NCBI GenBank assembly: GCA_965218585.1
Contig: CBDCLE010000010.1
Location: forward strand, 64,001-128,000
Direction of reading: 5' to 3'
Length of the DNA stretch: 64,000 nt
DNA from: Terriglobia bacterium
Lineage (GTDB): Bacteria; Acidobacteriota; Terriglobia; 20CM-2-55-15
How positions within the stretch are numbered: the stretch's first letter is position 1; each line of letters opens with the position of its first letter. This document shows positions 1 through 64,000 of this stretch, piece after piece. Both the position numbers and the translations under genes were made by a program. Below the pieces are notes generated by a model. It saw nothing but the letters and a program-made list of their open reading frames with translations, was not told where the DNA came from and searched no databases.

Positions 1-1302
1 CTCAGCGCGATATCCGAACGGATCCGAAAGCGCGAATCCTCCGCCATCGAAACCACGACCTTCTTTCTGGATCGAATCGCGCGGTCGGATTCGAGGATCC
101 AGGCGTGGACAACCGTAGATTCCGAGGGCGCCCTGAGACAGGCCGAACTTCTCGACAAGGAAACTGAGAAAAACCGGTATCGGGGCCCGCTCCACGGAGT
201 CCCAATTGGCCTAAAAGACATCTTTGAAACACGTGGGCTCCGGACGACGATGGGATCGTCGTTGTTCGAGAACCACGTGCCGGACCGTGATGCTGTTGTC
301 GTTGGGCAGCTAAAGGAAGCAGGGGCCATCGTTCTCGGGAAAACGGTGACGGCCGAGTTTGCCTACTTCGACCCGGGGCCGACGCGTAATCCCTGGAATT
401 TGGACCATACGCCGGGTGGATCCAGCAGCGGATCGGCTGCCGCTGTTGCCGCAGGGATGTGTCCGGTAGCTACAGGGACTCAGACGGCGGGATCTATCGG
501 CCGCCCAGCTGCCTTTTGCGGGATCGTGGGCCTGATGCCTACTGCCTCTCGAGTGTCGAGGGAAGGGGTCTTCCCTAATTCCTGGTCGCTGGATCATATC
601 GGCTCATTTGGGCGCACTGTGGACGACGTGTCAATTATGACTTCCGTCATGGCCGGAGAATCTCTGTCGAATGCGACCGCGCTCGAGGGGAAAAACATCC
701 GCATAGGTGTCGTGAGAGAGTTCTTCCAGGCACACTCGACTCCCGAAGCCTGGGCTGTTCATCAACAGCTGATCGATCAGTTGAAGAGGGCCGGTCTGGG
801 GATCCGCGAACTGTCTCTTCCTCCAACATTCGGTATCGCCGTTGCAGCGCTTCGAACGATCATGCGCGTCGAGCTCGCCGCTGCTCACATGGACCTCCAT
901 GCGCGACACAAGAACGAATACGGCGCCAAGCTGCGCGGAATGATTGAAAGCGGCATTCTTCTTTCTGCAACCGACTATCTTCGGGCCAGGCGCTTGCGAC
1001 GCCGCTATCAGAGGGAAATGCTTGAACTGTTCGACGGCTGTAATGTCATCCTGTCGCCGGGAGCCTGCGGTACAGCTCCGAAGGGCATCAGCACTACCGG
1101 AGATCCCATCATATCCACTCCCTGGACATTGGCAGACTTTCCAACGCTTTCGCTGCCTGTTGGACTCGGCCCGGACCGTCTCCCCCTGGGCATACAACTG
1201 AGCGCAGCACCGCTTGCGGAAGACCGGCTGATTAGAACCGGCAAATGGTTCGAACAGTTTGTGGGTTTCGAAGGACGACCAGTTCTCGAAAACGAAAACT
1301 AA
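1..1302 (+). CDS. Amidase signature family protein (5' partial)
   Basis: Frame is open from base 1 (GPLHGVPIGLKD). It has the GGSSSGSAAAVA and GTQTAGSIGRPAAFCG amidase signature. Confidence 0.9.
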   Translation, partial: LSAISERIRKRESSAIETTTFFLDRIARSDSRIQAWTTVDSEGALRQAELLDKETEKNRYRGPLHGVPIGLKDIFETRGLRTTMGSSLFENHVPDRDAVVVGQLKEAGAIVLGKTVTAEFAYFDPGPTRNPWNLDHTPGGSSSGSAAAVAAGMCPVATGTQTAGSIGRPAAFCGIVGLMPTASRVSREGVFPNSWSLDHIGSFGRTVDDVSIMTSVMAGESLSNATALEGKNIRIGVVREFFQAHSTPEAWAVHQQLIDQLKRAGLGIRELSLPPTFGIAVAALRTIMRVELAAAHMDLHARHKNEYGAKLRGMIESGILLSATDYLRARRLRRRYQREMLELFDGCNVILSPGACGTAPKGISTTGDPIISTPWTLADFPTLSLPVGLGPDRLPLGIQLSAAPLAEDRLIRTGKWFEQFVGFEGRPVLENEN

Positions 1303-1323
1303 CAGGTTACGATAAGACACCCA

Positions 1324-2190
1324 ATGGTTCGCTCCTCTACAGCACTGGCACTCCTCAAAGTTCTTATAACTACGGCCTGGGCAGATTCAGAGCTATCGCA
1401 AGCCGAGTTGAATTACATCAAGGAACTTGCGCGGCGTTTCGATCTGGACGACTCGGACTGGTTTGAACTCCAGCCTTATATCGAAGACCCCGTATCTGAG
1501 GAAGAACAGATGGCGGTCATCCAGGATCTTCTGTCGAGAATAGGATCGTCTTCAGAACGCCAGACTGTTATCAAACACATCGAAGGGATCATTCATGCCG
1601 ATGACCGCGTGACCGAGGAAGAACGGAAACTCTTAGAGCGTTATGAAGCAGTACTCGCCAAGCCCTCGTCACTAGACCTGATGCTCAGCGGCCTGAAAAA
1701 TCTGTTCCAGTCGCCGCCACGCAAGTCGCAAGTAGATGTGGACGAATTCCTGAGAAACAAGATCCTTTTTAAACTGCGTCGACGGGCGGGAGATGACCAG
1801 ATTACTCCCGAGATGCATCGCCTGGCACTGTTAGGGGGTTTGATGGGTGTCGTCGCCCACGCCGATCACGACATCAACGAACGCGAACTGGCTGAAATTC
1901 GGCGACGGCTCTCCGAGCGCGGTGACTTCGATGACACGGCGCTGGACCTCCTGCTGACTATCATTCATGAAGAATCTGTCCGGGGACTCGATCGCTATCG
2001 TATGATCAACGAATACGCCGGAGACTCGAGCCTGGAAGAACGGGTTGAACTACTCGACCTGCTGTTTGCAGTGGCTTCCGCCGACGGCGGACTGACCCAC
2101 ACGGAACTGGAAGAATTGCGAGCTGTTTCTTCCGCCCTCCACCTGAGCCACAAACAGTACATCAACGCGAAGGTGCGCGCTAAAAAGTAA
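1324..2190 (+). CDS. TerB-family (tellurite resistance/DjlA N-terminal-like) tandem-domain protein
   Basis: Repeated AxAD..E motifs (AWADSELSQAE, AHADHDINERE, ASADGGLTHTE). Confidence 0.75.
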   Translation: MVRSSTALALLKVLITTAWADSELSQAELNYIKELARRFDLDDSDWFELQPYIEDPVSEEEQMAVIQDLLSRIGSSSERQTVIKHIEGIIHADDRVTEEERKLLERYEAVLAKPSSLDLMLSGLKNLFQSPPRKSQVDVDEFLRNKILFKLRRRAGDDQITPEMHRLALLGGLMGVVAHADHDINERELAEIRRRLSERGDFDDTALDLLLTIIHEESVRGLDRYRMINEYAGDSSLEERVELLDLLFAVASADGGLTHTELEELRAVSSALHLSHKQYINAKVRAKK

Positions 2191-2192
2191 CG

Positions 2193-2846
2193 CTAGGCCC
2201 GAGCCAGAGCCAGGACTCTCGGCTCGTGAATGACGAAGAGCGGCGCGACAGCCTTAAACGTCCCGAGGGCGATCCGTTTGAACCCCGCGGAATTCATTCG
2301 AACCATTTCATCCTGATCAATACGACGGCCGATCACCAGCTGACCGTCTCTTCGGCGCATCAACTCCTTGCCGAGTTCGACAAATTCTTTGCGCGACCAA
2401 CCTTTCAGTTCGGCTTCCGGGCGCTCGTTATGTTCGTCCCGGAACCACGCCAGCTTTTTCCCCCCGCCCACTGTTTCGGTAATGTGGGGAATGTCTCGCT
2501 TCCACTTCAGAGCCCATTCAGCCTTGTCGTAATATTCAGGTCCCACTTCGAACAGAAGTCGAACACAATTACGCGATACGGCAAGCTTGAAATGTACGTC
2601 CTTTTTGTAGCCCCGTTTGTCCCCACCCAGGGCGGCCCAGGTATCGTCGGGCGGGTTTACGGTCCGCCGTGCGTGCTTGGCTACATGCACGTAGAGAGGT
2701 TGATCCACGAGGCCGGCGACGCCTGGCGCGAGAGCCTCTCCCATTTCAGTCAGCCTGGGCCGGATCCGGCCGCGAATCGCCTCCATACGTTCCTCAAAAC
2801 CCTCGATGTCGAAAACCTTGAAATCCTTGGAAGTGAACAGTTCCAT
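2193..2846 (-). CDS. DUF1054/YktB-like protein
   Basis: FTxKDFxVFxIxG..RMxAIR and HVAKHARRTVNPPxDTW motifs. Confidence 0.8.
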   Translation of the reverse strand: MELFTSKDFKVFDIEGFEERMEAIRGRIRPRLTEMGEALAPGVAGLVDQPLYVHVAKHARRTVNPPDDTWAALGGDKRGYKKDVHFKLAVSRNCVRLLFEVGPEYYDKAEWALKWKRDIPHITETVGGGKKLAWFRDEHNERPEAELKGWSRKEFVELGKELMRRRDGQLVIGRRIDQDEMVRMNSAGFKRIALGTFKAVAPLFVIHEPRVLALARA

Positions 2847-2990
2847 AGTCTCCTCTTCTGTCGTTGGTTAATGCGATCATTCTAAAACATCGAATCGGAC
2901 GGCGTCTCATTGTGTTCGATAAAGATGAAATTTCGTTTTATGCCACAACAATCCGCGACACCCGTCCCTGGATTCAGTAAACTTTTACGA

Positions 2991-4823
2991 ATGTCCTCCC
3001 ATTCGCAATTGAGACGCCAAGGCCGGCTGCTGGGCTCGGTTGGGATTCTCGTTGGACTTCTGCTGCTCAATCCTTCGGCCAGTGCGGCCCAGGCGATCTA
3101 TGCAGCAAATCAGATGCCTGCCAACGGGGTCTCGATCGAATACGAAATCACAATCGACGACCCATCCTCCCACCTATACACCGTCGAAATGGACATTCGA
3201 GGAGTGCGGGACCAGACTTTGCAGTTAGCAATGCCCGCCTGGGCTCCGGGAGACCACAGGATTCGGGACTTTGCCCGTAACGTCCAGAACTTTCGGGTAC
3301 AGACCCGATCCGGAGAAAGAACTCTCAACTGGCAGAAGGCAGACAAGCAGACATGGGAGATCGTCAAAGGACTGGATGAGGATGTCGAGGTCACTTACGA
3401 CGTCTATTCGACGGAATTGACCTCCCAGATGGCGGATATTTCAGGTCCCGCAACTTACATGTACGTGGTTGGACACAAGCACGTCCCTGTCACTCTGCGA
3501 TACGAAAAGCCCGGCGCCTGGAACGTGTACACGGGCCTTCGAAACAGTCGGGGGACCTACCGCGCTCCAGATTACGACGTCTTCATCGATGCCCCTGCTT
3601 TTGTCGGGCCGTTCGGATTGCTGGAATTCACATTGGAAGATGTGGAGTATCGTCTCGTCTTCAGCGAACCCGACGTGGAATTCAACGAAGATCAAATTCT
3701 GACCGACATACGAGACATTGTCACCGCCGCCGTAGATGTGTTCGGGCCAGCGCCTGTTGACAGTTACACCTTTTTGTTCAAAGTCCTCCCGGCTCCCGGA
3801 AGCGGCGGACTCGAACACCTCAACTCGACACGCATAACCGTCGGAAGAAACGATTTCGCCAATGGGCCCCGATACGAACGTTTTCTTTTCGTAGTTGCGC
3901 ACGAATTCTTTCATCTCTGGAACGGAAAACGCATACGGCCCGCCGCTGAGAGCGCCTTCGACTATACGCGTGAAGCACCCTCCCGGCTTCTCTGGGCGAC
4001 GGAAGGATTGACCAGCTACTATGCTCGCCTGCTCCTCGCTCGCGCGCGAATTCTACCGATAGAAACCTACCTTGCCCAACTGGGACTGGAAGTGAATCGC
4101 TTTCAGCATCGACCTGGGCGTTTCCTGATGAACCTTGAGGAAGCCAGTTGGGAAGTCTGGGCGCCGAGTGACAACAGCGACAACAACAGTATTTCTTACT
4201 TCACGAAAGGCGAGATCGTGGGTTTCCTCCTCGACATGGAAATCCGAGCGCGGACCGGTGGAGATAAGAGCCTCGACGACGTCATGCGGTATCTGTTGGA
4301 AACCTACGCCGACCAAGGGGTCGGCGTACCTGAAGAAGGGTTTCTCAGCGCGTTGAACGAGGTCGCGGGATCGGATTTCGAGGAAGCCTACACGTCTCTT
4401 GTTCAGGGCCGTGCCGAACCCGATTACAACCGCTATGCCGGTCAGGCGGGCCTGAATGTAAGAGTCGACCGACAACTCCCGGCACTGTATATGGGAGTTC
4501 AGGTTCAAGAAGGTGAGGGTGGTACGGCACGGATCTCAAGGGTGGTTCCTGCCAGCCCTGCCGCGGAGGCCGGCTTCGACGCCGGAGACATTCTCTTGGC
4601 ATTCGCGGACCGGCGCATTACGTTCAACAATTTTCAGAGCGAACTCCGCCGACGAAAACTGGGAGAAACCATTGACGTCACAATCGCGCGAGGAGACCGG
4701 GTTCTCGCGTTGGAGTTCAGACCCGGTGAGAACCAGGAAACAACCTGGAGTATAGTAGAGACTTCGAACCCTACGCCGGAACAGTTGGAAATCAGAAATA
4801 GTTGGATCGGAGCTTTCAATTAG
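2991..4823 (+). CDS. M61 glycyl aminopeptidase with C-terminal PDZ domain
   Basis: Signal peptide, GGLEH, HEFFHLWNGKRIRP, LWxTEGxTSYY, and a PDZ segment (SPAAEAG..GD). Start uncertain (2910-2991). Confidence 0.9.
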   Translation: MSSHSQLRRQGRLLGSVGILVGLLLLNPSASAAQAIYAANQMPANGVSIEYEITIDDPSSHLYTVEMDIRGVRDQTLQLAMPAWAPGDHRIRDFARNVQNFRVQTRSGERTLNWQKADKQTWEIVKGLDEDVEVTYDVYSTELTSQMADISGPATYMYVVGHKHVPVTLRYEKPGAWNVYTGLRNSRGTYRAPDYDVFIDAPAFVGPFGLLEFTLEDVEYRLVFSEPDVEFNEDQILTDIRDIVTAAVDVFGPAPVDSYTFLFKVLPAPGSGGLEHLNSTRITVGRNDFANGPRYERFLFVVAHEFFHLWNGKRIRPAAESAFDYTREAPSRLLWATEGLTSYYARLLLARARILPIETYLAQLGLEVNRFQHRPGRFLMNLEEASWEVWAPSDNSDNNSISYFTKGEIVGFLLDMEIRARTGGDKSLDDVMRYLLETYADQGVGVPEEGFLSALNEVAGSDFEEAYTSLVQGRAEPDYNRYAGQAGLNVRVDRQLPALYMGVQVQEGEGGTARISRVVPASPAAEAGFDAGDILLAFADRRITFNNFQSELRRRKLGETIDVTIARGDRVLALEFRPGENQETTWSIVETSNPTPEQLEIRNSWIGAFN

Positions 4824-4846
4824 AAGGAGATAGGAGGGGATTATCG

Positions 4847-5074
4847 ATGGAAATCGAACTCGTTTACTGTCAGGTGTGAAACTATGAGCCTCAGGCGGTC
4901 AGCCTGATAGAAAAGCTCAGTACCGAGTTTAAAACCCGGATCAAACGCTTCGTAATGGTTCCCTCCGACGGGGGACGCTTCGAAGTCAGCGTGAACGGCT
5001 CGCTGATCTATTCGAAACTGGAAACGGGCCGGTTCCCGGAATTTGACGAAATCTCCAAGAAACTGCCAGCCTGA
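4847..5074 (+). CDS. SelT/SelW/SelH (Rdx) family selenoprotein, 75 aa with CxxU; not in the ORF track
   Basis: RBS AGGAGG, then MEIELVYCQV-TGA(4877-4879)-NYEPQAVSL...GGRFEVSVNGSLIYSKLETGRFPE. A SECIS-like hairpin follows the UGA. Confidence 0.88.
4881..4921 (+). promoter_or_regulatory. Candidate bacterial SECIS element
   Basis: Stem TCAGGC/GCCTGA with loop GGTCA starting 17 nt after the UGA. Outer pairing TGAGC/GCTCA. Confidence 0.6.
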
Positions 5075-5079
5075 GAACC

Positions 5080-5105
5080 GAAGGGCGGCCCGAGAGCCGT
5101 CCTTC
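5080..5105. terminator. Hairpin between the convergent selW-like gene and thiD
   Basis: GAAGGGCGGC-ccgaga-GCCGTCCTTC. Confidence 0.5.
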
Positions 5106-5202
5106 CGACACTCACGTCATACTCGAGATAACATCTACTAAGACACACTAGTACAATATGTTAGTAACTTCTGGTCTCTCGACAACAATTACCGGTAACA
5201 GA

Positions 5203-6045
5203 CTACGCCGGCCCCGCCAGATTCAACGGATCCGAAGGCCCATGGCCATGGCCTAGCTGAAGACGGTTCCGGATGGCGGCCAACGTGAATCTCTTCCCTG
5301 CACTGACTGCCTCCTGCATGGTCTCTCCACGCGCAAGATAGGCCGTAATCGCGGAGGAAAGAACACATCCGGTACCGCGGGATTCCGCATTCTCGATTCT
5401 TTCGCCTTCGAGACGATCCAACTTCTCGCCGTCAAAAAACACGTCGACGGCCATGTCACCTTCCAGGTGTCCGCCTTTTACGAGAACATTGGCGGCGCCT
5501 AGGTCGTGGAGTCGGCGGGCTGCCTTTTCCATCGCCGGCACGGTCCGAACAGGCTCCCCGACCAACGCTTCCGCCTCATCAAGGTTAGGTGTCACCAGTG
5601 TTATCAACGGGAACATACAGTCGCGAAAGACGTCTTGCGCATCGGAATCAAGCAGCATCGTTCCCGAACTGGACTTCATTACCGGATCCAGGACAACCTG
5701 ACGGCAATTGTATTCGGCTAACTTTCTGGAAACGATCTCGGCATTGGCGGCGCTGGCCAACATCCCAATCTTGACCCCGTCAGGTGAAATGTCACCCATC
5801 ACAGCGTCCAGTTGCGCCGTCAAAACGCTCCCTCCAACATCGAAGACTCCACTCACTCGCCCGGTGTTCTGGGCCGTGAGGGCTGTCACCACAGCCATTC
5901 CGTAGACTCTTAGAGCGGAAAAGGTCTTCAGGTCAGCCCCGATTCCAGCCGCGCCGCTGGGGTCAGATCCTGCAATGGCTAGTGCCGTGGGTATCACGAT
6001 GCTCTCGGGTTTGCTGATCGTTTGAGTTGCACGGTTCTGGGCCAC
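5203..6045 (-). CDS. thiD: Hydroxymethylpyrimidine/phosphomethylpyrimidine kinase
   Basis: IAGSDPSGAAGIGADLKTF, VLDPVM, TPNLDEA, KGGH, GTGC. Confidence 0.93.
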   Translation of the reverse strand: MAQNRATQTISKPESIVIPTALAIAGSDPSGAAGIGADLKTFSALRVYGMAVVTALTAQNTGRVSGVFDVGGSVLTAQLDAVMGDISPDGVKIGMLASAANAEIVSRKLAEYNCRQVVLDPVMKSSSGTMLLDSDAQDVFRDCMFPLITLVTPNLDEAEALVGEPVRTVPAMEKAARRLHDLGAANVLVKGGHLEGDMAVDVFFDGEKLDRLEGERIENAESRGTGCVLSSAITAYLARGETMQEAVSAGKRFTLAAIRNRLQLGHGHGPSDPLNLAGPA

Positions 6046-6164
6046 ATCATCGCATTATATCGTTGGAAAGGAACGGTGAGGGCCGAGGATAAAACGGTCC
6101 CGGATAGAACGAACCGTATTCGGGAACACTTCAGGCTGAATAACAGGACTGCTACAATGTCCGC

Positions 6165-6773
6165 ATGTTGGCAAGAACCTTCACGTGTTTACTGGCCATG
6201 GGACCCGTCGGGTTTGCCCAGGTACCCGCAGGACCGCCTTTTGACCCGGATGTCCATCCCAATCCGATCGTTACTTTCGTTCGGAGCAGTGATTTTTCTC
6301 CGACGACATATGATGAAGCAGCAGACAACGCCGGCATTGAGATCGTTGGCCTGTCCTCGGGCACGGCAACCCGGGAAAGTATCGAGATTACCGAGGGTAG
6401 TGTGGAGGAAGTTAAGATCCTCGGTCGGGACATCGAAACTCTCTTCTTCCCTGTTGTGCGGCAACGATTTCAGTTGAACGCCGGCGGGACGCTGACGCTC
6501 TATTCATTCAGAAACCCGAGACCGGACATTGCAGATCGTTTTCTGACATCGGTACTCAACCAACACGCCTTCGCGTCCGAAGACGATCCCTAAAAAGCCC
6601 GCTTCGGAGGGATCGCTGCTCCTGAGCAACTCGGGGTCCTGGGCGTGCCCGCGCTGTTGTTTAACAACGATGGCGAGCTGACGCTGTTCTGGCAGGACCA
6701 GAATGCGTCCTATGTGGCGGACTCGACCATAGATACTGATGCGCTCCTGCGCCTGGTCGAAGACCTGCTCTAG
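6165..6773 (+). pseudogene. Exported hypothetical protein with a premature TAA at 6591-6593
   Basis: Signal peptide. After the TAA the same frame runs 59 codons (KARFGGIAAPEQLGVLG...LTLFWQDQ...LLRLVEDLL) to TAG at 6771-6773. Confidence 0.6.
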
Positions 6774-7046
6774 TGACCTGTACCACCCATATTGGGACCA
6801 GCGTTGCGGCCAAACGGCATTGGATTCTAGGAGTCAGCGACGAGGAAATGCTTCGTTATTGCGAGGAGCTGACGACAACGAAGACGATGCCGTTTCGCCG
6901 TAACCCTAGGGGCCGATGGGGGTTGCGTGCGATATCTTTGTTACGAGCCGTCATTGATGCGATAACATCAATTTCCGTCTCGCGCCGCGATCTCGCCCGC
7001 AAGACCCATCGGCGCTGGTCCCAATATGGGTCGTACAGGCCACTAG
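6770..7046. mobile_element. MITE-like element (277 bp) bounded by 34-bp inverted repeats with CTAG ends
   Basis: CTAGTGACCTGTACCACCCATATTGGGACCAGCG (6770-6803) matches the reverse complement of 7013-7046 at 32/34 positions. No transposase inside. Confidence 0.75.
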
Positions 7047-7081
7047 TGGGAAACACTGTATAGAGAATCCCTGAAAGCACT

Positions 7082-9379
7082 GTGAATCGCCTCGACAGAT
7101 ATATCTTCCGCGAAGTCCTCACTCCGACTCTGATCGCTCTGATCGCGCTCACCTTCGTGATCGTCGGCCGTGAGCTGAGCGCGTTGCTCGAACTGATGGT
7201 CCGCCGCTCCGCGACTGGCTACGAACTGTTTTCGATAACGGCGGCCATCATTCCCGGAGCTTTGATGTTCACGATTCCCACTGCGGTTCTCGTGGGTGTG
7301 TTGACCGGATTCGGGCGCCTTTCTTCCGACAGTGAAAGTGTGGCTTTCAGAGCTGCGGGTCTGTCCATGATGACGATCCTGCGACCCGTACTGACTCTGG
7401 GCCTCCTGGCATGGGGCGCTAATTTCTACCTGTCAGTCTGGGTTGCACCAACGGCAGCTGCCAACCTCCAGCAGATCACGCGATCCATCGGAATTCGACA
7501 ACTCGCTCTGGAACTTCAGCCCCGAGTTTTTAACGAAGACGTAGAAGATCTGGTCCTCTACGTTCAGGATGTTTCCCCGGACGGGAGCGAATGGCGGGGC
7601 ATTCTCCTCGCCGACCTGGAAAATCCAGACGAACCTCAGGTCACCTTCGCACAATCGGGCCAGTTGATCAGCGATCCTGAGAATGAGCAGTACCAGTTGA
7701 CGCTGCTGAATGCCAGCCGGCATGAAGTCTCTCCTTTGACACCAGATCGCTTTTCCTCAACTCGATTCGCCACATTGACGCTACCTATTCCGATTTCTAA
7801 CGAAACCATGGCCGCCCCGGAGTCGACGCCATTTGAATTGTCGACCCGGGCTCTCTGGAGTGCAGTTCAGGCCGGCTCGGCCACGTATGCCGAGCAGGTC
7901 GAATTTCACCGCCGTCTGGCACTTCCGTTTGCCTCGCTGGCCTTCGCCCTGATCGGCTTTCCTCTGGGTCTATCCACGAATAGAGGCGGCCGATCCATGG
8001 GACTGGTCATCAGCGCCGCGCTCATGCTGATCTACTACATGGTCTTCATAGGAGGGACGCGGATTGCGGGCAACGCTCAGATGTCACCCTTCCTGGGAAC
8101 CTGGGGGGCCAACCTTGGCTTTGCCCTGCTGGGAGTGTTCCTGATTCTCCGCTCGGAACGCGAGCGCACCAACCGAGTGCTGGACATCATTCTCGACACC
8201 GGTGAATGGCTCGGCCAACGCTTCTCATCCCTTCGGGGGGGACCCAAGCGAATCAGCAAATGGGCCTACTCGCTCACACACCATCCGACGTGGTTCCGAA
8301 CACTCGATGTCTACGTGCTGAAGAGCTTCTGGTTCTTCTTCCTTCTTGTCCTTGTCGTGTTCGTGGCGATGTTCGTCGTCGTGACTCTCTTCGAGTTACT
8401 ACCCGATATCGTCCAGAACAACGCGAGTGTCGAAGTCGTGGGCAGTTACTTCTTCTACCTTCTGCCGCAGATTCTCTATTGGGTCATTCCCCTCGCTGTC
8501 CTCGTAGCCGTCCTGGTCAACCTTGGAACGTTGACGAAGACGAACGAAACTCTTGCAGTCAAAGCCGGGGCCATAAGCCTCTACCGTATGTCTGTCCCGC
8601 TGCTCCTGACCGGCCTGCTGCTGTCGGGGGGCATCTACGTCATGCAGGACTTTCTTCTGCCCTACACGAACCAGAGGCAGGATGAATTCCGGAATCGAAT
8701 CAAGGGCAGGCCACCTCAGACTTATCGTGACCCATTGCGAAAGTGGATGGCCGGTTCGGACAACCACATCTACTATTACAATTACTTCGATCCCGAGCAG
8801 AACTTCTTCCCAGGCATTTCGGTGTTCGAGTTCGAGCCAGCCACTTTTTCTCTTCGGCGATGGACGTTTGCCGAACAGGCTGGCTGGAACGGCCAGTCGT
8901 GGGCATTCTCCAGCGGATGGACGGCTTCGATCGACGGCAACGGCCAGATGTCGGACTACGATTCGTTCGAACAGCTCGACTACGCCGAGATGAATGAGGA
9001 TCCCGACTATTTCAAAAAGGAAGTACTGACCGCATCTCAGATGAATTACCCGGAGCTGAGTCGCTATATCGACGACCTGAGCCAGAGCGGGTTTGATGTG
9101 AGCGGCCTGACCGTCGATCTATATCGGAAGCTGTCGTTTCCCCTGGTGTCGGCCATCATGGTCATCATTGCCATTCCCTTTTCGTTCACGACTGGCCGCC
9201 GAGGCACTTTTTACGGGATCGGCATATCCATCGTCATCGGAATCAGTTATTGGGCAGCCTTCGAGCTCTTCGACAAGCTGGGGGGAATAAACCAGCTCTC
9301 ACCTCTGATCGCTGCGTGGTTCCCCAACCTGATCTTCGGGTTCAGCGGATTCTGGCTGCTCCTGAAGGTCCGGACGTAA
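7082..9379 (+). CDS. lptF/lptG: Fused LPS export ABC permease LptF-LptG
   Basis: Two YjgP/YjgQ halves (RLDRYIFRE...RLSSDSE; TLDVYV...TNETLAVKAGAIS). Confidence 0.92.
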   Translation: MNRLDRYIFREVLTPTLIALIALTFVIVGRELSALLELMVRRSATGYELFSITAAIIPGALMFTIPTAVLVGVLTGFGRLSSDSESVAFRAAGLSMMTILRPVLTLGLLAWGANFYLSVWVAPTAAANLQQITRSIGIRQLALELQPRVFNEDVEDLVLYVQDVSPDGSEWRGILLADLENPDEPQVTFAQSGQLISDPENEQYQLTLLNASRHEVSPLTPDRFSSTRFATLTLPIPISNETMAAPESTPFELSTRALWSAVQAGSATYAEQVEFHRRLALPFASLAFALIGFPLGLSTNRGGRSMGLVISAALMLIYYMVFIGGTRIAGNAQMSPFLGTWGANLGFALLGVFLILRSERERTNRVLDIILDTGEWLGQRFSSLRGGPKRISKWAYSLTHHPTWFRTLDVYVLKSFWFFFLLVLVVFVAMFVVVTLFELLPDIVQNNASVEVVGSYFFYLLPQILYWVIPLAVLVAVLVNLGTLTKTNETLAVKAGAISLYRMSVPLLLTGLLLSGGIYVMQDFLLPYTNQRQDEFRNRIKGRPPQTYRDPLRKWMAGSDNHIYYYNYFDPEQNFFPGISVFEFEPATFSLRRWTFAEQAGWNGQSWAFSSGWTASIDGNGQMSDYDSFEQLDYAEMNEDPDYFKKEVLTASQMNYPELSRYIDDLSQSGFDVSGLTVDLYRKLSFPLVSAIMVIIAIPFSFTTGRRGTFYGIGISIVIGISYWAAFELFDKLGGINQLSPLIAAWFPNLIFGFSGFWLLLKVRT

Positions 9380-9394
9380 AAAAGGGGAAATTTT

Positions 9395-10285
9395 TTACGC
9401 CCGCGGGTGATGGCTCTGGTAAATCTGCTTGAGTCGTTCGCGGATAACATGCGTGTAAATCTGCGTCGTCGAAATGTCGGCGTGCCCCAGCATCATCTGA
9501 ACGGAACGTAGATCTGCACCGCGTTCCAGCAAATGTGTTGCGAAGGAATGGCGTAACATGTGAGGCGAGATACGTTTCCCAATGCCGGCACGCCTGCCGT
9601 GTCCCTTCAGGATGAGCCAGAAACCGGCACGTGTCAGCCGCTGCCCCCGATAGTTCAGAAAGAGATAGGGGTTGGTCTTTTTCTGACGTCCCCGTTGGAT
9701 ATAGTCCCGAACCGCCTCAGCCGCAGACTCGCCCAACGGCACGATACGTTCCTTGCTGCCCTTTCCCATGGACCGCACAAATCCGTTCTCCAGGTCGATG
9801 GAATCCATCGTCAAGTTGACCAACTCAGATACCCGAAGTCCTGTGGCATAGATCACCTCGAGCATCGCACGGTCCCGGAGTCCCATCGGTTCGGATACAT
9901 CCGGCGCACCAAGGAGGCGATCTACTTCGTCGAACGTCAGAAAATGTGGAAGAGGTTTCCAGGCCTTGGGCACATCGACCCCGGCCGTCGGATTTTCCTG
10001 CATCGCTCCGTCGAGAATGAGAAAACGATAGAGCCCCCGGACCGCGCTCAGCGCCCGGGCAGCAGAACGCGCTCCCAAATCCTTCTCGTAGAGAAACGCC
10101 AGGAAAGCAGACACCTCCGTGGCATCGACGGTGAGAAGATCCTTCTTATCCAGATACTCGGTGTAGGCGGTGAGATCCCGACTGTAAGCCGCAATCGTGT
10201 TTGCCGACAGTCCTTTTTCGATACGGAGGTATTGAATGAACCGGTCGATCCACTGATCGTTCGTCACTGTTCTTTCGTCTGCCAC
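9395..10285 (-). CDS. xerD: Tyrosine recombinase XerD
   Basis: RDRAMLEVIYATGLRVSEL, SPHMLRHSFATHLL, GHADISTTQIYTHV, HPRA end. Confidence 0.95.
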   Translation of the reverse strand: MADERTVTNDQWIDRFIQYLRIEKGLSANTIAAYSRDLTAYTEYLDKKDLLTVDATEVSAFLAFLYEKDLGARSAARALSAVRGLYRFLILDGAMQENPTAGVDVPKAWKPLPHFLTFDEVDRLLGAPDVSEPMGLRDRAMLEVIYATGLRVSELVNLTMDSIDLENGFVRSMGKGSKERIVPLGESAAEAVRDYIQRGRQKKTNPYLFLNYRGQRLTRAGFWLILKGHGRRAGIGKRISPHMLRHSFATHLLERGADLRSVQMMLGHADISTTQIYTHVIRERLKQIYQSHHPRA

Positions 10286-10437
10286 TTCCGTCCTGCACTA
10301 AATATTAAAGGAGCCGCATTGGACAGATGCCCTCCGTTCGGCGATATTTAGAACGGCAACCAGGTTTTTTATCTACAGTCCGATAGCAGCGTTTGTAGGT
10401 GAAACACCACCGGCCACTCGGGACCGAGGAACTCATT

Positions 10438-10821
10438 ATGACCATACAACTCGACCACTTCATAGTGCCATCACGCGACGTCGATGCTGCGGCAAGGATA
10501 CTGGGAGAGCTTCTTGCGGCTCCGTGGGAAGGATCGCACGGAGGGTTGTTTTCTTATGTCTACGTTAACGACGGGTTGACGCTCAACTTCATCCAGGCCG
10601 GTGAACATCCTCCGATGCATCACTACTGCTTCCAGGTCAACGACGAAGAGTTTGATTCCATTCTCGATCGCCTCACCGAGGCCGGAATAGAGTATAGAAG
10701 CTCGCCGAAGGGGCCCACGGATATGCGAATCAACACTCGATACGGCGGACGCAATATCTACTGGGGAAATCCCGACAACCATGAATGGGAGATTCTGACC
10801 GTCAGTTATGCCCGACAATAG
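10438..10821 (+). CDS. VOC/glyoxalase family protein
   Basis: LDHFIVP, HYCFQV, GGRNIYW..PDNHEWEILT. Confidence 0.85.
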   Translation: MTIQLDHFIVPSRDVDAAARILGELLAAPWEGSHGGLFSYVYVNDGLTLNFIQAGEHPPMHHYCFQVNDEEFDSILDRLTEAGIEYRSSPKGPTDMRINTRYGGRNIYWGNPDNHEWEILTVSYARQ

Positions 10822-10831
10822 GCTCGTGCCT

Positions 10832-12394
10832 CTAACTTCGACGCTTCAGGAACGTATCGCGGAACTCTCCGACTTCCCGGCATCGGAGAAGAAAACAGCT
10901 CAGGAAGTAAACTCCGGCCGCGGCCCCGATCGTTGCCGACAGAGCGAAGACCTGCTGCGCGAACGCCTGGCCAAAATAGAAACCGGGCCGGTTGATCAAG
11001 ACATTCGCCGTCAATCCCAACGGAACGGATGCAACTAGAAAGCGCAAGAGCGAATCCACGATAGAACGCGCGTCGATACCCCCTTCCTTTCGGCTGAAGA
11101 TGACCAGCAACGCGATCGCGTTGAACACGCCCGCAAGAGACGTCGCCAGAGCCGGCCCTCCAACCTGGAGCGGCACGAAGAAGGCAAAGTTGAACACAAT
11201 GTTCAGGACCATGGCCACCGACGCAATTCGCACCGGCGTACGCGTGTCTTCCAGAGCATAGAAGGCAGGCACAATCACCTTGACCATTGAAAACGCCGAT
11301 AAACCCAGAGCGAAGAACAGAAGCGGCCAGGCCGTCAAAGTGGTCGAGGCCTGATCGAATTCCCCATGTTCAAAAAGAACTTCGATGATCGGCGTCCTGA
11401 GCACGATTAGTCCTACCGTCGAGGGAATCGTGATGAAGAGGATGATTCGAGAGGCAAAATTCAATGTGGAACGCATCTGCTCGATGCGCCCTGACGCCGC
11501 ATCGTGCGAGAGCATGGGCAGAACGACAGTGGCAATCGCAATGGCATACCCGCCCAGAACCAACTCCATCACCCGGTCGGACAGGTACAGAGCCATCTGC
11601 GGACCGTCGCCAGGAAGGAAAGAAGCGAACTGGCCACCGACGACAATATTGACTTGCACAACGCCGACTCCGACGACGACAGGTCCCATGAGCCGGACCG
11701 CACGACGGACGCCCTCGTTCGCGAAACCCAGACGCGGACGGAACCTCCAGCCGCTCTTCACGAGATGGGGAATCTGGATCGCGATCTGGGCAGCACCACC
11801 AACGACAACGCCGATCGCAAGTGCGCGTTCCGGACTCTCGAACAGATCAGTGACAAATGAAAAGGCAATAATGCTGATGTTTAACAGCACCGGTGCAAAC
11901 GCAGGTGCCGCGAACTTGTGAAAGCTGTTCAGAATCCCCATTGCAAGCGCTGAGAGGCTGACGAGAAAGATGTAGGGAAACATGATCCGCGTCAGGAGCG
12001 CCGTCATCTCGATCTTCCCGGGTGTATCGGCAAATCCATATGCGATCGCCCGAACCAACAGGGGTGCTGCGGCAATTCCAATGACGGTCACACCAGCCAT
12101 CAGGAGGGTGATGATCGTCAGCATCGAATTCGCAAACTCCCAGGCATCCTTGCGATGTTCTTCGCTGAGGTATTTTGAAAAGATCGGAATGAACGCCGCG
12201 CTCACGGCGCCTTCACCCACAAGCCGCCTCAGGAGATTGGGAATTCGATAGGCAATCGTGTAGGCATCGGCTTCGATACCTGCGCCGAGGAGAAACGCCA
12301 CTCTCTGGTCTCTGAAATAGCCGAAAACACGGCTGACGAGTGTAATGACGGTGATCAGTGAAGCCGAGCGGAGCAGCTTGCCTTGTTCGCTCAT
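10832..12394 (-). CDS. murJ: Lipid II flippase MurJ
   Basis: SRVFGYFRD, RIPNLLRRLVGEGA, about 14 TM segments. Confidence 0.95.
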   Translation of the reverse strand: MSEQGKLLRSASLITVITLVSRVFGYFRDQRVAFLLGAGIEADAYTIAYRIPNLLRRLVGEGAVSAAFIPIFSKYLSEEHRKDAWEFANSMLTIITLLMAGVTVIGIAAAPLLVRAIAYGFADTPGKIEMTALLTRIMFPYIFLVSLSALAMGILNSFHKFAAPAFAPVLLNISIIAFSFVTDLFESPERALAIGVVVGGAAQIAIQIPHLVKSGWRFRPRLGFANEGVRRAVRLMGPVVVGVGVVQVNIVVGGQFASFLPGDGPQMALYLSDRVMELVLGGYAIAIATVVLPMLSHDAASGRIEQMRSTLNFASRIILFITIPSTVGLIVLRTPIIEVLFEHGEFDQASTTLTAWPLLFFALGLSAFSMVKVIVPAFYALEDTRTPVRIASVAMVLNIVFNFAFFVPLQVGGPALATSLAGVFNAIALLVIFSRKEGGIDARSIVDSLLRFLVASVPLGLTANVLINRPGFYFGQAFAQQVFALSATIGAAAGVYFLSCFLLRCREVGEFRDTFLKRRS

Positions 12395-12484
12395 CTGGGC
12401 TGTTATACTAACAGTCTACGTACTATAAAAGGAACGGACACAGCATCTTATGCGGCATACAGGAAGACGGGAGGTCCCCTCGGA

Positions 12485-13492
12485 GTGAAACTCGAAGTCA
12501 TCGCTGAAAAACTCGGATGCGCGCTCGACGGCGATCCCGAAACAGAAATCACGGGTGTGTCGGGAATCGAAGAGGCCGGGCCGGACCAGTTGACCTTCGT
12601 TTCGAACCGCAAGTACGCAGCCAATGCCCGAACCGCTCAAGCTGGTGCGATTCTTGTCACCGAAGACTTCCCCAAACTTCAAACGCCCACTCTCCGAACG
12701 CCCAATCCCTACCTGGCGTTCGCGCGATCAATCGAACTGTTCTACACGCCTCCGCAACGGAAGGCGAGCATCGATCGAACGGCACGTATTGCTGCATCGG
12801 CCAACATCGGCCCCAACGCATCGGTTGGCCCGTATGCAGTCATAGAAGACGACGTTGAGATCGGCAGCGATGCCACGATTGGCCCGTTCACACACATTGC
12901 CAAGGGAACCCGGATCGGGGAGAGCTTTCGAACCTACTCCCACGTCTCTGTCCGTGAATATTCCCTCATCGGCAACAACGTCATCCTCCAGGACGGAGCG
13001 CGGATCGGGTCAGACGGATACGGCTACGCAAAACAAGATGACGGCAGTTATTACAAGATCGTCCAGTCCGGCATCGTCGTCCTTGAAGACGATGTCGAAG
13101 TTGGCGCGAACGCGACCATCGACCGTGCTACGGTCGGAGAGACACGCATACGGCGGGGAGCTAAGATCGACAACCTGGTTCAGGTCGGCCACGCTTCCGT
13201 CGTCGGGAAAAACACGTTGCTCTGTGCTCAGGTCGGACTGGGAGGCAGTTCCAAAATTGGTAAGGACGTCGTTCTCACCGGGCAAGTCGGCGTCGCCGGA
13301 CATCTGGAAATCGGTGACGGCGTCATCGCCACTGCACAGACCGGCATCCCCAACTCCGTGGAAGCCGGAACGATGGTCTCGGGATATCCGGCGATCGAAA
13401 ACCGCCTCTGGCTGAAATGTTCCGCCGTCTTCAAACGACTCCCCGAACTCCTCAAGCGAATCGAAGCTCTCGAAAAATCAAAACCCCGCTAG
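12485..13492 (+). CDS. lpxD: UDP-3-O-acyl-glucosamine N-acyltransferase
   Basis: Hexapeptide repeats, IGSDGYGY, KIDNLVQVGH, GQVGVAGH. GTG start at 12485. Confidence 0.95.
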   Translation: MKLEVIAEKLGCALDGDPETEITGVSGIEEAGPDQLTFVSNRKYAANARTAQAGAILVTEDFPKLQTPTLRTPNPYLAFARSIELFYTPPQRKASIDRTARIAASANIGPNASVGPYAVIEDDVEIGSDATIGPFTHIAKGTRIGESFRTYSHVSVREYSLIGNNVILQDGARIGSDGYGYAKQDDGSYYKIVQSGIVVLEDDVEVGANATIDRATVGETRIRRGAKIDNLVQVGHASVVGKNTLLCAQVGLGGSSKIGKDVVLTGQVGVAGHLEIGDGVIATAQTGIPNSVEAGTMVSGYPAIENRLWLKCSAVFKRLPELLKRIEALEKSKPR

Positions 13493-13505
13493 AGAAACAT
13501 TTTTT

Positions 13506-13653
13506 CAACGCAGAGGCGCAGAGACACAAAGGGGAATAAGTTAGGTTGCCTACATCCTGCCATATCAAAGTCCTGGGGTTTATCAACAACTCCACCGGAA
13601 CATTAAGAGTTACAAGAGCCAAATCCTCTGCGTTCTCTGCGTCTCTGCGGTTG
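13506..13653. repeat. Inverted pair of CGCAGAG-type short repeats (REP/MITE-like)
   Basis: CAACGCAGAGGCGCAGAGACACAAAGG versus CCTCTGCGTTCTCTGCGTCTCTGCGGTTG, flanking a lower-GC spacer. Confidence 0.6.
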
Positions 13654-13775
13654 GTCTCCTCAGCCACGGAAACCCTATGTCTCGGCAACGCAAATTTCTC
13701 ACAACCTGCTGACTGATTGAGATCTCCGCAGTCTAATCCTAGTGACGGCGCACCGGACTCCATAGGGGGACTCTG

Positions 13776-14567
13776 ATGAAGTTCATCGTAACGACGTTAT
13801 TGGCTCTCGTTCTGACTGTTCCAACCCTGGCCCAGCGGCCTCTTGAAGGCAATCCGAGCTCCCGCTCTGCGGGGAGAACGTCTGAGGGCGCCTTCGATAT
13901 TTACGCACGTATAGACGGCGAGGTGTTCCTTTACATCAAAGGGACCGACCTCACTCATCTCATCGTGAGCGGCGGGCCACCGAGGGTCGACCGCACCACT
14001 TATTCTCAGTCGATTCCCGAGGCGGCGTTCGGGATTTTCGAACTCGATAAGATCGATGGCCGCGGGAGGGTCCAGCTGTTTGAAGCGCCTCTCCCCAGCA
14101 ACGACTACACAGCGATCATTCGGATTCATGACGAGGATTCAGGCCCTGACTCCTACCACCTTCGACTCAACTGGACCTGGAACCCGGATGATCCGACTCG
14201 ACCGCCGCGTGGGGGCGACACCGGAAATTTCTCCCGGATCGATTCGCCGCGGTTCTACGAGCCTCGCGAGGGACACTTCGACTTCAGCGGGCGGGTAGAC
14301 CAGATCACGGCCGTTACCATAAGGGGCCAGCGGGCGCGAAGCGAGGATTTCGCCGGCCGTCAACTTCGTAACGGACACTTTGATCTGTCCAGCCCCCTTC
14401 CCTCCTCTCCAATGGACATTGAATTGGTCAACGTTCGTGGCCGGGGCAGAGTGGAGTTGATGGAAAAACCATGGGAAGGCAACGGATACACGGCTGTGGT
14501 CCTGATCGAAGACGAGCGGGGAGGAGCAGCTGACTACAGTTTTAATCTGGTATGGCGTCGGCGATAG
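13776..14567 (+). CDS. Secreted protein with two repeats of an unknown beta-rich domain
   Basis: Signal peptide. The pattern R(I/V)D...GRGRV.L.E.P...N.YTA(I/V).I.D...G...Y...L.W occurs twice. Confidence 0.7.
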   Translation: MKFIVTTLLALVLTVPTLAQRPLEGNPSSRSAGRTSEGAFDIYARIDGEVFLYIKGTDLTHLIVSGGPPRVDRTTYSQSIPEAAFGIFELDKIDGRGRVQLFEAPLPSNDYTAIIRIHDEDSGPDSYHLRLNWTWNPDDPTRPPRGGDTGNFSRIDSPRFYEPREGHFDFSGRVDQITAVTIRGQRARSEDFAGRQLRNGHFDLSSPLPSSPMDIELVNVRGRGRVELMEKPWEGNGYTAVVLIEDERGGAADYSFNLVWRRR

Positions 14568-14579
14568 GCGTTAGTCTAA

Positions 14580-16640
14580 TCATGTCGAGACGACTACTTC
14601 TGAGATATCTGCCACCTCAAGAAAGGTATCGAACAGGCTTCTTAAAAGGTTTATCCGGCGTTGCCGGATTGCGGCGTCCTCGTGCATGACCAGAATCTTG
14701 TCGAAGAAATCATCCACAGTTGATCGCAGAGAAGCCATGGCTTCAAGGGCTGAGGCGTAGTCCCCAGCCTCGGCCCATTGCTTCACCTTGGGTCGGATCT
14801 CGTCTATCCGGCTGGCAAGAACCGACTCCTCAGGTTCTATTCCCTCATCGGTCGCGGGTTTCGATGCTTTCGCTGCGGCGTCCGACTGTTTCAGTATGTT
14901 CTTGATTCGCTTGAACGCTGCGGCGAGCGCGAGAAAGTCGAGGCTCTCCCGAATTGAGTGCACAGCCTGGACTCGATCCAGGACGCTGGCTGGATTGTCG
15001 GAATCCGTTGCGAGGACCGCATTGACCTCGTCATAGGCGAATCCGCAGCGGCCCAGAATATGGCGCATGCGATCTTCATAAAAGGAACGGAGCGCATCCC
15101 TCGCCTCGGCCTCCAGCCGCGAGTCGGCTTCCATCGCTGCCCCAAGCGAGAAAGCGATATCGTGATCCAACAGTATCTTGATAACTCCCTGCGTATGGCG
15201 CCGCAAACTCAAAGGATCTTCCGAACCGGTGGGGATCAAGCCGACTGAAAAACACCCAAAGAGGGTGTCGAGTTTGTCCGTCAACGCGAGGATGATCCCA
15301 GCCCGGGAACGGGGAGAATCTTCCTCAAGGCTCCGGGGACGGTAATGATCATAGATTGCTTCGGCTACCTCTTCGGGGGCACCTTCCCGTCTGGCGTAGA
15401 GTCCCCCGACAACCCCCTGGAGGTCCGGAAACTCTCCGACCAGATCCGTCATCAGGTCGGTTTTCGACCAACGGACGACCTTGTCCAGAACTTCGTCGTC
15501 GATTCCGCTTCCCGTGATCTGATTGAGGGCACGGGCCAGAGAGATCATCCGGTCAATCTTGTCCTTGTAGGTCCCCAGGGCCTTATGGAAGACGATGGTG
15601 TCGAGTGAGGGGACGCGTTGCTCGAGAGTTTGTTTTCCGTCCACTTCCCAGAAAAAGAGCGCATCACTCAGTCGCGCTCGCAGAACGCGTTCGTGTCCCT
15701 TCCGAATCAGCCCCTTCGTGTCACCGCGCGTGTTGATGACCGCCAGGAAATTCGGACGGAGAACACCCGCCTCATTTTCGACGGCAAAATACTTCTGGTG
15801 TTCTCTCATTACGGTGATCAGGACTTCGGCAGGCAGACCGAGAAAGCGTTCTTCGAATTCGCCGGCAATCACGGTGGGGTACTCATTGATGTAGATGACT
15901 TCTTCCAGCAACTTGTTGTCGGGGATGAGCCGTCCGCCGAGCATATCGGCAGCCGCACGCAGCTCGGATTCCACTTTCTCCCGCCGCACGGTCTGGGAAA
16001 CAAGAACACCGTTCTCTTCGAGCCGTTCCAGATAGTCCTTGAAGCTGCGGACCCGAACCGACTGGCTCCCGAGAACGCGATGGCCGGCTGATGAGGTGCC
16101 CGATCGGACGCCATACAGCTCCAGTGGAAGCGCGTTTTGGCCATGGAGCGCGATAACCCAGCGGACGGGGCGGGCAAACCTCTCGGCGCGGTCCGCCCAG
16201 AACATCGTCTTATGGAATGTCAGAGATCGCACAAGTTCGGGGATCGCTTCAGACAACACGTCCGGAGCGGCTTTTCCCCCGACCTCCGACTCAAAACCCA
16301 TGTACTTGCCCCGCTCAGTCTCAAACACTTTCAACCGATCGAGGGCGACGCCGGATTTCTTCGCAAACCCCTCGAGAGCCTTCGAAGCCTTCCCGTCCTT
16401 GAATGCGATCTTTTCCGGTGGACCCAGCGTCGTGACCATCTCGGTCTTCTGCGAACCGGCCAGGTCGTTTACGTGGACGACCAGTCGACGGGCAGACCCG
16501 AAGGTTTCAATACTGTCGAAATCGAGCTTGGAATTCGCCAGCAGTTCCTCGAATTTCTGTTTCAGTTCGCCGAGTACCGGGCCCATCGAGCGCGCAGGGA
16601 TTTCTTCGCACCCGACCTCCAGAAGGAATTCACTACCCAT
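14580..16640 (-). CDS. glyS: Glycine-tRNA ligase beta subunit
   Basis: [38 protein letters not shown]. Overlaps the glyQ stop. Confidence 0.95.
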
Positions 16641-17529
16641 CGAAAAACTCTCCGGACTGCGTGTCTTTAAGTAATGGAAAACCTGCCTCTTCGCGGCTCT
16701 CCAGGTACGCCCGCGCCACGCCGCCAATGAGTTTGCGGACACGTCCCAGCATATGAACTCTTTCGGTCGGGCTAATTGCGCCTCGCGCGTCAAGGATGTT
16801 GAAAATGTGAGAACACTTCAGGCAGTTCTCATAGGCCGGAAGAACCAGTCCTTCCTTCATCAAACGTTCAACTTCCTTCTCGAACTCATCAAAAATCCTG
16901 GAGTAACGATCGATGTCGGCGATTTCGAAATAGTACTTCGAGAACTCGACTTCGTCACGATGGCGAACTTCCCCATAACTGATTTCGTCATTCCAGGGGA
17001 CGTCAAAGACGTTATCGACATCGTTCAAATACATCGCAATGCGTTCCAGACCGTAAGTGATCTCTCCGGAAATGGGCATCAGGTCCAAGCCTCCCACCTG
17101 CTGGAAGTATGTGAACTGCGTGATCTCCTGACCGTCGAGCATGACTTGCCACCCTACCCCGGTGGCCCCGCCCATAGGCCATTCCCAGTTGTCTTCTTCG
17201 AACTTTATGTCGTGTTCGTCCAGTCTTACGCCCATAGCCGTCAGAGACTCCAGATAGATCATCTGTATGTCGTCGGGAGGCGGTTTCAGGATGACCTGGA
17301 GCTGATGGTGTTTCTCCAGACGGTTGGGATTCTCTCCATAACGACCGTCGACGGGACGCCTGGAAGGTTCAACGTAGGCCACACGGTAGGGCTCGGGCCC
17401 GAGCGCCCTTAGAAAGGTTTCCGGATGCATCGTCCCGGCACCCACTTCCACGTCGTACGGCTGTTGCAGAATGCACCCCTGTTTCCCCCAGAAGTCCATC
17501 AAAGACTGAATAAGGTCCTGAAAATTCAT
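16633..17529 (-). CDS. glyQ: Glycine-tRNA ligase alpha subunit
   Basis: [35 protein letters not shown]. Confidence 0.97.
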
Positions 17530-18233
17530 CTTTCGAAATAGCGCTCGATCCAGATCTTATTGAGTTGCTGAACATGTTGAAGTCCCTCCACTCGGGGCGG
17601 CTTCTCTTCAGCACTCAAAGACCGTGTCATGATCCAATAAAAGGCTTCGACTGTCTCGGGCGGCACCTCGGTTCCCTGACCGTGGCCACAGTCGTTGCAG
17701 GCCAATCGGTTCAGGCCGGGCAAAAACACCCTGGCGTCTTCCATCGCCAATTCTTTCCCACACTTCGAACACCTGAAAACATCTGGAAAAACTCCTGCCA
17801 GCTTCAACATCCAGACTTCGAAATAGGACCTGGCCAGATCCAAAGGACACCCCGTCACAAGGCTCTCTCGTGCCAGGCCGAAAAGTCTGAAGACCGCATC
17901 CTGAACTTCGTGGTCTGGAAGAAAACGATCAACGAGGTCCGCCACGTGCGACGCGAGCAAGGCGCGGTCGTAGTCCTCAAACAGTTTCATCGGAGAGTCG
18001 ATCAATTCGGACGACCGTATCCGGACCAACTCCACGGTCTCCTTCTGAAAGAACGTCACCTTCGAGCGGGCCAGAGGTTCTAGGGAGGCACCGAAGCGGC
18101 TCTTGAGCCGTCGAACGCCGTTCGCCACGCCTCGGATTTTTCCGTAGTCGCGACTGAAAAACACGACAATGCGGTCTGCCTCTGCGAGGGGATACGTCTT
18201 TAGTATGATGGAATCGCTCTCAAACAGGGGCAT
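17526..18233 (-). CDS. recO: DNA repair protein RecO
   Basis: [14 protein letters not shown], CxxC...CxxC zinc finger, directly upstream of glyQ. Confidence 0.92.
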
Positions 18234-18277
18234 AGCCGCTCATAGCCATCGGCTACCGATGAATCTCTGATTTAAAC

Positions 18278-19234
18278 ATGTCCAACCAACCCAGCGCCAC
18301 CACGATTCCCCGTTTTGATGTTGTCGGTCTCGGGTTGAATGCGATGGACTACATCACAGTATTACCGAGATTTCCCCAGCCTCACACCAAGGTTCCGATC
18401 CAGGAAGTCCGCCTGGAACCCGGCGGACAGGTGGCCACGGCACTGGCGACGTGCTGCCGGTTGGGCCTGGGCGGCTGCTACATAGGCTCTGTAGGCTCGG
18501 ACCACCTGGGCACGATCCAAATGGAAAGCCTCCGCCGGGAAGGAATCGACACTTCACTGGTGCGTGTCGTCGAGGGAGCTACCAGTCAGTTGGCGTTTGC
18601 ACTTGTCGAAGATGGGATCGGCGAACGAACCATCCTGTGGCACCGTGATCCGAAGCTCGTTTTTCCTCCGTCCGATCTTACCCGCGCTGCGGTCACCGCA
18701 GGACGCATCCTCCACCTGGACGGTCACGACAGCGGGGCGGCACTTCAGGCTGCCAAATGGGCCCGGGAGGCTAGCATTCCAGTGGTCATCGACATCGATC
18801 AGATCTACGATTCGACGACCGTGGAACTGCTCGCCCTCGTGGACTACCTGATTGCGGCAGAGGATTTCGCCCGAAACCTGACGGGCCGTGATGACGATGA
18901 AGGCGCATTGAGAGAACTGGCTGCGCGTTTTCCTCAGGCGCGAACAGGAATTACTCTTGGAGCGCGGGGCGCCATCTTCCTCGATGACGACGGGACTGTC
19001 CTGCGTTCTCCGGCCTTCGACGTTGCAGTCCGAGACACGACCGGTGCCGGTGACGTCTTTCACGGTGCGTTTATATTTGGAGTTCTCAAGGGTTGGGACC
19101 TCGACCGGATCGTCCGTTTTGCTCACGCGGCGGCTGCGATTAAGTGCACCGAGCTGGGGGCCCGGACCGGAATACCGAGTCTGGGGGGGATCGAAGATTT
19201 CCTGAAGACAGCTCGGGAACGAGTGCTCGACTGA
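18278..19234 (+). CDS. PfkB family carbohydrate kinase
   Basis: GGQVATA and DTTGAGDVFHG. Confidence 0.9.
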   Translation: MSNQPSATTIPRFDVVGLGLNAMDYITVLPRFPQPHTKVPIQEVRLEPGGQVATALATCCRLGLGGCYIGSVGSDHLGTIQMESLRREGIDTSLVRVVEGATSQLAFALVEDGIGERTILWHRDPKLVFPPSDLTRAAVTAGRILHLDGHDSGAALQAAKWAREASIPVVIDIDQIYDSTTVELLALVDYLIAAEDFARNLTGRDDDEGALRELAARFPQARTGITLGARGAIFLDDDGTVLRSPAFDVAVRDTTGAGDVFHGAFIFGVLKGWDLDRIVRFAHAAAAIKCTELGARTGIPSLGGIEDFLKTARERVLD

Positions 19235-19252
19235 GGGCTGTGGGCCGAGGCT

Positions 19253-20479
19253 CTATTCGCCTCGGAAGGGTTCTCGTTTGAATTGGCGCGCTTCGTCCAT
19301 CAAATTGTCGGCACAATCCAGGGACAGGACCATATCGTATTCTGCAATCGCCCGCCCGCGCTCCTGCATCGCGTCGTAGACCTTACCGATCCAGAGGTGC
19401 GCACGACCCTTTACATCCACGTTCTCGCTGTCCACGAGCGAGCTAAAGGCTTCCAGGGCCTCGTCCAGATCCGAGCGACGAACGTTGACCTCTCCGATCT
19501 TGAAAACGATGGGTTCGGGGTCCAGACGATCGTAATCATCTTCGCCTGTGACGACCTTGGTCAGGACGGTCTCATAGGTCTCGATCGCCTCTTCCCATGA
19601 CTCCAGGCGCTCGTATACCGAAGCCTTGTTGGTCTCCAGAAGGGCGTTTCGAGGATACCGGGCATGCAGATCCTGGAGAATAGCCAGAGACTTCTCGAAT
19701 TCCCGCTCGCGATTGTAGACGGTGACCAGAACGATCTTTGCGTTGGTCTGCGCGCGATCACCAAGTCGGGCTGCATACTCCAGCTCCTGAATGCCACCTT
19801 CCTTGTCGCCACCCCGGACTCCGAAAACACCCAGGACGAAACGGAGAAATCCCGGGATCACGCCAACGATGTAGTCGTAGGTTCCGATCGTCAGCCGAGC
19901 ATCGTTGTAAGAGGGATCCAGCTGCAGGACCCTCAGGTGGGCTTCGCGCGCTTTCTTGGCGGCGCTGTTGGCTGCAAGGTAGCCACGCTTGACGGTGGCC
20001 TCAAAAGCGGCGAGCATCCCATAGGCCACGCCCTGTGCGTAGAGTGCGTCTATGTCGTCCTCATCCTCTTCGAGCCTGGTCTCGGCGATTTCGATAGCGC
20101 GATCCAGAATTTCACGGAGCCGCGCTTCGGTCTCGGAATCCACTCGGTCGTTGGAGCCATCGCCGCCTAAACGGTTCCCCATATACCTGTCGAGTCCGAG
20201 TTTTTCCTGTTCGTATAAGAGCTTGAGCCAGATCGAGGAGGCCAGCAGGTTCCAGAGTCGCGGATTTTCCGGATTCTCATCCACCAGGACCTGCAACTTT
20301 GCCTCGGCTACTTCAAAATCGAGGCTGTACAATGCTTCAATGACCTCCGGAGGAACCAAATCCGGCTGGGACGCGACTTCCTGGCCTTGGGCCGGTCCGG
20401 CGTAAACCAATCCAAAGGACAAGACGAGAAACAGCGCCAGGGCCCGGCGGACTGCAATGATCCCTTTTCGAGACAACAT
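19253..20479 (-). CDS. Exported tetratricopeptide-repeat protein
   Basis: Signal peptide (ALALFLVL..AQG) and helical TPR-like repeats. Start uncertain. Confidence 0.75.
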   Translation of the reverse strand: MLSRKGIIAVRRALALFLVLSFGLVYAGPAQGQEVASQPDLVPPEVIEALYSLDFEVAEAKLQVLVDENPENPRLWNLLASSIWLKLLYEQEKLGLDRYMGNRLGGDGSNDRVDSETEARLREILDRAIEIAETRLEEDEDDIDALYAQGVAYGMLAAFEATVKRGYLAANSAAKKAREAHLRVLQLDPSYNDARLTIGTYDYIVGVIPGFLRFVLGVFGVRGGDKEGGIQELEYAARLGDRAQTNAKIVLVTVYNREREFEKSLAILQDLHARYPRNALLETNKASVYERLESWEEAIETYETVLTKVVTGEDDYDRLDPEPIVFKIGEVNVRRSDLDEALEAFSSLVDSENVDVKGRAHLWIGKVYDAMQERGRAIAEYDMVLSLDCADNLMDEARQFKREPFRGE

Positions 20480-21152
20480 TCGCTCTAGAACGACGCCGTT
20501 TGTCACAGTGGCTCTCATTGTCGTCAATTCACTCATCTTCCTCTACGAACTCTCTCTCGGATCGGATCTCGAGGCCTTTTTCTTCAGCTATGGTGTTGTT
20601 CCAAATAATGTATTCCAATGGCCCGCCTCAGGGCAATCTTTTGCGTCAATCACCGTTCCCTATTTGACGTCCATGTTCCTGCACGGTGGTTGGTTCCATC
20701 TGATCGGTAACATGTGGTACCTGTGGATCTTCGGGGACAACGTCGAAGATCGGTTGGGACACGGCCGGTTTCTCCTCTTCTATTTACTGGCCGGACTCGG
20801 TGCCGGCTTCATCCACACCGGTGTCAACTACTACGTCGAAATTCCCAGTGTAGGCGCGAGCGGAGCTATCGCCGGTGTCCTGGGAGCCTACCTTCTGCTG
20901 TATCCCTTTGCGCGTGTCCTGACCCTCATCCCGATATTCTTCTTCTGGCAAGTCATCGAGATTCCGGCTCTTATTGTCCTCGGCCTCTGGTTCGTCATGC
21001 AATTTCTCTCGGGCACGAGTTCCCTGGCCGTTGCCGACGCCTCGTCCGGCGGCGTGGCCTGGTGGGCCCATATTGGCGGATTCCTCGTTGGCATGGTCCT
21101 GCTCGCCGTATTCCGCCGGCCGAAGCGGGGCCCAACGTTACTTAAGGCTTAG
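20457..21152 (+). CDS. Rhomboid intramembrane serine protease
   Basis: MIPFRD, SMFLHGG..HLIGNM, GASG, AHIGGF. Confidence 0.93.
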   Translation: MIPFRDNIRSRTTPFVTVALIVVNSLIFLYELSLGSDLEAFFFSYGVVPNNVFQWPASGQSFASITVPYLTSMFLHGGWFHLIGNMWYLWIFGDNVEDRLGHGRFLLFYLLAGLGAGFIHTGVNYYVEIPSVGASGAIAGVLGAYLLLYPFARVLTLIPIFFFWQVIEIPALIVLGLWFVMQFLSGTSSLAVADASSGGVAWWAHIGGFLVGMVLLAVFRRPKRGPTLLKA

Positions 21153-21433
21153 ACGGGGATTTGGTCGATCGGGTACCAACGGGGAGGGTGGGACGGTTCC
21201 AGACTTGGCATGTGATGCGTCAGAAGCAGCCCTGAACCGCCTCGTTGTCCCCCCGCACGGGCGACCCGTGCGGGGCCTTCTGCAATGCCCGCCACGTTCC
21301 ACTGTGTCCCCAGAAAGGGCTTGCGATCAGGATGATCGCGAGCTCGCCGGTCGTTCGGACAGGATGTCCGATTGAACGACCGAGCGCAATCTTCGTTGGC
21401 GGTTAAGCCGCTATCAGAAGTTGGAGAAGACCT

Positions 21434-22765
21434 TCAACCCACAGCGATATACCTAATCAAGAAAAGACCCGTAAACACCCAGATCAACCAGTGCAGGTTT
21501 CGGAAGCGTCCGGACACGAGGCTCAAGAGCACATAGCTGATGAAACCGAAGGCAATGCCGTCGGTGATCGAGAACGTAAACGGAATCACCGTAATCGTAA
21601 TAAAGGCCAGGATGTATTCGTGGGCCTCGTTCCAGGCAATCTTCCCGACGTTTCGCATCATAAAAGCCCCTACGATGATCAGTGCGGGCGCGACGGTCGG
21701 ATAGAGGGTCAGGCCGGACTCATCGGTATATCCTGCGCCAATCATCCGGGCCAGAGGCGCAAAGAAGAGCGCGAGGAGAAACATTGCCGCCGTCACCACG
21801 TTCGCAAGACCCGTACGAGCCCCTTCCGCGACTCCTGTCGCGCTCTCGATGTAACTGACTACAGTGGAATTCCCTACCAGACCGGACGCGGTCGTTCCGA
21901 TCGCATCCGCCATCAGCGCCTGCTTGGCGCGTGGCAGGTCGTCACCCTTCATGAAATTGCCCTGATGTGCAATTCCTATGAGTGACCCGGTGCTGTCGAA
22001 GAGATCCAGAAAAAAGAAAATAAAGATAACAGGCAGAGCCCCGATGCTGAGCGCGCCCAGAATGTCCAGTTGGAGCGCGACAGGCGCCAGTGAGGGTGGC
22101 GGCGCGAACACTCCCTCGAACCGAACAACGCCCAGAAACAGTCCTAGGATTGTGCTGGTGAAGATCCCGGCAAGAATCGCGCCTCGCTGGCGTCTCGCCA
22201 GGAGAATCATCGTTACGACAATTCCAGCTGTCGACATCCAGACTGGCGGCGCACCCAGATCTCCAAGCGTGACCAGCGTGGTGGGATTACCGGCTACGAA
22301 GCCGCCCCACTCCAGTCCCACAAGAGTGATCAACAACCCGATGCCGACCGCTATACCGTGCTTCAGAGAAGCCGGTATCGCACGCACCAGGGCTTCCCGT
22401 ACTCCCCAGAGCGACATCACCAGAAATAGTACGCCGGAAATAAATACGGCACCCAACGCAACCTGCCAGGTGAATCCCATCGAACCAACAACCGTAAAAA
22501 CGAAGAAGAAGTTATGTCCCATCGCGGGAGCTACAGCGATGGGATAGTTCGCAAGGAACGCCATCAGGAGAGTACCGAAAGCACTGATGAGACAGGTCGC
22601 TGCCAGAACAGCATCGAAGTCCATTCCGGTCGTGCTCATCACGGCTGGCTGAACGAAGACGATGTAGGACATCGTCATGAACGTCGTCGCCCCACCAAGC
22701 AATTCAGTCCGGTAGGTCGACCCAGCTGAAGTTACGCCAAAAGTCCGTTCGATCCAATCCATCAA
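21434..22765 (-). CDS. NCS2/AzgA-family purine permease
   Basis: TTFMTMSYI, APAMGHN, YIESATGV..GARTGL. Confidence 0.92.
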   Translation of the reverse strand: MMDWIERTFGVTSAGSTYRTELLGGATTFMTMSYIVFVQPAVMSTTGMDFDAVLAATCLISAFGTLLMAFLANYPIAVAPAMGHNFFFVFTVVGSMGFTWQVALGAVFISGVLFLVMSLWGVREALVRAIPASLKHGIAVGIGLLITLVGLEWGGFVAGNPTTLVTLGDLGAPPVWMSTAGIVVTMILLARRQRGAILAGIFTSTILGLFLGVVRFEGVFAPPPSLAPVALQLDILGALSIGALPVIFIFFFLDLFDSTGSLIGIAHQGNFMKGDDLPRAKQALMADAIGTTASGLVGNSTVVSYIESATGVAEGARTGLANVVTAAMFLLALFFAPLARMIGAGYTDESGLTLYPTVAPALIIVGAFMMRNVGKIAWNEAHEYILAFITITVIPFTFSITDGIAFGFISYVLLSLVSGRFRNLHWLIWVFTGLFLIRYIAVG

Positions 22766-25700
22766 AAACGGAATCTCAGACCCAGCTGGATCTGACGTGC
22801 AGAAAAGGCGGATGTAAAGCCGAGCGGGTCGGTCGTACGGCGCGAAGGATCACCTTCAACATCAAAGGAGTCGAGCGTAGTCCCCACAATGTAGTTGACC
22901 CCGGAATAGTTGACTCTGTTAAAGAGGTTGAACGCTTCGGCCATCGCCTCGATCTGGTAGTCACGGTCTCCAAAGACGAAACTCTTGGTCAGGCGCAGGT
23001 CAAAGCTGGCAAAGCCGGGACCGCGTCCCGTATTTCTTCCGGCTCCCGGAGGTCGATCGGTGTTGGCATTCGTATCTCCATTAGTGTCGAAACCCATCAG
23101 AAGATTGAAAGGGCGGCCACTGGAAATCGTTAGGATTGGAGACAGCGCAACGTCGGCCAGCACCTTTCCAATTCCAAAACTGCGTTCGAGGGGCGACGTG
23201 AATACACCGCTCACAACGAATCGATGACGTTGATCGAAGGCCGACAGGGAGCGTTCCGCTCGAAGATCCAGCTGGTTTGCAGCCTGAAGATCGGTGATGA
23301 AGTCGACGGTATCGTCAATACTTTTCGACAGCGTATAGGAAGCCTGAAACTGATAAAAATCACTGAATCGCTTCCGCAGGGTCGCGGTCATTCCATGATA
23401 AATGGAACTCCCGGACGATTCGACCTGGTTGTCTTGCAAAACCCTGGGATCGATGGGGCCGAAGGTCGGCCCGTATTGGTTGCTCCCCGTAATTCTCAAA
23501 TTCGTGTTGCGGGAACGGAGGAGCTTCGTACCCTTGTTCATCAGGTAGCTGATGCTGGCCACCACATCAGCCCTCAGTTCCCGCTCCACGTTGAAGCTCA
23601 CCTGCTGACTGTACGGGTTCACCAGATCCGGGGCCGAGCGCAACAGGAGCGGAGGCGTAATACCGGGCTCGAGACCAAGAGGTGCAATGTCGGCTTCGGT
23701 GACTTGCCGGGAACCGATAACCCCCTGCTGCTTCAACAGGCCCCACACCTCGGCTGACGTTGCCGTAATCCCCAACTGAGGCAGCCCGGTCAGGGGCACG
23801 AAGAGTTGAGATATCTGAGTTCCGTCCAGGACTCTCTCGATAAACACAACAGCCTGGTAAACCGATGAATAGTAAACGCCGTAACCACCACGGATGACGG
23901 TCTGCGAATCGGGGCTGTAGGCGAAACCGAACCGAGGCGCGAAATTGTTCGTGTCGCGATGCAAAGGGCTAGGCTGCAGCTCGACGTCATAGCGCAAGCC
24001 GAGATTCAGTGTGAGTTTCGGAGACAACCGAAATTTGTCCTGAACGTAGGCGGCAAGAAGTTTGTTCTTGAGATCCGCCACCGGATCTCCGAATCCCTGC
24101 TGATACACCAGCGGCAGACCGAAATTGAAAGCCTGTAGCGACGTGATCGGTTCCGACAAAGAGGGTAGGAGGTCCGCACGTCCCATACTGGCCAGACCCG
24201 ATCCAACCGCGGCCGAGGTGCCCGGGCCTCCGACGTTGTCCATCAATGACCACAACGGAATGGCCTCCCCAAAAATGAAGCGGCTGCCGAAGAAGATCTC
24301 TGTTTTCGTATTCAGTGGCAGGTAGTGAAAATCCCCTCCGAATTTCAACTCGTGATCGCCCGACACGAGAGTGAAGTTATCGACCCACTGGAATCTTTTT
24401 TCAGTTCGGAAGGAAGGCAGAAAGAAATCACGTCCCAGAAGGGCCGTGCCGTTGATGTTGATCTCCGGCCCAAACGGATCTGCAGGTATCGAATTGAACT
24501 CCCGGTGAGCGAACTGAAAGCGGAACTCATTCACCATGTTTGAACCGAAGAAATGAGAGTCGCCAAAGACCAGTCCGAAATCCTGAATCTGCTGATTGAC
24601 ACCCCTCGACGGCCCTTTGAGACCACCAAACGATCCACCTGTTGTATCCACATCGGAGAAATTCGTCCGGACGAACATCTGGTTGTTCGCCGTCACTTGA
24701 TGATCAATCCGAAGAGACGCCCGGTTGTCGTTGTTGCGGAACGGAAAGACGCCGCTGTTTTCACGCAGTAGTCGAATTGTCTCGGGGTACGTCGCTTCTG
24801 AAGTCGTCAAAGCACCCCTCAGGAGGGATCCAAGGAACTGGAAGGACGGAACCGGAGCTGCCCCGAGCGCCTGGATCAGAGATTCCTGCGAAGCTGTCGG
24901 TTCAAAAATCTCTTCGCTTTCGAGAAAAGTCGAAAAATTGGACTCCCGCTGGCGCAATCCTTCGTAAGACAAAAAGAAGAAGGTGCGATTCGGGATGATC
25001 GGTCCGCCAAGACTAAAGCCACTCTGCAGACGGGAGAACGGCGGGTCGATGTCAGAACCATCCTGTCCAAACGCAAACGGGTTGCGGGCATCGAGAGCCT
25101 GGTCCCGGACAAAAGCAAACACTGTCCCCGAAACCGCGTTGGTCCCGGACCTGGAGACGATATTGATCAATCCTCCGCGTGCCCGTCCGAACTCGGCCGA
25201 ATAGTTGGACCGATTGATTTGAAACTCCTGAACGGCTTCCTGGCTGAGCGTGGAGCGCACGGTCGCGACGGCATTGTCGTTGTTGTCGACTCCGTCTATG
25301 GTCACACTGTTGGAACGGCCGTCTTGACCTGTAAACGAAAGCCCGGAACTGGGCGTCTGTGGCAGCGTAAAGCCGATAAGAGCCTCTGAGTCCGAAACGC
25401 CCGGCGTCAGGAGTGAAAAATCGAGAAAATCACGTTGATTGATCGGCAGGTTGTCGATTCGGAGCTCGGTAACCGTATCCGCCTGCTGCGTCCTGTCCGA
25501 TTCGACCAGCGGCGCATCCCCTACAACAACGATCTCTTGCTGTAGGGCAGCGGGCGTCAATTGGACATCAACACTCCGGCTCTGCCCCACCTGGACTTGA
25601 ATCGGGCGGCGGGTCTGTATAGCGAAACCGGAAAGTTCGAATCGTATTTCGTAGGACCCCGGGCTGAGCAGGAAGAAGCGGTATACCCCTTCGTCCCCGG

Positions 25701-25878
25701 TCAGGGTATCGCGGCCGAGTCCAGTGTCGGGATTGACGATCGAAACCGCAACACCAGGCACGAGGGCGCCATCGGGGTCCCGAACCGTCCCGTTGATGTC
25801 TCCCGACGACATCTGAGCCTGCCCCATTCCGTATAGGGCAAAGGCTAGGATAAGACCAATGCTACTGACGACTCTCAT
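22762..25878 (-). CDS. TonB-dependent receptor (Oar-like, carboxypeptidase-regulatory N-terminal domain)
   Basis: GTVRDPDGA N-terminal domain, AVQEFQI...YSAEFG plug, RQIQLGLRFRF C-terminus. Confidence 0.9.
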   Translation of the reverse strand: MRVVSSIGLILAFALYGMGQAQMSSGDINGTVRDPDGALVPGVAVSIVNPDTGLGRDTLTGDEGVYRFFLLSPGSYEIRFELSGFAIQTRRPIQVQVGQSRSVDVQLTPAALQQEIVVVGDAPLVESDRTQQADTVTELRIDNLPINQRDFLDFSLLTPGVSDSEALIGFTLPQTPSSGLSFTGQDGRSNSVTIDGVDNNDNAVATVRSTLSQEAVQEFQINRSNYSAEFGRARGGLINIVSRSGTNAVSGTVFAFVRDQALDARNPFAFGQDGSDIDPPFSRLQSGFSLGGPIIPNRTFFFLSYEGLRQRESNFSTFLESEEIFEPTASQESLIQALGAAPVPSFQFLGSLLRGALTTSEATYPETIRLLRENSGVFPFRNNDNRASLRIDHQVTANNQMFVRTNFSDVDTTGGSFGGLKGPSRGVNQQIQDFGLVFGDSHFFGSNMVNEFRFQFAHREFNSIPADPFGPEININGTALLGRDFFLPSFRTEKRFQWVDNFTLVSGDHELKFGGDFHYLPLNTKTEIFFGSRFIFGEAIPLWSLMDNVGGPGTSAAVGSGLASMGRADLLPSLSEPITSLQAFNFGLPLVYQQGFGDPVADLKNKLLAAYVQDKFRLSPKLTLNLGLRYDVELQPSPLHRDTNNFAPRFGFAYSPDSQTVIRGGYGVYYSSVYQAVVFIERVLDGTQISQLFVPLTGLPQLGITATSAEVWGLLKQQGVIGSRQVTEADIAPLGLEPGITPPLLLRSAPDLVNPYSQQVSFNVERELRADVVASISYLMNKGTKLLRSRNTNLRITGSNQYGPTFGPIDPRVLQDNQVESSGSSIYHGMTATLRKRFSDFYQFQASYTLSKSIDDTVDFITDLQAANQLDLRAERSLSAFDQRHRFVVSGVFTSPLERSFGIGKVLADVALSPILTISSGRPFNLLMGFDTNGDTNANTDRPPGAGRNTGRGPGFASFDLRLTKSFVFGDRDYQIEAMAEAFNLFNRVNYSGVNYIVGTTLDSFDVEGDPSRRTTDPLGFTSAFSARQIQLGLRFRF

Positions 25879-26843
25879 TCAACTTTCGCCTGCCCTTGTT
25901 CATTGCCCTTCTTCAATTTCTTGTATTCATTCCGAAGGTTTTCAAGGTGTGATCTCTCTTCGTCCGCGAATTCACGAAACATCTTGCGGCCGCGGGGATC
26001 TTCCAGCTGCTTGGCAAAGTTCGTAAAAAAACGATGAGACTTCCGCTCGAGGTCGATTGCGATTTCCAGGGCCTCCAGGTGCGTCGTCCCATCCCTAACA
26101 TCAACGTTAAGCAGTTCTCTTTCCGGAAAAATATCGTCGGCTATCTTACGACTCACCGGAAGCCTGGCCGGCTCCCGCCGAAGCCAACCGTGCTCGTCGA
26201 TCAAGATCTGGTGTTCGCGCTGCAACTTGTCCAGGTGTTCTGACTCTTCTTCTGCAAGACTCTGAAACATCTGCTTTCCGCCAGGGTCTTTAGTCTTTTT
26301 CGACGCACTCATGTAGAAGCTGTAGCCCCTGCGTTCCACAGCCAGGGTCAGCTCGAGTGCATCCCGGGCAAGTATTTTCTGCTGACGGTCTCGCCTGTCA
26401 AGACCAGTCTGGAGCTCCTCCTGTGCGGCACAGTCCCGGCAGAATCCAAAGATGGCATACCGGCTATACAAGGGTTGAAAATCGTTTTTGTCGGTTTCTT
26501 CCCGAATAAGTTTCTCTATGCGACGCGAAGGAAATTCCTCGGTCTTGCCGCAACGATTGCAGATGAAGTGAATGTGGTTGGGCTGGTTGACCAAGAGCTC
26601 GTAGCGGGTCGAGCCCGCAAGCTTCGCCTGCCGAATCATTCCGGACTCAAGCAGGATCTTCAGGGTTCGGTAGATAGTGGACAGGCCAATCCGATGGCCC
26701 TGCTCGAGAAGACGTTCGCGTATATCTTCAACAGTCGGATGGTCCTCGGCCGTCAGCAGGACGTCCCAGACCAGCGCTCTCTGGGAGGTCTTCTTTAACT
26801 TGTTCTCGGACAGGAAATCCTGAAAGCGCTTTTTCTTCTTCAT
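25875..26843 (-). CDS. Fur-family regulator fused to a rubrerythrin/ferritin-like domain
   Basis: STIYRTLKIL, HIHFICNRCG...CRDC (Fur). Then AVERRGYSFY...LAEEESEH and DLERKSHRFF...FADEERSH (di-iron ExxH motifs). Confidence 0.85.
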   Translation of the reverse strand: MKKKKRFQDFLSENKLKKTSQRALVWDVLLTAEDHPTVEDIRERLLEQGHRIGLSTIYRTLKILLESGMIRQAKLAGSTRYELLVNQPNHIHFICNRCGKTEEFPSRRIEKLIREETDKNDFQPLYSRYAIFGFCRDCAAQEELQTGLDRRDRQQKILARDALELTLAVERRGYSFYMSASKKTKDPGGKQMFQSLAEEESEHLDKLQREHQILIDEHGWLRREPARLPVSRKIADDIFPERELLNVDVRDGTTHLEALEIAIDLERKSHRFFTNFAKQLEDPRGRKMFREFADEERSHLENLRNEYKKLKKGNEQGQAKVE

Positions 26844-26987
26844 CTGGCCCGAATTATACAAGGACACCGTAGGAATCACGAGGTTCTGAATCCCTATCGA
26901 CCGGGCGGAGCACGTCAACAGTCTTACGTTTGATAAGTAGGTCAATATGCTATAGTTTTTGTTTATAAATTGACGCGAGGGCCACAC

Positions 26988-27545
26988 ATGAAAAACATTC
27001 TGTTCTTGACTCTTCTTTCTGTCAGCTTGACCGCATGCACGTTTGAGATGCCGGAGGCGGCAGTCGACGGGACAACAGCGTTTCCTGGGTCAACGGCAAA
27101 CCTGCAGTCAGCTCCAGATTTCGATCTTGCATCTCTTGCGGGCGGGACACTGAACTCCGTAGAACTGGAGGGCAAGGTTCTCGTCGTGGATTTCTGGGCA
27201 ACATGGTGCAAACCCTGTATCGAAGAGATTCCGAACTTCAATACACTCAGTGCCGAACAGGATTCCGACAAGTTCGTAATGCTCGGCATTACCGTTGAAT
27301 CCGGATCATTTGAAGATGTCGAACCGTACATTGAACGTCTGGGCATTGAATACCCGGTCGTCATGGGAGATGAAGATGTCGTCGCGGGATTTGGAGGCCT
27401 CATAGGCTTCCCAACGACCTTCGTCGTGAGCCCCGACTGGAAGATTTATAAGAAGTACCTGGGAATGAAAACAGGCAAGAAAGAACTGATCGAGCAGGAC
27501 GTGATCGACCTGATTGGCCCCCAGGAGGTCGCAGAAATCTTCTAG
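26988..27545 (+). CDS. TlpA/ResA-like thiol-disulfide oxidoreductase lipoprotein
   Basis: Lipobox LTAC, FWATWCKPC, GFPTTF. Confidence 0.9.
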   Translation: MKNILFLTLLSVSLTACTFEMPEAAVDGTTAFPGSTANLQSAPDFDLASLAGGTLNSVELEGKVLVVDFWATWCKPCIEEIPNFNTLSAEQDSDKFVMLGITVESGSFEDVEPYIERLGIEYPVVMGDEDVVAGFGGLIGFPTTFVVSPDWKIYKKYLGMKTGKKELIEQDVIDLIGPQEVAEIF

Positions 27546-27573
27546 GCCGGACCATTCAACCGAACCGTTCCAT

Positions 27574-27603
27574 AAGAAGGCGGCCAGCTGGCTGCCTTTT
27601 TTG
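27574..27603 (+). terminator. Rho-independent terminator
   Basis: AAGGCGGCCA-GC-TGGCTGCCTT followed by a T tract. Confidence 0.6.
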
Positions 27604-27624
27604 TTGCGTCTTATAAGACCCGGA

Positions 27625-28434
27625 TTACAGAGGGAGACTCAGGGAAAAAAGAAGGAACTTGGAGAAGAACTCCCCGAAAAGGACAGCGACGACAGCCACA
27701 TAGAGTAATCCGGTCGCCGCCTGTGTATGGCGCAGTTTAACGGTGCTCCAGATCATCCCCCCGAGGACAATCGGAACGACCACACCGAAAATCATCCTCG
27801 GCCAGAAGAACAGCCCCTGCCGTACAAACAGCTCTGAAGCGACATTCGCGAACGAAACATCCTGCTGGATTTCCAACGCGACCAGGCTAAAAACGATCGT
27901 CACCACTCGAAAGACAATCGCGCCCATATAGACCTTAGTCAGGAGCCTCAATGGATCGATCGACAGTTTGGGGACGATCAGATACCAGTGTCCGAAGACC
28001 ATGGCCAGCATGACCGATCCCAGCAAAGCAGTTGCCCCGAGGTGATTGAGGGCCAGCACCCAATTCTCCCATCCTCCAAGCTCCATTAGCAGTGTGAACG
28101 AGAGGGAGTCCATCGTGATCGAGACCAGGCCGACCGCGGTCGCTAGGACAAGTAAGACCATGGCCGGGCGATACTTGTCGATATTAACGGTCCGGTTGTA
28201 GACACCTGCAAGAATCGCTGAAATCAGGAGTAGGCCGACAGGCCATGCGCTTTCGCGTACCGGAGAGACAAAAAGGACATCGAAACCGAGAGTCATGCCC
28301 ATCAGGATGGCGGCAGTCTGACTGCCGAATTTGAAAAAGCTGTTCCCGATAACGCGCGGCGATATGAACAACATCGTGCACAACATGCCCACCGATAGCT
28401 GAGAAAACAGAAAGAAAAACGTTGAGGAAATCAT
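27625..28434 (-). CDS. Polytopic membrane protein (possibly DmsC/NrfD-like)
   Basis: About 8 TM helices, GHWYL and QAATGLLY motifs. Family assignment is tentative. Confidence 0.55.
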   Translation of the reverse strand: MISSTFFFLFSQLSVGMLCTMLFISPRVIGNSFFKFGSQTAAILMGMTLGFDVLFVSPVRESAWPVGLLLISAILAGVYNRTVNIDKYRPAMVLLVLATAVGLVSITMDSLSFTLLMELGGWENWVLALNHLGATALLGSVMLAMVFGHWYLIVPKLSIDPLRLLTKVYMGAIVFRVVTIVFSLVALEIQQDVSFANVASELFVRQGLFFWPRMIFGVVVPIVLGGMIWSTVKLRHTQAATGLLYVAVVAVLFGEFFSKFLLFSLSLPL

Positions 28435-28489
28435 CTCTTAGCGGCCCGGGATCCGGCGCCGTTCCAATATAGCATTCATCAAACGGGCC

Positions 28490-29740
28490 TCACTTGGCAG
28501 GAATACCAAAATACTCTTCCGATGCGGCACACACCGCTTCGTTCGAATCCCAGGCAGCCCGATCGATCAGAACCAGAAACTTCCAGAGAGCCCGGTGTTT
28601 TTCCTTGAGGATCCGGATCTCTGAGTTGTTTGCGCCAGAGAGCGGCTGCAGCTCGCCCCCGTCGAGCCTGGCCGGGACCTCAGCCTCGGGAAGGGACATT
28701 CCGAGCGATGGGCAATAGACGATCACCTGGTACGGGTCCAGGCCCGCGGCCTGCGCAACGGCCTGCTCCGCTGCTTCCCTTTCAGATGAATCAAAATGAA
28801 AGCGTTCCTCAAGGCTTTTCTGCCTTTCTAGACCAATAGAAACAGTTAGGACGTATGCAGGTTTGTAGAGTTTACGGGTTTCGAGCCGGTCCAGAATGTG
28901 GACGATTCCGGCATGCTCCGAATAATCCTCGCCGAGGAGCCAGAGCAGGGTGTCATCCTTGAGCGTCCGTAAACGAACAGGATCCAGGCCCTGGGCCAGG
29001 GCCATCTCTACCGTCTTCGAGATCATCGCTCCGGAAGCGAGCTTCGTATGATGAAAGTAGACGCGTTCTGAGAGCGTGTAGCGAATCCTGAGCAGATTGA
29101 CTATTTCCGAGAGCGCGTCCCGTCGCAATTCGCCATGTTTTTCCAGCCTCACGATCAGTCGCCCGCTTTCCTCTTCAAAGGACTGGAAGATTCGATCGTC
29201 GTAGTACTGCGACAATCCACAGAAATAAGTGTCGCGACGAAGGTAGTCCAAAAGATCGGCGCTGATGGCCCCGCTGACGATGTCGGAAGCCAGACCTGCC
29301 CCACCTCTCAATATTGCACTTACGTCGTCATTCACACCGTGCCTCTCGAGAACAGCTCCGAGGGAAGAATTTTCCAAGAAATATGTGAAGCGGTCCGAAT
29401 CCTGGTCGTGCCGCGGGAGGACACGCCGCTCGTCTTCCAGAGTGTGTCCGAATGGGATGTGCGTAATGTCGTGGAGCAGAGCCGCGGCCCGGATCAGCCC
29501 TTCTTCCATTTCAGAGACACGCGTACTTCGACGAATCGCTTCGACAAAACGGTGTGCCATCCAGGCGGTCCCGACGGAATGTTCAAATCGGGTGTGCATT
29601 GCCGAGGGATAGACGAGATAAGCGGTACCCAGTTGCTTGATTCCCCGGAGGCGCTGAAACTCGGGCGTGTCGATCAGCTCCATCTCGAGGGGACCGAGCT
29701 CGATGTCGCCGTGAACCGCGTCTCTGACAAGCTTTCGCAT
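28490..29740 (-). CDS. HD-domain phosphohydrolase (dNTPase/SAMHD1-like)
   Basis: RDAVHG, FQRLRGIKQLG, HTRFEHS, LLHD..H.PFGH, DLLDYLRRD. Confidence 0.9.
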   Translation of the reverse strand: MRKLVRDAVHGDIELGPLEMELIDTPEFQRLRGIKQLGTAYLVYPSAMHTRFEHSVGTAWMAHRFVEAIRRSTRVSEMEEGLIRAAALLHDITHIPFGHTLEDERRVLPRHDQDSDRFTYFLENSSLGAVLERHGVNDDVSAILRGGAGLASDIVSGAISADLLDYLRRDTYFCGLSQYYDDRIFQSFEEESGRLIVRLEKHGELRRDALSEIVNLLRIRYTLSERVYFHHTKLASGAMISKTVEMALAQGLDPVRLRTLKDDTLLWLLGEDYSEHAGIVHILDRLETRKLYKPAYVLTVSIGLERQKSLEERFHFDSSEREAAEQAVAQAAGLDPYQVIVYCPSLGMSLPEAEVPARLDGGELQPLSGANNSEIRILKEKHRALWKFLVLIDRAAWDSNEAVCAASEEYFGIPAK

Positions 29741-29830
29741 ACGTCACACAGAGTACCGCAAATCAGGCAACGAAGGTTCCCAGCGGCCAAAGACGCTATA
29801 ATGCGCTGTGATTCACACTGGAGGTGTTTT

Positions 29831-30202
29831 TTGAAGTTCTCTATCTTTGCAGTTCTCGTAATAGCTCTCGCCGTCTCCTGTGCACCGGCAGAAACCGAAC
29901 CGGAGCCCGCACCGGAAGCGGCGGCCCAGAGTCCCGCAACCGTCCCGACCGGAACTCGCGAAAGCCCCTTCGTCGGACACGGCGTCATCGTGGAAATAGG
30001 AGAGGATGAGCTCGTCATCCAGCACGACACGATCCCGGGTTTCATGGCGGCCATGACGATGGCCTTTCCCGCCGCAGAGGAAGCGATGATTGAGGAACTC
30101 GAGACGGGCGATGAGATCATGTTCGATATCGAGATGCTGGGCGACGCTTACCAGATCTTCAGCGTCGAGACGATGGAAGCCGAAGGCGAAGAAGACGAGT
30201 AG
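29831..30202 (+). CDS. CusF-like copper-binding lipoprotein
   Basis: RBS GGAGG with TTG start, lipobox LAVSC, IQHDTIPGFMAAMTMAF. Confidence 0.8.
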   Translation: MKFSIFAVLVIALAVSCAPAETEPEPAPEAAAQSPATVPTGTRESPFVGHGVIVEIGEDELVIQHDTIPGFMAAMTMAFPAAEEAMIEELETGDEIMFDIEMLGDAYQIFSVETMEAEGEEDE

Positions 30203-30281
30203 CATAGGCGATTGAACCTGGGCCGTCGCTTGAAATGGTTTTTGACCGGGTGCTACGATTTGAAACGGTATATGTCCGCCT

Positions 30282-30352
<71 letters not shown>

Positions 30353-30665
30353 TTGTTCATTTAAAAAGACTTACTTCTCTAGAGAGACTCGCTCGAATTC
30401 CCACTATGGGGGATTCTAGGGGGACTCCCGGTCTTTTTCCGCACATCCCAGGCGCATTCTCGCGCTTCACAATCAAATAATTTGACCACGCAACGGCGTC
30501 GTAGGAGAATCTCTTAGGTGTTCCTGGCGTACTCCACAATAAACGTGCTGCCTGGAACGACTACTTACCGTCCCAAACGGAGGCTTAAGAAACAAATGGC
30601 GAGACTAATCTGGAGCGTTGCAATCGGATTCGTTCTTCTTGCGGCCACCCCACAAACTCTATTCA

Positions 30666-32051
30666 GAGTTATTGTCAAAAGTGGTGTTTTGCCGATTGAC
30701 TCAAGCGGCGGCCTGATCGACGTGGGTCACTTCGATTCCATCGTTGAATTTCACTCCAGTAATCACCTTGGGCAGATCATCGAATCCTCGTAATCGTCGC
30801 CAGTTCTTTTGAGCGCACTGTCCCAGTTTGAACATCATGTGCAGCATGCCAACCCGCGTCAGGCAACCCCTGGATCGCTTGGTTCGGTGGCGAATGGTAG
30901 CAAAGGTCGACTCAATGGGATTGGTCGTTCGGATGCTCTGCCAGTGCTTGGCCGGGAAGTTGAAGAAGGCCAGCAGTTCTTCTTTGTCTTTCTGGAGGCA
31001 GCGAGTGGCTTTCGGATACTTCGGCTCATAGGTTTCAATGAACAGATCGAATGCCTTCTCGGCGTCTGCCTGTGTCTGAGCCCGCCAGATCGCGTGCAAA
31101 GCCTGTTTCGCCTTCGCCTGGGCCGACTTCGGGAGCCCGTTCAGTACGTTCATGGTCTTGTGCATCCAGCAACGTTGGTGACGTGTCTCGGGATAGATTT
31201 CCTCCAGTGCGGCCCAGAATCCCATCGCACCGTCTCCGATGGCCAACTTCGGGATATTCATCCCACGCGACTTCAGCTTTAACAAGACCTCGCGCCAACT
31301 CTGTGTCGATTCCCGGACACCGTCTTCGATTGCCAGAAAACGTTTCTCTCCGCGTTGATTCGCGCCGATCACCACCAGTGCGCACAACTTGGTTTCTTCG
31401 GCCCGCAGTCCGCTGTAGATACCGTCGGCCCAGACATAGACCCAGCGATCGGCATCCAATCGCTCCTCGCATCCCCGGCGGTACTGCTCGGCCCAGACCT
31501 GTTTCAACCGCGATACCGTGCTCGCCGACAGGCCCTGCGCCTGGGGTCCGACAAGAACTTTTAGAGCGTCACCCATCTCGCCGCTGGAGACGCCTTTCAA
31601 ATACAACCACGGCACCGCTGCTTCCAGCGATTTCGTTTTCCGAATGTAGGGAGGTACCAGGGCCGACCGGAACGTTACCGGGTCGCCAGTCTTCGCTCGG
31701 ACTTTCGGGATCTGGACCGTTACCGGCCCCAAACCGGTCTGCAGTTCACGTTCAGGCAGATAACCGTTGCGCACCACCCCGGCGTTGCCCGTCTCGGTTC
31801 TCCGATCGCCGTGGTGGGATAGCAGTTCCGCCAATTCGGTTTCCACCGCGCGTTGGATCAGTTGCTGAGCTCCAACTCGTAGTAGCTCTGTTATCGGATC
31901 CTCAATCGTCTCTCGACCCTCCGGTCCATTCACGTTACTCTTGCTCATAGTGGCGTATCTCCCTTGGTTGCTTTGAAGTCTGGTAAACAACAAATCAACC
32001 AGATACGCCGCTCTTCCTCAATCCCTTAAACACCAGATTCGGTTATAACTC
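30666..32051 (-). mobile_element. IS256-family element, complete
   Basis: IRs GAGTTAT..GGTGTTT. 9-bp TSD CTCTATTCA at 30657-30665 and 32052-32060. Confidence 0.93.
30701..31948 (-). CDS. IS256 transposase
   Basis: WADGIY, IGDGAMGF, QRCWMH, RTTNPIES. Confidence 0.93.
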   Translation of the reverse strand: MSKSNVNGPEGRETIEDPITELLRVGAQQLIQRAVETELAELLSHHGDRRTETGNAGVVRNGYLPERELQTGLGPVTVQIPKVRAKTGDPVTFRSALVPPYIRKTKSLEAAVPWLYLKGVSSGEMGDALKVLVGPQAQGLSASTVSRLKQVWAEQYRRGCEERLDADRWVYVWADGIYSGLRAEETKLCALVVIGANQRGEKRFLAIEDGVRESTQSWREVLLKLKSRGMNIPKLAIGDGAMGFWAALEEIYPETRHQRCWMHKTMNVLNGLPKSAQAKAKQALHAIWRAQTQADAEKAFDLFIETYEPKYPKATRCLQKDKEELLAFFNFPAKHWQSIRTTNPIESTFATIRHRTKRSRGCLTRVGMLHMMFKLGQCAQKNWRRLRGFDDLPKVITGVKFNDGIEVTHVDQAAA

Positions 32052-33119
32052 CTCTATTCAGCCAAGTCCGCTTAGCGAGCGGGTTCGGTCAAGCAAACAT
32101 CGGAGGCCAACAGGTTTTCGTCCATGTGACAGTGGCTGTTCCGCCGGGTTTAGACGGACCCAGCGTTGCTGAAGATGCTGTCCGGGGCAGGGGGCACGTC
32201 CGATCCAGTCCGCGGAGTTTTCGTTGACGGGATTGGATTGGAACAATTCTATCCTGCTTGATAATTTGCCAACTGATCTGCATCAATACCGGAATTTTTC
32301 CGATGTCGATGCAGTAGCGGCGTTAGAAAACTCTCAGACGACGTGGAATGCTGTCGATACTTCAGAATTCAGCTTTCACGCGCTCGGCGTTACCAACCGA
32401 TGCCCATCACTGGCGAAAGAGTGTCCCGGACGACAGTTCCCCGACGAATACAACGATGTGGGCTTTGCCTCCATTGGCGGATGCTGCACTCTGGCGGCTA
32501 CGTGGTTTCTAAGGGGCAGCTCCGACCCTGAGGACGAACCCGAAGCCGACATCGTGATTAATAACCGCGTCAATTGGAATAGCATCGATCTCGAGACCGT
32601 GCTCGTGCACGAGGAAGGACACGCTTTCGGCGCGGGGCATTCTTCGGTCAGCGGAGCTGTAATGGAAGCTATCTATGATGGCGTGAGACCCCTGCACGAG
32701 GACGATCTGCGCGTTGTTACCTATCTTTATCCAGATCCAGATCCAAACAATCCGTCAGTCGGCGACATCACGGGCACAGTGACCTCGTCTGGCGGAGGAG
32801 CGATCGAAGGGGCCACGGTCTCTATTAACGATTCCCCCGTGTCGGCCGAAACCAACGAGAGTGGGTACTACTCTCTGGCAGGTGTGCCGAACATTGGAGA
32901 CTACGATGTGACGGTAAGCGCGAGAGGCCATGTGAGCAAACCAATACCTGACGTCGAGGTATTTGACGGGCTGGCAGCAACTGTCCTGAACATTGTGCTC
33001 GAGGTAGACTCCGATGACGACGGCGGTGGCGGTAATGGCGGACCCTGCGTACCCAGGGGTCCCAGGGGTAATAATTGCAAGTAGCTACCACATAAGACTC
33101 GCCCGGAGTGTGGATCACG

Positions 33120-33149
33120 AAAAGGCCCGTCCCTATGGCGGGCCTTTTC
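33120..33149 (+). terminator. Rho-independent terminator
   Basis: AAAAGGCCCGTC-ccta-TGGCGGGCCTTTT. Confidence 0.75.
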
Positions 33150-33318
33150 TCTTATAGCTGCTCCCCTTCAGTTTCTTTCAAACCCAGTTCAGGACCGGCG
33201 CGGTTCGCGGCGTGCATTGGAAGTCCAGCCCCCTCGTTTCGGTGCATTTGGCAACGGTAGTTCAGTTAATACACTTATACCCACGGACACTACCGTTAGG
33301 GCGCGCAAATCGCTTGAC

Positions 33319-34697
33319 GAGGTCATTACAAAAGGTGTGTAAAAGTCATCAGGCGGCGGCCTTCGATTTCATCACGACTCTGATGCCGTCAGCGAATTGC
33401 TGACCATCATAGACCTCTTGTAAGAGTTCGGATCCTTTTAAGTGTCGCCAATTAAGTGTCGCCAAGCCTTCTCAGCGACACGTAGTAGCTTCCAGATCAT
33501 TGCCGTTGCATTCTCGACACGCTTGAATCGGCGAGCGGCGTTGGTGCGGAGGCGAACCATGTCGAAGGGCGATTCGACGATGTTGGTTGTTCTCAGATGC
33601 ACCCAGTGTTGTTTCGGGAACTCATAGAAAGTAATCATCCGGTCCCAGTCCCGCAACAGCGTCTCACCCGCTTTGGGATAGTTCTTCTCATATCGGCGGA
33701 CGAACTGATCCCGCTTTCGTTCGCAGGCCGCGCGGGAGTTCGCGAAGGCCATCCCATGAAGCAGCTGTCTGGCCGCGGGCTGCTCGGTCTTCGGCAGATG
33801 ATCGACCACGTTGATCGACTTGTGGTTCCAGCAGCGTTGTTCCTGGCCCTGGGGCTGTTGCTCGGCCAGCGCGGACCAGATGCCCAGGTGACCGTCCGCG
33901 ACAGTCAGCCGTCCCAGCTTCAGGTCCCGTCTCTGGAGATTGCGCAGAATGCGGCTCCAGGACTCCTTGTTTTTCCGCTGCCCGCTCTCACAGGCCAACA
34001 CCACTTTGCGCCCGTCTGACAAGGCTCCGATGATCACCAGCAATGCCGCTCGCTCTTTCGCGATCCCCGCTTTCACGTACAAGCCGTCTGCCCACTGGTA
34101 CACGACCTCGAGGCCGGACAGGTCCTGCTGGACCCACTCGTCATACTCCAACTGCCAGGTCGATTTCAGTCGTTGGATCGATGCTCGCGACAACGGAGCG
34201 CCAGCGCCAAGCAGTCCGCGCATGGCCTGCTCGAAGTCCCTTGTGGCCAGACCGTGGAGGTAGAGATCGGGAAGTAGCTCGCCCAGCTGTTTCGATTTCC
34301 GTCGAAAATACGGCAGGATCTGACTCTCGAACCGCTCGGCGGTGTTTCGAACCCGAGGTCGTCGAACCTCCATCGTACCGTTCATCATTGCGAAGCGTCG
34401 CGGCTTCCCGTGACCGTTCCGGTATCCTCGTCGATTCGGACTCCGCTCCGACTTTTCCCGACCCAGAAATTGAGTGACTTCGTCCTCGAGCAGCTCCTGT
34501 AGCCAGACTTGGACCCGGGATCGCGCCCAGTCCTCCAAACCTTCATACGCGTTCGTTGACGCCACTGATGCCGGTATGTTCTTCTTCTTCATGGGTGGTG
34601 TACCTTTCTCCCGGTTGCTGCCGGGATTGCTTAGGGTTTCGGATTCACCGAAAGCGTACACCGCCTTCTCTTTTTACACACCGATTGGAACGACCTC
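33319..34697 (-). mobile_element. Second IS256-family element
   Basis: IRs GAGGTC(A/G)TT..GGTGTGTAAAA at both ends. No TSD visible. Confidence 0.85.
33349..34592 (-). pseudogene. IS256 transposase frameshifted near the C-terminus
   Basis: WADGLY, DGHLGIW, QRCWNH, RTTNIVES. A 14-bp tandem duplication (33438-33465) cuts off the KGSELL...KAAA tail. Confidence 0.85.
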
Positions 34698-34928
34698 CAA
34701 CTCAGCGTACTCCAGCTAGATATCCTTCGTTCTTGCCTTAAGCTGCTGCAGCACAGTCACTTGGATTTTCGACCCTCGTCTGACTTCCCGTCACAAACAA
34801 TCTGTGTCATTGGCCCGAGTTTTGATCTATTGGCGTGATGTGGAGTTCATTCTTATGTGACACGCAATACATACAAACAGGAAGCTACGGAGTTAGATTA
34901 AACCCCAGTAGTTCCTCCATCTTGTTCT

Positions 34929-35052
34929 GTGGGGCGGCGCTTGTGTCGCCCCCTTTTTTTCTTTAAAGGCGCACGGTGGTGGAGGACGGAATCCCGTTGT
35001 TGGGCGCTCTCGGAACGTTCGACTTTCTTGGGCGGTCATAGACCGCCCCTAC
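34929..35052. repeat. REP-like palindrome doublet (GTAG type)
   Basis: GTGGGGCGGC-gcttgt-GTCGCCCC and, inverted, GTAGGGGCGGTC-tat-GACCGCCC. Confidence 0.55.
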
Positions 35053-35443
35053 AGGGTTTGGTGAAAGTATCTTTCTTGATTGGTGGGGGAAACAAAAATG
35101 CGACTGGGTCGACTGATAACGCACTCACTTTGCCATGGCTCCGTGAGGGCCCAAGTCGATTACTAGCCAAACCCCAGATCTTAGAGCTCTTTTTCAATAC
35201 CCCAAGTGAAATCTGGATTGCTCCAGATTTCGCTCTCGGCATCGTGCCAATAGTCGGCGTTGGTTGCTACCTATCGACCCAATCGCAGACGTAGTCTCTT
35301 TCTTTTTCGAACAAGGGTCAACGCGAAAGATTTGCGGTACTTGAAGGAAGTCCCCCTGATTCGTCGATAAGGGCTTCCCTATTCGCCTCCGGACCGGCAC
35401 AATTTCTAAAGAGAACGGCCCAAATTATCTGAATTCGCAGCGC

Positions 35444-38325
35444 ATGGACAACACGAACAAGACACAACTCCAGCCGAAAGACACGGAACATATCCTCCGC
35501 TCCCTGGTCGAAGGGACTGCGAGCGTTACGGGAGATGCGTTTTTCTGTTCCGCTGTCGAACACCTCGCTTCTGTATTGGGCGTGAACTATGCCTTCGTCG
35601 GTCGCTTTGCGGACGATTCCAGGTCCACGGTCCAGTCTCTCGCGTTCTGGACAGGAAAGGGACTCAGCCCGCCTTTCTCGTATCCTCTTGAAGGAACACC
35701 CTGCGCCAAAGTGGTCGCCGGCAACGTTGCCCTCTATCAGGGGTTCTGGTGCAGACAGCCCAAGGGAATTGGCGATAATGGGATATGGCGCATCGCAAAA
35801 CGAAACGGAATCCTCTATTTGCCGGACGTTGGTTCGAAGACGACATCATTCTCCTCTGCCTTCGCTGGTATTTTCGCTTCAAACTCAGCTACCGGGATTT
35901 GGTCGTGATTCTTGGTGAGCGGGGCTTGTCGATTTCGCACACCACAATCTTGCGTTGGGTGGTTCGCTATGCCGAAACGTGCGAAAAGCGCTGGCGCCGA
36001 TTCGAGCGACCGGTAGGAGGGAGCTGGCGAGTCGATGAAACGTTCATCAAGGTTCGGGGCCAGTGGATGTATCTGTACCGCGCCGTGGATGGACAGGGCA
36101 ACACCGTGGAGTTCTATCTGAGTCGAACACGCGGCATTGCTGCAGCGAAGGCATTCTTTCGCAAGGCACTGAAGCATCATCCGGAGCCACACAGCATCAC
36201 CCTGGATGGCCACCGGCCGAGCCATAGCGCGTTACGTCGCATAGGAATGAACGGGGATTTCAACTTCCGGGGACGGAACCCGGTGAAGATTCGTTGCTGT
36301 CAATACCTGAACAACGTGGTGGAGCAGGACCACCGCCGGGTGAAGGGGCGATTGCGGCCGATGTTGGGATTCAAGACGTTCTACAATGCGCGACGGGTGA
36401 TTACCGGCATCGAGCTGGCGCAGAAGATCCACAAACGCCAGTTCGCAATTCCGATCACATTGCAGTCGAATCCTGCGGTGATCTGGCGTCACGTCATGGC
36501 AGCATAGTCCGCATCGCTGCGGCACACTCCTGGTCTTATCGCTCCGACAATCCTATCTGCACCAGAACCCTATCAGGACAACGTCGCCACTCTTTTCCCC
36601 GACGATCAGGTACTCATTAACCTCGACGTGCGAAGCTATCTGGGCGTTCCTATCTACGGTGCTGAAGGCTTTGTCATCGGCCATGTTGCCGTTCTCGACA
36701 CCAAGCCCATGGAGGATTACGAGTGGACTCAATCGGTCCTCAAGATATTTGCCTCGCGTGCAGGGGCGGAAATGGACCGCCAGGAGATGGAGCGGAAGCT
36801 CCAGGAGGCCGTCGACCGCTACGCCCTCGCTACGAGCTCTGCCGAGGTCGGGGTGTGGGACTGGAACATTGAAACGAATGAGTTCTATCTGGACCCCAAC
36901 ATCAGAGCAAGGCTCGGTTTCGCGGAAGAGGAAGTCGCGACTACTGCGAAGGGTTGGTTAAAGCACGTTCATCCGGAAGATCGCGACCGGATAACGGAAG
37001 TAGCGCGTGCATGTGTCGATGGGGAAATCCCCGAATACGAACTCGAACACCGCTCGATTCACAAGGACGGTTCCGTGAGATGGTCTCTGGTCCGGGGACG
37101 AGTGATTCGGGATGGTGGGGGTCTCCCCGTTCGCATGGTTGGCACAAACACCGACGTCACTGATCGCAAGCAACTTGAATCACAACTGTTTCAGGCGAAG
37201 AAGATGGAAAGCGTCGGCCTTCTGGCCGGGGGAATCGCGCATGACTTCAACAACCTTCTGACCGTTATCCTGGGACTCACAAGAGAAATACAAAACGAAG
37301 ACGAGAACGAACTTTCAGACGAAATCGGTGACATTCAACATGCTGCTGAACGCGCGGCTCTTTTGACACGCCAGTTACTGGCATTCAGCCGCCGCCAGAT
37401 TCTGCAACCAAAAGTCCTCGAGCCCAACCAACTCATAACAAATCTCGTTGGCCTCGTTGAAAAGCTCCTGGGAGAAGACATTCAAGTCGTCACGAACCTC
37501 GATTCCGACATCGGCTATGTCAAGGCCGACCCCGTCCAGTTGGAACAGATCGTCATGAACCTTGCGGCTAATTCCCGCGACGCCATGCCGGAAGGAGGAC
37601 AGGTAACGATAGAAACGGGCAATGTCGATTTCGATGCCCAGTTTGTTAAGACCCATCCTGGAAGCAATGAAGGCTCCTTTGTCAGAATCCGATTAAGAGA
37701 CGAAGGTGTCGGTATGGATCAGGCCACGCTGGACCGCATCTTTGAGCCGTTTTTCACGACCAAGGATTCTCGTGCGGGTACCGGCCTCGGACTCTCTATG
37801 GTTTACGGAATCGTGAAGCAGAGTGGGGGTTACGTAAAGGCCGACAGCGAGCCGGAGGGCGGAACTGCCTTTGAGGTCTACCTTCCGCGAGTGGAAAAGG
37901 CGAGTACTGTATCCGAAGCCACCGCACCTGTTACGCAGCAGGGCGCCGAGACCGTCCTTCTGGTTGAAGATGAACCCTCTCTCAGACGGTTCGTGCGGAA
38001 AGCCCTGGAACATGCGGGCTATACGGTTCTGGAAGCCTCAAACGGCGAAGATGCCCTCGCCGTGTTCCGAGGGCGCGAACAAGAGATCCAGGTCATTCTC
38101 ACCGATGTCGTTATGCCCAAACTCGGAGGCACGCAGCTCGTCGAGCAGATCCGGAAATCGCGCCCTGAAATCGGCGCTGTATTCATGTCCGGTTATACGA
38201 ATCAAGCTCACAAACACCCGCCATCAACCGACCCATCGTCGGCGTTCATTCAGAAACCTTTTGGCATCGAGGAACTCACCGCGAAGCTTCGAGGTGTGAT
38301 CGACGAAGTTCACAGCAAGGCCTAG
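35444..38325 (+). pseudogene. GAF-PAS hybrid histidine kinase/response regulator interrupted by IS6
   Basis: The GAF domain rejoins in frame (ALYQ/DNVATLFPDD). PAS domain, H-box AHDFNNLL, FFTTK..GTGLGL, receiver LTDVVMP. Confidence 0.88.
35742..36569 (+). mobile_element. IS6-family element, complete (transposase 35785-36507)
   Basis: IRs GGTTCTGGTGCAGA. 8-bp TSD CTATCAGG at 35734-35741 and 36570-36577. WRVDETFIKV, YLNNVVEQDHR. Confidence 0.95.
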
Positions 38326-38531
38326 CCACAAGGCTTCTTGGATAGTGACTTCCTGTCAGGATGGAAAATGCGCGGCAGGCGCAGGGTAGGAACATCGCTT
38401 TTCGGGATGGCCGGAGCCCCCTAGCCGCGCAGAGGAACCTACGTAACTACAAACATCTTCGAATAGAGGACCAGCAGAATAGGTCCGCTTTGAGTTGCCG
38501 TATTTTCGAAAGTCATGGAAGATAGTCCGTT

Positions 38532-39788
38532 ATGTCGTCCCCAGCAGACCTGAACCTAGAGCTCTCGAGAGCCGTCGACCGCCTGACGCGTATCGTAGAT
38601 GCGACCAAGCTGCTCAACTCCACCCTTGACCTGTCGGAGCTGACGCGAATCATTCTGCAGATCGTTCGTGACGAAGTTGGTGTGGAGCGGGGGACGGTAT
38701 TCGTTGTTTCCGAAGACGGTGAGTGGCTGCGTTCTCTCGTCGCGCAGGAAGTCGACGAAGAGATCGAGATCCGCGTCGGATCGGGTATCGCCGGTGCTGT
38801 TGCCGAGTCGGGCAAGGTCATCGACATCGATAACCCCTACGAAGACTCCCGGTTTGACAAGAGCTTCGACGCCCAGCTCGGTTTTCGAACCCGCGATATC
38901 TACTGCATGCCGGTTCGCAATCGCGAAGGCACGACCGTCGGCGTACTTCAACTGCTCAACCGGAGCCGACCGCTGATACAGCCAGATAAGGATTTTCTCG
39001 CCGGCATCTCGATCCACATCGGACTCGCCTTGGAAAAAGCCGCGATGCATCATTACCTCGTCGAGAAAAAACGCATTGAACGAGAGCTGGATCTGGCCCG
39101 GGAAATACAGCAGGAGTTTCATCCGAAGCTTCCCGAATCCCATGGGGGCGTCCAGATCGCCGGCTCTTCCAAGATGTGTTACGAGGTCGGAGGTGATTAC
39201 TTTTCGTTTTTCCCGATCGATGAAGAGGGACGTTTCATCGTTATGCTCGGAGACGTCTCGGGCAAAGGGATCGGGGCAGCACTGGTCATGACCTCAGTCC
39301 ACGCGATGTGTCGCGCAGTGGTCAAACACGTCCACTCACTGGAACAGATCACGTATGTCCTCAATGAGATGCTTATTGAATCAACCAAGCAACAGACCTA
39401 CCTGACGCTCCAGATTGCTCTCGTGGATCCGGTCAAAAGACGCATCCACCTCATCAGTGCCGGCCACAACCCGCCCATCATGGTCGACGGGTCCGGCATC
39501 GTCCATCTTCTGAAGGAGGGTGGGGGTCCGCCCGTAGGCATGCTTCCGGGAATCCGTTACCACCGTGAGCTGATCGACGTTGATCCTGGAGCCGTGTTGG
39601 TTTTTTACACGGACGGAGTCAGTGAAGCCGAAGAGCAATTTGAAACCGATCGTCTCTCGATCGTCATCAGGCAGAACAAGGATGAATCAGCGACCATGAT
39701 TCATGACGCGATACGCGACGCGTTAGCTGAATTTGTGGGTCAGACTCCGGCAAACGATGACAGCACGATGGTCGTCCTCAAATTCTAG
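38532..39788 (+). CDS. GAF + PP2C (SpoIIE/RsbU-type) phosphatase
   Basis: GGDYF, GDVSGKG, YTDGVSEA, DDSTM. Confidence 0.92.
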   Translation: MSSPADLNLELSRAVDRLTRIVDATKLLNSTLDLSELTRIILQIVRDEVGVERGTVFVVSEDGEWLRSLVAQEVDEEIEIRVGSGIAGAVAESGKVIDIDNPYEDSRFDKSFDAQLGFRTRDIYCMPVRNREGTTVGVLQLLNRSRPLIQPDKDFLAGISIHIGLALEKAAMHHYLVEKKRIERELDLAREIQQEFHPKLPESHGGVQIAGSSKMCYEVGGDYFSFFPIDEEGRFIVMLGDVSGKGIGAALVMTSVHAMCRAVVKHVHSLEQITYVLNEMLIESTKQQTYLTLQIALVDPVKRRIHLISAGHNPPIMVDGSGIVHLLKEGGGPPVGMLPGIRYHRELIDVDPGAVLVFYTDGVSEAEEQFETDRLSIVIRQNKDESATMIHDAIRDALAEFVGQTPANDDSTMVVLKF

Positions 39789-40171
39789 TGCCCCTTCCCT
39801 TTTGGAATTTCGTTCTTGGTGTCATCCGGCTGCGTTGCATTGCCTGTCTTGAAGGAGCGGTTTTCGACGGACTCTTCAAAGCGCGACGGCGGTGTGGCCA
39901 CTGTGGTTACTTCTTCGCACGTGAAAGCGGCTACTTCCTGGGCTCGGCCTATATCGGCTATGGCGCCGCAATCGCCGTTGCGATCGGAACGTGGTTCGTT
40001 CTGGGGTACCTCATGGGCATGGGCTGGACTTGGCCCGTCCTGGCAGTTCTTCTCCTGGTGGTCTCAGTTTTCCCCATCTGGTTCTTCCGATATTCGAGAA
40101 TGATGTGGATGGCGCTGGATATGTATCTCAATCCCCCCGTAAAGGAAGATTTCCAGTCACGAGGACGGTAA
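39788..40171 (+). CDS. DUF983-like small membrane protein
   Basis: CxxC..CxxCG, RESGYFLG, two TM helices. Confidence 0.75.
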   Translation: MPLPFWNFVLGVIRLRCIACLEGAVFDGLFKARRRCGHCGYFFARESGYFLGSAYIGYGAAIAVAIGTWFVLGYLMGMGWTWPVLAVLLLVVSVFPIWFFRYSRMMWMALDMYLNPPVKEDFQSRGR

Positions 40172-40236
40172 CGCTGACTTGCGGGCACTCGAAGCGGCAG
40201 CTTAAAATGGTCGCCTCGCCTCGGAGGCGGATACAA

Positions 40237-40309
40237 GGCCCCATCGTCTAGTGGTTTAGGACGTAGCCCTCTCAAGGCTAAAACACGGGTTCGACTCCCG
40301 TTGGGGCTA
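40237..40309 (+). tRNA. tRNA-Glu (CTC)
   Basis: GGCCCCA/TGGGGCT acceptor stem, anticodon loop CTCTCAA, GGTTCGACTCC. Confidence 0.95.
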
Positions 40310-40404
40310 TTCTTTTACGGCCACCATTCGGAGGCTCACGCCCATTTAAATCGTGTAGGTGGGGCCGGGTGCGGCCCCAGTGATGGGAGGCGTATCCGAC
40401 CCTT

Positions 40405-42240
40405 CTACTCGTCAATCAGAATGACGTCAATGTTGTCACTGTAGAGCTGTTCCACGAGAGAGTGCCGCTGCTCCAGTACGGCACGCTGATTGACGTAGCC
40501 TTTGTCCGTAATTTCGCCGGCATCTATATCGAGTGGTTGGGTCAGCAGCATGACGCGGGCAACAGAGCTGCTTGAAGCCGGATTCGCCGCGTTGTATTTT
40601 GCGAGGCTGGTCCGCAGATGCGTCTCCAACGTGATTTGGTTGACGAGCTCCGTTAGTTCAGTATCCGGGGCGTTGCCACACAGCTCACAAATTCCTGCGA
40701 TATTCGGTACGATCAGCAGGCCGATTTCATCTCGATCGTGTCCAGTCACAATGGCATCCTCGATGACTTCGGGACATGCGGAAATTGCAGCGGTTCTCAG
40801 TGTGCCGGTGCTGACCCATGAACCGGTCAGTAACTTGAAGTCTTCGGCGACACGGCCGTCAAACACGATTCCCTTGTTGGGGTGGTCCGGGTCCGCAAGT
40901 GTTCCGGCATCTCCTGTTTTGAAAAAGCCGTCGTCGTCGAACGCTTGCTGTGTCAGATCATCCCGTTTGAAATAACCAGGTGTGACGTTGGGTCCACTGA
41001 TCCGCAATTCGAGCTTTCCTTCGTTGGGCAGCATCTTGAGGTCCGTTCCCGGCACTGGCAGGCCGACTATGCGGGCGCGATCGACCGGGTAGTGGGTGCC
41101 GACTGCCAACGGTCCCGACTCTGTCAATCCCCAGCCTGACATCATGGCGACTTTGTAGCCCAGCGCAGCAATTGACAATGCCTCAATTCTTTCCCATAGG
41201 TCCTGCGGCAGTGCCGCCGCCGAGTGGAAAATCAAGTCGAGATTCGAGAAAAAGTGATCGCGAAAGTCTGCGTCCTGTTCCAGTAGCGGGACCAGCATCT
41301 GGTAGCCCCGCGGCACATTGAAGTAAAGCGTAGGTGTAATTTCCCGCAGATTTCGAACAGTGGTCCGAACCATCCCGGGAGCGGGTTTACCGCCGTCGAT
41401 GTACAGTGTTCCGCCGTTTCTAAGGATCAGGTTGAAATTGTGATTGCCGCCGAAAGTGTGATTCCAGGGGAGCCAGTCAACCAGTACCGGTCGGCGGCGG
41501 GCAATGAACGGCCACACTTGAGCGAGCGCCTGCTGATTCGAACAAAGCATGCGGTGCGTGTTGATGACACCCTTGGGCACGCCCGTCGATCCGGAGGTAA
41601 ACAGGATTTTCGCCACCGTGTCCGGATCGACCTGTGACAAGGCATCATCCACGGCCTGGGTCGCGGTCACGTTAGTCGATTCCTCGAGATCCATCGCGGT
41701 GACGATGTCGACACCGTCGAGATCGAGTGCGGTGAGCGCACTGCCAAACTCATCGGCGTCGGCTGCAAAAACGACTGAAGGTTCGACGAGGTCGAATATG
41801 AACTTGAGCTTGCTGAAGTCCTGCGACTTCAATGAATAGGAGGGCGACACCGGCACGGTGGGAACGCCGATAAACATTGCGGCCATTTGCAGTAGCGCAT
41901 TGGCGATGCTGTTTTCGGAAAGCAGCATTACTGGCCGCTCGGCGGAGATACCTCGATCCAGGAGAGACTGTGCTGTTGACCGGACAGAATCGAGTGCCTT
42001 CCGGTAGGAAATGTGATTCCAGTCCCCGTCGGCCGGGCGTTCGGCGAGAAACGTACGGTCCGGCGCTTTTTGGGCCCAGTCAACTAGCCAGCTACAGGTG
42101 TGGTCGGGGTAAGGCCCCAGCGCGATCGGCGATCGCAGTATGAATCCGCCGTCGGACAGCGATTCAACTTCGACCCGTGCAGGTGCGAATTCCGGTGCTG
42201 TGCGGCCAGTCACGTCGTTAAACGGACTCGGCGGCGACAT
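40405..42240 (-). CDS. fcs: Feruloyl-CoA synthetase-like acyl-CoA ligase
   Basis: FTSGSTGVPKGV, DWLPWNHTFGGNHN, FDGRVAEDFKL, EITDKGYVNQRAVL. Confidence 0.85.
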   Translation of the reverse strand: MSPPSPFNDVTGRTAPEFAPARVEVESLSDGGFILRSPIALGPYPDHTCSWLVDWAQKAPDRTFLAERPADGDWNHISYRKALDSVRSTAQSLLDRGISAERPVMLLSENSIANALLQMAAMFIGVPTVPVSPSYSLKSQDFSKLKFIFDLVEPSVVFAADADEFGSALTALDLDGVDIVTAMDLEESTNVTATQAVDDALSQVDPDTVAKILFTSGSTGVPKGVINTHRMLCSNQQALAQVWPFIARRRPVLVDWLPWNHTFGGNHNFNLILRNGGTLYIDGGKPAPGMVRTTVRNLREITPTLYFNVPRGYQMLVPLLEQDADFRDHFFSNLDLIFHSAAALPQDLWERIEALSIAALGYKVAMMSGWGLTESGPLAVGTHYPVDRARIVGLPVPGTDLKMLPNEGKLELRISGPNVTPGYFKRDDLTQQAFDDDGFFKTGDAGTLADPDHPNKGIVFDGRVAEDFKLLTGSWVSTGTLRTAAISACPEVIEDAIVTGHDRDEIGLLIVPNIAGICELCGNAPDTELTELVNQITLETHLRTSLAKYNAANPASSSSVARVMLLTQPLDIDAGEITDKGYVNQRAVLEQRHSLVEQLYSDNIDVILIDE

Positions 42241-43477
42241 CTTGCATCGCAGCACAGGCGCTTTCCAGTGCCGCGGAAATGTCTTCCTCTGTGACGACCG
42301 TGGATAGAGCCACCATTCCGCGGGGCGCGATAAACAGCCCATGATTCAGACACGCGACATGAAACTTGTCCATGAGACCTTCGTCTTCACGAACCACGGG
42401 CGAATCAGGTATCGAATCACTGAGGAAGAGGTTCAGGCATGAGCCGTGGTGATTGATTGCAAGTGGCAGGCCGTTTTTCTTCGCGATATCGATCAACCCG
42501 GCTTCGAGCGATTCCCTCAGCCGATGCATCTGCTCGATTCGCTCGACCGTCAATTCGCGAAGCGATATTTCGCCAGCCACCATCGTGACGGGGTTCGCAT
42601 TGAATGTCCCCGAATGAAAAAGTTTCAAGTCTGCGGGATCGAAAAGTTTCAGCAGTTCGGCACTTCCGCCGACTGCGCCGACCGGAAACCCACCTCCGAT
42701 GATTTTGCCGAGCATTGTCAGGTCTGGCCGGATACCGATGTCCGCCTGACAACCACCCGTACCGAATCGCAGCGTCAACACTTCATCGAGTACGAATAAC
42801 GCGCCGGCCTTGCGTGCTGCGGCCTGCACACGGTGAAGGAAACCCTCTCGAGCCTCAACGATTCCACCTGCGCCCTTCACGGGTTCCAGAAAGACGGCGG
42901 CAATTTCATCTCCATGCTCGCCGAGCACTGCCTCGAAGTCAGCCGGGTCGTTGTAAGTTGCCAGGTAAGTCAGCGGCCCCTCGTTGCCGAAAGATCCGAT
43001 TTCGAATTCGTGCAACGAACCGTGGTAGCCGTACCTGGCCATCAGTAGTTTCGATCCGCCCGTTATCTCCCGCGCGATAGTAAAAGCGAGTGCGCCGGCT
43101 TCGGATCCGGAATTGGTAAATCGAACCTGTTCGATGGAAGGCACACGGTCAACGATAGTCGCCGCAAGCTTTATTTGCGGCTCGTTGGCCGCCGCCCAAC
43201 TTGTGCCCCGACCGATCTGCTCTCTGACCGCCTCGACAATCGGCGGATAAGCGTGGCCATGGACAAGGGCGGTGTAGTTATTCAGCAGATCGAGGTAACG
43301 GTTACCATCGACGTCGTGGAAATAAGCGCCTTCGCCACGCTCAATCGTTAACGGATAGGGTGCCCAGAACGAAGCCTGGCGGGACGTGCCGCCCGGCATG
43401 AGCCGGCTGGCCTGGTCGTAGTTGCCCGCGCTTGATCTGGTGCGTTTGCGATAGGCTGCATAAATGGGTGAGGTCAT
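42218..43477 (-). CDS. Class III PLP aminotransferase (GSAM-like, beta-phenylalanine transaminase-like)
   Basis: PGGTSR..FWAPYPLTIERGEG, RFTNSGSEA, DEV, LGKIIGGGFPVGA, HSGTFN. Confidence 0.8.
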   Translation of the reverse strand: MTSPIYAAYRKRTRSSAGNYDQASRLMPGGTSRQASFWAPYPLTIERGEGAYFHDVDGNRYLDLLNNYTALVHGHAYPPIVEAVREQIGRGTSWAAANEPQIKLAATIVDRVPSIEQVRFTNSGSEAGALAFTIAREITGGSKLLMARYGYHGSLHEFEIGSFGNEGPLTYLATYNDPADFEAVLGEHGDEIAAVFLEPVKGAGGIVEAREGFLHRVQAAARKAGALFVLDEVLTLRFGTGGCQADIGIRPDLTMLGKIIGGGFPVGAVGGSAELLKLFDPADLKLFHSGTFNANPVTMVAGEISLRELTVERIEQMHRLRESLEAGLIDIAKKNGLPLAINHHGSCLNLFLSDSIPDSPVVREDEGLMDKFHVACLNHGLFIAPRGMVALSTVVTEEDISAALESACAAMQDVAAESV

Positions 43478-43496
43478 CTGTGGCACTTCGCAGGTT

Positions 43497-44732
43497 TCAG
43501 TTACTCGCCACGGACACGACGAGGGCCATGGCCGTGTCCCCCGCCGCGCAGCCGGTGAAAAGACCGCGCCCACCTCCGCGCATTACAAGTTCTTCGATCA
43601 GTTCGATAATCAGCCGCATTCCGGTCGGTGCCTGCGGATGGCCCCAGATTAGCGAGCAGCCGAAATTGTTCATATCTTCGAGGGATACTCCGGCTTCACG
43701 GGCGAAGATGATGTCGTTCACGGCAAACGGATTGTGCGTCTTGATAGCGTCCATGTCCCTGAATGACAGGTCCGCCCGTTCAAGTGCCGCATGGGCTGCG
43801 CCATAAGGTGCCTCCGGCATGAATCCCAATTGTGCGCGCGATTGGCCGGCACTCAGGATGCGAATTCGCACGGTATTATCAGTCGCTAGTTCGCGCGCCT
43901 GATCGCGGCGCGTGATTATCATGGCAGCGTTGCCATCAGCGGGATGCGTTTGGCCGCCAAACGTCACCGTACCGCCGTCGATTACGGGCTGAAGTTTTGC
44001 GAGGCCGTCGGCCGTTGACGCAAAAATCCCCTGATCGCCGTCGATCTCCTCGGCTGTCGTGCGAAATCGTGGGTCCGGAACTCGAAAAGGCAATTCTATG
44101 TACCGCTTCTGAAACGCACGGTTGTCGGCGAGCGCGTCTTTGTATTGCGCATATCGAAGCAGCACGACTTCGTGTTGCTCGGCTGTTGAAATCGAATGTT
44201 TGGCGGCAACGTTTTCAGCGGTCTGTATCATTGAGTGCCCACCGAGCGGATCGCACCCGAAGCTGTCGATTACGACGTCCTCGGTTACACCGGTACCTGC
44301 TGGCGCCTCTGGTGCGGGATAATAGGTGTGCGGCCCGTTCGAACAACGGTCGGTGGTTGCCGCCAAAACGGTTTGGGCAAGGCCGCTCGCGATTTCCATC
44401 GAAGCCAGGACCGATGCCCTTACGCCAGATGCACAGACTTGCGACACAGTTGGCCCCGGCGCTTGTGGCGCTCCGAGCAAACCCATGAACCAGGGTGTAC
44501 CGTAAAAAGACTGGTGTTGATAAACAGAGATGCCGAGCACGCCGGCATCAAATATTTTCGGATCAATGTTGCGCTTGTCGAGTTCCCGGCGGGCGACGTA
44601 AGCTGCGAACTTGACAGCGTGTAAGTGCTGCAGCGCGCCCTGCCAGCGCACGAACGGCGTAGACCAGTAACAGCCGTAGGGAATCTCAACCTGGTCAAAC
44701 ATTGCTCTTGCCTTTTCGGTAATTCGATTCAC
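43497..44732 (-). CDS. Thiolase family protein
   Basis: QVCASG nucleophile, HPADG, GHPQAPTG, C-terminal CAAG. Confidence 0.85.
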   Translation of the reverse strand: MNRITEKARAMFDQVEIPYGCYWSTPFVRWQGALQHLHAVKFAAYVARRELDKRNIDPKIFDAGVLGISVYQHQSFYGTPWFMGLLGAPQAPGPTVSQVCASGVRASVLASMEIASGLAQTVLAATTDRCSNGPHTYYPAPEAPAGTGVTEDVVIDSFGCDPLGGHSMIQTAENVAAKHSISTAEQHEVVLLRYAQYKDALADNRAFQKRYIELPFRVPDPRFRTTAEEIDGDQGIFASTADGLAKLQPVIDGGTVTFGGQTHPADGNAAMIITRRDQARELATDNTVRIRILSAGQSRAQLGFMPEAPYGAAHAALERADLSFRDMDAIKTHNPFAVNDIIFAREAGVSLEDMNNFGCSLIWGHPQAPTGMRLIIELIEELVMRGGGRGLFTGCAAGDTAMALVVSVASN

Positions 44733-46312
44733 GCGTCCCAGTCAAGATCACCGTCCGGCAGCGCTTCGAGCAGGCGGCCGTTCCGCAGTAAGGTTGCGGC
44801 AGCCTCGATGTGATCGGTCAGCGATTCATCGTGATCCAGGTAGGGAACCACCTCACGAACCATATTGTAAATCTTGCGCGTAACGGTACTCAATAGCCGA
44901 GCGCCACCGTCGCGCTGGTCCACTGCCTGGCAGGCACACATGAGTTCAACTGCGGGCACCGCGTAGCTGATGTTGAGCATGTCGCGCGCACGCCGCGCCG
45001 CAACCAGTCCCATGGACACGTGATCCTGGAAATCTCCGGTCGTGGTCAGCGTCTGGATCGAGACCGGATGACAAAGCGATCGCATTTCAGCCATGATCGA
45101 GGACGCACAATACTGGATTCCCATCAGGCCGTGACGAATGCCAGGGTCCTCCTTGCAGAGGAAGGGCGGCAAGCCGTTATTATGGAAAGGATCGAGATAA
45201 CGATCGATCCGCCGGTCGTGCAGATTACAGGCATTTGTCAGTGCGATCGAAATGTGGTCCATCGCCTGGCTGACATACTGGCCATGAAAATGTGCATTGT
45301 GGAATGCATCGCCTTCCTCGACGATGACGAGGGGATTGTCGTTGGTGGAATTGATTTCGATTTGCAGGGTGCGGTCAGCCTGCCAGAGCGCATCCACCGA
45401 CGGGCCCAGAATCTGAGCGCCGGCGCGTAGCGAGTAAGCGTCTTCAATCTGTTGATCCATACCCTGCACTTCACCGGTCCGCATCGATGATAGCCAGACA
45501 TCAACTTCCTCGTCCTGCACGACCATCTTGCTGTCGCCGAGCGCCGTCCAGATCGCATCTGCCACTTTGAGCTGCCCGGGGTGGGGTTTGTTGCGATGTA
45601 CCGCTGGGTGGTAGGGCATGATTTTGCCGCGCAGTGCTTCGAGCGTTAGTGCTGCCACCAATGCGGATTGTTTCAGCAGTTTCTTCGTGCGATAGATGAC
45701 CGGCACCGCGACACCGACCATCATCGAAGTGCCATTGATCATGGCGAGGCCTTCCTTGTAAGAAAGCCGTGCAGGCTCGAGGCCGGCGCGTTTCAGGGCC
45801 TCTCCTCCGGGCATGATTTCGCCGTCGTATTTGGCACGCCATGCGCCGGTGACGACCAGCGCGATATGCGCGAGCGGCCCGAGATCGCCACTCGCACCGA
45901 GGGAGCCTTGCTCCGGAACGCATGGAACGATGCCCGCGTTATAAACAGCAATGTACTTCTCGAAGTTTTCGGGACTGATGGCCGACACACCGCGGCCGAG
46001 CGAGTTGATGCGGCAAAGCATCGCCGCGCGCACATAGACGTCGTCGAGATCATCGCCGACATTCGTCGCAACTCCTCGCAGAATGTTGTTCTGCAGTTTT
46101 TCGGCCAGTTCTTCGGGAATGAGGTAGTTGACGAATCCGCCGACAGCAGTAGTCACTCCATAGATTGTTCGTCCCGACTTTACGAAGCCATCCAGAAGGT
46201 CGCGCGATGCTTTTACGCGCGCAGCCTGTTCAGTAAAAATGTCGACCCTGGTGTTCTGTTGCGCAGCTTCTGCCAGCTGATCAACCGTCAGTGTGTCGCC
46301 GTCAAGATGCAT
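44729..46312 (-). CDS. MIO-dependent aromatic amino acid aminomutase/ammonia-lyase (AdmH/EncP-like)
   Basis: YGVTTAVGGFVNY, LQNNILRGVATNVG, GSLGASGDL (MIO), DAYSLR, NDNPL, FHGQY. Confidence 0.88.
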   Translation of the reverse strand: MHLDGDTLTVDQLAEAAQQNTRVDIFTEQAARVKASRDLLDGFVKSGRTIYGVTTAVGGFVNYLIPEELAEKLQNNILRGVATNVGDDLDDVYVRAAMLCRINSLGRGVSAISPENFEKYIAVYNAGIVPCVPEQGSLGASGDLGPLAHIALVVTGAWRAKYDGEIMPGGEALKRAGLEPARLSYKEGLAMINGTSMMVGVAVPVIYRTKKLLKQSALVAALTLEALRGKIMPYHPAVHRNKPHPGQLKVADAIWTALGDSKMVVQDEEVDVWLSSMRTGEVQGMDQQIEDAYSLRAGAQILGPSVDALWQADRTLQIEINSTNDNPLVIVEEGDAFHNAHFHGQYVSQAMDHISIALTNACNLHDRRIDRYLDPFHNNGLPPFLCKEDPGIRHGLMGIQYCASSIMAEMRSLCHPVSIQTLTTTGDFQDHVSMGLVAARRARDMLNISYAVPAVELMCACQAVDQRDGGARLLSTVTRKIYNMVREVVPYLDHDESLTDHIEAAATLLRNGRLLEALPDGDLDWDA

Positions 46313-46964
46313 GCTTGTCCCCTTTTCTTTGCGCTTACGCATTCTAGGACAGTTTAATGAGGCATATTTATCTATCTTCTGTCAGTTTAGCGAACTGATG
46401 CCGATCCGGGGGTTGATTGCCGCCCGGGCGCAATTGGGGGCGGTTCACACGCCGCCACTCTGATTCGGGTCCCCGGCGTACCGGGCTTCACGTACAATCA
46501 TCGAACCGTGACGATCAATTCATTCCGCCGTGTCCTTGACGTTCGATTTGGCGACTAAGAACATGAAGAAGACAATTGCTGACTGGGACCATGTAACTCC
46601 GGAAATGGATGCTTCCTTGGCCGGAGGCGATCCTTCCGGCTGGACGCGGAACGGGTGCCCGGTCCCGTAGCGATTAGCAACAAAAGCTGTATTTCAGGAC
46701 AGCGAACAGACTGAATGGAGGTTTATCCATGACCAAGCCTGAATTTCAGAATGATTCCGACGCGATTCGGAATGCATGCAAACTGCTTATGACAGCGGCA
46801 AACTCTTCCGACGCCGACCTATGGGCGTCGCTGTACACACCAGATGCGGTCTTAATGCCGCCCAATCTGCCGTCACTGAATGGGCCCGAAGTGTTAATTT
46901 GCACGGAAAAGTGATCCGGGTTTTGCATTGAAAATTGACCCGGGTTAGAGAGCCGGATTATGGC

Positions 46965-47744
46965 TCATGGGTTGGGGTTTTTCCGGGGTTTAGTCTCCTT
47001 TGTGTGTGTGGAACTGTTTCTAAAACGGTAACTGTCATTGCCGGTTTCGACGATGTGGCAATGGTGGGTGAGGCGGTCGAGCAGCGCGGCGGTCATCTTC
47101 GTGTCGTTGAAGACCCGGGGCCATTCACCGAAGGCAAGGTTGGTGGTGAGGACCCTGCGGGTGCGCTCGTAGAGTTTGCTCAGCAGGTGGAACAGCAAGG
47201 CGCCGCCGGCCTGCGAGAACGGCAGATAGCCGAGTTCATCGAGAATGACCAAATCGACTTGCAGGAGCCGGTTGGCGATCTGCCCAGTCTTACCCTTGGC
47301 TTTCTCCTGTTCCAGCGTGTTGACGAGTTCGATAGTGGAGAAGAACCGGACTCTGAGGCGATGGTGAGTGATGGCCTGCACGCCGATGGCCGTGGCGAGA
47401 TGGGTCTTGCCGGTGCCCGGTCCGCCGATCATCACGATGTTGTGAGCGTCGGCGACGAAGTCACATCGATACAGTGAGCTGAGCAGTGCCTCATCAACGG
47501 GGCTTTCATTGAAGTCGAAGTTGGAGAGGTCGCGATAGGCTGGGAAGCGGGCGGTCCTCATCTGGTAGTTGATGGAGCGGACCTCGCGCTCGGCGACCTC
47601 GGCCTCGGTTAAGGTGTGGAGCATGGGCTCTATGTTTGAGAAAGCCGGAGCGCCTTGCCGCGCGAGTTCATCGACCGCTTGCGCCATGCCATGGAGTTTG
47701 AGCGACCTCAGCGCGCTGACCAGAGATTCAGATGACATGGCCAT
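46965..47744 (-). CDS. istB: IS21 helper ATPase IstB
   Basis: [24 protein letters not shown]. Confidence 0.93.
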
Positions 47745-49177
47745 CTCCTCTCAAGCGGTCGTAGCGATGAACATCGGCCTTCGGTTCATTGAGCAGTGTC
47801 AACGCATCGGGTATATCGATGAGGCTGGGCGGCGAGGCTTCCAGTAACCGGCTCAGGATATTGAGCACATGTTGCTTGGAGGCGGCCCCGGCTGCGAGTG
47901 CGATCTCGGCGGCACGCAGCACCGCCGGCTCATCGTGGTGCAGCACCAGCGCCAGGATCTCCACCATCTCCCGGTCCCCGCCAGGTCGCTTGAGCCGCGC
48001 CGCCTGGAGGCGCTTGAAAGGTTGGGGAAGCTCGGCGAAGGGAGCGCCGTTCCTCAACGCGCCCGGTTTTCGTTGGAGGACGCTCAGGTAGTGGCGCCAG
48101 TCGTAGACGGTTCGCCCTGACCGGCAGTCGCGCCCGCGCGCGATCACCCGCGGATGCTCAGCGATGACCTGGCCTTCGGCGGCAATCACGATGCGTTCGG
48201 CGTAGACGCGGACACTGACCGGCCGGTTGGCAAACGCGGCCGGCACGCTGTAGCGATTACGCGCGAAGGCGATAAGGCAGGCCGGAGAAACACGCTTGGT
48301 GTGCTCGACAAAGCCATCGAACGGCGTCGGCATGCGCATCAGATGCGCGTGCTCATCGGCCCAGACCTCGGCGACTGTACGCTGGGGCTGCTCCGGGTGA
48401 TGGATCTCGTCCCAGAGACCCCGGCATCGCCGCTCAAGCCACACGTTCACGTCACGGAAGCCAGCAAACTCAGGCGCGTCATGGAACAGACGGGGCCGCG
48501 CGTCCCGGACGTTCTTCTCGATCTGGCCTTTCTCCCATCCGGCGCCAGGCGTGCAGAACTCCGCTTCGAACAGGAAATGGCTCACCATCGCCTTGAACCG
48601 GGCGTTGACCACCCGGGCCTTCCCTCGGCCCACTCGGTCCACCGCTGTCTTCATGTTGTCGTAGATGCCCCGCCGGGGCACACCGCCCAACGCCGCCAGA
48701 CAATAGTTGTGGGCGTCGAACAGCATCTCGTGGGACTGTAGCGGATAAGCCCGCAGCATGAACGCCCGGCTGTGGCAGAGTTTGAACTGCGCCACCATCA
48801 GCTTCGTGCGTTCACCGCCGATGACCACCCAGTCCTCGCTCCAGTCGAACTGGAACGCTTCGCCGGGCGCAAACACCACGGTCATAGGACCCCGTGTAGC
48901 CAAGCTTCATCAACTCGCCGTGCAGCTGCTTGAGATTACGCAGCTCCTTGCGACCCCGGGCCGATTCCCGCTTCAGCCACGACGCCAGCAACTCGGCGTA
49001 GCCGTCCACTTTGCTCCGGCTCCTGCGCTTCGGATAGACCGCCTCCAGAGCGCCGCTCGCCAAGTGCTTCCGGATCGTATTGCGCGACAGCTTCGTTCGC
49101 CTGCTGATCTCTCGAATCGATACGCCCTCTCGTACATGCCAGCGTCTGATCACACTCAATATCGCCACGTCTATCAC
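47728..49177 (-). pseudogene. istA: IS21 transposase IstA with an internal deletion/frameshift near 48880
   Basis: The N-terminal HTH (to GYTGSYDR) and the catalytic part (FAPGEAFQFDW, YDNMKTAV, WEKGQIE) are in different frames. Confidence 0.85.
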
Positions 49178-49751
49178 TCCTTTGCCCTCCTGCTCTGTTA
49201 ATCGGCAGGAATGGGTATACACGTGGGTCAAATTTCGATGCAAATACCCGCTTTAAGTGGATCAGTTTTGGGTGCAAATCAACACCCGAAGAGATCCGGG
49301 ACTATATGGCTAAAGAGTTTTTTGGCCCTTTCGATGTGACAATGACGGATCAGACCGACGAGTTGACGATCGTTGGCGACTTGGCGGTTAGAAGGGGTGT
49401 AGGGACCGTGACTCTTGTGCCTAAGACCGGAGGACCTGCTATCGAAGAGACTTTCAAATACTTAGAGTCCTGGGGGCGAGGGCCGGACGGTTCGTGGAAG
49501 ATCACGCAGGACATCTTCAATAGCAGCAAGCCAGCGGAGTGAATGCAGCCGAGATGGGTTTATGCCTGAAGGAACGCCTGCCGGTGCAGTAATTTGCGAG
49601 TTCAAGTCCTAGAAATCATCTTCTCGGACGTCGAGAATCGGGGGCTCGATGAGAAAATGATGGGAAGAACGATGAGAAAAAGCAGAACCCCGATAATTTT
49701 CAGCCACTTGGAAAGCCATTCGACTCCCGTTGAGGCTATTTTCGGAAGAAG

Positions 49752-50804
49752 CTAAGGCTGCTCGACAAAATCCCCACGCGGAATCGTTCCCAACTGCCGG
49801 ACAATCGCCCGCCGTCCATAAGCGTTCGAAATCCAGTTCTCAAACAGCGCCGGAATGCCGGGACCTAATCCAGGGTCGGAGCCGCTCATCGCGTGGAAAT
49901 GTATGTGGGGTTCGACTGAATCGCCGGAGTTGCCGACCTCACCGATGGGCTCCCCTGCCAGAACCTGCTCTCCGACACCCACTCTCATACCCCCTGGGCG
50001 CATATGCGCGTAATAGGTGTAGAGGCTTTTGCTGTGGCGAATGACAATGGCGTTGCCCCCTGGCGTGGCCGCCATGGCCTGGCCCGGGACGTTTTCAGGG
50101 ATGTCATTTCGCATGTAGACGACTTCCCCGTCGGCCGCGGCAAGTACGTCCAGACCGTAGGCAAAGTAATCGCTGTTGCGACCGCCGGTGCCTCCATAGC
50201 TCTTGCCATCAGAACCGATCTTGAGAAAGTCATAGGCAAATGCTTCGGCCACGAAACGCTTGTGGTTATCCAGGGCACTATGTTCCGCCGCCAGGTACCA
50301 GCTACCGTCGAAGGGCAGGCGGCCAACAAAGCTGTCTATTGCCGTTAATGGAATTGATACCTTGCTGGAAGCAACGTCCTCGCCCTGGCGGAACTCTGTC
50401 TCGACGATCAGGGTCTGGCCCATCAAACCCGACGGCAACTCAAAGGAAACATCCGAAAGCGCTTTCCTTTCATTCGACCCCAAAACAAGGGTACCCGGGG
50501 GTGTCGCTTCGATACGGCGGCGTTCCACCGAGTTATCAAAGAGCTCGATCAGAGCCGGGCCTGAGAACTGGCCGGAAACGACACCTCCCGCAGTCCCGAC
50601 TAGATCAAACCGTACCCACTGAAATTCAATCGGCTCGGAAGAGGTATTGTGGAATATGAGATGGAAGAAAACTCTCTCGACAGGAACAATATCGCCGCCC
50701 AGATCTTCGACGTATACCGAGGCCGGGAGGACCGAAATGTCCACCTGAGCCGAAGCGGAGACGGCAAAAACAAAGACCAGGCACAATGCAATGGGTATGC
50801 GCAT
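49752..50804 (-). CDS. Secreted M23 family peptidase
   Basis: Signal peptide, AYDF, YAHM, GNSGDS..PHIHF. Confidence 0.88.
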   Translation of the reverse strand: MRIPIALCLVFVFAVSASAQVDISVLPASVYVEDLGGDIVPVERVFFHLIFHNTSSEPIEFQWVRFDLVGTAGGVVSGQFSGPALIELFDNSVERRRIEATPPGTLVLGSNERKALSDVSFELPSGLMGQTLIVETEFRQGEDVASSKVSIPLTAIDSFVGRLPFDGSWYLAAEHSALDNHKRFVAEAFAYDFLKIGSDGKSYGGTGGRNSDYFAYGLDVLAAADGEVVYMRNDIPENVPGQAMAATPGGNAIVIRHSKSLYTYYAHMRPGGMRVGVGEQVLAGEPIGEVGNSGDSVEPHIHFHAMSGSDPGLGPGIPALFENWISNAYGRRAIVRQLGTIPRGDFVEQP

Positions 50805-50861
50805 CGCGACTTGAAGGCTAAGTCAAAGAAGTGGTAAAAATCAACCCAGTCGAGATTCCCT

Positions 50862-51407
50862 ATGGGCAATCCATCAACAGAGACCGCAACGCTTGGAGGG
50901 GGGTGCTTCTGGTGCCTCGAAGCCGTGTTCGAACAGCTTGAGGGCGTACACTCCGTTAAATCCGGCTATTCCGGAGGTGCTCGACCGGACCCTACCTATG
51001 AGCAGGTCTGCTCAGGGGCGACCGGACATGCCGAAGTCGCCCAGGTTGTTTTCGATCCGTCAGTGACATCCTACCGGGAAGTGCTGCAGATCTTTTTCTC
51101 GATCCATGATCCGACCACACTCAACCGCCAAGGCAACGATGTCGGCACACAGTACCGCTCGGTCATCTTCCACCATTCCGACGAGCAGAGGGAAACTGCA
51201 CAGGCCGTCATCGAAGAACTGGACCAGGCCCGGGTCTTTTCCGACCCTGTCGTGACTGAGTTAACAGCCTTGGAACAGTTCTACCCCGCCGAGGACTACC
51301 ACAACGAATATTTCCGGCAGAACCCGAGTCAACCGTACTGCCAGTTCGTCGTCAGCCCCAAGGTCGCCAAATTCCGGGCCCAGTACTTCGACAAACTCAA
51401 AAATTAA
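50862..51407 (+). CDS. msrA: Peptide-methionine (S)-S-oxide reductase
   Basis: GGGCFWC, HDPTTLNRQGNDVGTQYRS, AEDYH. Confidence 0.96.
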   Translation: MGNPSTETATLGGGCFWCLEAVFEQLEGVHSVKSGYSGGARPDPTYEQVCSGATGHAEVAQVVFDPSVTSYREVLQIFFSIHDPTTLNRQGNDVGTQYRSVIFHHSDEQRETAQAVIEELDQARVFSDPVVTELTALEQFYPAEDYHNEYFRQNPSQPYCQFVVSPKVAKFRAQYFDKLKN

Positions 51408-51410
51408 ATT

Positions 51411-52257
51411 GGGGTCAGAGCCCTATTTCTCCATTTACCCCGCCATCTCATGATCCAGAATCGATTCATTTTTACTCGCTGGACGACCACGTTTGCGTGG
51501 GCGGATTCTTCGGCCCAAACGGCCTTCCAATTCGAGTACAAAGCGCTCAGAACCCCAAGGTCGCCCTGAAAGCGTCTGACTGCGGATCAGAGATGTCTTC
51601 TCGGCCGACTCACCTTCTTCGAGCCAGGCAGACCAATCTTTTGGCCATGAACCGGGTGGAAATTCGTCCGTAAGTAGCGTATCGAGTCGTATTCCACAGT
51701 GAGCGCCCGCACTAGACCATTCGTAATCTTCCGCACGGGGAACAATCCCTGCACGAACAGGATTGAGTTCGACATACCTCACAGCATTTCGAAGGTGATT
51801 GGCATCCAACACGCACGAAAAGAAACGCCCTTGCCAGAGATGACCAACGGCACCATACGTCCAATTGAAATACGTAGCGTAAGCGCTATGAGCATCCCGG
51901 ATCGTTGCGGGCAATGAATTTTCATCTTCCGGTACTCCTACCAAATGGACGTGATTTCTCATCAGAACATAGGCCCAGATACCCAATCTGTGTCGCTCGG
52001 CATATTCCCCGAGCAAACGCATGTAAATTTCACAGTCTCTAGAGTCATTGAAAGTCGCCGTTCGTCGGTTTCCGCGTTGGGTAATGTGATGAGGAAGACC
52101 GGGAACGACCACTCGAGTAAATCGCGGCATAATTTTTTTAGGGCTGAAATCGAGGAGGGCTGGCAAAATAAAAAGCAATTCGCCGTTTAACACAAGAGGT
52201 TTTGCGAGTTCCTGTAAAAGCTGTAAGGAGAAATTGGGGAATTAGGGCTCTGACCCC
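51411..52257 (-). mobile_element. RAYT-like Y1 (HUH) transposase (CDS 51435-52130) flanked by 15-bp inverted repeats
   Basis: HHITQRGN, MRNHVHL, GHLWQGRF, YVELNPVRAG. GGGGTCAGAGCCCTA at 51411-51425 is inverted at 52243-52257. Confidence 0.85.
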
Positions 52258-52264
52258 TTTTGGA

Positions 52265-52293
52265 TTGACTACCAAACAAATGTTTGGTACAAA
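52265..52293 (+). promoter_or_regulatory. Sigma70-type promoter with a palindromic operator (candidate SOS box)
   Basis: TTGACT-N17-TACAAA with TACCAAACA-AA-TGTTTGGTA in the spacer. Confidence 0.6.
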
Positions 52294-52299
52294 TCCCGA

Positions 52300-52650
52300 A
52301 TGCGTTCTGCGCCGAATCGCACACCATCAAAACTTTCCTTTGAGCAGAGCCCGTTCGCTTTCAATCAACCTGTCACCTCCCAACCGGAAACGATTTCTAC
52401 AGGAATCCAGGAAGTCGACACGCTGTCCCATGGCTTGCCACGAGGCCGGATTACCGAGATCTTTGGCCCGGACTCGTCAGGGCGGACCAGCCTTTTGCTC
52501 TCTACCCTTGCCGAAGTCACTGGAAAAGAAGAAGTTTGCGCTTTTATCGATCCTGCCGGGGTTTTCGACCCCTCATCTGCAGCCCACATGGGGGTGGATC
52601 TGGAACAACTGCTCTGGATCCGCACCCCAAAACCCGATATCAATCAAACA
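52300..52650 (+). pseudogene. RecA-like ImuA protein truncated by IS21
   Basis: ISTGI..D, GLPRGRITEIFG, degenerate Walker A GPDSSGRT, FDP..A..GVDLEQLLW. The frame runs into the IS end. Confidence 0.75.
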
Positions 52651-52818
52651 TGCGTATTCCGGTCGATCGTGATCACTGATTCCGATCCAAGGTGATCAGC
52701 AATTCCGGGATTGTGATCACTGATTCCGGTCATCATGATCACCGATTCCGGCGATCATGATCACCCGTCGATAGCGAAGTTTTACCTGCTAGGTTCTCCT
52801 TACAGGAAGGAGAACTTG

Positions 52819-54369
52819 ATGGGAGCAAAACGGCTATCGATGAGACAGTCACGCGAGATTCTACGATTCAAATACGAACAGGAACTCAGCCACCGGGCCA
52901 TCGCCCGAGCCTGCCGAGTGGGAGTCGGGACGGTATCGGAGTACGTCCGACGAGCGGCAGAGGCGGGGCTGGAATGGCCGCTTCCAGAGGATCTGGACGA
53001 TGCAGCCCTGGAAGCGCGGCTGTTTCCCCACGCGGGACCAGGCTCGAGGGAACGAGTGCCTCCGGATTTGGAACGGATCCACCAGGAGTTGAAGCGTGTG
53101 GGAGTCACGCTGCACCTGCTGTGGGAAGAGTACCGGGAAGCGCATCCGGAAGGATATGCCTACAGCCAGTTCTGTGAGATCTGCCGGCGTTGGGCCCAGA
53201 AACTGAAGCCCTCGATGCGACAGGTGCATCGCGCCGGAGAGAAGGCCTTCATCGACTTTTCCGGCAAACGGCCGCAGCTGACGGATCCACACACGGGCGA
53301 AGCTGTTGCAGTCGAGTTGTTCGTGGCCGTGCTGGGCGCCAGCGGTTACACCTATGCCGAAGCGACTCCGAGCCAGAAACTCCCCGACTGGGTCGGTGTG
53401 CATATCCGCATGGTGGAGTTCTTCGGCGGATCGAGCCGGATCTGGGTTCCCGACCAACTCAAGAGTGCGATTACCCAGTCCTGCCGCTATGAAGCCGGCG
53501 TGAACCGCACCTGCCAAGATGCGGCCGAACACTACGGCGCAGTCGTCATTCCGGCCCGACCACGGAAACCCCGGGACAAGGCCAAGATCGAATCAACCGT
53601 CCTTCTGGCGCAGCGCTGGATTCTGGCGAAGATCAGGAATCGAACATTCTTCAGTCTGGCAGACTTGAACGAGGCGATCCGGGAGTTGCTGGTGGAACTG
53701 AACCAGCGGCCAATGCAAAAGCTTCGAGTGTCCCGTCTGGAACTCTATGAGCGACTGGATCGACCGGCATTACAGTCACTGCCGACCCACCGATATGAAC
53801 AGGCCGAATGGAAGGACTGTCGGGTCAACATCGACTACCACATTAGCGTGGATCGCCATCCTTACAGCGTGCCCTACCAGTTGATCCACCAGACGCTGGA
53901 AGCCCGTTACACCGCGTCCATTGTCGAGGTGTACCACAAAGGCCGGCGCGTCACCTCTCATCGCCGCCGCTACGATCACCAGCCCTCGACACTATCGGAA
54001 CATATGCCCAGTGCCCATCGGGCCCATGCGGAATGGACCCCGTCCCGGCTGATCCATTGGGCCCAGCAGACCGGCCCCAAGACCGGCCGCCTGGTCGAGG
54101 AGATCATGAAACGGTGGCCGCATCCGGAACAGGGGTACCGGGCCTGTCTGGGATTGATGAGTCTGGGGCGCCGTTCCGGCGCCGAGCGGCTCGAAGCCGC
54201 TAGCGCACGGGCACTGCACTTGCGGTCCTATAGCTACCGCACCGTCAAGAACATCCTGTCCTCGGCCCAGGACCGGTTGCCGTTCGAGGAAACCGAAACC
54301 CCACCCACACCCCATCACGACAACATTCGCGGCGCCGCCTACTATGCGGATCCGGAGGAGACGCACTGA
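52819..54369 (+). CDS. istA: IS21 transposase IstA
   Basis: GEKAFIDFSG, VPDQLKS, KPRDKAKIE, YSVPY. Confidence 0.93.
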   Translation: MGAKRLSMRQSREILRFKYEQELSHRAIARACRVGVGTVSEYVRRAAEAGLEWPLPEDLDDAALEARLFPHAGPGSRERVPPDLERIHQELKRVGVTLHLLWEEYREAHPEGYAYSQFCEICRRWAQKLKPSMRQVHRAGEKAFIDFSGKRPQLTDPHTGEAVAVELFVAVLGASGYTYAEATPSQKLPDWVGVHIRMVEFFGGSSRIWVPDQLKSAITQSCRYEAGVNRTCQDAAEHYGAVVIPARPRKPRDKAKIESTVLLAQRWILAKIRNRTFFSLADLNEAIRELLVELNQRPMQKLRVSRLELYERLDRPALQSLPTHRYEQAEWKDCRVNIDYHISVDRHPYSVPYQLIHQTLEARYTASIVEVYHKGRRVTSHRRRYDHQPSTLSEHMPSAHRAHAEWTPSRLIHWAQQTGPKTGRLVEEIMKRWPHPEQGYRACLGLMSLGRRSGAERLEAASARALHLRSYSYRTVKNILSSAQDRLPFEETETPPTPHHDNIRGAAYYADPEETH

Positions 54370-55130
54370 TGCTAATGGAACAGACCCTGGAGAAGATGAA
54401 CCAGATGAAGCTATCGGCCATGGTCGCGGCCCTGGATCAGCAACGCATCTCGAATCAGTACACCGATCTCAGCTTCGAGGAACGTTTGGGCCTGCTGATC
54501 GATGAGGAATGGACCGCTCGGGAGCACCGCAAGCTCACCCGGCGCCTGCGCGCGGCCAAGCTGCGCTACACGACCGCATCGCTGGAAAACGTCGACTTCA
54601 AACATCGTCGCAGTCTGGACCGTTCCCAAGTCCTCGCCCTGGGCTCGGGCGGATGGGTCCAGGACCGGCACAATCTCATCATTACCGGTCCAACAGGCAT
54701 CGGAAAGAGCTTCCTGGCTTCGGCCTTCGTCGAACGTGCTTGCCGGCAGGGCTTCAACGCCACCTACGTCCGCATGCCCCGGCTGTTGCACACCCTGGCG
54801 GTCGGCCGTGGAGACGGCTCCTACACCCGAGTTCTGGCCCGGTTGGCCAAGGCCGATCTGTTGGCCATCGACGACTGGCTCCTGGCTCCGCTACGCGACT
54901 CCGAACGCCGGGACCTGATCGAAGTCGTGGAGGAACGTAGCAAACGCTCCGCCATCCTGATTGCCAGCCAGCTCCCGGTCGCCGACTGGCACAGCGCCAT
55001 CGGCGACCCCAACCAGGCCGACGCCATCTGCGATCGCCTCCTCCACAATGCGCACCGCATCGAACTCAAGGGGCGTTCGATGAGACGCACCCGGACCGCG
55101 CCAAAAGCATCCTCCAGCGAGTCGGAATGA
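54369..55130 (+). CDS. istB: IS21 helper ATPase IstB
   Basis: GPTGIGKS, LAIDDW, DAICDRL. Confidence 0.93.
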   Translation: MLMEQTLEKMNQMKLSAMVAALDQQRISNQYTDLSFEERLGLLIDEEWTAREHRKLTRRLRAAKLRYTTASLENVDFKHRRSLDRSQVLALGSGGWVQDRHNLIITGPTGIGKSFLASAFVERACRQGFNATYVRMPRLLHTLAVGRGDGSYTRVLARLAKADLLAIDDWLLAPLRDSERRDLIEVVEERSKRSAILIASQLPVADWHSAIGDPNQADAICDRLLHNAHRIELKGRSMRRTRTAPKASSSESE

Positions 55131-55417
55131 AAACGGAACGGAACAAGACAAACCAGTGGCCTGTGGAAAATGACGCCTATGGAAATCCACAAAACACGTG
55201 GATTCCCACAGCCTTGGAAAAGCCTGCGACTTTCCCACATTTACACACAGGCCCGGCGACCAACAACAACGTTATGAAAGGATTCAAACAAGAATCGTGG
55301 ACTTCGGGAGGTCTAAACTGAGATCCTAAACTTCGCTTCGCTCCGGCGGGTGATCACAATCACCGGAATCCGTGATCAGGATCCCGGAACTGCTGATCAC
55401 GTTCAGCGGAATACACA

Positions 55418-55621
55418 CCCCATGGATATGAGGGCACTATCGGTCTTAGGGAGGCGGACTCCAACGGTAGCTACGAAAAGTACAGCTAGCGTAAGGAATG
55501 CCCATTGAGGCGTGAATTTGTTTCCGGGCGCGAAAAGACAAAGTAGTGCCAGAGGAGCACCGACTACGTAGATTCCGAGGAGATATTTCTTAAGCCCGGG
55601 TTCTATATTTTGCCACTTCAC
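55418..55621 (-). pseudogene. N-terminus of a membrane sensor protein truncated by IS21
   Basis: GTG start with RBS, two TM helices and VRLPKTDSALIS, then cut by the IS right end. It resembles the multi-TM N-termini of HD-GYP/GGDEF sensors (inference). Confidence 0.6.
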
Positions 55622-55650
55622 GTCAGGGGATACTCCCTTGACGCTTGTTC

Positions 55651-55680
55651 AGCAGGAGGATGGGCAAGAAAACCTCCTGC
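55651..55680 (-). terminator. Hairpin downstream of the peptide genes
   Basis: GCAGGAGG...CCTCCTGC inverted repeat. U-tract is weak. Confidence 0.4.
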
Positions 55681-55705
55681 CGAACACGTCAATTTTAAGA
55701 GAATG

Positions 55706-55804
55706 CTAGAAGGGCCACCATATCTCACTCGGAGCAATCTTCTGTTCCAACTCTTCAATTTCAATCTCGACATCAAGGGTAGCGACTTTGTTTTCGGCCA
55801 TCAT
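55706..55804 (-). CDS. Putative peptide precursor MMAENKVATLDVEIEIEELEQKIAP-SEIWWPF; not in the ORF track
   Basis: GGAG RBS, an acidic leader ending IEELEQKIAP, and a short aromatic core. It lies downstream of an M50/HlyD gene. Confidence 0.7.
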   Translation of the reverse strand: MMAENKVATLDVEIEIEELEQKIAPSEIWWPF

Positions 55805-55897
55805 TATTCTCCAGGGACGGTTATAAAACGAAAGATTTTCTCTTCGCGCGCATCTTTTGCGATGCTGCGCGGCACCATTCGAAGTCTCACTTCTGGG

Positions 55898-55924
55898 CTA
55901 CACCCAGATCACGCCATACGACAT
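55898..55924 (-). CDS. Micro-ORF MSYGVIWV; not in the ORF track
   Basis: Perfect GGAGG 6 nt before the ATG. It is the first RBS downstream of the riboswitch pair. Confidence 0.5.
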   Translation of the reverse strand: MSYGVIWV

Positions 55925-55969
55925 GGACTACCTCCAGATTTGGATTTTGGGTTCAATGATCCCCAAAAA

Positions 55970-56076
55970 CTCGGCAGCCCGACCGACATGGCTTCTCGAA
56001 CGGGGCATCGTGCCCGACCGAAAAAACGTTAGCCTCGTAAGCTTTGCGTCCCCGCCTTTCGGCGGATTTGCCTTTG
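55970..56076 (-). ncRNA. c-di-GMP-I (GEMM) riboswitch, downstream copy
   Basis: GGCAAAUCCGCC-GAAA-GGCGGGGACGCAAAGC...GCUAA...AUG..GGGCUGCCGA. Confidence 0.85.
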
Positions 56077-56149
56077 TCTTGTAAAGGAACTCGTTGCTAA
56101 ATAAAGGAGGGCAGAAGGCTCCGTGCTCAGTAGCTGCCGCTTCCTTCAC

Positions 56150-56236
56150 CTGGCGGCCCGACGGGCATAGCCTCGATTCTTTCGAGCCCTTAGCCTGTGG
56201 CTTTGCGTCCTCGCCTTTCGACGGGTTTGCCCTTAC
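56150..56236 (-). ncRNA. c-di-GMP-I (GEMM) riboswitch, upstream copy
   Basis: GGGCAAACCCGUC-GAAA-GGCGAGGACGCAAAGCC..GGCUAA...AUG..GGGCCGCC. Confidence 0.8.
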
Positions 56237-56370
56237 AAGTGGTTTATCGCCTTCAGTACATTAAGAAGTGGGTAACAGGGGAAAAATACTAGAATTACTA
56301 AAATACTTTGATTCTCGCGTGCCCCTGTGATCGGGAAAGCGCGAAAATTGCGTGTTCTGAATGGGATGGA

Positions 56371-58774
56371 CTAGGGCAGGAGGTGCCAGAATTCGGTCCG
56401 AATCAGGCGGACAAACCCGCGCGTCATTACCTGGATTATCGGTCGGCTGTCGGCATAGATCTTGGCCACGCCGGTCATTTCCTCTTTCAGGGCGCCATTC
56501 TCGTTCGACAGCTCCTCCCACTCCTCCCACAGACCCGTTCGAGTGCGACTCATAAGGGTGCGGACTTTGACGAAGAGTTCGCCGTTAACCGTTTCCGCTA
56601 CAGGAGCGATGAAGTCCACCTCTCCTTCGTAGTCGATCGCAGGGTAAGAGCGGACTTTCAAGACGACGCGGCTACCGGGATCGACGTCGACCATTTCCTC
56701 TTCCGGAACAAGCAACTCGGCCCAGACACGGTTCACATCCACGATTCGGACCACTTCTTCGCCTGGCAACACGTGCCGGTTCAGGAGACGCTCGACGAAC
56801 GGCGTGACGACGGTTCCCGAGATCGGTGCTACGATCCGGTTCTTCTTGATTTCATCAGTCAGAATCTTCTGTTGCGACTCCAGCATCTCGACCTCTGCCT
56901 GGGTTTGCTGGATTTCCTCGGACCGGAACCCGGCCATTAGAAGCGCGAGCGCGCTTTCCGCCTCGGCCAACTCCCGCTCCTTGAGGTCTTCTTCGCGGTC
57001 GTTGGATTCGGTCAGGATGTCGAGTGAAGCTTCCGTTTCGGCCACGGCACTCTGCTGGATCTGGAGTTCGGTTTCGGCTTTCTCCATATCGATGCGCGGT
57101 CCCGGTCCCTCCTCGAACAGATCGCGCGTCCGCCGAAACTCGATATCCGCCAGCTGCAGTTCCGTCTGTTCCCTCGTCAGGGTCTGTTCCAGCTGGTTAC
57201 GTTGCTGAAGATTTCTCCGGACGTTATTCAACTCCTGCCGTTTCGTGTCCACCAACCGTTCAGCGCGGTCCACTTCTTCGTCGCGTGGCCCCGTCTCCAG
57301 CAGATCTAGTTCGGCCCGTTTCTGTGCCAGCCCACCGTCGATTAGAGAGAGGTTTCGTTCGTTGTCGAAATCGTACAGCACGGCAATGAGTTCGCCTTCA
57401 TTGACGTGGTCGTTCTCGCCGACCATGGTCTCCCTCACTGTCCCTTCGGTTTGGGAACGCACAACCCTTACTTCGTTCGGAAGGATGGTGAAGTCCGCAC
57501 GAATCTTCAGGGTCCACGGGAAAAAGATCGTCACTAGCAACAGGACGCCGACAATACCCAGGTTGCGATACTTCCTGAGGGCGACTCGCGCCCCCACAGC
57601 CTTGGCTGCAGCGACCGGCTCGATAGCGGTGCGTTTGATTGTGAAGCCTGCAAACATCGCAAAACCCACGAGCCCCGCAAAATTCCAGTACGAGGTCGTC
57701 AGCATAAAGATGTTAACGTAAACCAGTGCAAGCAGTAACGTTGAAAAGGTCAGAGAAATCCCGCCGTAGAGGAGCAGTGCCCGGCGGTGCTCGCCCTTGA
57801 TCAATGGTTCTGCCTTACCGGCGATCCAGGCCTGGACCGCCTGAAAGGCCTTGGCCCGAAGGTTCGGGATCTCGAGGTAGTCGCTCAGAATGTAGTAACC
57901 GTCCAGCTTGATCAGCGGATTGAAGTTGAACAGGGTCTGGAGTCCGGCGAACAAAATAATCATTAATGCAATCTGGCCGATGAACGTGTCTTCCGCCACG
58001 ATGCGCCACACGATCAGCGCCAGTCCCCATATCACCAGCTGGAAGTAACCGCCGGCAAACGTCACCCACATCCGGTCGCGCCGTCGGGGAAACATCCAGG
58101 AATCGCTCACGTCGCAATACAGGGCAGGCGCGAAGTAGATCAGCATGAAACCGAGTTCGCGCACCTTGCCTCCGAAGTAACGGCACGTCAGTCCGTGCGC
58201 GAACTCGTGCATTGTCACCACGCACACCACGACGACCCAAATCATCAGGAACCCGTACACGCTGATCAGCGACGCCACCTGGTTGCCCAGCCGTGCGCCG
58301 TTCGAAAAGCTAATGAAGAATCCAGTCAGGATAATCAGCACTGCAAAGACGTGGAACGTAGGAGTGAAGAACCAGCGCACCTTCGGAAACAACCATTCGA
58401 AGACACGTTCTGCGTTCAAAGAAAAAAGCCGATAGTAGAGAAGGTTCTGGTCTTTGGGCTTTCTCGCCGTGAATTCAGCGATCTGCTCATGGACTTCGGG
58501 TGTGTCGAGAAGTTGCTTCTGCTCGAGGGAATGGAGCAGGCCTTCGAGTGATTCCGCTTTAACGGGGACACCGAATCTGCTCGCCGCCGCGCTGGCCAGC
58601 GATTCCAGATCGATCGGCTCGCGGATCAGTTCGAGGATCGAGGATGATGCCCTGATTCTCGGTGAAGCGCAGGTAGCGTTTCGTCACCGGATCTTTCACG
58701 ACAACATATTTCTTGCCGTGCTGCGTCTGCGTCGAAAACTCCAGTTCAGGTCGCAGGCTGTAAAGATCCGACAT
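56371..58774 (-). pseudogene. PqqD/RRE-like + M50 zinc protease + HlyD adaptor fusion, frameshifted by a 7-bp duplication
   Basis: VVKDPVTKRYLRF N-terminal domain, HEFAH and NPLIKLDG (M50), coiled coil, IVAPISGTV hairpin/barrel. CGAGGAT is duplicated at 58632-58645. Confidence 0.85.
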
Positions 58775-58796
58775 CTGTTTACCTTATACAACAAGA

Positions 58797-58830
58797 AGAC
58801 CCTGCGAATCGCTTCGCAGGGTCCTGTTTT
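58797..58830. terminator. Hairpin terminator after the cold-shock gene
   Basis: GACCCTGCGAA-tcgc-TTCGCAGGGTC. Confidence 0.7.
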
Positions 58831-58854
58831 CCGTAGAAAAAGAAATTGTGTCGT

Positions 58855-59070
58855 CTACTCGGCGTCAGTCATTGTCACGTTTTCGGCTTGAAAGCCTTTG
58901 GGTCCTTCCGTGATAGTGAACTCAACGTCTTCGCCTTCTTTGAGCGTCCTGTAGCCATCCGACTCTATGGCTGAATAGTGGACAAACACATCCCCGCCGC
59001 TGGCCCGTTCAATGAATCCGAAACCCTTCTTGTTGTTAAACCATTTAACCTTGCCTGTTTCCTTGCTCAT
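58855..59070 (-). CDS. csp: Cold-shock protein
   Basis: [30 protein letters not shown]. Confidence 0.96.
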
Positions 59071-59261
59071 GCCTCTCCGCTCCTTTTACATGTGTAACTG
59101 TTGCTCGTCCCACTTCAGAAAGCGCAAAAAGGAGGGCCGTCGACGGGATTCAGTTTCTAAGCTGGCCGCTCTTTTCTTCGTCTTCATTTTCCGTAAAGTT
59201 TGGACGGCCGCATTATATCTGAAGCTCCAAACGTGTCAACCATATACGGAATTTCCATGGG

Positions 59262-60353
59262 TCACAGAAACAGCGTGCAATCACCGTAGCTGTAGAAGCG
59301 ATAGTCGTGTTCGATAGCGTGGCGGTAGGCGTCGAAAACCAGCTCGCGCGAGGCAAAAGCGGAAACCAGGAGGAGCAGAGTCGATCTCGGTAGGTGAAAG
59401 TTCGTCAGGAGTCCGTCGATCGCTGAAAACCGGTACCCGGGGAGGATGTAGAGGTCGGTCTCACCACTCCCGGCTACGAAGCGACCGTGTCTAGCGAAAA
59501 CGTACTCGAGCGTCCGTGTTGTGGTTGTCCCCACGGCGACAAGGCGCCGGCCCTCGGCCCGGGCGGCGTTCAGGCTTTCGGCAGCCTCTTCGGAGATCTC
59601 GAAGCGTTCTGCTTTCAACTGGTGTTTAGCGGGATCTTGGGTGCGTACGGGTATGAACGTGCCGATGCCGACATGTAACGTCAGTTCCACCGTTTCAATC
59701 CCGGCGTCTTCAAGCTTGTCGAAGACATCCTGGGTAAAGTGCAAGCCCGCAGTTGGGGCGGCGATGGCGCCGGCGTTGTTGGCATAGACGGTCTGGTAGT
59801 CGGTAGCGTCTTCGGGGCCGTCAGCCCGGTCGATATAGGGCGGCAGCGGTAGGTGGCCCTGTTCTTCAAGGATCCCTGCAATCGTCGTCCCGGAGATGTC
59901 TGTCTGCGAAAGAACCCGCAGACCATGCGCCTGGCGCGCGCCGACCTCGAGGATTATTTCGTTCTCTTCGCTTTCAAGGAGGACCCGGTCGCCCTGCCGG
60001 ACCCGTCGTCCCGGATGGAGCATGGCTTCCCAGGAGTGTCGGTCGACTGGATTGGCGAACAGTATTTCGACACCCCGGCCCGTGCGCTCGAGGACACCGA
60101 AGATACGGGCCTTCAGGACCCGCGTGTTGTTCAGAACCAGTAAGTCGCCGCGTTTGAGGTGTTTCGGCAGATGTTGAAACATTGAATCCGTCCAATTACG
60201 GCCTTTCCGGTCGACGACAAGCAGCCTGGACCGGTCGCGTGGCCGAGCAGGCGTTTCGGCGATGCGATTGCTGGGTAAATCGTAGTCGTAGTCGGTAAGC
60301 GAAAGGACAGGCCGCGTTGTGTCTGGACCGTTACCAGTTGTATTGGAGCCCAT
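59262..60353 (-). CDS. queA: S-adenosylmethionine:tRNA ribosyltransferase-isomerase
   Basis: PLPPYI, YQTVYA, AAPTAGLHF, TNFHLPRSTL, YRFYSYGD. Confidence 0.96.
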   Translation of the reverse strand: MGSNTTGNGPDTTRPVLSLTDYDYDLPSNRIAETPARPRDRSRLLVVDRKGRNWTDSMFQHLPKHLKRGDLLVLNNTRVLKARIFGVLERTGRGVEILFANPVDRHSWEAMLHPGRRVRQGDRVLLESEENEIILEVGARQAHGLRVLSQTDISGTTIAGILEEQGHLPLPPYIDRADGPEDATDYQTVYANNAGAIAAPTAGLHFTQDVFDKLEDAGIETVELTLHVGIGTFIPVRTQDPAKHQLKAERFEISEEAAESLNAARAEGRRLVAVGTTTTRTLEYVFARHGRFVAGSGETDLYILPGYRFSAIDGLLTNFHLPRSTLLLLVSAFASRELVFDAYRHAIEHDYRFYSYGDCTLFL

Positions 60354-60450
60354 ATATGTAATGATGACCGCCGCAGTCGGCAGGCCCATTCCTATATAAG
60401 TATATCATTATAAAAAGGATAGTGTGTAAGGAAGAAAAAAAGCTACCAAG

Positions 60451-60480
60451 ATTGACATTCAGACACTCAGGTTATATTAT
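60451..60480 (+). promoter_or_regulatory. Promoter of hsp20-clpB with a possible degenerate HAIR (HspR) operator
   Basis: TTGACA -35 and an AT-rich -10. ATTGACA-N7-ACTCAGG compared with the consensus CTTGAGT-N7-ACTCAAG. Confidence 0.45.
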
Positions 60481-60514
60481 TCTTTAAGACTAAATTCTGA
60501 AGGAGGTTGAAGTG

Positions 60515-60958
60515 ATGGCAGTCATTCGATGGGATCCTTTTAGAGACATCAATATGTTACAGGATCGGATGAATAGGCTCTTTGAAGATGCCAATCATCG
60601 ATGGAGGGCTGATGAACCTTCCAGCACAACGTCGTGGAGTCCCGCCGTGGATATCTACGAGAATGATACCGAGATCGTCGTCAAGGCCGAGGTTCCGGGA
60701 TTGGACCAGAAGGACATCGAACTGAATCTGGAGAACAACGTGCTCACACTTAAAGGGAACCGGCAGTTCGAAAAAGAGGCCAAGGACGAAAATTACCATC
60801 GAATCGAGCGGGCGTACGGCGGATTCAGCCGCTCGTTCTCGATTCCGGCCGTTGTGGACGACTCCAAGATCCGGGCCGATTACAAGGAAGGTGTTTTGAC
60901 GATCGCTCTTCCGAAAACACAGAAAGCGAAGCCAAAACAGATCAAGATCGAGAGCTGA
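60515..60958 (+). CDS. Hsp20/alpha-crystallin small heat-shock protein
   Basis: WDPFR, PAVDIYE, ERAYGGFSRSF, ADYKEGVLTI.LPK. Confidence 0.95.
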   Translation: MAVIRWDPFRDINMLQDRMNRLFEDANHRWRADEPSSTTSWSPAVDIYENDTEIVVKAEVPGLDQKDIELNLENNVLTLKGNRQFEKEAKDENYHRIERAYGGFSRSFSIPAVVDDSKIRADYKEGVLTIALPKTQKAKPKQIKIES

Positions 60959-60973
60959 TCGAGGTCGGACACC

Positions 60974-63550
60974 ATGATTCGTTTCGACAGATTCACACAG
61001 AAGGCGCAAGAGGCGCTTGGGTCGGCCCAGGCGCATGCCGCCCAGCACCAGCACCCGCAGGTGCAACCCGAGCACCTGCTCTGGGCCTTGATTGAACAAA
61101 AAGACGGCGTCGTGCTTCCGGTGCTCGAAAAGCTCGGCGTCGACGTTTCTAAACTGGCTGAAGGAATGGCCGACGCGGTCGCAAAGCTGGGGCGTCTGGC
61201 CACTCCAGTCGAGGTTCAAATCTCCCCTCAGCTTGGAAAGATCCTCCAGGCGGCTGAAAGCGAAGCCGCCGCGTTCAAAGACGAGTACGTCAGTACCGAG
61301 CACCTTCTCATTGCGATGACGGCTGCCAAGGACGAAGCCGTTTCGCGGCTGCTCAATGCAAACGGCGTTACTAAAGACGCCATCCTCAAGGTCCTGGTTT
61401 CGATCCGCGGATCGCAGAAGATTACCGATCCCAATCCTGAAGAAAAGTACCAGGCGCTCGAGCGCTACTCCCACGATCTGACCGAACTCGCACGCGGGGG
61501 CAAGCTTGATCCCGTCATCGGCAGAGACGAAGAGATCCGGCGCGTCATACAGGTGCTGTCCCGCCGCACCAAGAACAATCCCGTTCTCATTGGCGAGCCC
61601 GGAGTGGGCAAGACCGCAATAGCCGAAGGGCTGGCGCAGCGGATCATAGGTGGCGACGTTCCCGAGTCCCTGAAGAACAAGCGACTCGTCTCTCTCGATC
61701 TTGGGGGAATGATCGCCGGGACGAAGTATCGCGGGGAATTTGAAGACCGCTTGAAAGCCGTCTTAGCGGAAATAGAAGAAGCGGCGGGTCAGGTGGTGTT
61801 GTTTATCGATGAATTGCACACGCTCGTAGGGGCCGGGGGCGCCGAGGGCTCGATGGATGCATCCAACATGCTCAAGCCCGCGCTGGCGCGGGGCGAACTC
61901 CGCTGCATCGGCGCGACCACGCTGAACGAATATCAGAAGTACATCGAGAAAGACAAAGCCCTGGAGCGTCGCTTTCAGAAGGTTCAGATCGGCGAGCCGA
62001 CGCCCGAGGACGCCATCTCTATTCTCCGCGGATTGAAAGAGCGCTACGAAGTGCACCATGGCGTGAAGATCAAAGACTCGGCCATCCTGGCCGCAGCTCT
62101 TCTCTCGAATCGTTACATCACCGACCGGTTTCTGCCCGACAAAGCCATCGACCTGATTGACGAGGCCGCGGCGAGTCTCCGGATGCAAATCGACTCTATG
62201 CCGGTGGATATCGATACTATCGAACGAGCTATTGTGCAGCTGGAGATCGAGCGTCAGGCATTGAGCAAAGAAGACGACGCTGCGTCTCGCGACCGACTGG
62301 TTGAATTGGAGAAAGAATTCAGTGACCTCGAGGGGCGATCCACGCTCATGAAAGCGCGCTGGCAGTCGGAGAAGGAAGACATCCAGGCGATTCGTTCACT
62401 CAAAGAAGAGCTTGAACAGGCTCGGATCGAGGAGCAGCAGGCCGAACGCGAAGGAGATCTCAGTCGGGTTGCAGAGATCCGATACGGGCGTATCCACGAT
62501 CTGGAAAAACAGATCGAAGGTGCCAACCAACGGTTAGCCGATCAGGGGCAGGACGAGCGGATGCTCAAGGAAGAAGTCGACGAGGAAGACATCGCCCGCA
62601 TCGTGGCCAAGTGGACCGGGATCCCCGTGACCAAGATGCTCGAGAGCGAGGTGCAAAAGCTCGTCACGATGGAAGAGCTGCTTGAAGAGAGAGTCGTAGG
62701 TCAACGGGAAGGCTTGTTGGCCGTAGCGAACGCCATCCGCCGGGCCCGTGCCGGGTTGCAGGATACAGACCGGCCCATCGGCGTCTTTCTTTTCCTCGGA
62801 CCTACCGGAGTGGGAAAGACTGAAACTGCCCGCGCCCTGGCCGAGTTCCTGTTTGACGACGAACGCAACATGGTTCGCGTCGATATGAGCGAGTACATGG
62901 AAAAGCATTCGGTGGCCCGTCTGATCGGTGCGCCCCCAGGCTACGTTGGTTACGAAGAGGGCGGATATCTAACCGAAAGCGTGCGGCGCCGGCCGTATTC
63001 CGTTGTCTTGCTTGACGAAATAGAAAAGGCTCATCCCGACGTCTGGAACATCCTGCTCCAGATTTTCGATGATGGCCGTCTCACTGACGGCAAGGGCCGT
63101 ACGGTTGATTTCAAGAACACCGTTCTCATCATGACGTCGAACGTTGCGGTGTCCGGTGCGGAAACAGACGTGCGGCAGACCCTGCAGTCTCATTTCAAGC
63201 CGGAGTTCCTGAATCGCATCGACGACATCGTTCGCTTCCAGTCGCTCGGGAGCGACGAGATCGTTCAGATCATCGACATACAGCTCGCCATTCTGAGAGA
63301 GCATCTGGACGAAAAGAAGATTACGTTCGAGTTAACCTCAGGTGCACGCGAAGTGATCTTCCGTGAAGGCTACGACCCCGCATTTGGTGCGCGACCGCTC
63401 AAGCGTGCCATCCAGAGGCTTGTCGCAAATCCGTTCTCGATGAAGATTCTTCAGGGTGAGATTCCCGCCGGAGTCCACGTCGTAGCGGACGGGGGAGCGG
63501 ACGGGGCTTTGGTCTTTGAGGTGGGCCCAGTCGACGTCGAGGCCGGATAG
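60974..63550 (+). CDS. clpB: ATP-dependent chaperone ClpB
   Basis: Two AAA modules ([16 protein letters not shown]) with a long coiled-coil middle domain. Confidence 0.97.
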
Positions 63551-63575
63551 CCGGCCCCGACATTCCAACTTCTAG

Positions 63576-64000
63576 CTAGTCGTCGTTTGAACCGATCCGC
63601 GGAGCGTTCCGGGTGTCGTCCAGGTATTTTTCCTCGTACGCGTAATACACTTCCCTCCGAGTGGAGTCGGCATCGCACTCCCAGTGGCCGTCCATTACCT
63701 CATCCGTCCGAATCCAGTAGTGATGGAAGGTGTAGGGCGCGGTCAGGAACTGCGGGTCTTCCACGGTGATCTCGATATCCACTCTGTTCGGGTTGGTGAA
63801 GGTGTAGTACTCGGTGACTTTCTTCTCGACCGATGTCGCGATGTGTCCGTGGTCGTCAAACCCGCTCGGATCGAACGTGAAATTCGCCGTGTGGATCACG
63901 AGCCCGTCATCCACAAAACGGCCAATCGCGTGTCCCTGGTAGAACTGCTCGCCTTCAGGTGGATGCGGCCGCCCGTCGATCCAGACCTTCCGTTCGACGC
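63576..64000 (-). CDS. Hypothetical protein (5' partial)
   Basis: Frame is open to the window edge. DGRPHP..GHAIGR and ITVEDP motifs. Confidence 0.6.
   Translation of the reverse strand, partial: VERKVWIDGRPHPPEGEQFYQGHAIGRFVDDGLVIHTANFTFDPSGFDDHGHIATSVEKKVTEYYTFTNPNRVDIEITVEDPQFLTAPYTFHHYWIRTDEVMDGHWECDADSTRREVYYAYEEKYLDDTRNAPRIGSNDD

Follow-up and report, generated by a model that had tools for sequence, protein, structure and literature searches.

A four-gene cluster in a Terriglobia bacterium that probably converts L-phenylalanine to benzoyl-CoA through beta-phenylalanine

Aromatic amino acids rank among the major inputs of anoxic sediments. Canonical anaerobic phenylalanine degradation proceeds through phenylpyruvate, phenylacetaldehyde and phenylacetate. 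Among the ways in which anaerobic bacteria turn phenylalanine into benzoyl-CoA, only this phenylacetate route, with its oxygen-sensitive and metal-dependent enzymes, is to our knowledge known in detail. Routes initiated by a phenylalanine ammonia-lyase have reportedly been described as well, namely EncP/EncH/EncI/EncJ of Streptomyces maritimus and the phenylalanine catabolism of Desulfobacula toluolica. The MIO enzymes that open such routes form a family defined by an Ala/Thr-Ser-Gly triad and a catalytic loop Tyr. In the clade considered here, the characterized members come from secondary metabolism, AdmH, the phenylalanine 2,3-aminomutase of Pantoea agglomerans, reportedly serving andrimid and EncP enterocin. 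(S)-selective beta-transaminases turn beta-phenylalanine into the beta-keto acid (PMC6150868; PMC10589169). In the acetophenone and ethylbenzene lower pathway of Aromatoleum aromaticum, benzoylacetate is converted to benzoylacetyl-CoA by a CoA ligase (Bal) and then to benzoyl-CoA and acetyl-CoA by a thiolase, which is described as so far unknown (PMC4729919). A literature search, in which subscription journals were thinly covered, returned no paper linking an aminomutase or beta-phenylalanine to benzoyl-CoA catabolism.

The window, a stretch of 64,000 nucleotides from a Terriglobia bacterium, carries four genes (Table 1) that probably constitute a catabolic operon, one that would need neither a redox step nor oxygen to take L-phenylalanine to benzoyl-CoA and acetyl-CoA. 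The AdmH-like MIO enzyme would shift the amino group to yield (S)-beta-phenylalanine, the class-III transaminase would hand this group to a 2-oxo acid and leave benzoylacetate, the Fcs-like ligase would form benzoylacetyl-CoA with one ATP spent, and the thiolase would cleave the latter with CoA. We infer each of the substrates, the mutase rather than lyase outcome of the first step and the order of the second and third, while the enzyme families, active-site residues, gene linkage and co-occurrence are observations, described below. The start and end are those of the phenylacetate route, which likewise runs from L-phenylalanine to benzoyl-CoA in bacteria with benzoyl-CoA reductase. Nonetheless, side-chain carbons are lost in that route, which includes a number of redox steps and decarboxylations, whereas the one proposed here would be redox-neutral and keep two side-chain carbons as acetyl-CoA. 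The ammonia-lyase routes also lead from phenylalanine to benzoyl-CoA and share the combination of MIO enzyme, CoA ligase and thiolase, but they depend on a hydratase plus a dehydrogenase and have no transaminase, the reverse of what is encountered here.

Table 1. Location of the four genes and of the inserted elements, in positions of the window.
Feature	Coordinates	Strand	Description
Inserted island	40313..49760		Operon plus IS21-family element; both flanks native to the genus
Fcs-like (PRK12582-type) acyl-CoA ligase	40405..42240	-	AMP-binding + AMP-binding_C_3; role as benzoylacetate-CoA ligase suggested by context
Class-III (fold type I) aminotransferase	42218..43477	-	Predicted beta-phenylalanine transaminase type, from PDB ranking
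Divergent thiolase	43497..44732	-	Thiolase_N/C; putative benzoylacetyl-CoA thiolase
MIO enzyme	44729..46312	-	AdmH-like, PF00221; putative L-Phe 2,3-aminomutase forming (S)-beta-Phe
IS21-family element	46965..48903	-	istB 46965-47744, istA-like 47728-48903; directly upstream of operon

Translation of the open reading frames between 40405 and 46312 gave four intact minus-strand genes, overlapping or nearly abutting, with strong Pfam matches for all four (Lyase_aromatic 1.7e-161; Thiolase_N/C 2e-23 and 2e-16; Aminotran_3 3e-55; AMP-binding 8e-54). This agrees with the earlier note on this DNA, which had described four tightly coupled genes for an MIO enzyme, a thiolase, a class III aminotransferase and an Fcs-like ligase, and whose limits coincide exactly with the ligase stop and the M11 start of the MIO gene. 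The MIO frame is open to 46342, with a likely start at M11 (46312) that gives 527 aa, the length of the homologs. The aminotransferase frame is open to 43573 (likely start M33 at 43477) and the ligase frame to 42342 (likely start M35 at 42240), the latter giving 611 aa as in its closest homologs. With these starts, the MIO and thiolase genes overlap by 4 nt, the thiolase and aminotransferase genes are separated by 19 nt, and the aminotransferase and ligase genes overlap by 23 nt. A scan for promoters and terminators over 39700-47100 gave 4 and 9 candidate sites, not above the values for shuffled sequences (3.3 and 7.0).

The MIO enzyme has been placed by means of HMM and PDB rankings. PF00221 is matched over its full length (profile positions 1-466 of 466), with 538.5 bits against a gathering score of 27.3, and both the MIO-forming triad A150-S151-G152 and the loop Tyr Y61 are present. 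Across 46 orthologs Y61, V91, S151 and G152 are invariant, with position 150 being A in 24 and T in 22. The best solved relative, matched at full length, is AdmH (3unv) at 561 bits, followed by the next structure at 333, and the top NCBIfam model is TIGR04475, for an aminomutase forming D-beta-Phe, followed by HAL at 479.6 bits; the AdmH affinity proposed in the earlier note is thereby upheld. The enzyme differs from AdmH in that its score of 715.5 bits lies below the TIGR04475 equivalog cut-off of 800, and its mutase activity is putative. In the HMMER alignment with 3unv, the GGFVNY and VATNVG motifs match letter for letter, and the MIO-forming Ser-Gly is shared. Val91, found in 46/46 orthologs, aligns with the Val of AdmH at the Phe/Tyr selectivity column and with the His of SgTAM, a tyrosine aminomutase, which we take to be the determinant of Tyr selectivity; both the motifs and the replacement of His by Val had been read correctly from the sequence at the outset. 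Tyrosine has been considered as a substrate and judged less likely, the selectivity column being Val in every ortholog. Genes resembling 4-hydroxybenzoyl-CoA reductase occur in 7/52 related loci and hint at tyrosine, but these Mo-enzyme genes score below their equivalog cut-offs.

Given a top NCBIfam model that is named for an aminomutase, and characterized relatives from secondary metabolism, the cluster could be imagined to supply beta-phenylalanine or benzoyl-CoA as a natural-product building block, for which AdmH in andrimid and EncP in enterocin are said to be precedents. This is highly improbable. As previously remarked for the window, no NRPS/PKS domain was detected by Pfam scans of 34 of its ORFs, and none occurs among the conserved neighbor families of related loci, where the conserved partners are the Lrp regulator, Bcr, Box and transporters. 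The context is a catabolic one (Lrp, transaminase, thiolase, Bcr) and not the NRPS/PKS cluster of AdmH. Moreover, a transaminase removing the beta-amino group would undo the supply of beta-phenylalanine.

For the aminotransferase, the four best PDB matches are all beta-amino-acid or beta-phenylalanine transaminases: 6k8h (StoTA from Sphaerobacter, 288.5 bits), 6iz9 (MesAT from Mesorhizobium, 270.4), 4ao9 (VpAT from Variovorax, 270.0) and 2yku (MesAT, 269.5). The best HemL structure follows at 242.5 bits, a modest margin. This ranking (270-288 vs 242 bits) bears out the resemblance to the (S)-beta-Phe transaminases of Mesorhizobium and Variovorax that had been suggested, and favors beta-transaminases over HemL, a comparison proposed in the same place. 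The protein also lies below the HemL equivalog cut-off (TIGR00713; 290.8 vs 527.3 bits), and a separate true HemL is encoded elsewhere in the genome (contig C8, 621.7 bits). When aligned to the solved beta-transaminases, it keeps the P-pocket Arg, the PLP Lys and the switch Arg, and among its orthologs R65 and K290 are present in 29/29 and R418 in 28/29 (one gap). VpAT, MesAT and StoTA differ in their context, as they came to light on their own, through nitrogen-scavenging or biocatalytic activity, and not in an operon with an aminomutase, a ligase and a thiolase. StoTA is active on beta-phenylalanine and its R36 may hold the substrate carboxylate (PMC10589169), and an Arg is retained at this column in the enzyme studied here.

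The retained Arg, as well as the ranking among enzymes whose substrates are free beta-amino acids, argues against an alternative in which the ligase acts first, forming beta-phenylalanyl-CoA from (S)-beta-phenylalanine, with the class-III enzyme then producing the benzoylacetyl-CoA that the thiolase cleaves. Such an order would avoid free, unstable benzoylacetate, which is described as labile (PMC6100204), and an acyl-CoA beta-transaminase is known (PMC3149608). The joint variation of the aminotransferase and ligase genes, described below, is compatible with either order. Free benzoylacetate is, however, a normal intermediate in Aromatoleum (PMC4729919), and the ligase-first order is considered unlikely. 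That benzoylacetate is a labile beta-keto acid also weighs against the order in which transamination comes first.

The ligase scores just under the cut-off of NF009232, a PRK12582-type model (758.6 vs 777 bits), with the second-best NCBIfam model at only 124.5 bits. Its closest homologs are 611 aa long and 92-95% identical, and many relatives are labelled feruloyl-CoA synthase in the source records, in keeping with the Fcs-like assignment of the earlier note. A family named for cinnamate-type acids is a point against the proposed pathway, and the literature search returned nothing relating a benzoylacetate-CoA ligase to feruloyl-CoA synthetase. The chemistry proposed for the ligase and the thiolase is that of the Aromatoleum aromaticum lower pathway; benzoylacetate arises there from acetophenone carboxylation, whereas here it would derive from a beta-amino acid. 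The thiolase carries both a Thiolase_N and a Thiolase_C domain, and its C100, N334, H365 and C395 fall in the columns of the catalytic Cys/Asn/His/Cys, without variation across 15 orthologs. No NCBIfam equivalog cut-off was reached (best TIGR01930, 181 vs 240.55 bits), and a protein-cluster search gave only generic clusters of the 'thiolase family protein' type.

Related gene arrangements have been compared in 52 MIO-bearing loci from marine proteobacterial MAGs, with hosts among the Woeseiaceae, other Gammaproteobacteria and several alphaproteobacterial orders. The transaminase is the gene most often adjoining the MIO gene (30/52), followed by the ligase (21) and the thiolase (20), and all four genes occur together in 11 loci, which answers the call for a check on the conservation of the cluster. 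Eight loci have the aminotransferase and ligase without a thiolase nearby, and among the 19 long-flanked loci, 5 gave no match to any of the three partners at the identity thresholds used. An Lrp/AsnC-type regulator lies divergently upstream in 24/52 loci and would control the operon in most relatives, where the product would feed benzoyl-CoA reductase or the Box pathway. Benzoyl-CoA reductase genes occur within 10 kb in 8/52 loci, and the bcrA, B, C and D genes adjoining the cluster score above their equivalog cut-offs. BcrB exceeds its cut-off in 26/30 cluster-bearing genomes against 3/151 genomes sampled from one gammaproteobacterial order, while BoxB was detected in two of the four cluster genomes without Bcr (once over the cut-off, once in pieces). 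Benzoyl-CoA, the end product named in the earlier note, gains independent support from the adjoining bcrABCD genes and from the frequency of BcrB.

A mutase and a lyase are indistinguishable from sequence for this MIO enzyme, which leaves room for a reading in which it is a phenylalanine ammonia-lyase, its cinnamate being CoA-activated by the ligase and then beta-oxidized, with the hydratase and dehydrogenase supplied from other loci, before the thiolase acts on benzoylacetyl-CoA, and with the transaminase in a side role. The EncP/H/I/J and Desulfobacula toluolica routes are said to be precedents of this kind. The naming of the ligase family as feruloyl-CoA synthase would suit it, and so would an enoyl-CoA hydratase family (f30), although this is present in only 3 or 4 related loci. 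Three relatives (G429, G579 and G580) have an MIO enzyme 87-90% identical and no aminotransferase orthologue in their assemblies, two of them carrying the thiolase and bcr genes beside the MIO gene. However, these same three also have no ligase orthologue; in the five genomes checked, the aminotransferase and ligase genes are present together in two and absent together in three, and the ligase gene thus follows the transaminase gene in its distribution, not the MIO gene. Furthermore, Pfam scans of 34 window ORFs placed neither an enoyl-CoA hydratase nor a hydroxyacyl-CoA dehydrogenase close to the operon, as had been noted before, and neither is among the conserved core families of the related loci. 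The commonest neighbor of the MIO gene would also be left without a role. Taken together, the ammonia-lyase reading is rather improbable.

With the aminomutase pathway preferred, it seems fairly probable that the cluster represents an undescribed and widespread route of primary metabolism in Proteobacteria of marine sediments and the pelagic zone. L-Phenylalanine catabolism would begin there with an MIO aminomutase, and transamination of the beta-amino acid, CoA activation and thiolysis would yield benzoyl-CoA and acetyl-CoA; the four-gene cassette would also be mobile, having crossed into an unrelated class beside an IS21 element. If so, a catabolic role would be assigned to a phenylalanine aminomutase for the first time, giving MIO aminomutases a place in primary metabolism, and the phenylacetate route would have an alternative that is redox-neutral and independent of oxygen. 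Phenylalanine turnover would have to be annotated differently in abundant sediment bacteria such as the Woeseiaceae, and a compact enzyme set would be added to the toolbox for benzoyl-CoA and (S)-beta-phenylalanine.

In the genome studied here, nucleotide synteny with a genome of the same genus (L059) stops at 40312 and restarts at 49761, delimiting an island of 9.4 kb, within which only 40441-46321 matches a gammaproteobacterial locus (L003; 82% at the nucleotide level over 5889 bp). The MIO gene was found in 1/35 genomes of the family and 1/401 of the class, the genome itself in each case. The operon was acquired horizontally from gammaproteobacteria-like donors. The IS21 element (IstB_IS21 266 bits, Mu-transpos_C_2 68 bits) occupies the site at which relatives have their divergent Lrp-type regulator, and no Lrp/AsnC gene was found at this operon. 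Likewise, the co-occurrence with a benzoyl-CoA dearomatizing enzyme holds for relatives and not for this genome, where no BoxB, BcrB, AFOR/BamB-type or BenA match and no Oah over its cut-off were obtained in an assembly estimated to be 95.5% complete.

Having come in alone on its island next to IS21, the operon may serve only for nitrogen and acetyl-CoA in this genome, or be idle. The island between native flanks, the adjoining IS21 element, the restriction of the MIO gene to one genome in the class sample, the missing Lrp gene and the failure to find a benzoyl-CoA or benzoate ring pathway all make it conceivable, if doubtful, that the operon is a recently transferred passenger, silent or harvesting only the amino group and acetyl-CoA, with benzoyl-CoA or benzoate not degraded further. 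Such a status would qualify the other readings and does not exclude them. On the other hand, none of the four frames is disrupted and their catalytic residues are conserved, and at 95.5% completeness a sink pathway could sit in the missing part of the genome. Contigs of four public runs cover the operon at low depth and the IS21 stretch at far higher depth. None of the contigs listed bridges the left junction at 40312, loose contig ends fall at 46942 and 40312, and both island junctions rest on the window's own assembly. A mis-binned contig has been considered and rejected, given that three of four same-genus genomes share, at 81-89% identity, a gene located some 600 bp downstream, and that all four have a QueA 73-76% identical to the one lying farther along the window.

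Four intact minus-strand ORFs occur within 40405-46342 and encode, in transcription order, an AdmH-like MIO enzyme, a thiolase, a class-III aminotransferase and an AMP-forming ligase, all with strong Pfam matches. Given the chosen starts, the MIO and thiolase genes overlap by 4 nt, the thiolase gene is followed by the transaminase gene after 19 nt, and the transaminase and ligase genes overlap by 23 nt. The tightly coupled four-gene cluster described in an earlier note, and the coordinates given for it there, are correct. Two absences recorded there are likewise borne out, as Pfam scans of 34 window ORFs have revealed no NRPS or PKS domain, and no enoyl-CoA hydratase or hydroxyacyl-CoA dehydrogenase.

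Positions of operon gene starts, insertion-sequence features and two further ORFs in the window
Feature	Position	Strand	Remarks
MIO gene, start M11	46312	-	best-supported start; homologue lengths, ortholog alignment positions
Transaminase gene, start M33	43477	-	best-supported start; homologue lengths, ortholog alignment positions
Ligase gene, start M35	42240	-	best-supported start; homologue lengths, ortholog alignment positions
IS256/Mutator-family transposase	30701-31993
IS256/Mutator-family transposase	33438-34661
IS6/IS240 DDE transposase	35785-36507
IS21 element, first copy	46965-48903
IS200-like Y1 transposase	51435-52193
IS21 element, second copy	52735-55130
370-aa ORF	25875-26987	-	FUR-family regulator domain, C-terminal rubrerythrin/DUF2383-like domain
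682-aa ORF	56371-58419	-	N-terminal peptidase M50 domain, HlyD-type membrane-fusion domains

Among NCBIfam models, the MIO enzyme scores highest with TIGR04475, "phenylalanine aminomutase (D-beta-phenylalanine forming)", reaching 715.5 bits against an equivalog cut-off of 800, and the HAL model is far behind (479.6 bits). AdmH (3unv) is the nearest solved structure with 561 bits, followed by a tyrosine aminomutase with 333 bits, and alignment has located the AdmH-clade motifs noted earlier in both the enzyme and AdmH. Val91 occupies the column of the SgTAM histidine that serves as tyrosine selector, so that the valine-for-histidine replacement also stands; this residue, together with Y61, S151 and G152, is invariant in 46 orthologues. 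AdmH and EncP each have lyase as well as mutase activity.

For the transaminase, the top structures are 6k8h, 6iz9, 4ao9 and 2yku (270-288 bits), with the best HemL at 242. As 4ao9 is the Variovorax beta-Phe aminotransferase and 2yku the Mesorhizobium beta-transaminase, the likeness to these enzymes suggested in the earlier note is upheld; 6k8h is a Sphaerobacter enzyme described as active on beta-Phe (PMC10589169). The Arg at the StoTA R36 column and the PLP Lys are conserved in 29/29 orthologues, and the "PRG" Arg in 28/29. A housekeeping HemL identity has been ruled out, with a HemL model score of 290.8 lying below the cut-off of 527.3 and a true HemL (621.7 bits) being encoded on another contig of the same genome. 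The ligase is Fcs-like, as had been proposed, matching NF009232 (PRK12582) at 758.6 bits, just short of the 777 cut-off, and having relatives named feruloyl-CoA synthase. The thiolase is divergent and reaches no NCBIfam equivalog cut-off, and it retains the Cys/Asn/His/Cys columns.

Judged from the predicted enzyme types, the most economical pathway that gives each of the four enzymes a role and leads to benzoyl-CoA would be the one put forward in the earlier note: L-Phe would be converted to (S)-beta-Phe, this to benzoylacetate and then to benzoylacetyl-CoA, which would yield benzoyl-CoA and acetyl-CoA. The (S)-selective transamination of beta-Phe to a beta-keto acid is described as established in Paraburkholderia (PMC6150868), and the lower half of the route, from benzoylacetate onward, as already established in Aromatoleum, where acetophenone carboxylase makes benzoylacetate and a CoA ligase is followed by a "so far unknown thiolase" (PMC4729919). 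The order could also be reversed, with the ligase acting first and transamination occurring at the CoA-ester level; transamination at this level has been described (PMC3149608), although the conserved carboxylate-binding Arg of the transaminase speaks mildly against it. The enzyme types and reactions are singly known, and what would be new is their joint occurrence in a regulated catabolic operon tied to benzoyl-CoA degradation; no paper on such an operon was found in a full-text literature mostly without subscription journals and without supplements.

A pattern scan of species-representative genomes has yielded 52 loci with an MIO homologue (57-91% identity), L055 and L056 being excluded as non-orthologous (32% identity and a short fragment, respectively). 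All carriers are MAGs, assigned by title to Woeseiaceae, other Gammaproteobacteria, several alphaproteobacterial groups, SAR324, "Deltaproteobacteria" and Neomarinimicrobiota. Many loci are cut by contig ends, and 19 retain 5.5 kb or more to each side. An orthologous transaminase gene lies within 8 kb of the MIO gene in 30/52 loci (12/19 with long flanks), a ligase gene is nearby in 21/52 (8/19) and a thiolase gene in 20/52 (9/19). As to conservation of the cluster, a check proposed in the earlier note, all four genes occur together in 11/52 loci (5/19), and five of the 19 have none of the three partners. Transaminase and ligase without thiolase have been detected in 8/52. The commonest order is MIO-AT-THL-LIG (AT, transaminase; THL, thiolase; LIG, ligase), and that of the window and its closest relative, the gammaproteobacterial locus L003, is MIO-THL-AT-LIG. 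In three of the five partnerless loci (L011, L014, L020), a more distant class-III transaminase gene (35-37% identity) adjoins the MIO gene. Such pairing, with an MIO gene 61-68% identical, marks a second cluster type (L011, L014, L017-L020; SAR324, "Deltaproteobacteria", Neomarinimicrobiota and other MAGs), which often has an HbpS-like protein, a TRAP transporter, a 510-aa AMP-binding ligase and an SDR.

Of five further genomes, two have the transaminase together with the ligase and three have neither, and the pair behaves as a module. This co-variation fits a ligase acting on the transaminase product better than one acting on cinnamate. A PAL/cinnamate beta-oxidative route nevertheless keeps some weight, since lyase and mutase are described as not separable from sequence in this clade (PMC5651878) and since three genomes (the L004/L054 type and L006) with an MIO gene 87-90% identical to that of the window have assemblies without transaminase and ligase. 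Two of these, the Woeseiaceae MAGs with loci L004 and L054, show the order Lrp-MIO-THL-hemerythrin-bcrDABC, the MIO and thiolase genes adjoining the hemerythrin gene and bcrD-A-B-C, with Lrp upstream in L004; neither a transaminase nor an Fcs-like ligase was found anywhere in their assemblies. Their MIO enzyme may act as a lyase at the head of a beta-oxidative route, or these MAGs (2.0-4.3 Mb) may be incomplete. Against such a route, it gives no role to the transaminase, the most tightly linked gene, and the hydratase and dehydrogenase it requires are not conserved nearby.

The genes around the cluster indicate catabolism and a link to benzoyl-CoA. When neighbour ORFs were clustered, a divergent upstream Lrp/AsnC-type regulator emerged in 24/52 loci, its best match being the Lrp model with a score below cut-off. 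Genes for benzoyl-CoA reductase (Bcr) subunits A-D, scoring 672.7, 788.4, 640.6 and 426.2 against cut-offs of 578, 486.55, 421.15 and 312.85, lie within 10 kb in 8/52 loci. Genes for TRAP transporters and hemerythrin are further recurrent neighbours. BcrB exceeds its cut-off in 26/30 cluster-bearing genomes, and of the other four, one has BoxB above cut-off and another has it in three pieces. Two of these pieces (genome G404, contigs C17 and C47) are neighbouring frames of the same contig and the third lies where a contig ends, which suggests a frameshift or assembly break in that MAG. Among 151 genomes sampled from one carrier's order, BcrB occurs in 3, the MIO gene in 4 and both in 2, a rough contrast and not a test, as this background includes its central carrier and kin are not independent. 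Genes for a three-subunit molybdo-enzyme occur near the cluster in 7/52 loci (L003, L021, L024, L027, L036, L042, L048), some with an XdhC-like maturation gene; they most resemble the alpha, beta and gamma subunits of 4-hydroxybenzoyl-CoA reductase, but every score is under its equivalog cut-off.

In the window, the operon sits on a transferred island. Its MIO gene was detected in 1/35 family genomes and 1/401 sampled class genomes, the window's own both times. The flanks are native, with a GAF-SpoIIE phosphatase about 600 bp downstream (81-89% identical to 3/4 same-genus genomes) and QueA (73-76% identical to 4/4). Nucleotide synteny with a same-genus genome breaks at 40312 and restarts at 49761; nothing apart from the operon and an IS21-family element lies in between, and the operon is 82% identical to L003 over 5889 nt, confined to 40441-46321. 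No Lrp gene is present at the window's operon. The window genome (95.5% complete) has no BoxB, BcrB, AFOR-type (BamB-like) or BenA match and no Oah above cut-off; the cassette may therefore provide only an amino group and acetyl-CoA, or be silent, or have its sink in sequence missing from the assembly. Depth over the operon is low in public contigs and the listed pieces bridge neither junction, so that the island borders rest on this single assembly. In four public runs, contigs have loose ends at 40312 and 46942, and word depth is 2-5 for the operon, about 9-86 at 39835-40301 and 5-820 at 46840-49174, two stretches flanking the island that behave like repeats or like sequence also carried by abundant organisms. 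The region 30700-55200 is very IS-dense, and the first IS21 copy may have a truncated or split IstA-like ORF, whose 391 aa compare with 544 aa in the second copy.

Follow-up and report, generated by a model that had tools for sequence, protein, structure and literature searches.

In Firmicutes, the M50 enzyme Eep is a site-2 protease that frees hydrophobic signal peptides of 7-8 amino acids, some with Trp, among them the enterococcal sex pheromones and SHP/XIP, and these systems would work in the same manner as the cassette considered here. The epipeptide protease EpeP/YydH is another M50 membrane protease and, according to a review, is thought to cleave and export a small peptide. HlyD-type adaptors, such as NHLM_micro_HlyD (TIGR03794), belong to peptide and bacteriocin exporters, where they partner an adjacent ABC transporter. 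For the daptides, the paper describing them (10.1101/2023.03.08.531785) reports a site-2 protease that bears an RRE at its N-terminus, and a leader motif, ELExMEAP, in which the Pro is numbered position -1. Tandem c-di-GMP riboswitches have also been described already, in PMC4759541 and PMC12452182.

The window (the whole stretch of 64,000 nucleotides that was analysed) carries a locus that we read, leaning to this view with limited confidence, as an inactivated copy of a cassette that is kept in a Solibacteraceae-like clade of Terriglobia (Acidobacteriota) and acts by the mechanism proposed below. On the best reading of the sequence, c-di-GMP would license the production of short exported peptides together with a phosphodiesterase that lowers c-di-GMP. 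The literature searched yielded no paper on a tandem c-di-GMP riboswitch gating peptide genes tied to a RiPP-type protease, and no description of the cassette layout or of its motif strings. The cassette would be the first case found in that literature where RiPP-type precursor genes are under the direct control of a second-messenger riboswitch, and would link c-di-GMP signalling to peptide secretion in the Acidobacteriota, an abundant, poorly studied soil phylum.

Organisation and state of the locus

An earlier note on this DNA had described, in order on the minus strand, a PqqD-like/M50/HlyD fusion gene, two c-di-GMP-I riboswitches, two micro-ORFs and the start of a multi-TM protein. This order holds, with every element present on the minus strand of the window and kept in relatives (Table 1). 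The neighbours in the window are a cold-shock protein, QueA and the IS21 element, and those in relatives are HD-GYP and Pkinase-AAA_16-TPR proteins.

Table 1. Features of the cassette locus and the adjoining insertion sequence, in window coordinates
Feature	Position	Strand	Basis or remark
Fusion gene (RRE-M50-HlyD)	58774..56371	-	Pfam and NCBIfam matches
Fusion 5' part, start of RRE (PqqD-like) domain	58559..58774	-	ORF; frame lost after about codon 45
7-nt insertion, tandem duplication of ATCCTCG	58641..58647 (about)	-	Frameshifts the fusion gene, in the RRE domain
Fusion remainder, M50 site-2-protease membrane domain and HlyD-type periplasmic adaptor	56371..58419	-	ORF, Pfam
c-di-GMP-I aptamer 1	56149..56241	-	RF01051, 55.4 bits; gathering score 35
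c-di-GMP-I aptamer 2	55970..56082	-	RF01051, 64.7 bits; gathering score 35
Tiny ORF MSYGVIWV, 8 codons	55898..55924	-	Shine-Dalgarno GGAGG plus 6 nt
Precursor-like ORF, 32 aa, MMAENKVATLDVEIEIEELEQKIAPSEIWWPF	55706..55804	-	Shine-Dalgarno GGAGA
Multi-TM HD-GYP-GAF-GGDEF gene, first 68 codons	55418..55621	-	Matches residues 2-71 of the L028 orthologue
IS21-family insertion sequence	52689..55417	+	Inverted repeats, IstA/IstB, Pfam; interrupts the HD-GYP gene
istA	52735-54369	+	In IS21 element
istB	54369-55130	+	In IS21 element

In this soil acidobacterium the circuit is dead or crippled: a frameshift has hit the RRE domain, IS21 interrupts the HD-GYP gene, and the aptamer-2 terminator is lost. 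The fusion gene is split over two frames (58774..58559 and 58419..56371), and the 7-nt insertion is missing from the aligned sequences of two genomes of the same genus, G001 and G003. The insertion is spanned gap-free by a contig of sequencing run X2, and the 7 nt are left out in contigs of runs X3 and X7, whose likeness to the window is 90-95%. From its start at 55621 the multi-TM ORF can be matched to homologues only down to 55418, where the IS21 element follows. This element has 55-nt inverted repeats that are 85% complementary (52689-52743 and 55349-55403), and its Pfam matches (IstB_IS21, rve and Mu-transpos_C_2) assign it to the IS21 family; its junction with the HD-GYP gene is bridged by a contig of run X1. 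A search of G000 for the remainder of the HD-GYP gene turned up nothing but paralogues, at 36-40% identity. The window retains just 68 N-terminal membrane residues, too little to be classed there as an HD-GYP phosphodiesterase. Broken versions of the locus also occur elsewhere (G000-G004, G007, G013, G017, G021 and L058 in all), and so the cassette could be dispensable or costly. A sigma-70 promoter scan of positions 55350-56450 returned 0 sites.

The fusion protein and its leader peptides

The proposed fusion of M50 and HlyD parts is borne out by Pfam matches to Peptidase_M50 (PF02163; 27.9 bits vs a cut-off of 27.2), HlyD_3 (53.9 vs 22.2) and HlyD_D23 (49.6 vs 30), the last two placing it among HlyD membrane-fusion proteins. 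The M50 motifs HEFAH and NPLIKLDGYY are present in the window, assigning the fusion to the M50 proteases, and residues H191, E192, H195 and D293 are invariant across 63 homologues. The gene is single-copy in the genome. Counting against the proposed export, the HlyD domain has no partner of ABC, MFS or outer-membrane type near the locus. As to the PqqD-like domain proposed for the N-terminus, which is frameshifted in the window, the AlphaFold2 model of an intact relative (pLDDT 93.4) is of RRE/PqqD-like fold; Foldseek ranks TbiB1 (TMt 0.74), PqqD, MibB, LynD and MccB highest, the best E-value being only 8.7e-3.

With the daptide protease MpaP the fusion has in common an N-terminal RRE, an M50 membrane protease and a match to NF041824 (daptide_HExxH), which in an intact full-length relative covers profile positions 7-360 of 379. 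However, that relative scores 231.4 bits and the window fusion 193.7, both below the cut-off of 300, and by sequence the fusion is homologous to MpaP but probably not an equivalog. The leader motif resembles that of the substrate MpaA, in that both would fit ELExxxAP with its final Pro; set against the motif quoted in the text of the daptide paper, ELExMEAP, ELEQKIAP has E-L-E and A-P in common with it. Many relatives resemble daptide loci in carrying several precursor genes per locus. The differences are that a C-terminal HlyD adaptor is fused on here, that the top 25 families of 150 neighbouring proteins include neither an oxidative decarboxylase nor an aminotransferase or methyltransferase, that aliphatic residues are not abundant in the cores, and that the hosts are Gram-negative phyla. 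A true daptide cluster was rejected, as 0 of 74 precursors end in the invariant C-terminal Thr of daptides (the window peptide ends in Phe) and tailoring genes are missing.

The other systems are compared more briefly. There is a weak match to NF058609, and JGI calls homologues 'putative peptide zinc metalloprotease protein', both in keeping with EpeP/YydH; here, however, there is no radical-SAM epimerase, and RRE and HlyD domains have been added. The locus differs from Eep systems in having no substrate homology, lipoprotein signal peptide, PptAB exporter or RRNPP receptor, the candidate receptor being instead a membrane HD-GYP enzyme. Likeness to the HlyD adaptors of peptide exporters lies in the HlyD_3 and HlyD_D23 matches and in a weak match to TIGR03794, whereas the adaptor here is fused to the protease and does not partner an adjacent ABC transporter.

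The suggestions that the RRE binds the ELExxIAP leader and that cleavage follows the Pro both gained ground, the former through a model and daptide precedent and the latter by analogy with daptide substrates. A complex model of residues 1-400 of a relative with its own precursor scored 0.70, against 0.00 for the best control; 58 of 80 solved complexes attain that mark, as do 2 of 110 mismatched pairs. Contacts agree by at least 74% between runs, and partner pLDDT is at least 61. In the model, residues 10-19 of the leader are seated against strand 37-42 and helix 71-88 of the RRE, with residues 20-25 near H191/E192. The model was built on custom-made alignments, and as solved RRE-leader complexes exist (e.g. 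TbiB1-TbiA), its pass may partly reflect likeness to them. Homology to the daptide RRE-site-2 protease, along with ELExMEAP and the Pro at -1, gives leader binding and cleavage after Pro a precedent, which makes the protease-leader step directly testable. To judge from sequence, the fusion probably cuts and secretes the peptides.

Neighbourhoods of homologous fusions were scanned, and LE(E/Q)(K/R)IAP ORFs, RF01051 aptamers and TM-HD-GYP/GGDEF genes do adjoin them. Among 24 further genomes from the same family, 20 have a fusion gene that matches at E<=1e-20. The motif DNA pattern is present in two of two fusion-bearing g9 genomes and in none of three fusion-less g3 genomes. Of 82 loci with M50-HlyD homologues, drawn from many phyla, 41 have strict-motif EELExRIAP precursors beside the homologue, and these ORFs, 74 in number, lie without exception on the protease's strand. 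For this large uncharacterised family of RRE-M50-HlyD genes with EELExRIAP precursors, one scan confirmed at least 523 loci, and 1189 proteins matched at E<=1e-10. Its members occur in Verrucomicrobiota, Gemmatimonadota, Nitrospirota, Bacteroidota and other phyla, and their public names are only 'putative peptide zinc metalloprotease', 'AcrA' and 'hypothetical'. Cores behind the same leader in other phyla are 30-40 aa long and Gly/Asn/Pro-rich, with a few types recurring across phyla. The commonest Pfam families among 150 neighbouring proteins are TPR (12) and M24 peptidase (8).

Riboswitches and small ORFs

Both riboswitches named in the earlier note score well above the RF01051 gathering score, and they are the only matches in a search of the whole 4.55-Mb genome that hosts them and the broken cassette. 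As in described tandem GEMM-I arrangements, two complete RF01051 aptamers stand in series in a putative 5' leader; the difference is that the first ORFs they would regulate here are peptide genes of 7-35 codons, tied to a RiPP-type protease. GCAAAG is invariant in 18 of 18 aligned aptamers, and the second aptamer of some relatives scores as the RF03167 variant. A strong terminator in relatives has GGGCUGCC in common with the 3' strand of aptamer 2, and in L045, L050, L051 and L057 terminator hairpins overlap aptamer 2 (-28 to -33 kcal/mol, z -3.1 to -5.8). In the window this terminator is degenerate, with only a 5-bp hairpin and U5 (z -0.19).

Orthologous aptamers lie directly downstream of the fusion at 8 of 20 loci and at 3 of 7 further loci, and when 86 loci (977 kb) were scanned with a purpose-built covariance model, aptamers were found only in 11 clade loci and L072. 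All genomic RF01051 matches sit at the cassette locus in G000, G005, G007, G008, G017, G021 and G024. Against the proposed circuit, clade loci L046, L052, L061 and G020 have peptides and no aptamer. In G009, G018, G019 and G038, RF01051 sites elsewhere stand ahead of genes for large secreted proteins or for an AraC-type regulator rather than of peptide genes, and therefore the riboswitch is not peptide-specific in every genome.

The two micro-ORFs each have their own Shine-Dalgarno sequence, as had been claimed, and both are kept in relatives. The precursor consists of a daptide-like leader, ending EIEELEQKIAP, and a 7-aa tail, SEIWWPF. When all six frames of the genome were scanned, a single match to the tiny-ORF pattern and two to the strict leader motif came up. 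Among 15 clade sequences, the tiny-ORF pattern is present in 14 and the leader motif in 13. Locus L053 has no tiny ORF. The residues V-I-W never vary across 15 distinct nucleotide versions with synonymous changes, which use four Val codons, two Ile codons and all three stop codons. Nucleotide differences at codon positions 1/2/3 number 70/112/287 for the tiny ORF and 130/95/412 for the leader motif. Such conservation in relatives indicates that the micro-ORFs are not chance ORFs. No curated family in Pfam or NCBIfam covers the precursors, the best match, to Amm_Lyn_leader, being at chance level (E 0.02-0.08).

The proposal that the product is the Trp-rich heptapeptide SEIWWPF found no support in the comparison with relatives, where the tails after AP vary (SGSLAVDK, SAVATGILE, DSGSVPIIE and others) and often have no Trp. 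A tail so poorly conserved is odd for a specific signal. What stands of the earlier interpretation is the RRE fold, the daptide-type protease homology, the modelled leader pairing and the HD-GYP/GGDEF partner. The most conserved peptide is instead the separate tiny YGVIW[VI] ORF, which is leaderless and does not fit the model of an RRE substrate. It is duplicated on both sides of the precursor in L045 and L050, and fused to the N-terminus of the precursor in L046 and to the C-terminus of the precursor core in L051. In a second family a VIW-type motif lies inside the core after AP (NVIWTGN, NILWGV).

Proposed circuit and competing explanations

The suspicion that the downstream membrane protein might be an HD-GYP/GGDEF protein proved well founded in relatives, which carry a multi-TM HD-GYP-GAF-GGDEF protein. 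Nine of nine orthologues match HD_5 and keep both the HD and the GYP motif intact, and the GGDEF motif is degenerate in seven of seven proteins of this family. In intact relatives the cassette runs from a constitutively placed RRE-M50(site-2 protease)-HlyD gene into two c-di-GMP-I aptamers and, after aptamer 2, an intrinsic terminator whose 5' arm is the aptamer's own 3' strand. A single transcript would encode a tiny ORF (M..[YF][GA]VIW[VI]) or two of them, the precursor and the HD-GYP phosphodiesterase with its GAF and degenerate GGDEF domains. The precursor, at the head of the HD-GYP mRNA, has about 32 aa, with a leader hxhxhEELExK[IVT]AP and a tail of 6-10 aa. From the RNA structure, high c-di-GMP is predicted to fold the aptamers and block the terminator, such that the transcript is read through. 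The RRE domain would then bind the ELExKIAP leader, as homology and the model suggest, the M50 site would cut after Ala-Pro by analogy with daptides, and the fused HlyD adaptor may pass the short tail out of the cell. The co-transcribed HD-GYP enzyme, judging from its domains, would lower c-di-GMP and provide negative feedback.

A further and rather doubtful proposal is that the leaderless YGVIW[VI] ORF, of 7-10 aa, is itself active, as an extracellular signal or as a leader-mimic modulating the RRE-protease, with the membrane HD-GYP/GGDEF enzyme of the same mRNA as receptor; gene neighbourhood makes that enzyme a candidate peptide receptor. Were this so, Acidobacteria would directly convert their intracellular c-di-GMP state into a peptide signal that, once secreted, acts back on the c-di-GMP of neighbouring cells, and this would be a peptide quorum circuit in Gram-negative bacteria that runs by way of a riboswitch.

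Very short hydrophobic arrest peptides are known upstream of regulated genes, and a GEMM-I RNA placed ahead of c-di-GMP turnover genes is nothing unusual. The small ORFs, and the tiny one in particular, might be cis-acting uORFs whose translation or stalling tunes the phosphodiesterase, with riboswitch and HD-GYP gene forming an ordinary feedback unit and no peptide being exported. In keeping with this, the tiny ORF is always the first ORF past the aptamer-2 terminator, and in G020 the tiny ORF, leader ORF and HD-GYP gene stay together as a module despite lying 14.5 kb from the fusion gene. We nevertheless consider it unlikely, since the duplications and fusions of the tiny ORF argue against a strictly position-dependent cis element, which would not tolerate such changes. 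Moreover, the longer ORF belongs to the family of 74 found beside RRE-M50-HlyD genes with no HD-GYP gene nearby and passes the complex test, and in the second family the VIW motif is part of the core. That the micro-ORFs are mere chance frames in the riboswitch expression platform, conserved at the RNA level, is highly improbable: they are very short and lie inside a structured leader region, but codon patterns (invariant V-I-W over varied codons, third-position changes dominant) and genome-wide motif counts led to the rejection of this idea, and each ORF has a separate Shine-Dalgarno sequence.

Exported peptides could also be weapons or secreted effectors, bacteriocin- or RiPP-like and perhaps modified by enzymes encoded elsewhere, with c-di-GMP only timing production to the sessile state and HD-GYP not their sensor. 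Known M50-processed RiPPs (epipeptides, daptides) are antimicrobial, according to a review and to PMC12749797, and the long cores that recur across phyla do not resemble strain-specific signals. This account seems quite unlikely to us for the cassette, where the census of 150 neighbouring proteins found no conserved immunity, tailoring or ABC genes. The cores are only 6-10 aa in the Solibacteraceae-like clade, and linkage of the same TM-HD-GYP-GAF-GGDEF gene to precursor and fusion persists, despite gene rearrangement, in a second, riboswitch-less family (L040 and L041).

Parts of the cassette and their occurrence in relatives

All of the elements described in the earlier note, namely a protease-exporter fusion gene, two c-di-GMP-I aptamers, two very small ORFs and the start of a membrane protein gene, are recovered in the window as ORFs, Pfam matches or RF01051 matches (see table). 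The 4.55 Mb assembly of this genome (G000) contains one copy of the fusion gene and no RF01051 match apart from the cassette aptamers; six-frame translation of the whole genome finds the tiny-ORF pattern once and the strict leader motif twice, the second time on another contig, C2.

Features of the cassette and of other parts of the window
Feature	Position	Strand	Remarks
Fusion gene	starts 58774	-	Pfam Peptidase_M50, HlyD_3, HlyD_D23
c-di-GMP-I aptamer 1	56241-56149	-	RF01051, 55.4 bits (gathering score 35)
c-di-GMP-I aptamer 2	56082-55970	-	RF01051, 64.7 bits (gathering score 35)
Tiny ORF	55924-55898	-	MSYGVIWV, 8 codons, preceded by GGAGG
Precursor-like ORF	55804-55706	-	MMAENKVATLDVEIEIEELEQKIAPSEIWWPF, 32 codons, preceded by GGAGA
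Hydrophobic ORF	start 55621, cassette end 55418	-	N-terminal piece of orthologues
IS21 inverted repeats	52689-52743 and 55349-55403		55 nt each; IstA/IstB genes present
RecA-like gene fragment	52300-52695	+	PF00154
Transposase-like ORF	51435-52193	-	IS200/REP-type appearance, judged by eye
int-alpA RNA match	38352-38431	-	36.9 bits (cut-off 35.8)
tRNA gene	30282-30352	+	
tRNA gene	40237-40309	+	

The fusion gene is present at E<=1e-20 in 25 of the 41 genomes searched, G000 counted, and, leaving G000 aside, in 20 of the 24 genomes of its family. Rfam places aptamers directly downstream of the fusion gene at 8 of 20 loci, and at 3 of 7 further loci. A covariance model of our own, trained on 18 of these aptamers, was applied to 86 loci (977 kb) and finds aptamers only in 11 loci of the cassette-bearing clade of Solibacteraceae-like Terriglobia and in one Nitrospirota locus. 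For seven genomes (G005, G007, G008, G017, G021, G024 and G000), every RF01051 match lies at the cassette; additional copies in G009, G018, G019 and G038 lie upstream of large secreted proteins or an AraC-type regulator. Some clade loci carry the peptides without aptamers (L046, L052, L061 and genome G020). At L072, from a Candidatus Sulfobium MAG (Nitrospirota), a c-di-GMP-I-GGC variant aptamer (6356-6434; 59.3 bits, gathering score 59) is found approximately 300 nt upstream of an EVLEERIAP precursor (~6747-6899) and its M50-HlyD gene, which suggests that the link between riboswitch and precursor arose more than once.

The fusion protease and its predicted leader peptides

The daptide class of peptides is described as having been discovered by way of RRE domains attached to the N-terminus of an intramembrane site-2 protease (10.1101/2023.03.08.531785). 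Measured against the NCBIfam profile of the daptide intramembrane metalloprotease, the window's fusion protein scores 193.7 bits, below the cut-off of 300, and an intact relative scores 231 bits over profile positions 7-360 of 379. The full-length gene encodes approximately 785-810 aa in relatives, and its products are named 'putative peptide zinc metalloprotease protein', 'AcrA membrane-fusion protein' or 'hypothetical' in public sources. An AlphaFold2 model of residues 1-120 of a relative (pLDDT 93.4) has best PDB matches that are almost all RiPP recognition elements, with weak Foldseek E-values (best 8.7e-3); these matches include TbiB1 with leader (TMt 0.74), PqqD, MibB, TigE, ThcOx, LynD, MccB and CteB.

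A complex model of residues 1-400 of a relative with its own 32-aa precursor scores 0.70 against 0.00 for the best control, a result that speaks for likeness and plausibility rather than for binding, because the model was built on our own alignments and RRE-leader complexes have already been solved. Of 80 solved complexes, 58 attain this mark, as do 2 of 110 mismatched pairs; contact agreement between runs is at least 74%, and partner pLDDT at least 61. In the model, leader residues 10-19 sit on RRE strand 37-42 and helix 71-88, and precursor residues 20-25 (K-T-A-P-S-A) are placed next to H191/E192 and to the conserved segments 219-228 and 291-296. The pairing of protease and leader claimed previously is thus upheld as a prediction, by homology to the daptide model, the RRE fold and the complex score.

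Precursors of this kind extend well outside the clade. A scan of one genome per species yielded 523 confirmed relatives of the RRE-M50 part, of which 80 loci were kept and joined with two loci of a second family (L040 and L041). The expected LE(E/Q)(K/R)IAP-type ORFs do occur near homologous fusions: at least one ORF with the motif [ED][ED][LIVM]Ex[KRMIQ][IVT]AP is found in 41 of these 82 loci, giving 74 ORFs, all on the strand of the protease. The precursor is upstream of the protease gene in 54 of 60 non-clade ORFs and downstream in 12 of 12 clade ORFs. An alignment of 51 of the 74 shows EELE and AP without variation, none of the 74 ends in Thr, and neither Pfam nor NCBIfam contains a model for these ORFs. 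The non-clade cores are 30-40 aa long and rich in Gly, Asn and Pro, with a few types recurring across phyla; for instance, GNPGNNNPP.NNTNNPGNEGTGGQVSTGG shows hardly any change between Verrucomicrobiota, Gemmatimonadota, Acidobacteriota and Bacteroidota. Loci L062-L124 carry EELE[EQ]RIAP precursors, and a single locus can hold as many as 5 of these genes.

In a Pfam census of 150 neighbouring proteins, no recurrent tailoring enzyme was seen, TPR proteins account for 12 matches and M24 Xaa-Pro peptidases for 8. The M24 peptidases (Peptidase_M24 with Creatinase_N) are among the commonest neighbours of M50-HlyD genes in L062-L117, which is suggestive given the Ala-Pro end of the leader. The motif DNA pattern is present in both genomes of a group with the fusion and no adjacent peptide (g9) and in none of three genomes lacking the fusion (g3); its reversed control gave one match. 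Contig C2, which is not part of the window, carries the genome's second precursor gene (MEPKSLIEGFELELEIKVEELEERIAPGELVWPFPGGKGKGG...) at ~117617-117769. This gene stands alone, flanked by pepA and queD, and part of its Gly-rich tail recurs as a remnant ~300 nt downstream; a syntenic precursor lies between pepA and queD in G012 (L139).

Conserved small ORFs, the HD-GYP gene and the probable direction of the switch

Each small ORF of the clade is preceded by its own Shine-Dalgarno sequence. Of 15 clade sequences, 14 contain the pattern [YFC][GAS]VIW[VIT], which is seen 16 times in all and in 15 distinct nucleotide versions, with V, I and W invariant, four Val and two Ile codons, all three stop codons in use, and 70/112/287 nucleotide differences at codon positions 1/2/3. 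The leader motif xEELExK[IVT]APx is found in 13 of the 15 sequences, the other two ending at a contig edge, with 130/95/412 differences at the same positions. The earlier note proposed the heptapeptide SEIWWPF as the exported signal, which is so far not supported, as only a short tail of variable sequence follows AP; SEIWWPF resembles only SGSLWPF (G002) and GELVWPF, the start of the C2 precursor core. The conserved peptide is instead the leaderless tiny ORF. The start of this ORF resembles the precursor N-terminus (MNEN-YGVIW versus MNEN-SALLT), and it is joined to the precursor N-terminus in L046, joined to the core end in L051 and duplicated in L045 and L050. These fusions and duplications argue against a purely positional role in cis.

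The downstream membrane protein had been suggested to be an HD-GYP/GGDEF protein, and its orthologues bear this out. They are ~816 aa long. Their hydrophobic, multi-TM N-terminal region has no Pfam match and precedes HD_5 (HD-GYP), GAF and GGDEF domains. All 9 orthologues have intact HD and GYP motifs. The GGDEF signature is degenerate in 7 of 7 clade-family proteins (TNEEF, ANDEF, ASDEF and others), with RxxD kept, and canonical in both second-family proteins. The next gene in relatives encodes a Pkinase-AAA_16-TPR protein.

In the second family, the order is a STAND sigma-54 activator, a precursor (MEE..VEELE..AP-NVIWTGN or AP-NILWGV), a small ORF, RRE-M50-HlyD, an S8 protease, and TM-HD-GYP-GAF-GGDEF; our covariance model finds no riboswitch in this arrangement (L040, L041). 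The small ORF (L040:5656-5859, L041:5258-5470) is conserved, with a length of 67-70 aa, two hydrophobic segments and no Pfam match, and the S8 subtilase gene follows the fusion gene. In G020, a module of tiny ORF, leader ORF and HD-GYP gene is located 14.5 kb from the fusion gene. Since the second family and G020 keep parts linked, the linkage of peptide, protease and HD-GYP protein survives rearrangement, and this is the one line of evidence for a functional tie of the peptides and protease to the HD-GYP protein.

At the 3' end of aptamer 2 in L045, L050, L051 and L057, GGGCUGCC supplies the 5' arm of a strong hairpin that is followed by a U-tract and has a folding energy of -28 to -33 kcal/mol (z -3.1 to -5.8); the hairpins of L049 and L058 are weaker. 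Because the ligand-bound aptamer and the terminator should exclude each other, we infer an ON switch. Here, binding of c-di-GMP would exclude the terminator and allow the transcript to proceed, making peptide production dependent on c-di-GMP, and an HD-GYP phosphodiesterase downstream of the same switch would provide negative feedback on c-di-GMP. The peptide loop of the earlier note is supported in part: the protease-leader pairing and the HD-GYP enzyme are upheld, the heptapeptide signal and its sensing so far are not, and the window's own copy is broken. The components are of known kinds (a GEMM-I riboswitch, a daptide-type RRE-S2P peptidase, an HlyD adaptor and an HD-GYP enzyme); no description of such a fusion and wiring was found in the literature searched.

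Damage to the window's copy

Three sites are damaged: the fusion gene, the hydrophobic HD-GYP ORF and the aptamer-2 terminator. The fusion gene is split over two frames, and alignment with two same-genus genomes reveals a 7-nt insertion (~58641-58647), a tandem copy of ATCCTCG, in the N-terminal domain. A second public run, X2, has a contig that spans the site without gaps, and contigs from two other studies (X3 and X7), 90-95% alike to the window, lack the 7 nt; the insertion is thus real and recent, not an assembly slip. The terminator is reduced to a 5-bp hairpin and U5, a remnant relative to those of relatives.

The hydrophobic ORF aligns with its orthologues up to residue 71 only and then enters an IS21 element; a search of the G000 assembly (95% complete) did not turn up the remainder of the gene. 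As the RecA-like fragment runs into the left end of the IS21, the two flanks are not an original pair, and a rearrangement or deletion mediated by the IS is suggested; a transposase-like ORF lies beside this fragment. Many genomes have a cassette locus broken by IS elements, stops or frameshifts. Transposases (IS256-like, IS21, IS5/IS1182-like), stop codons or frameshifts recur in the same-genus loci L026, L033, L039 and L042 and in L035, L038 and L058, and a transposase gene stands in place of the riboswitch and peptides in G001. Elsewhere in the window, two tRNA genes and an int-alpA RNA match that narrowly exceeds its cut-off may mark the edge of an integrated element.
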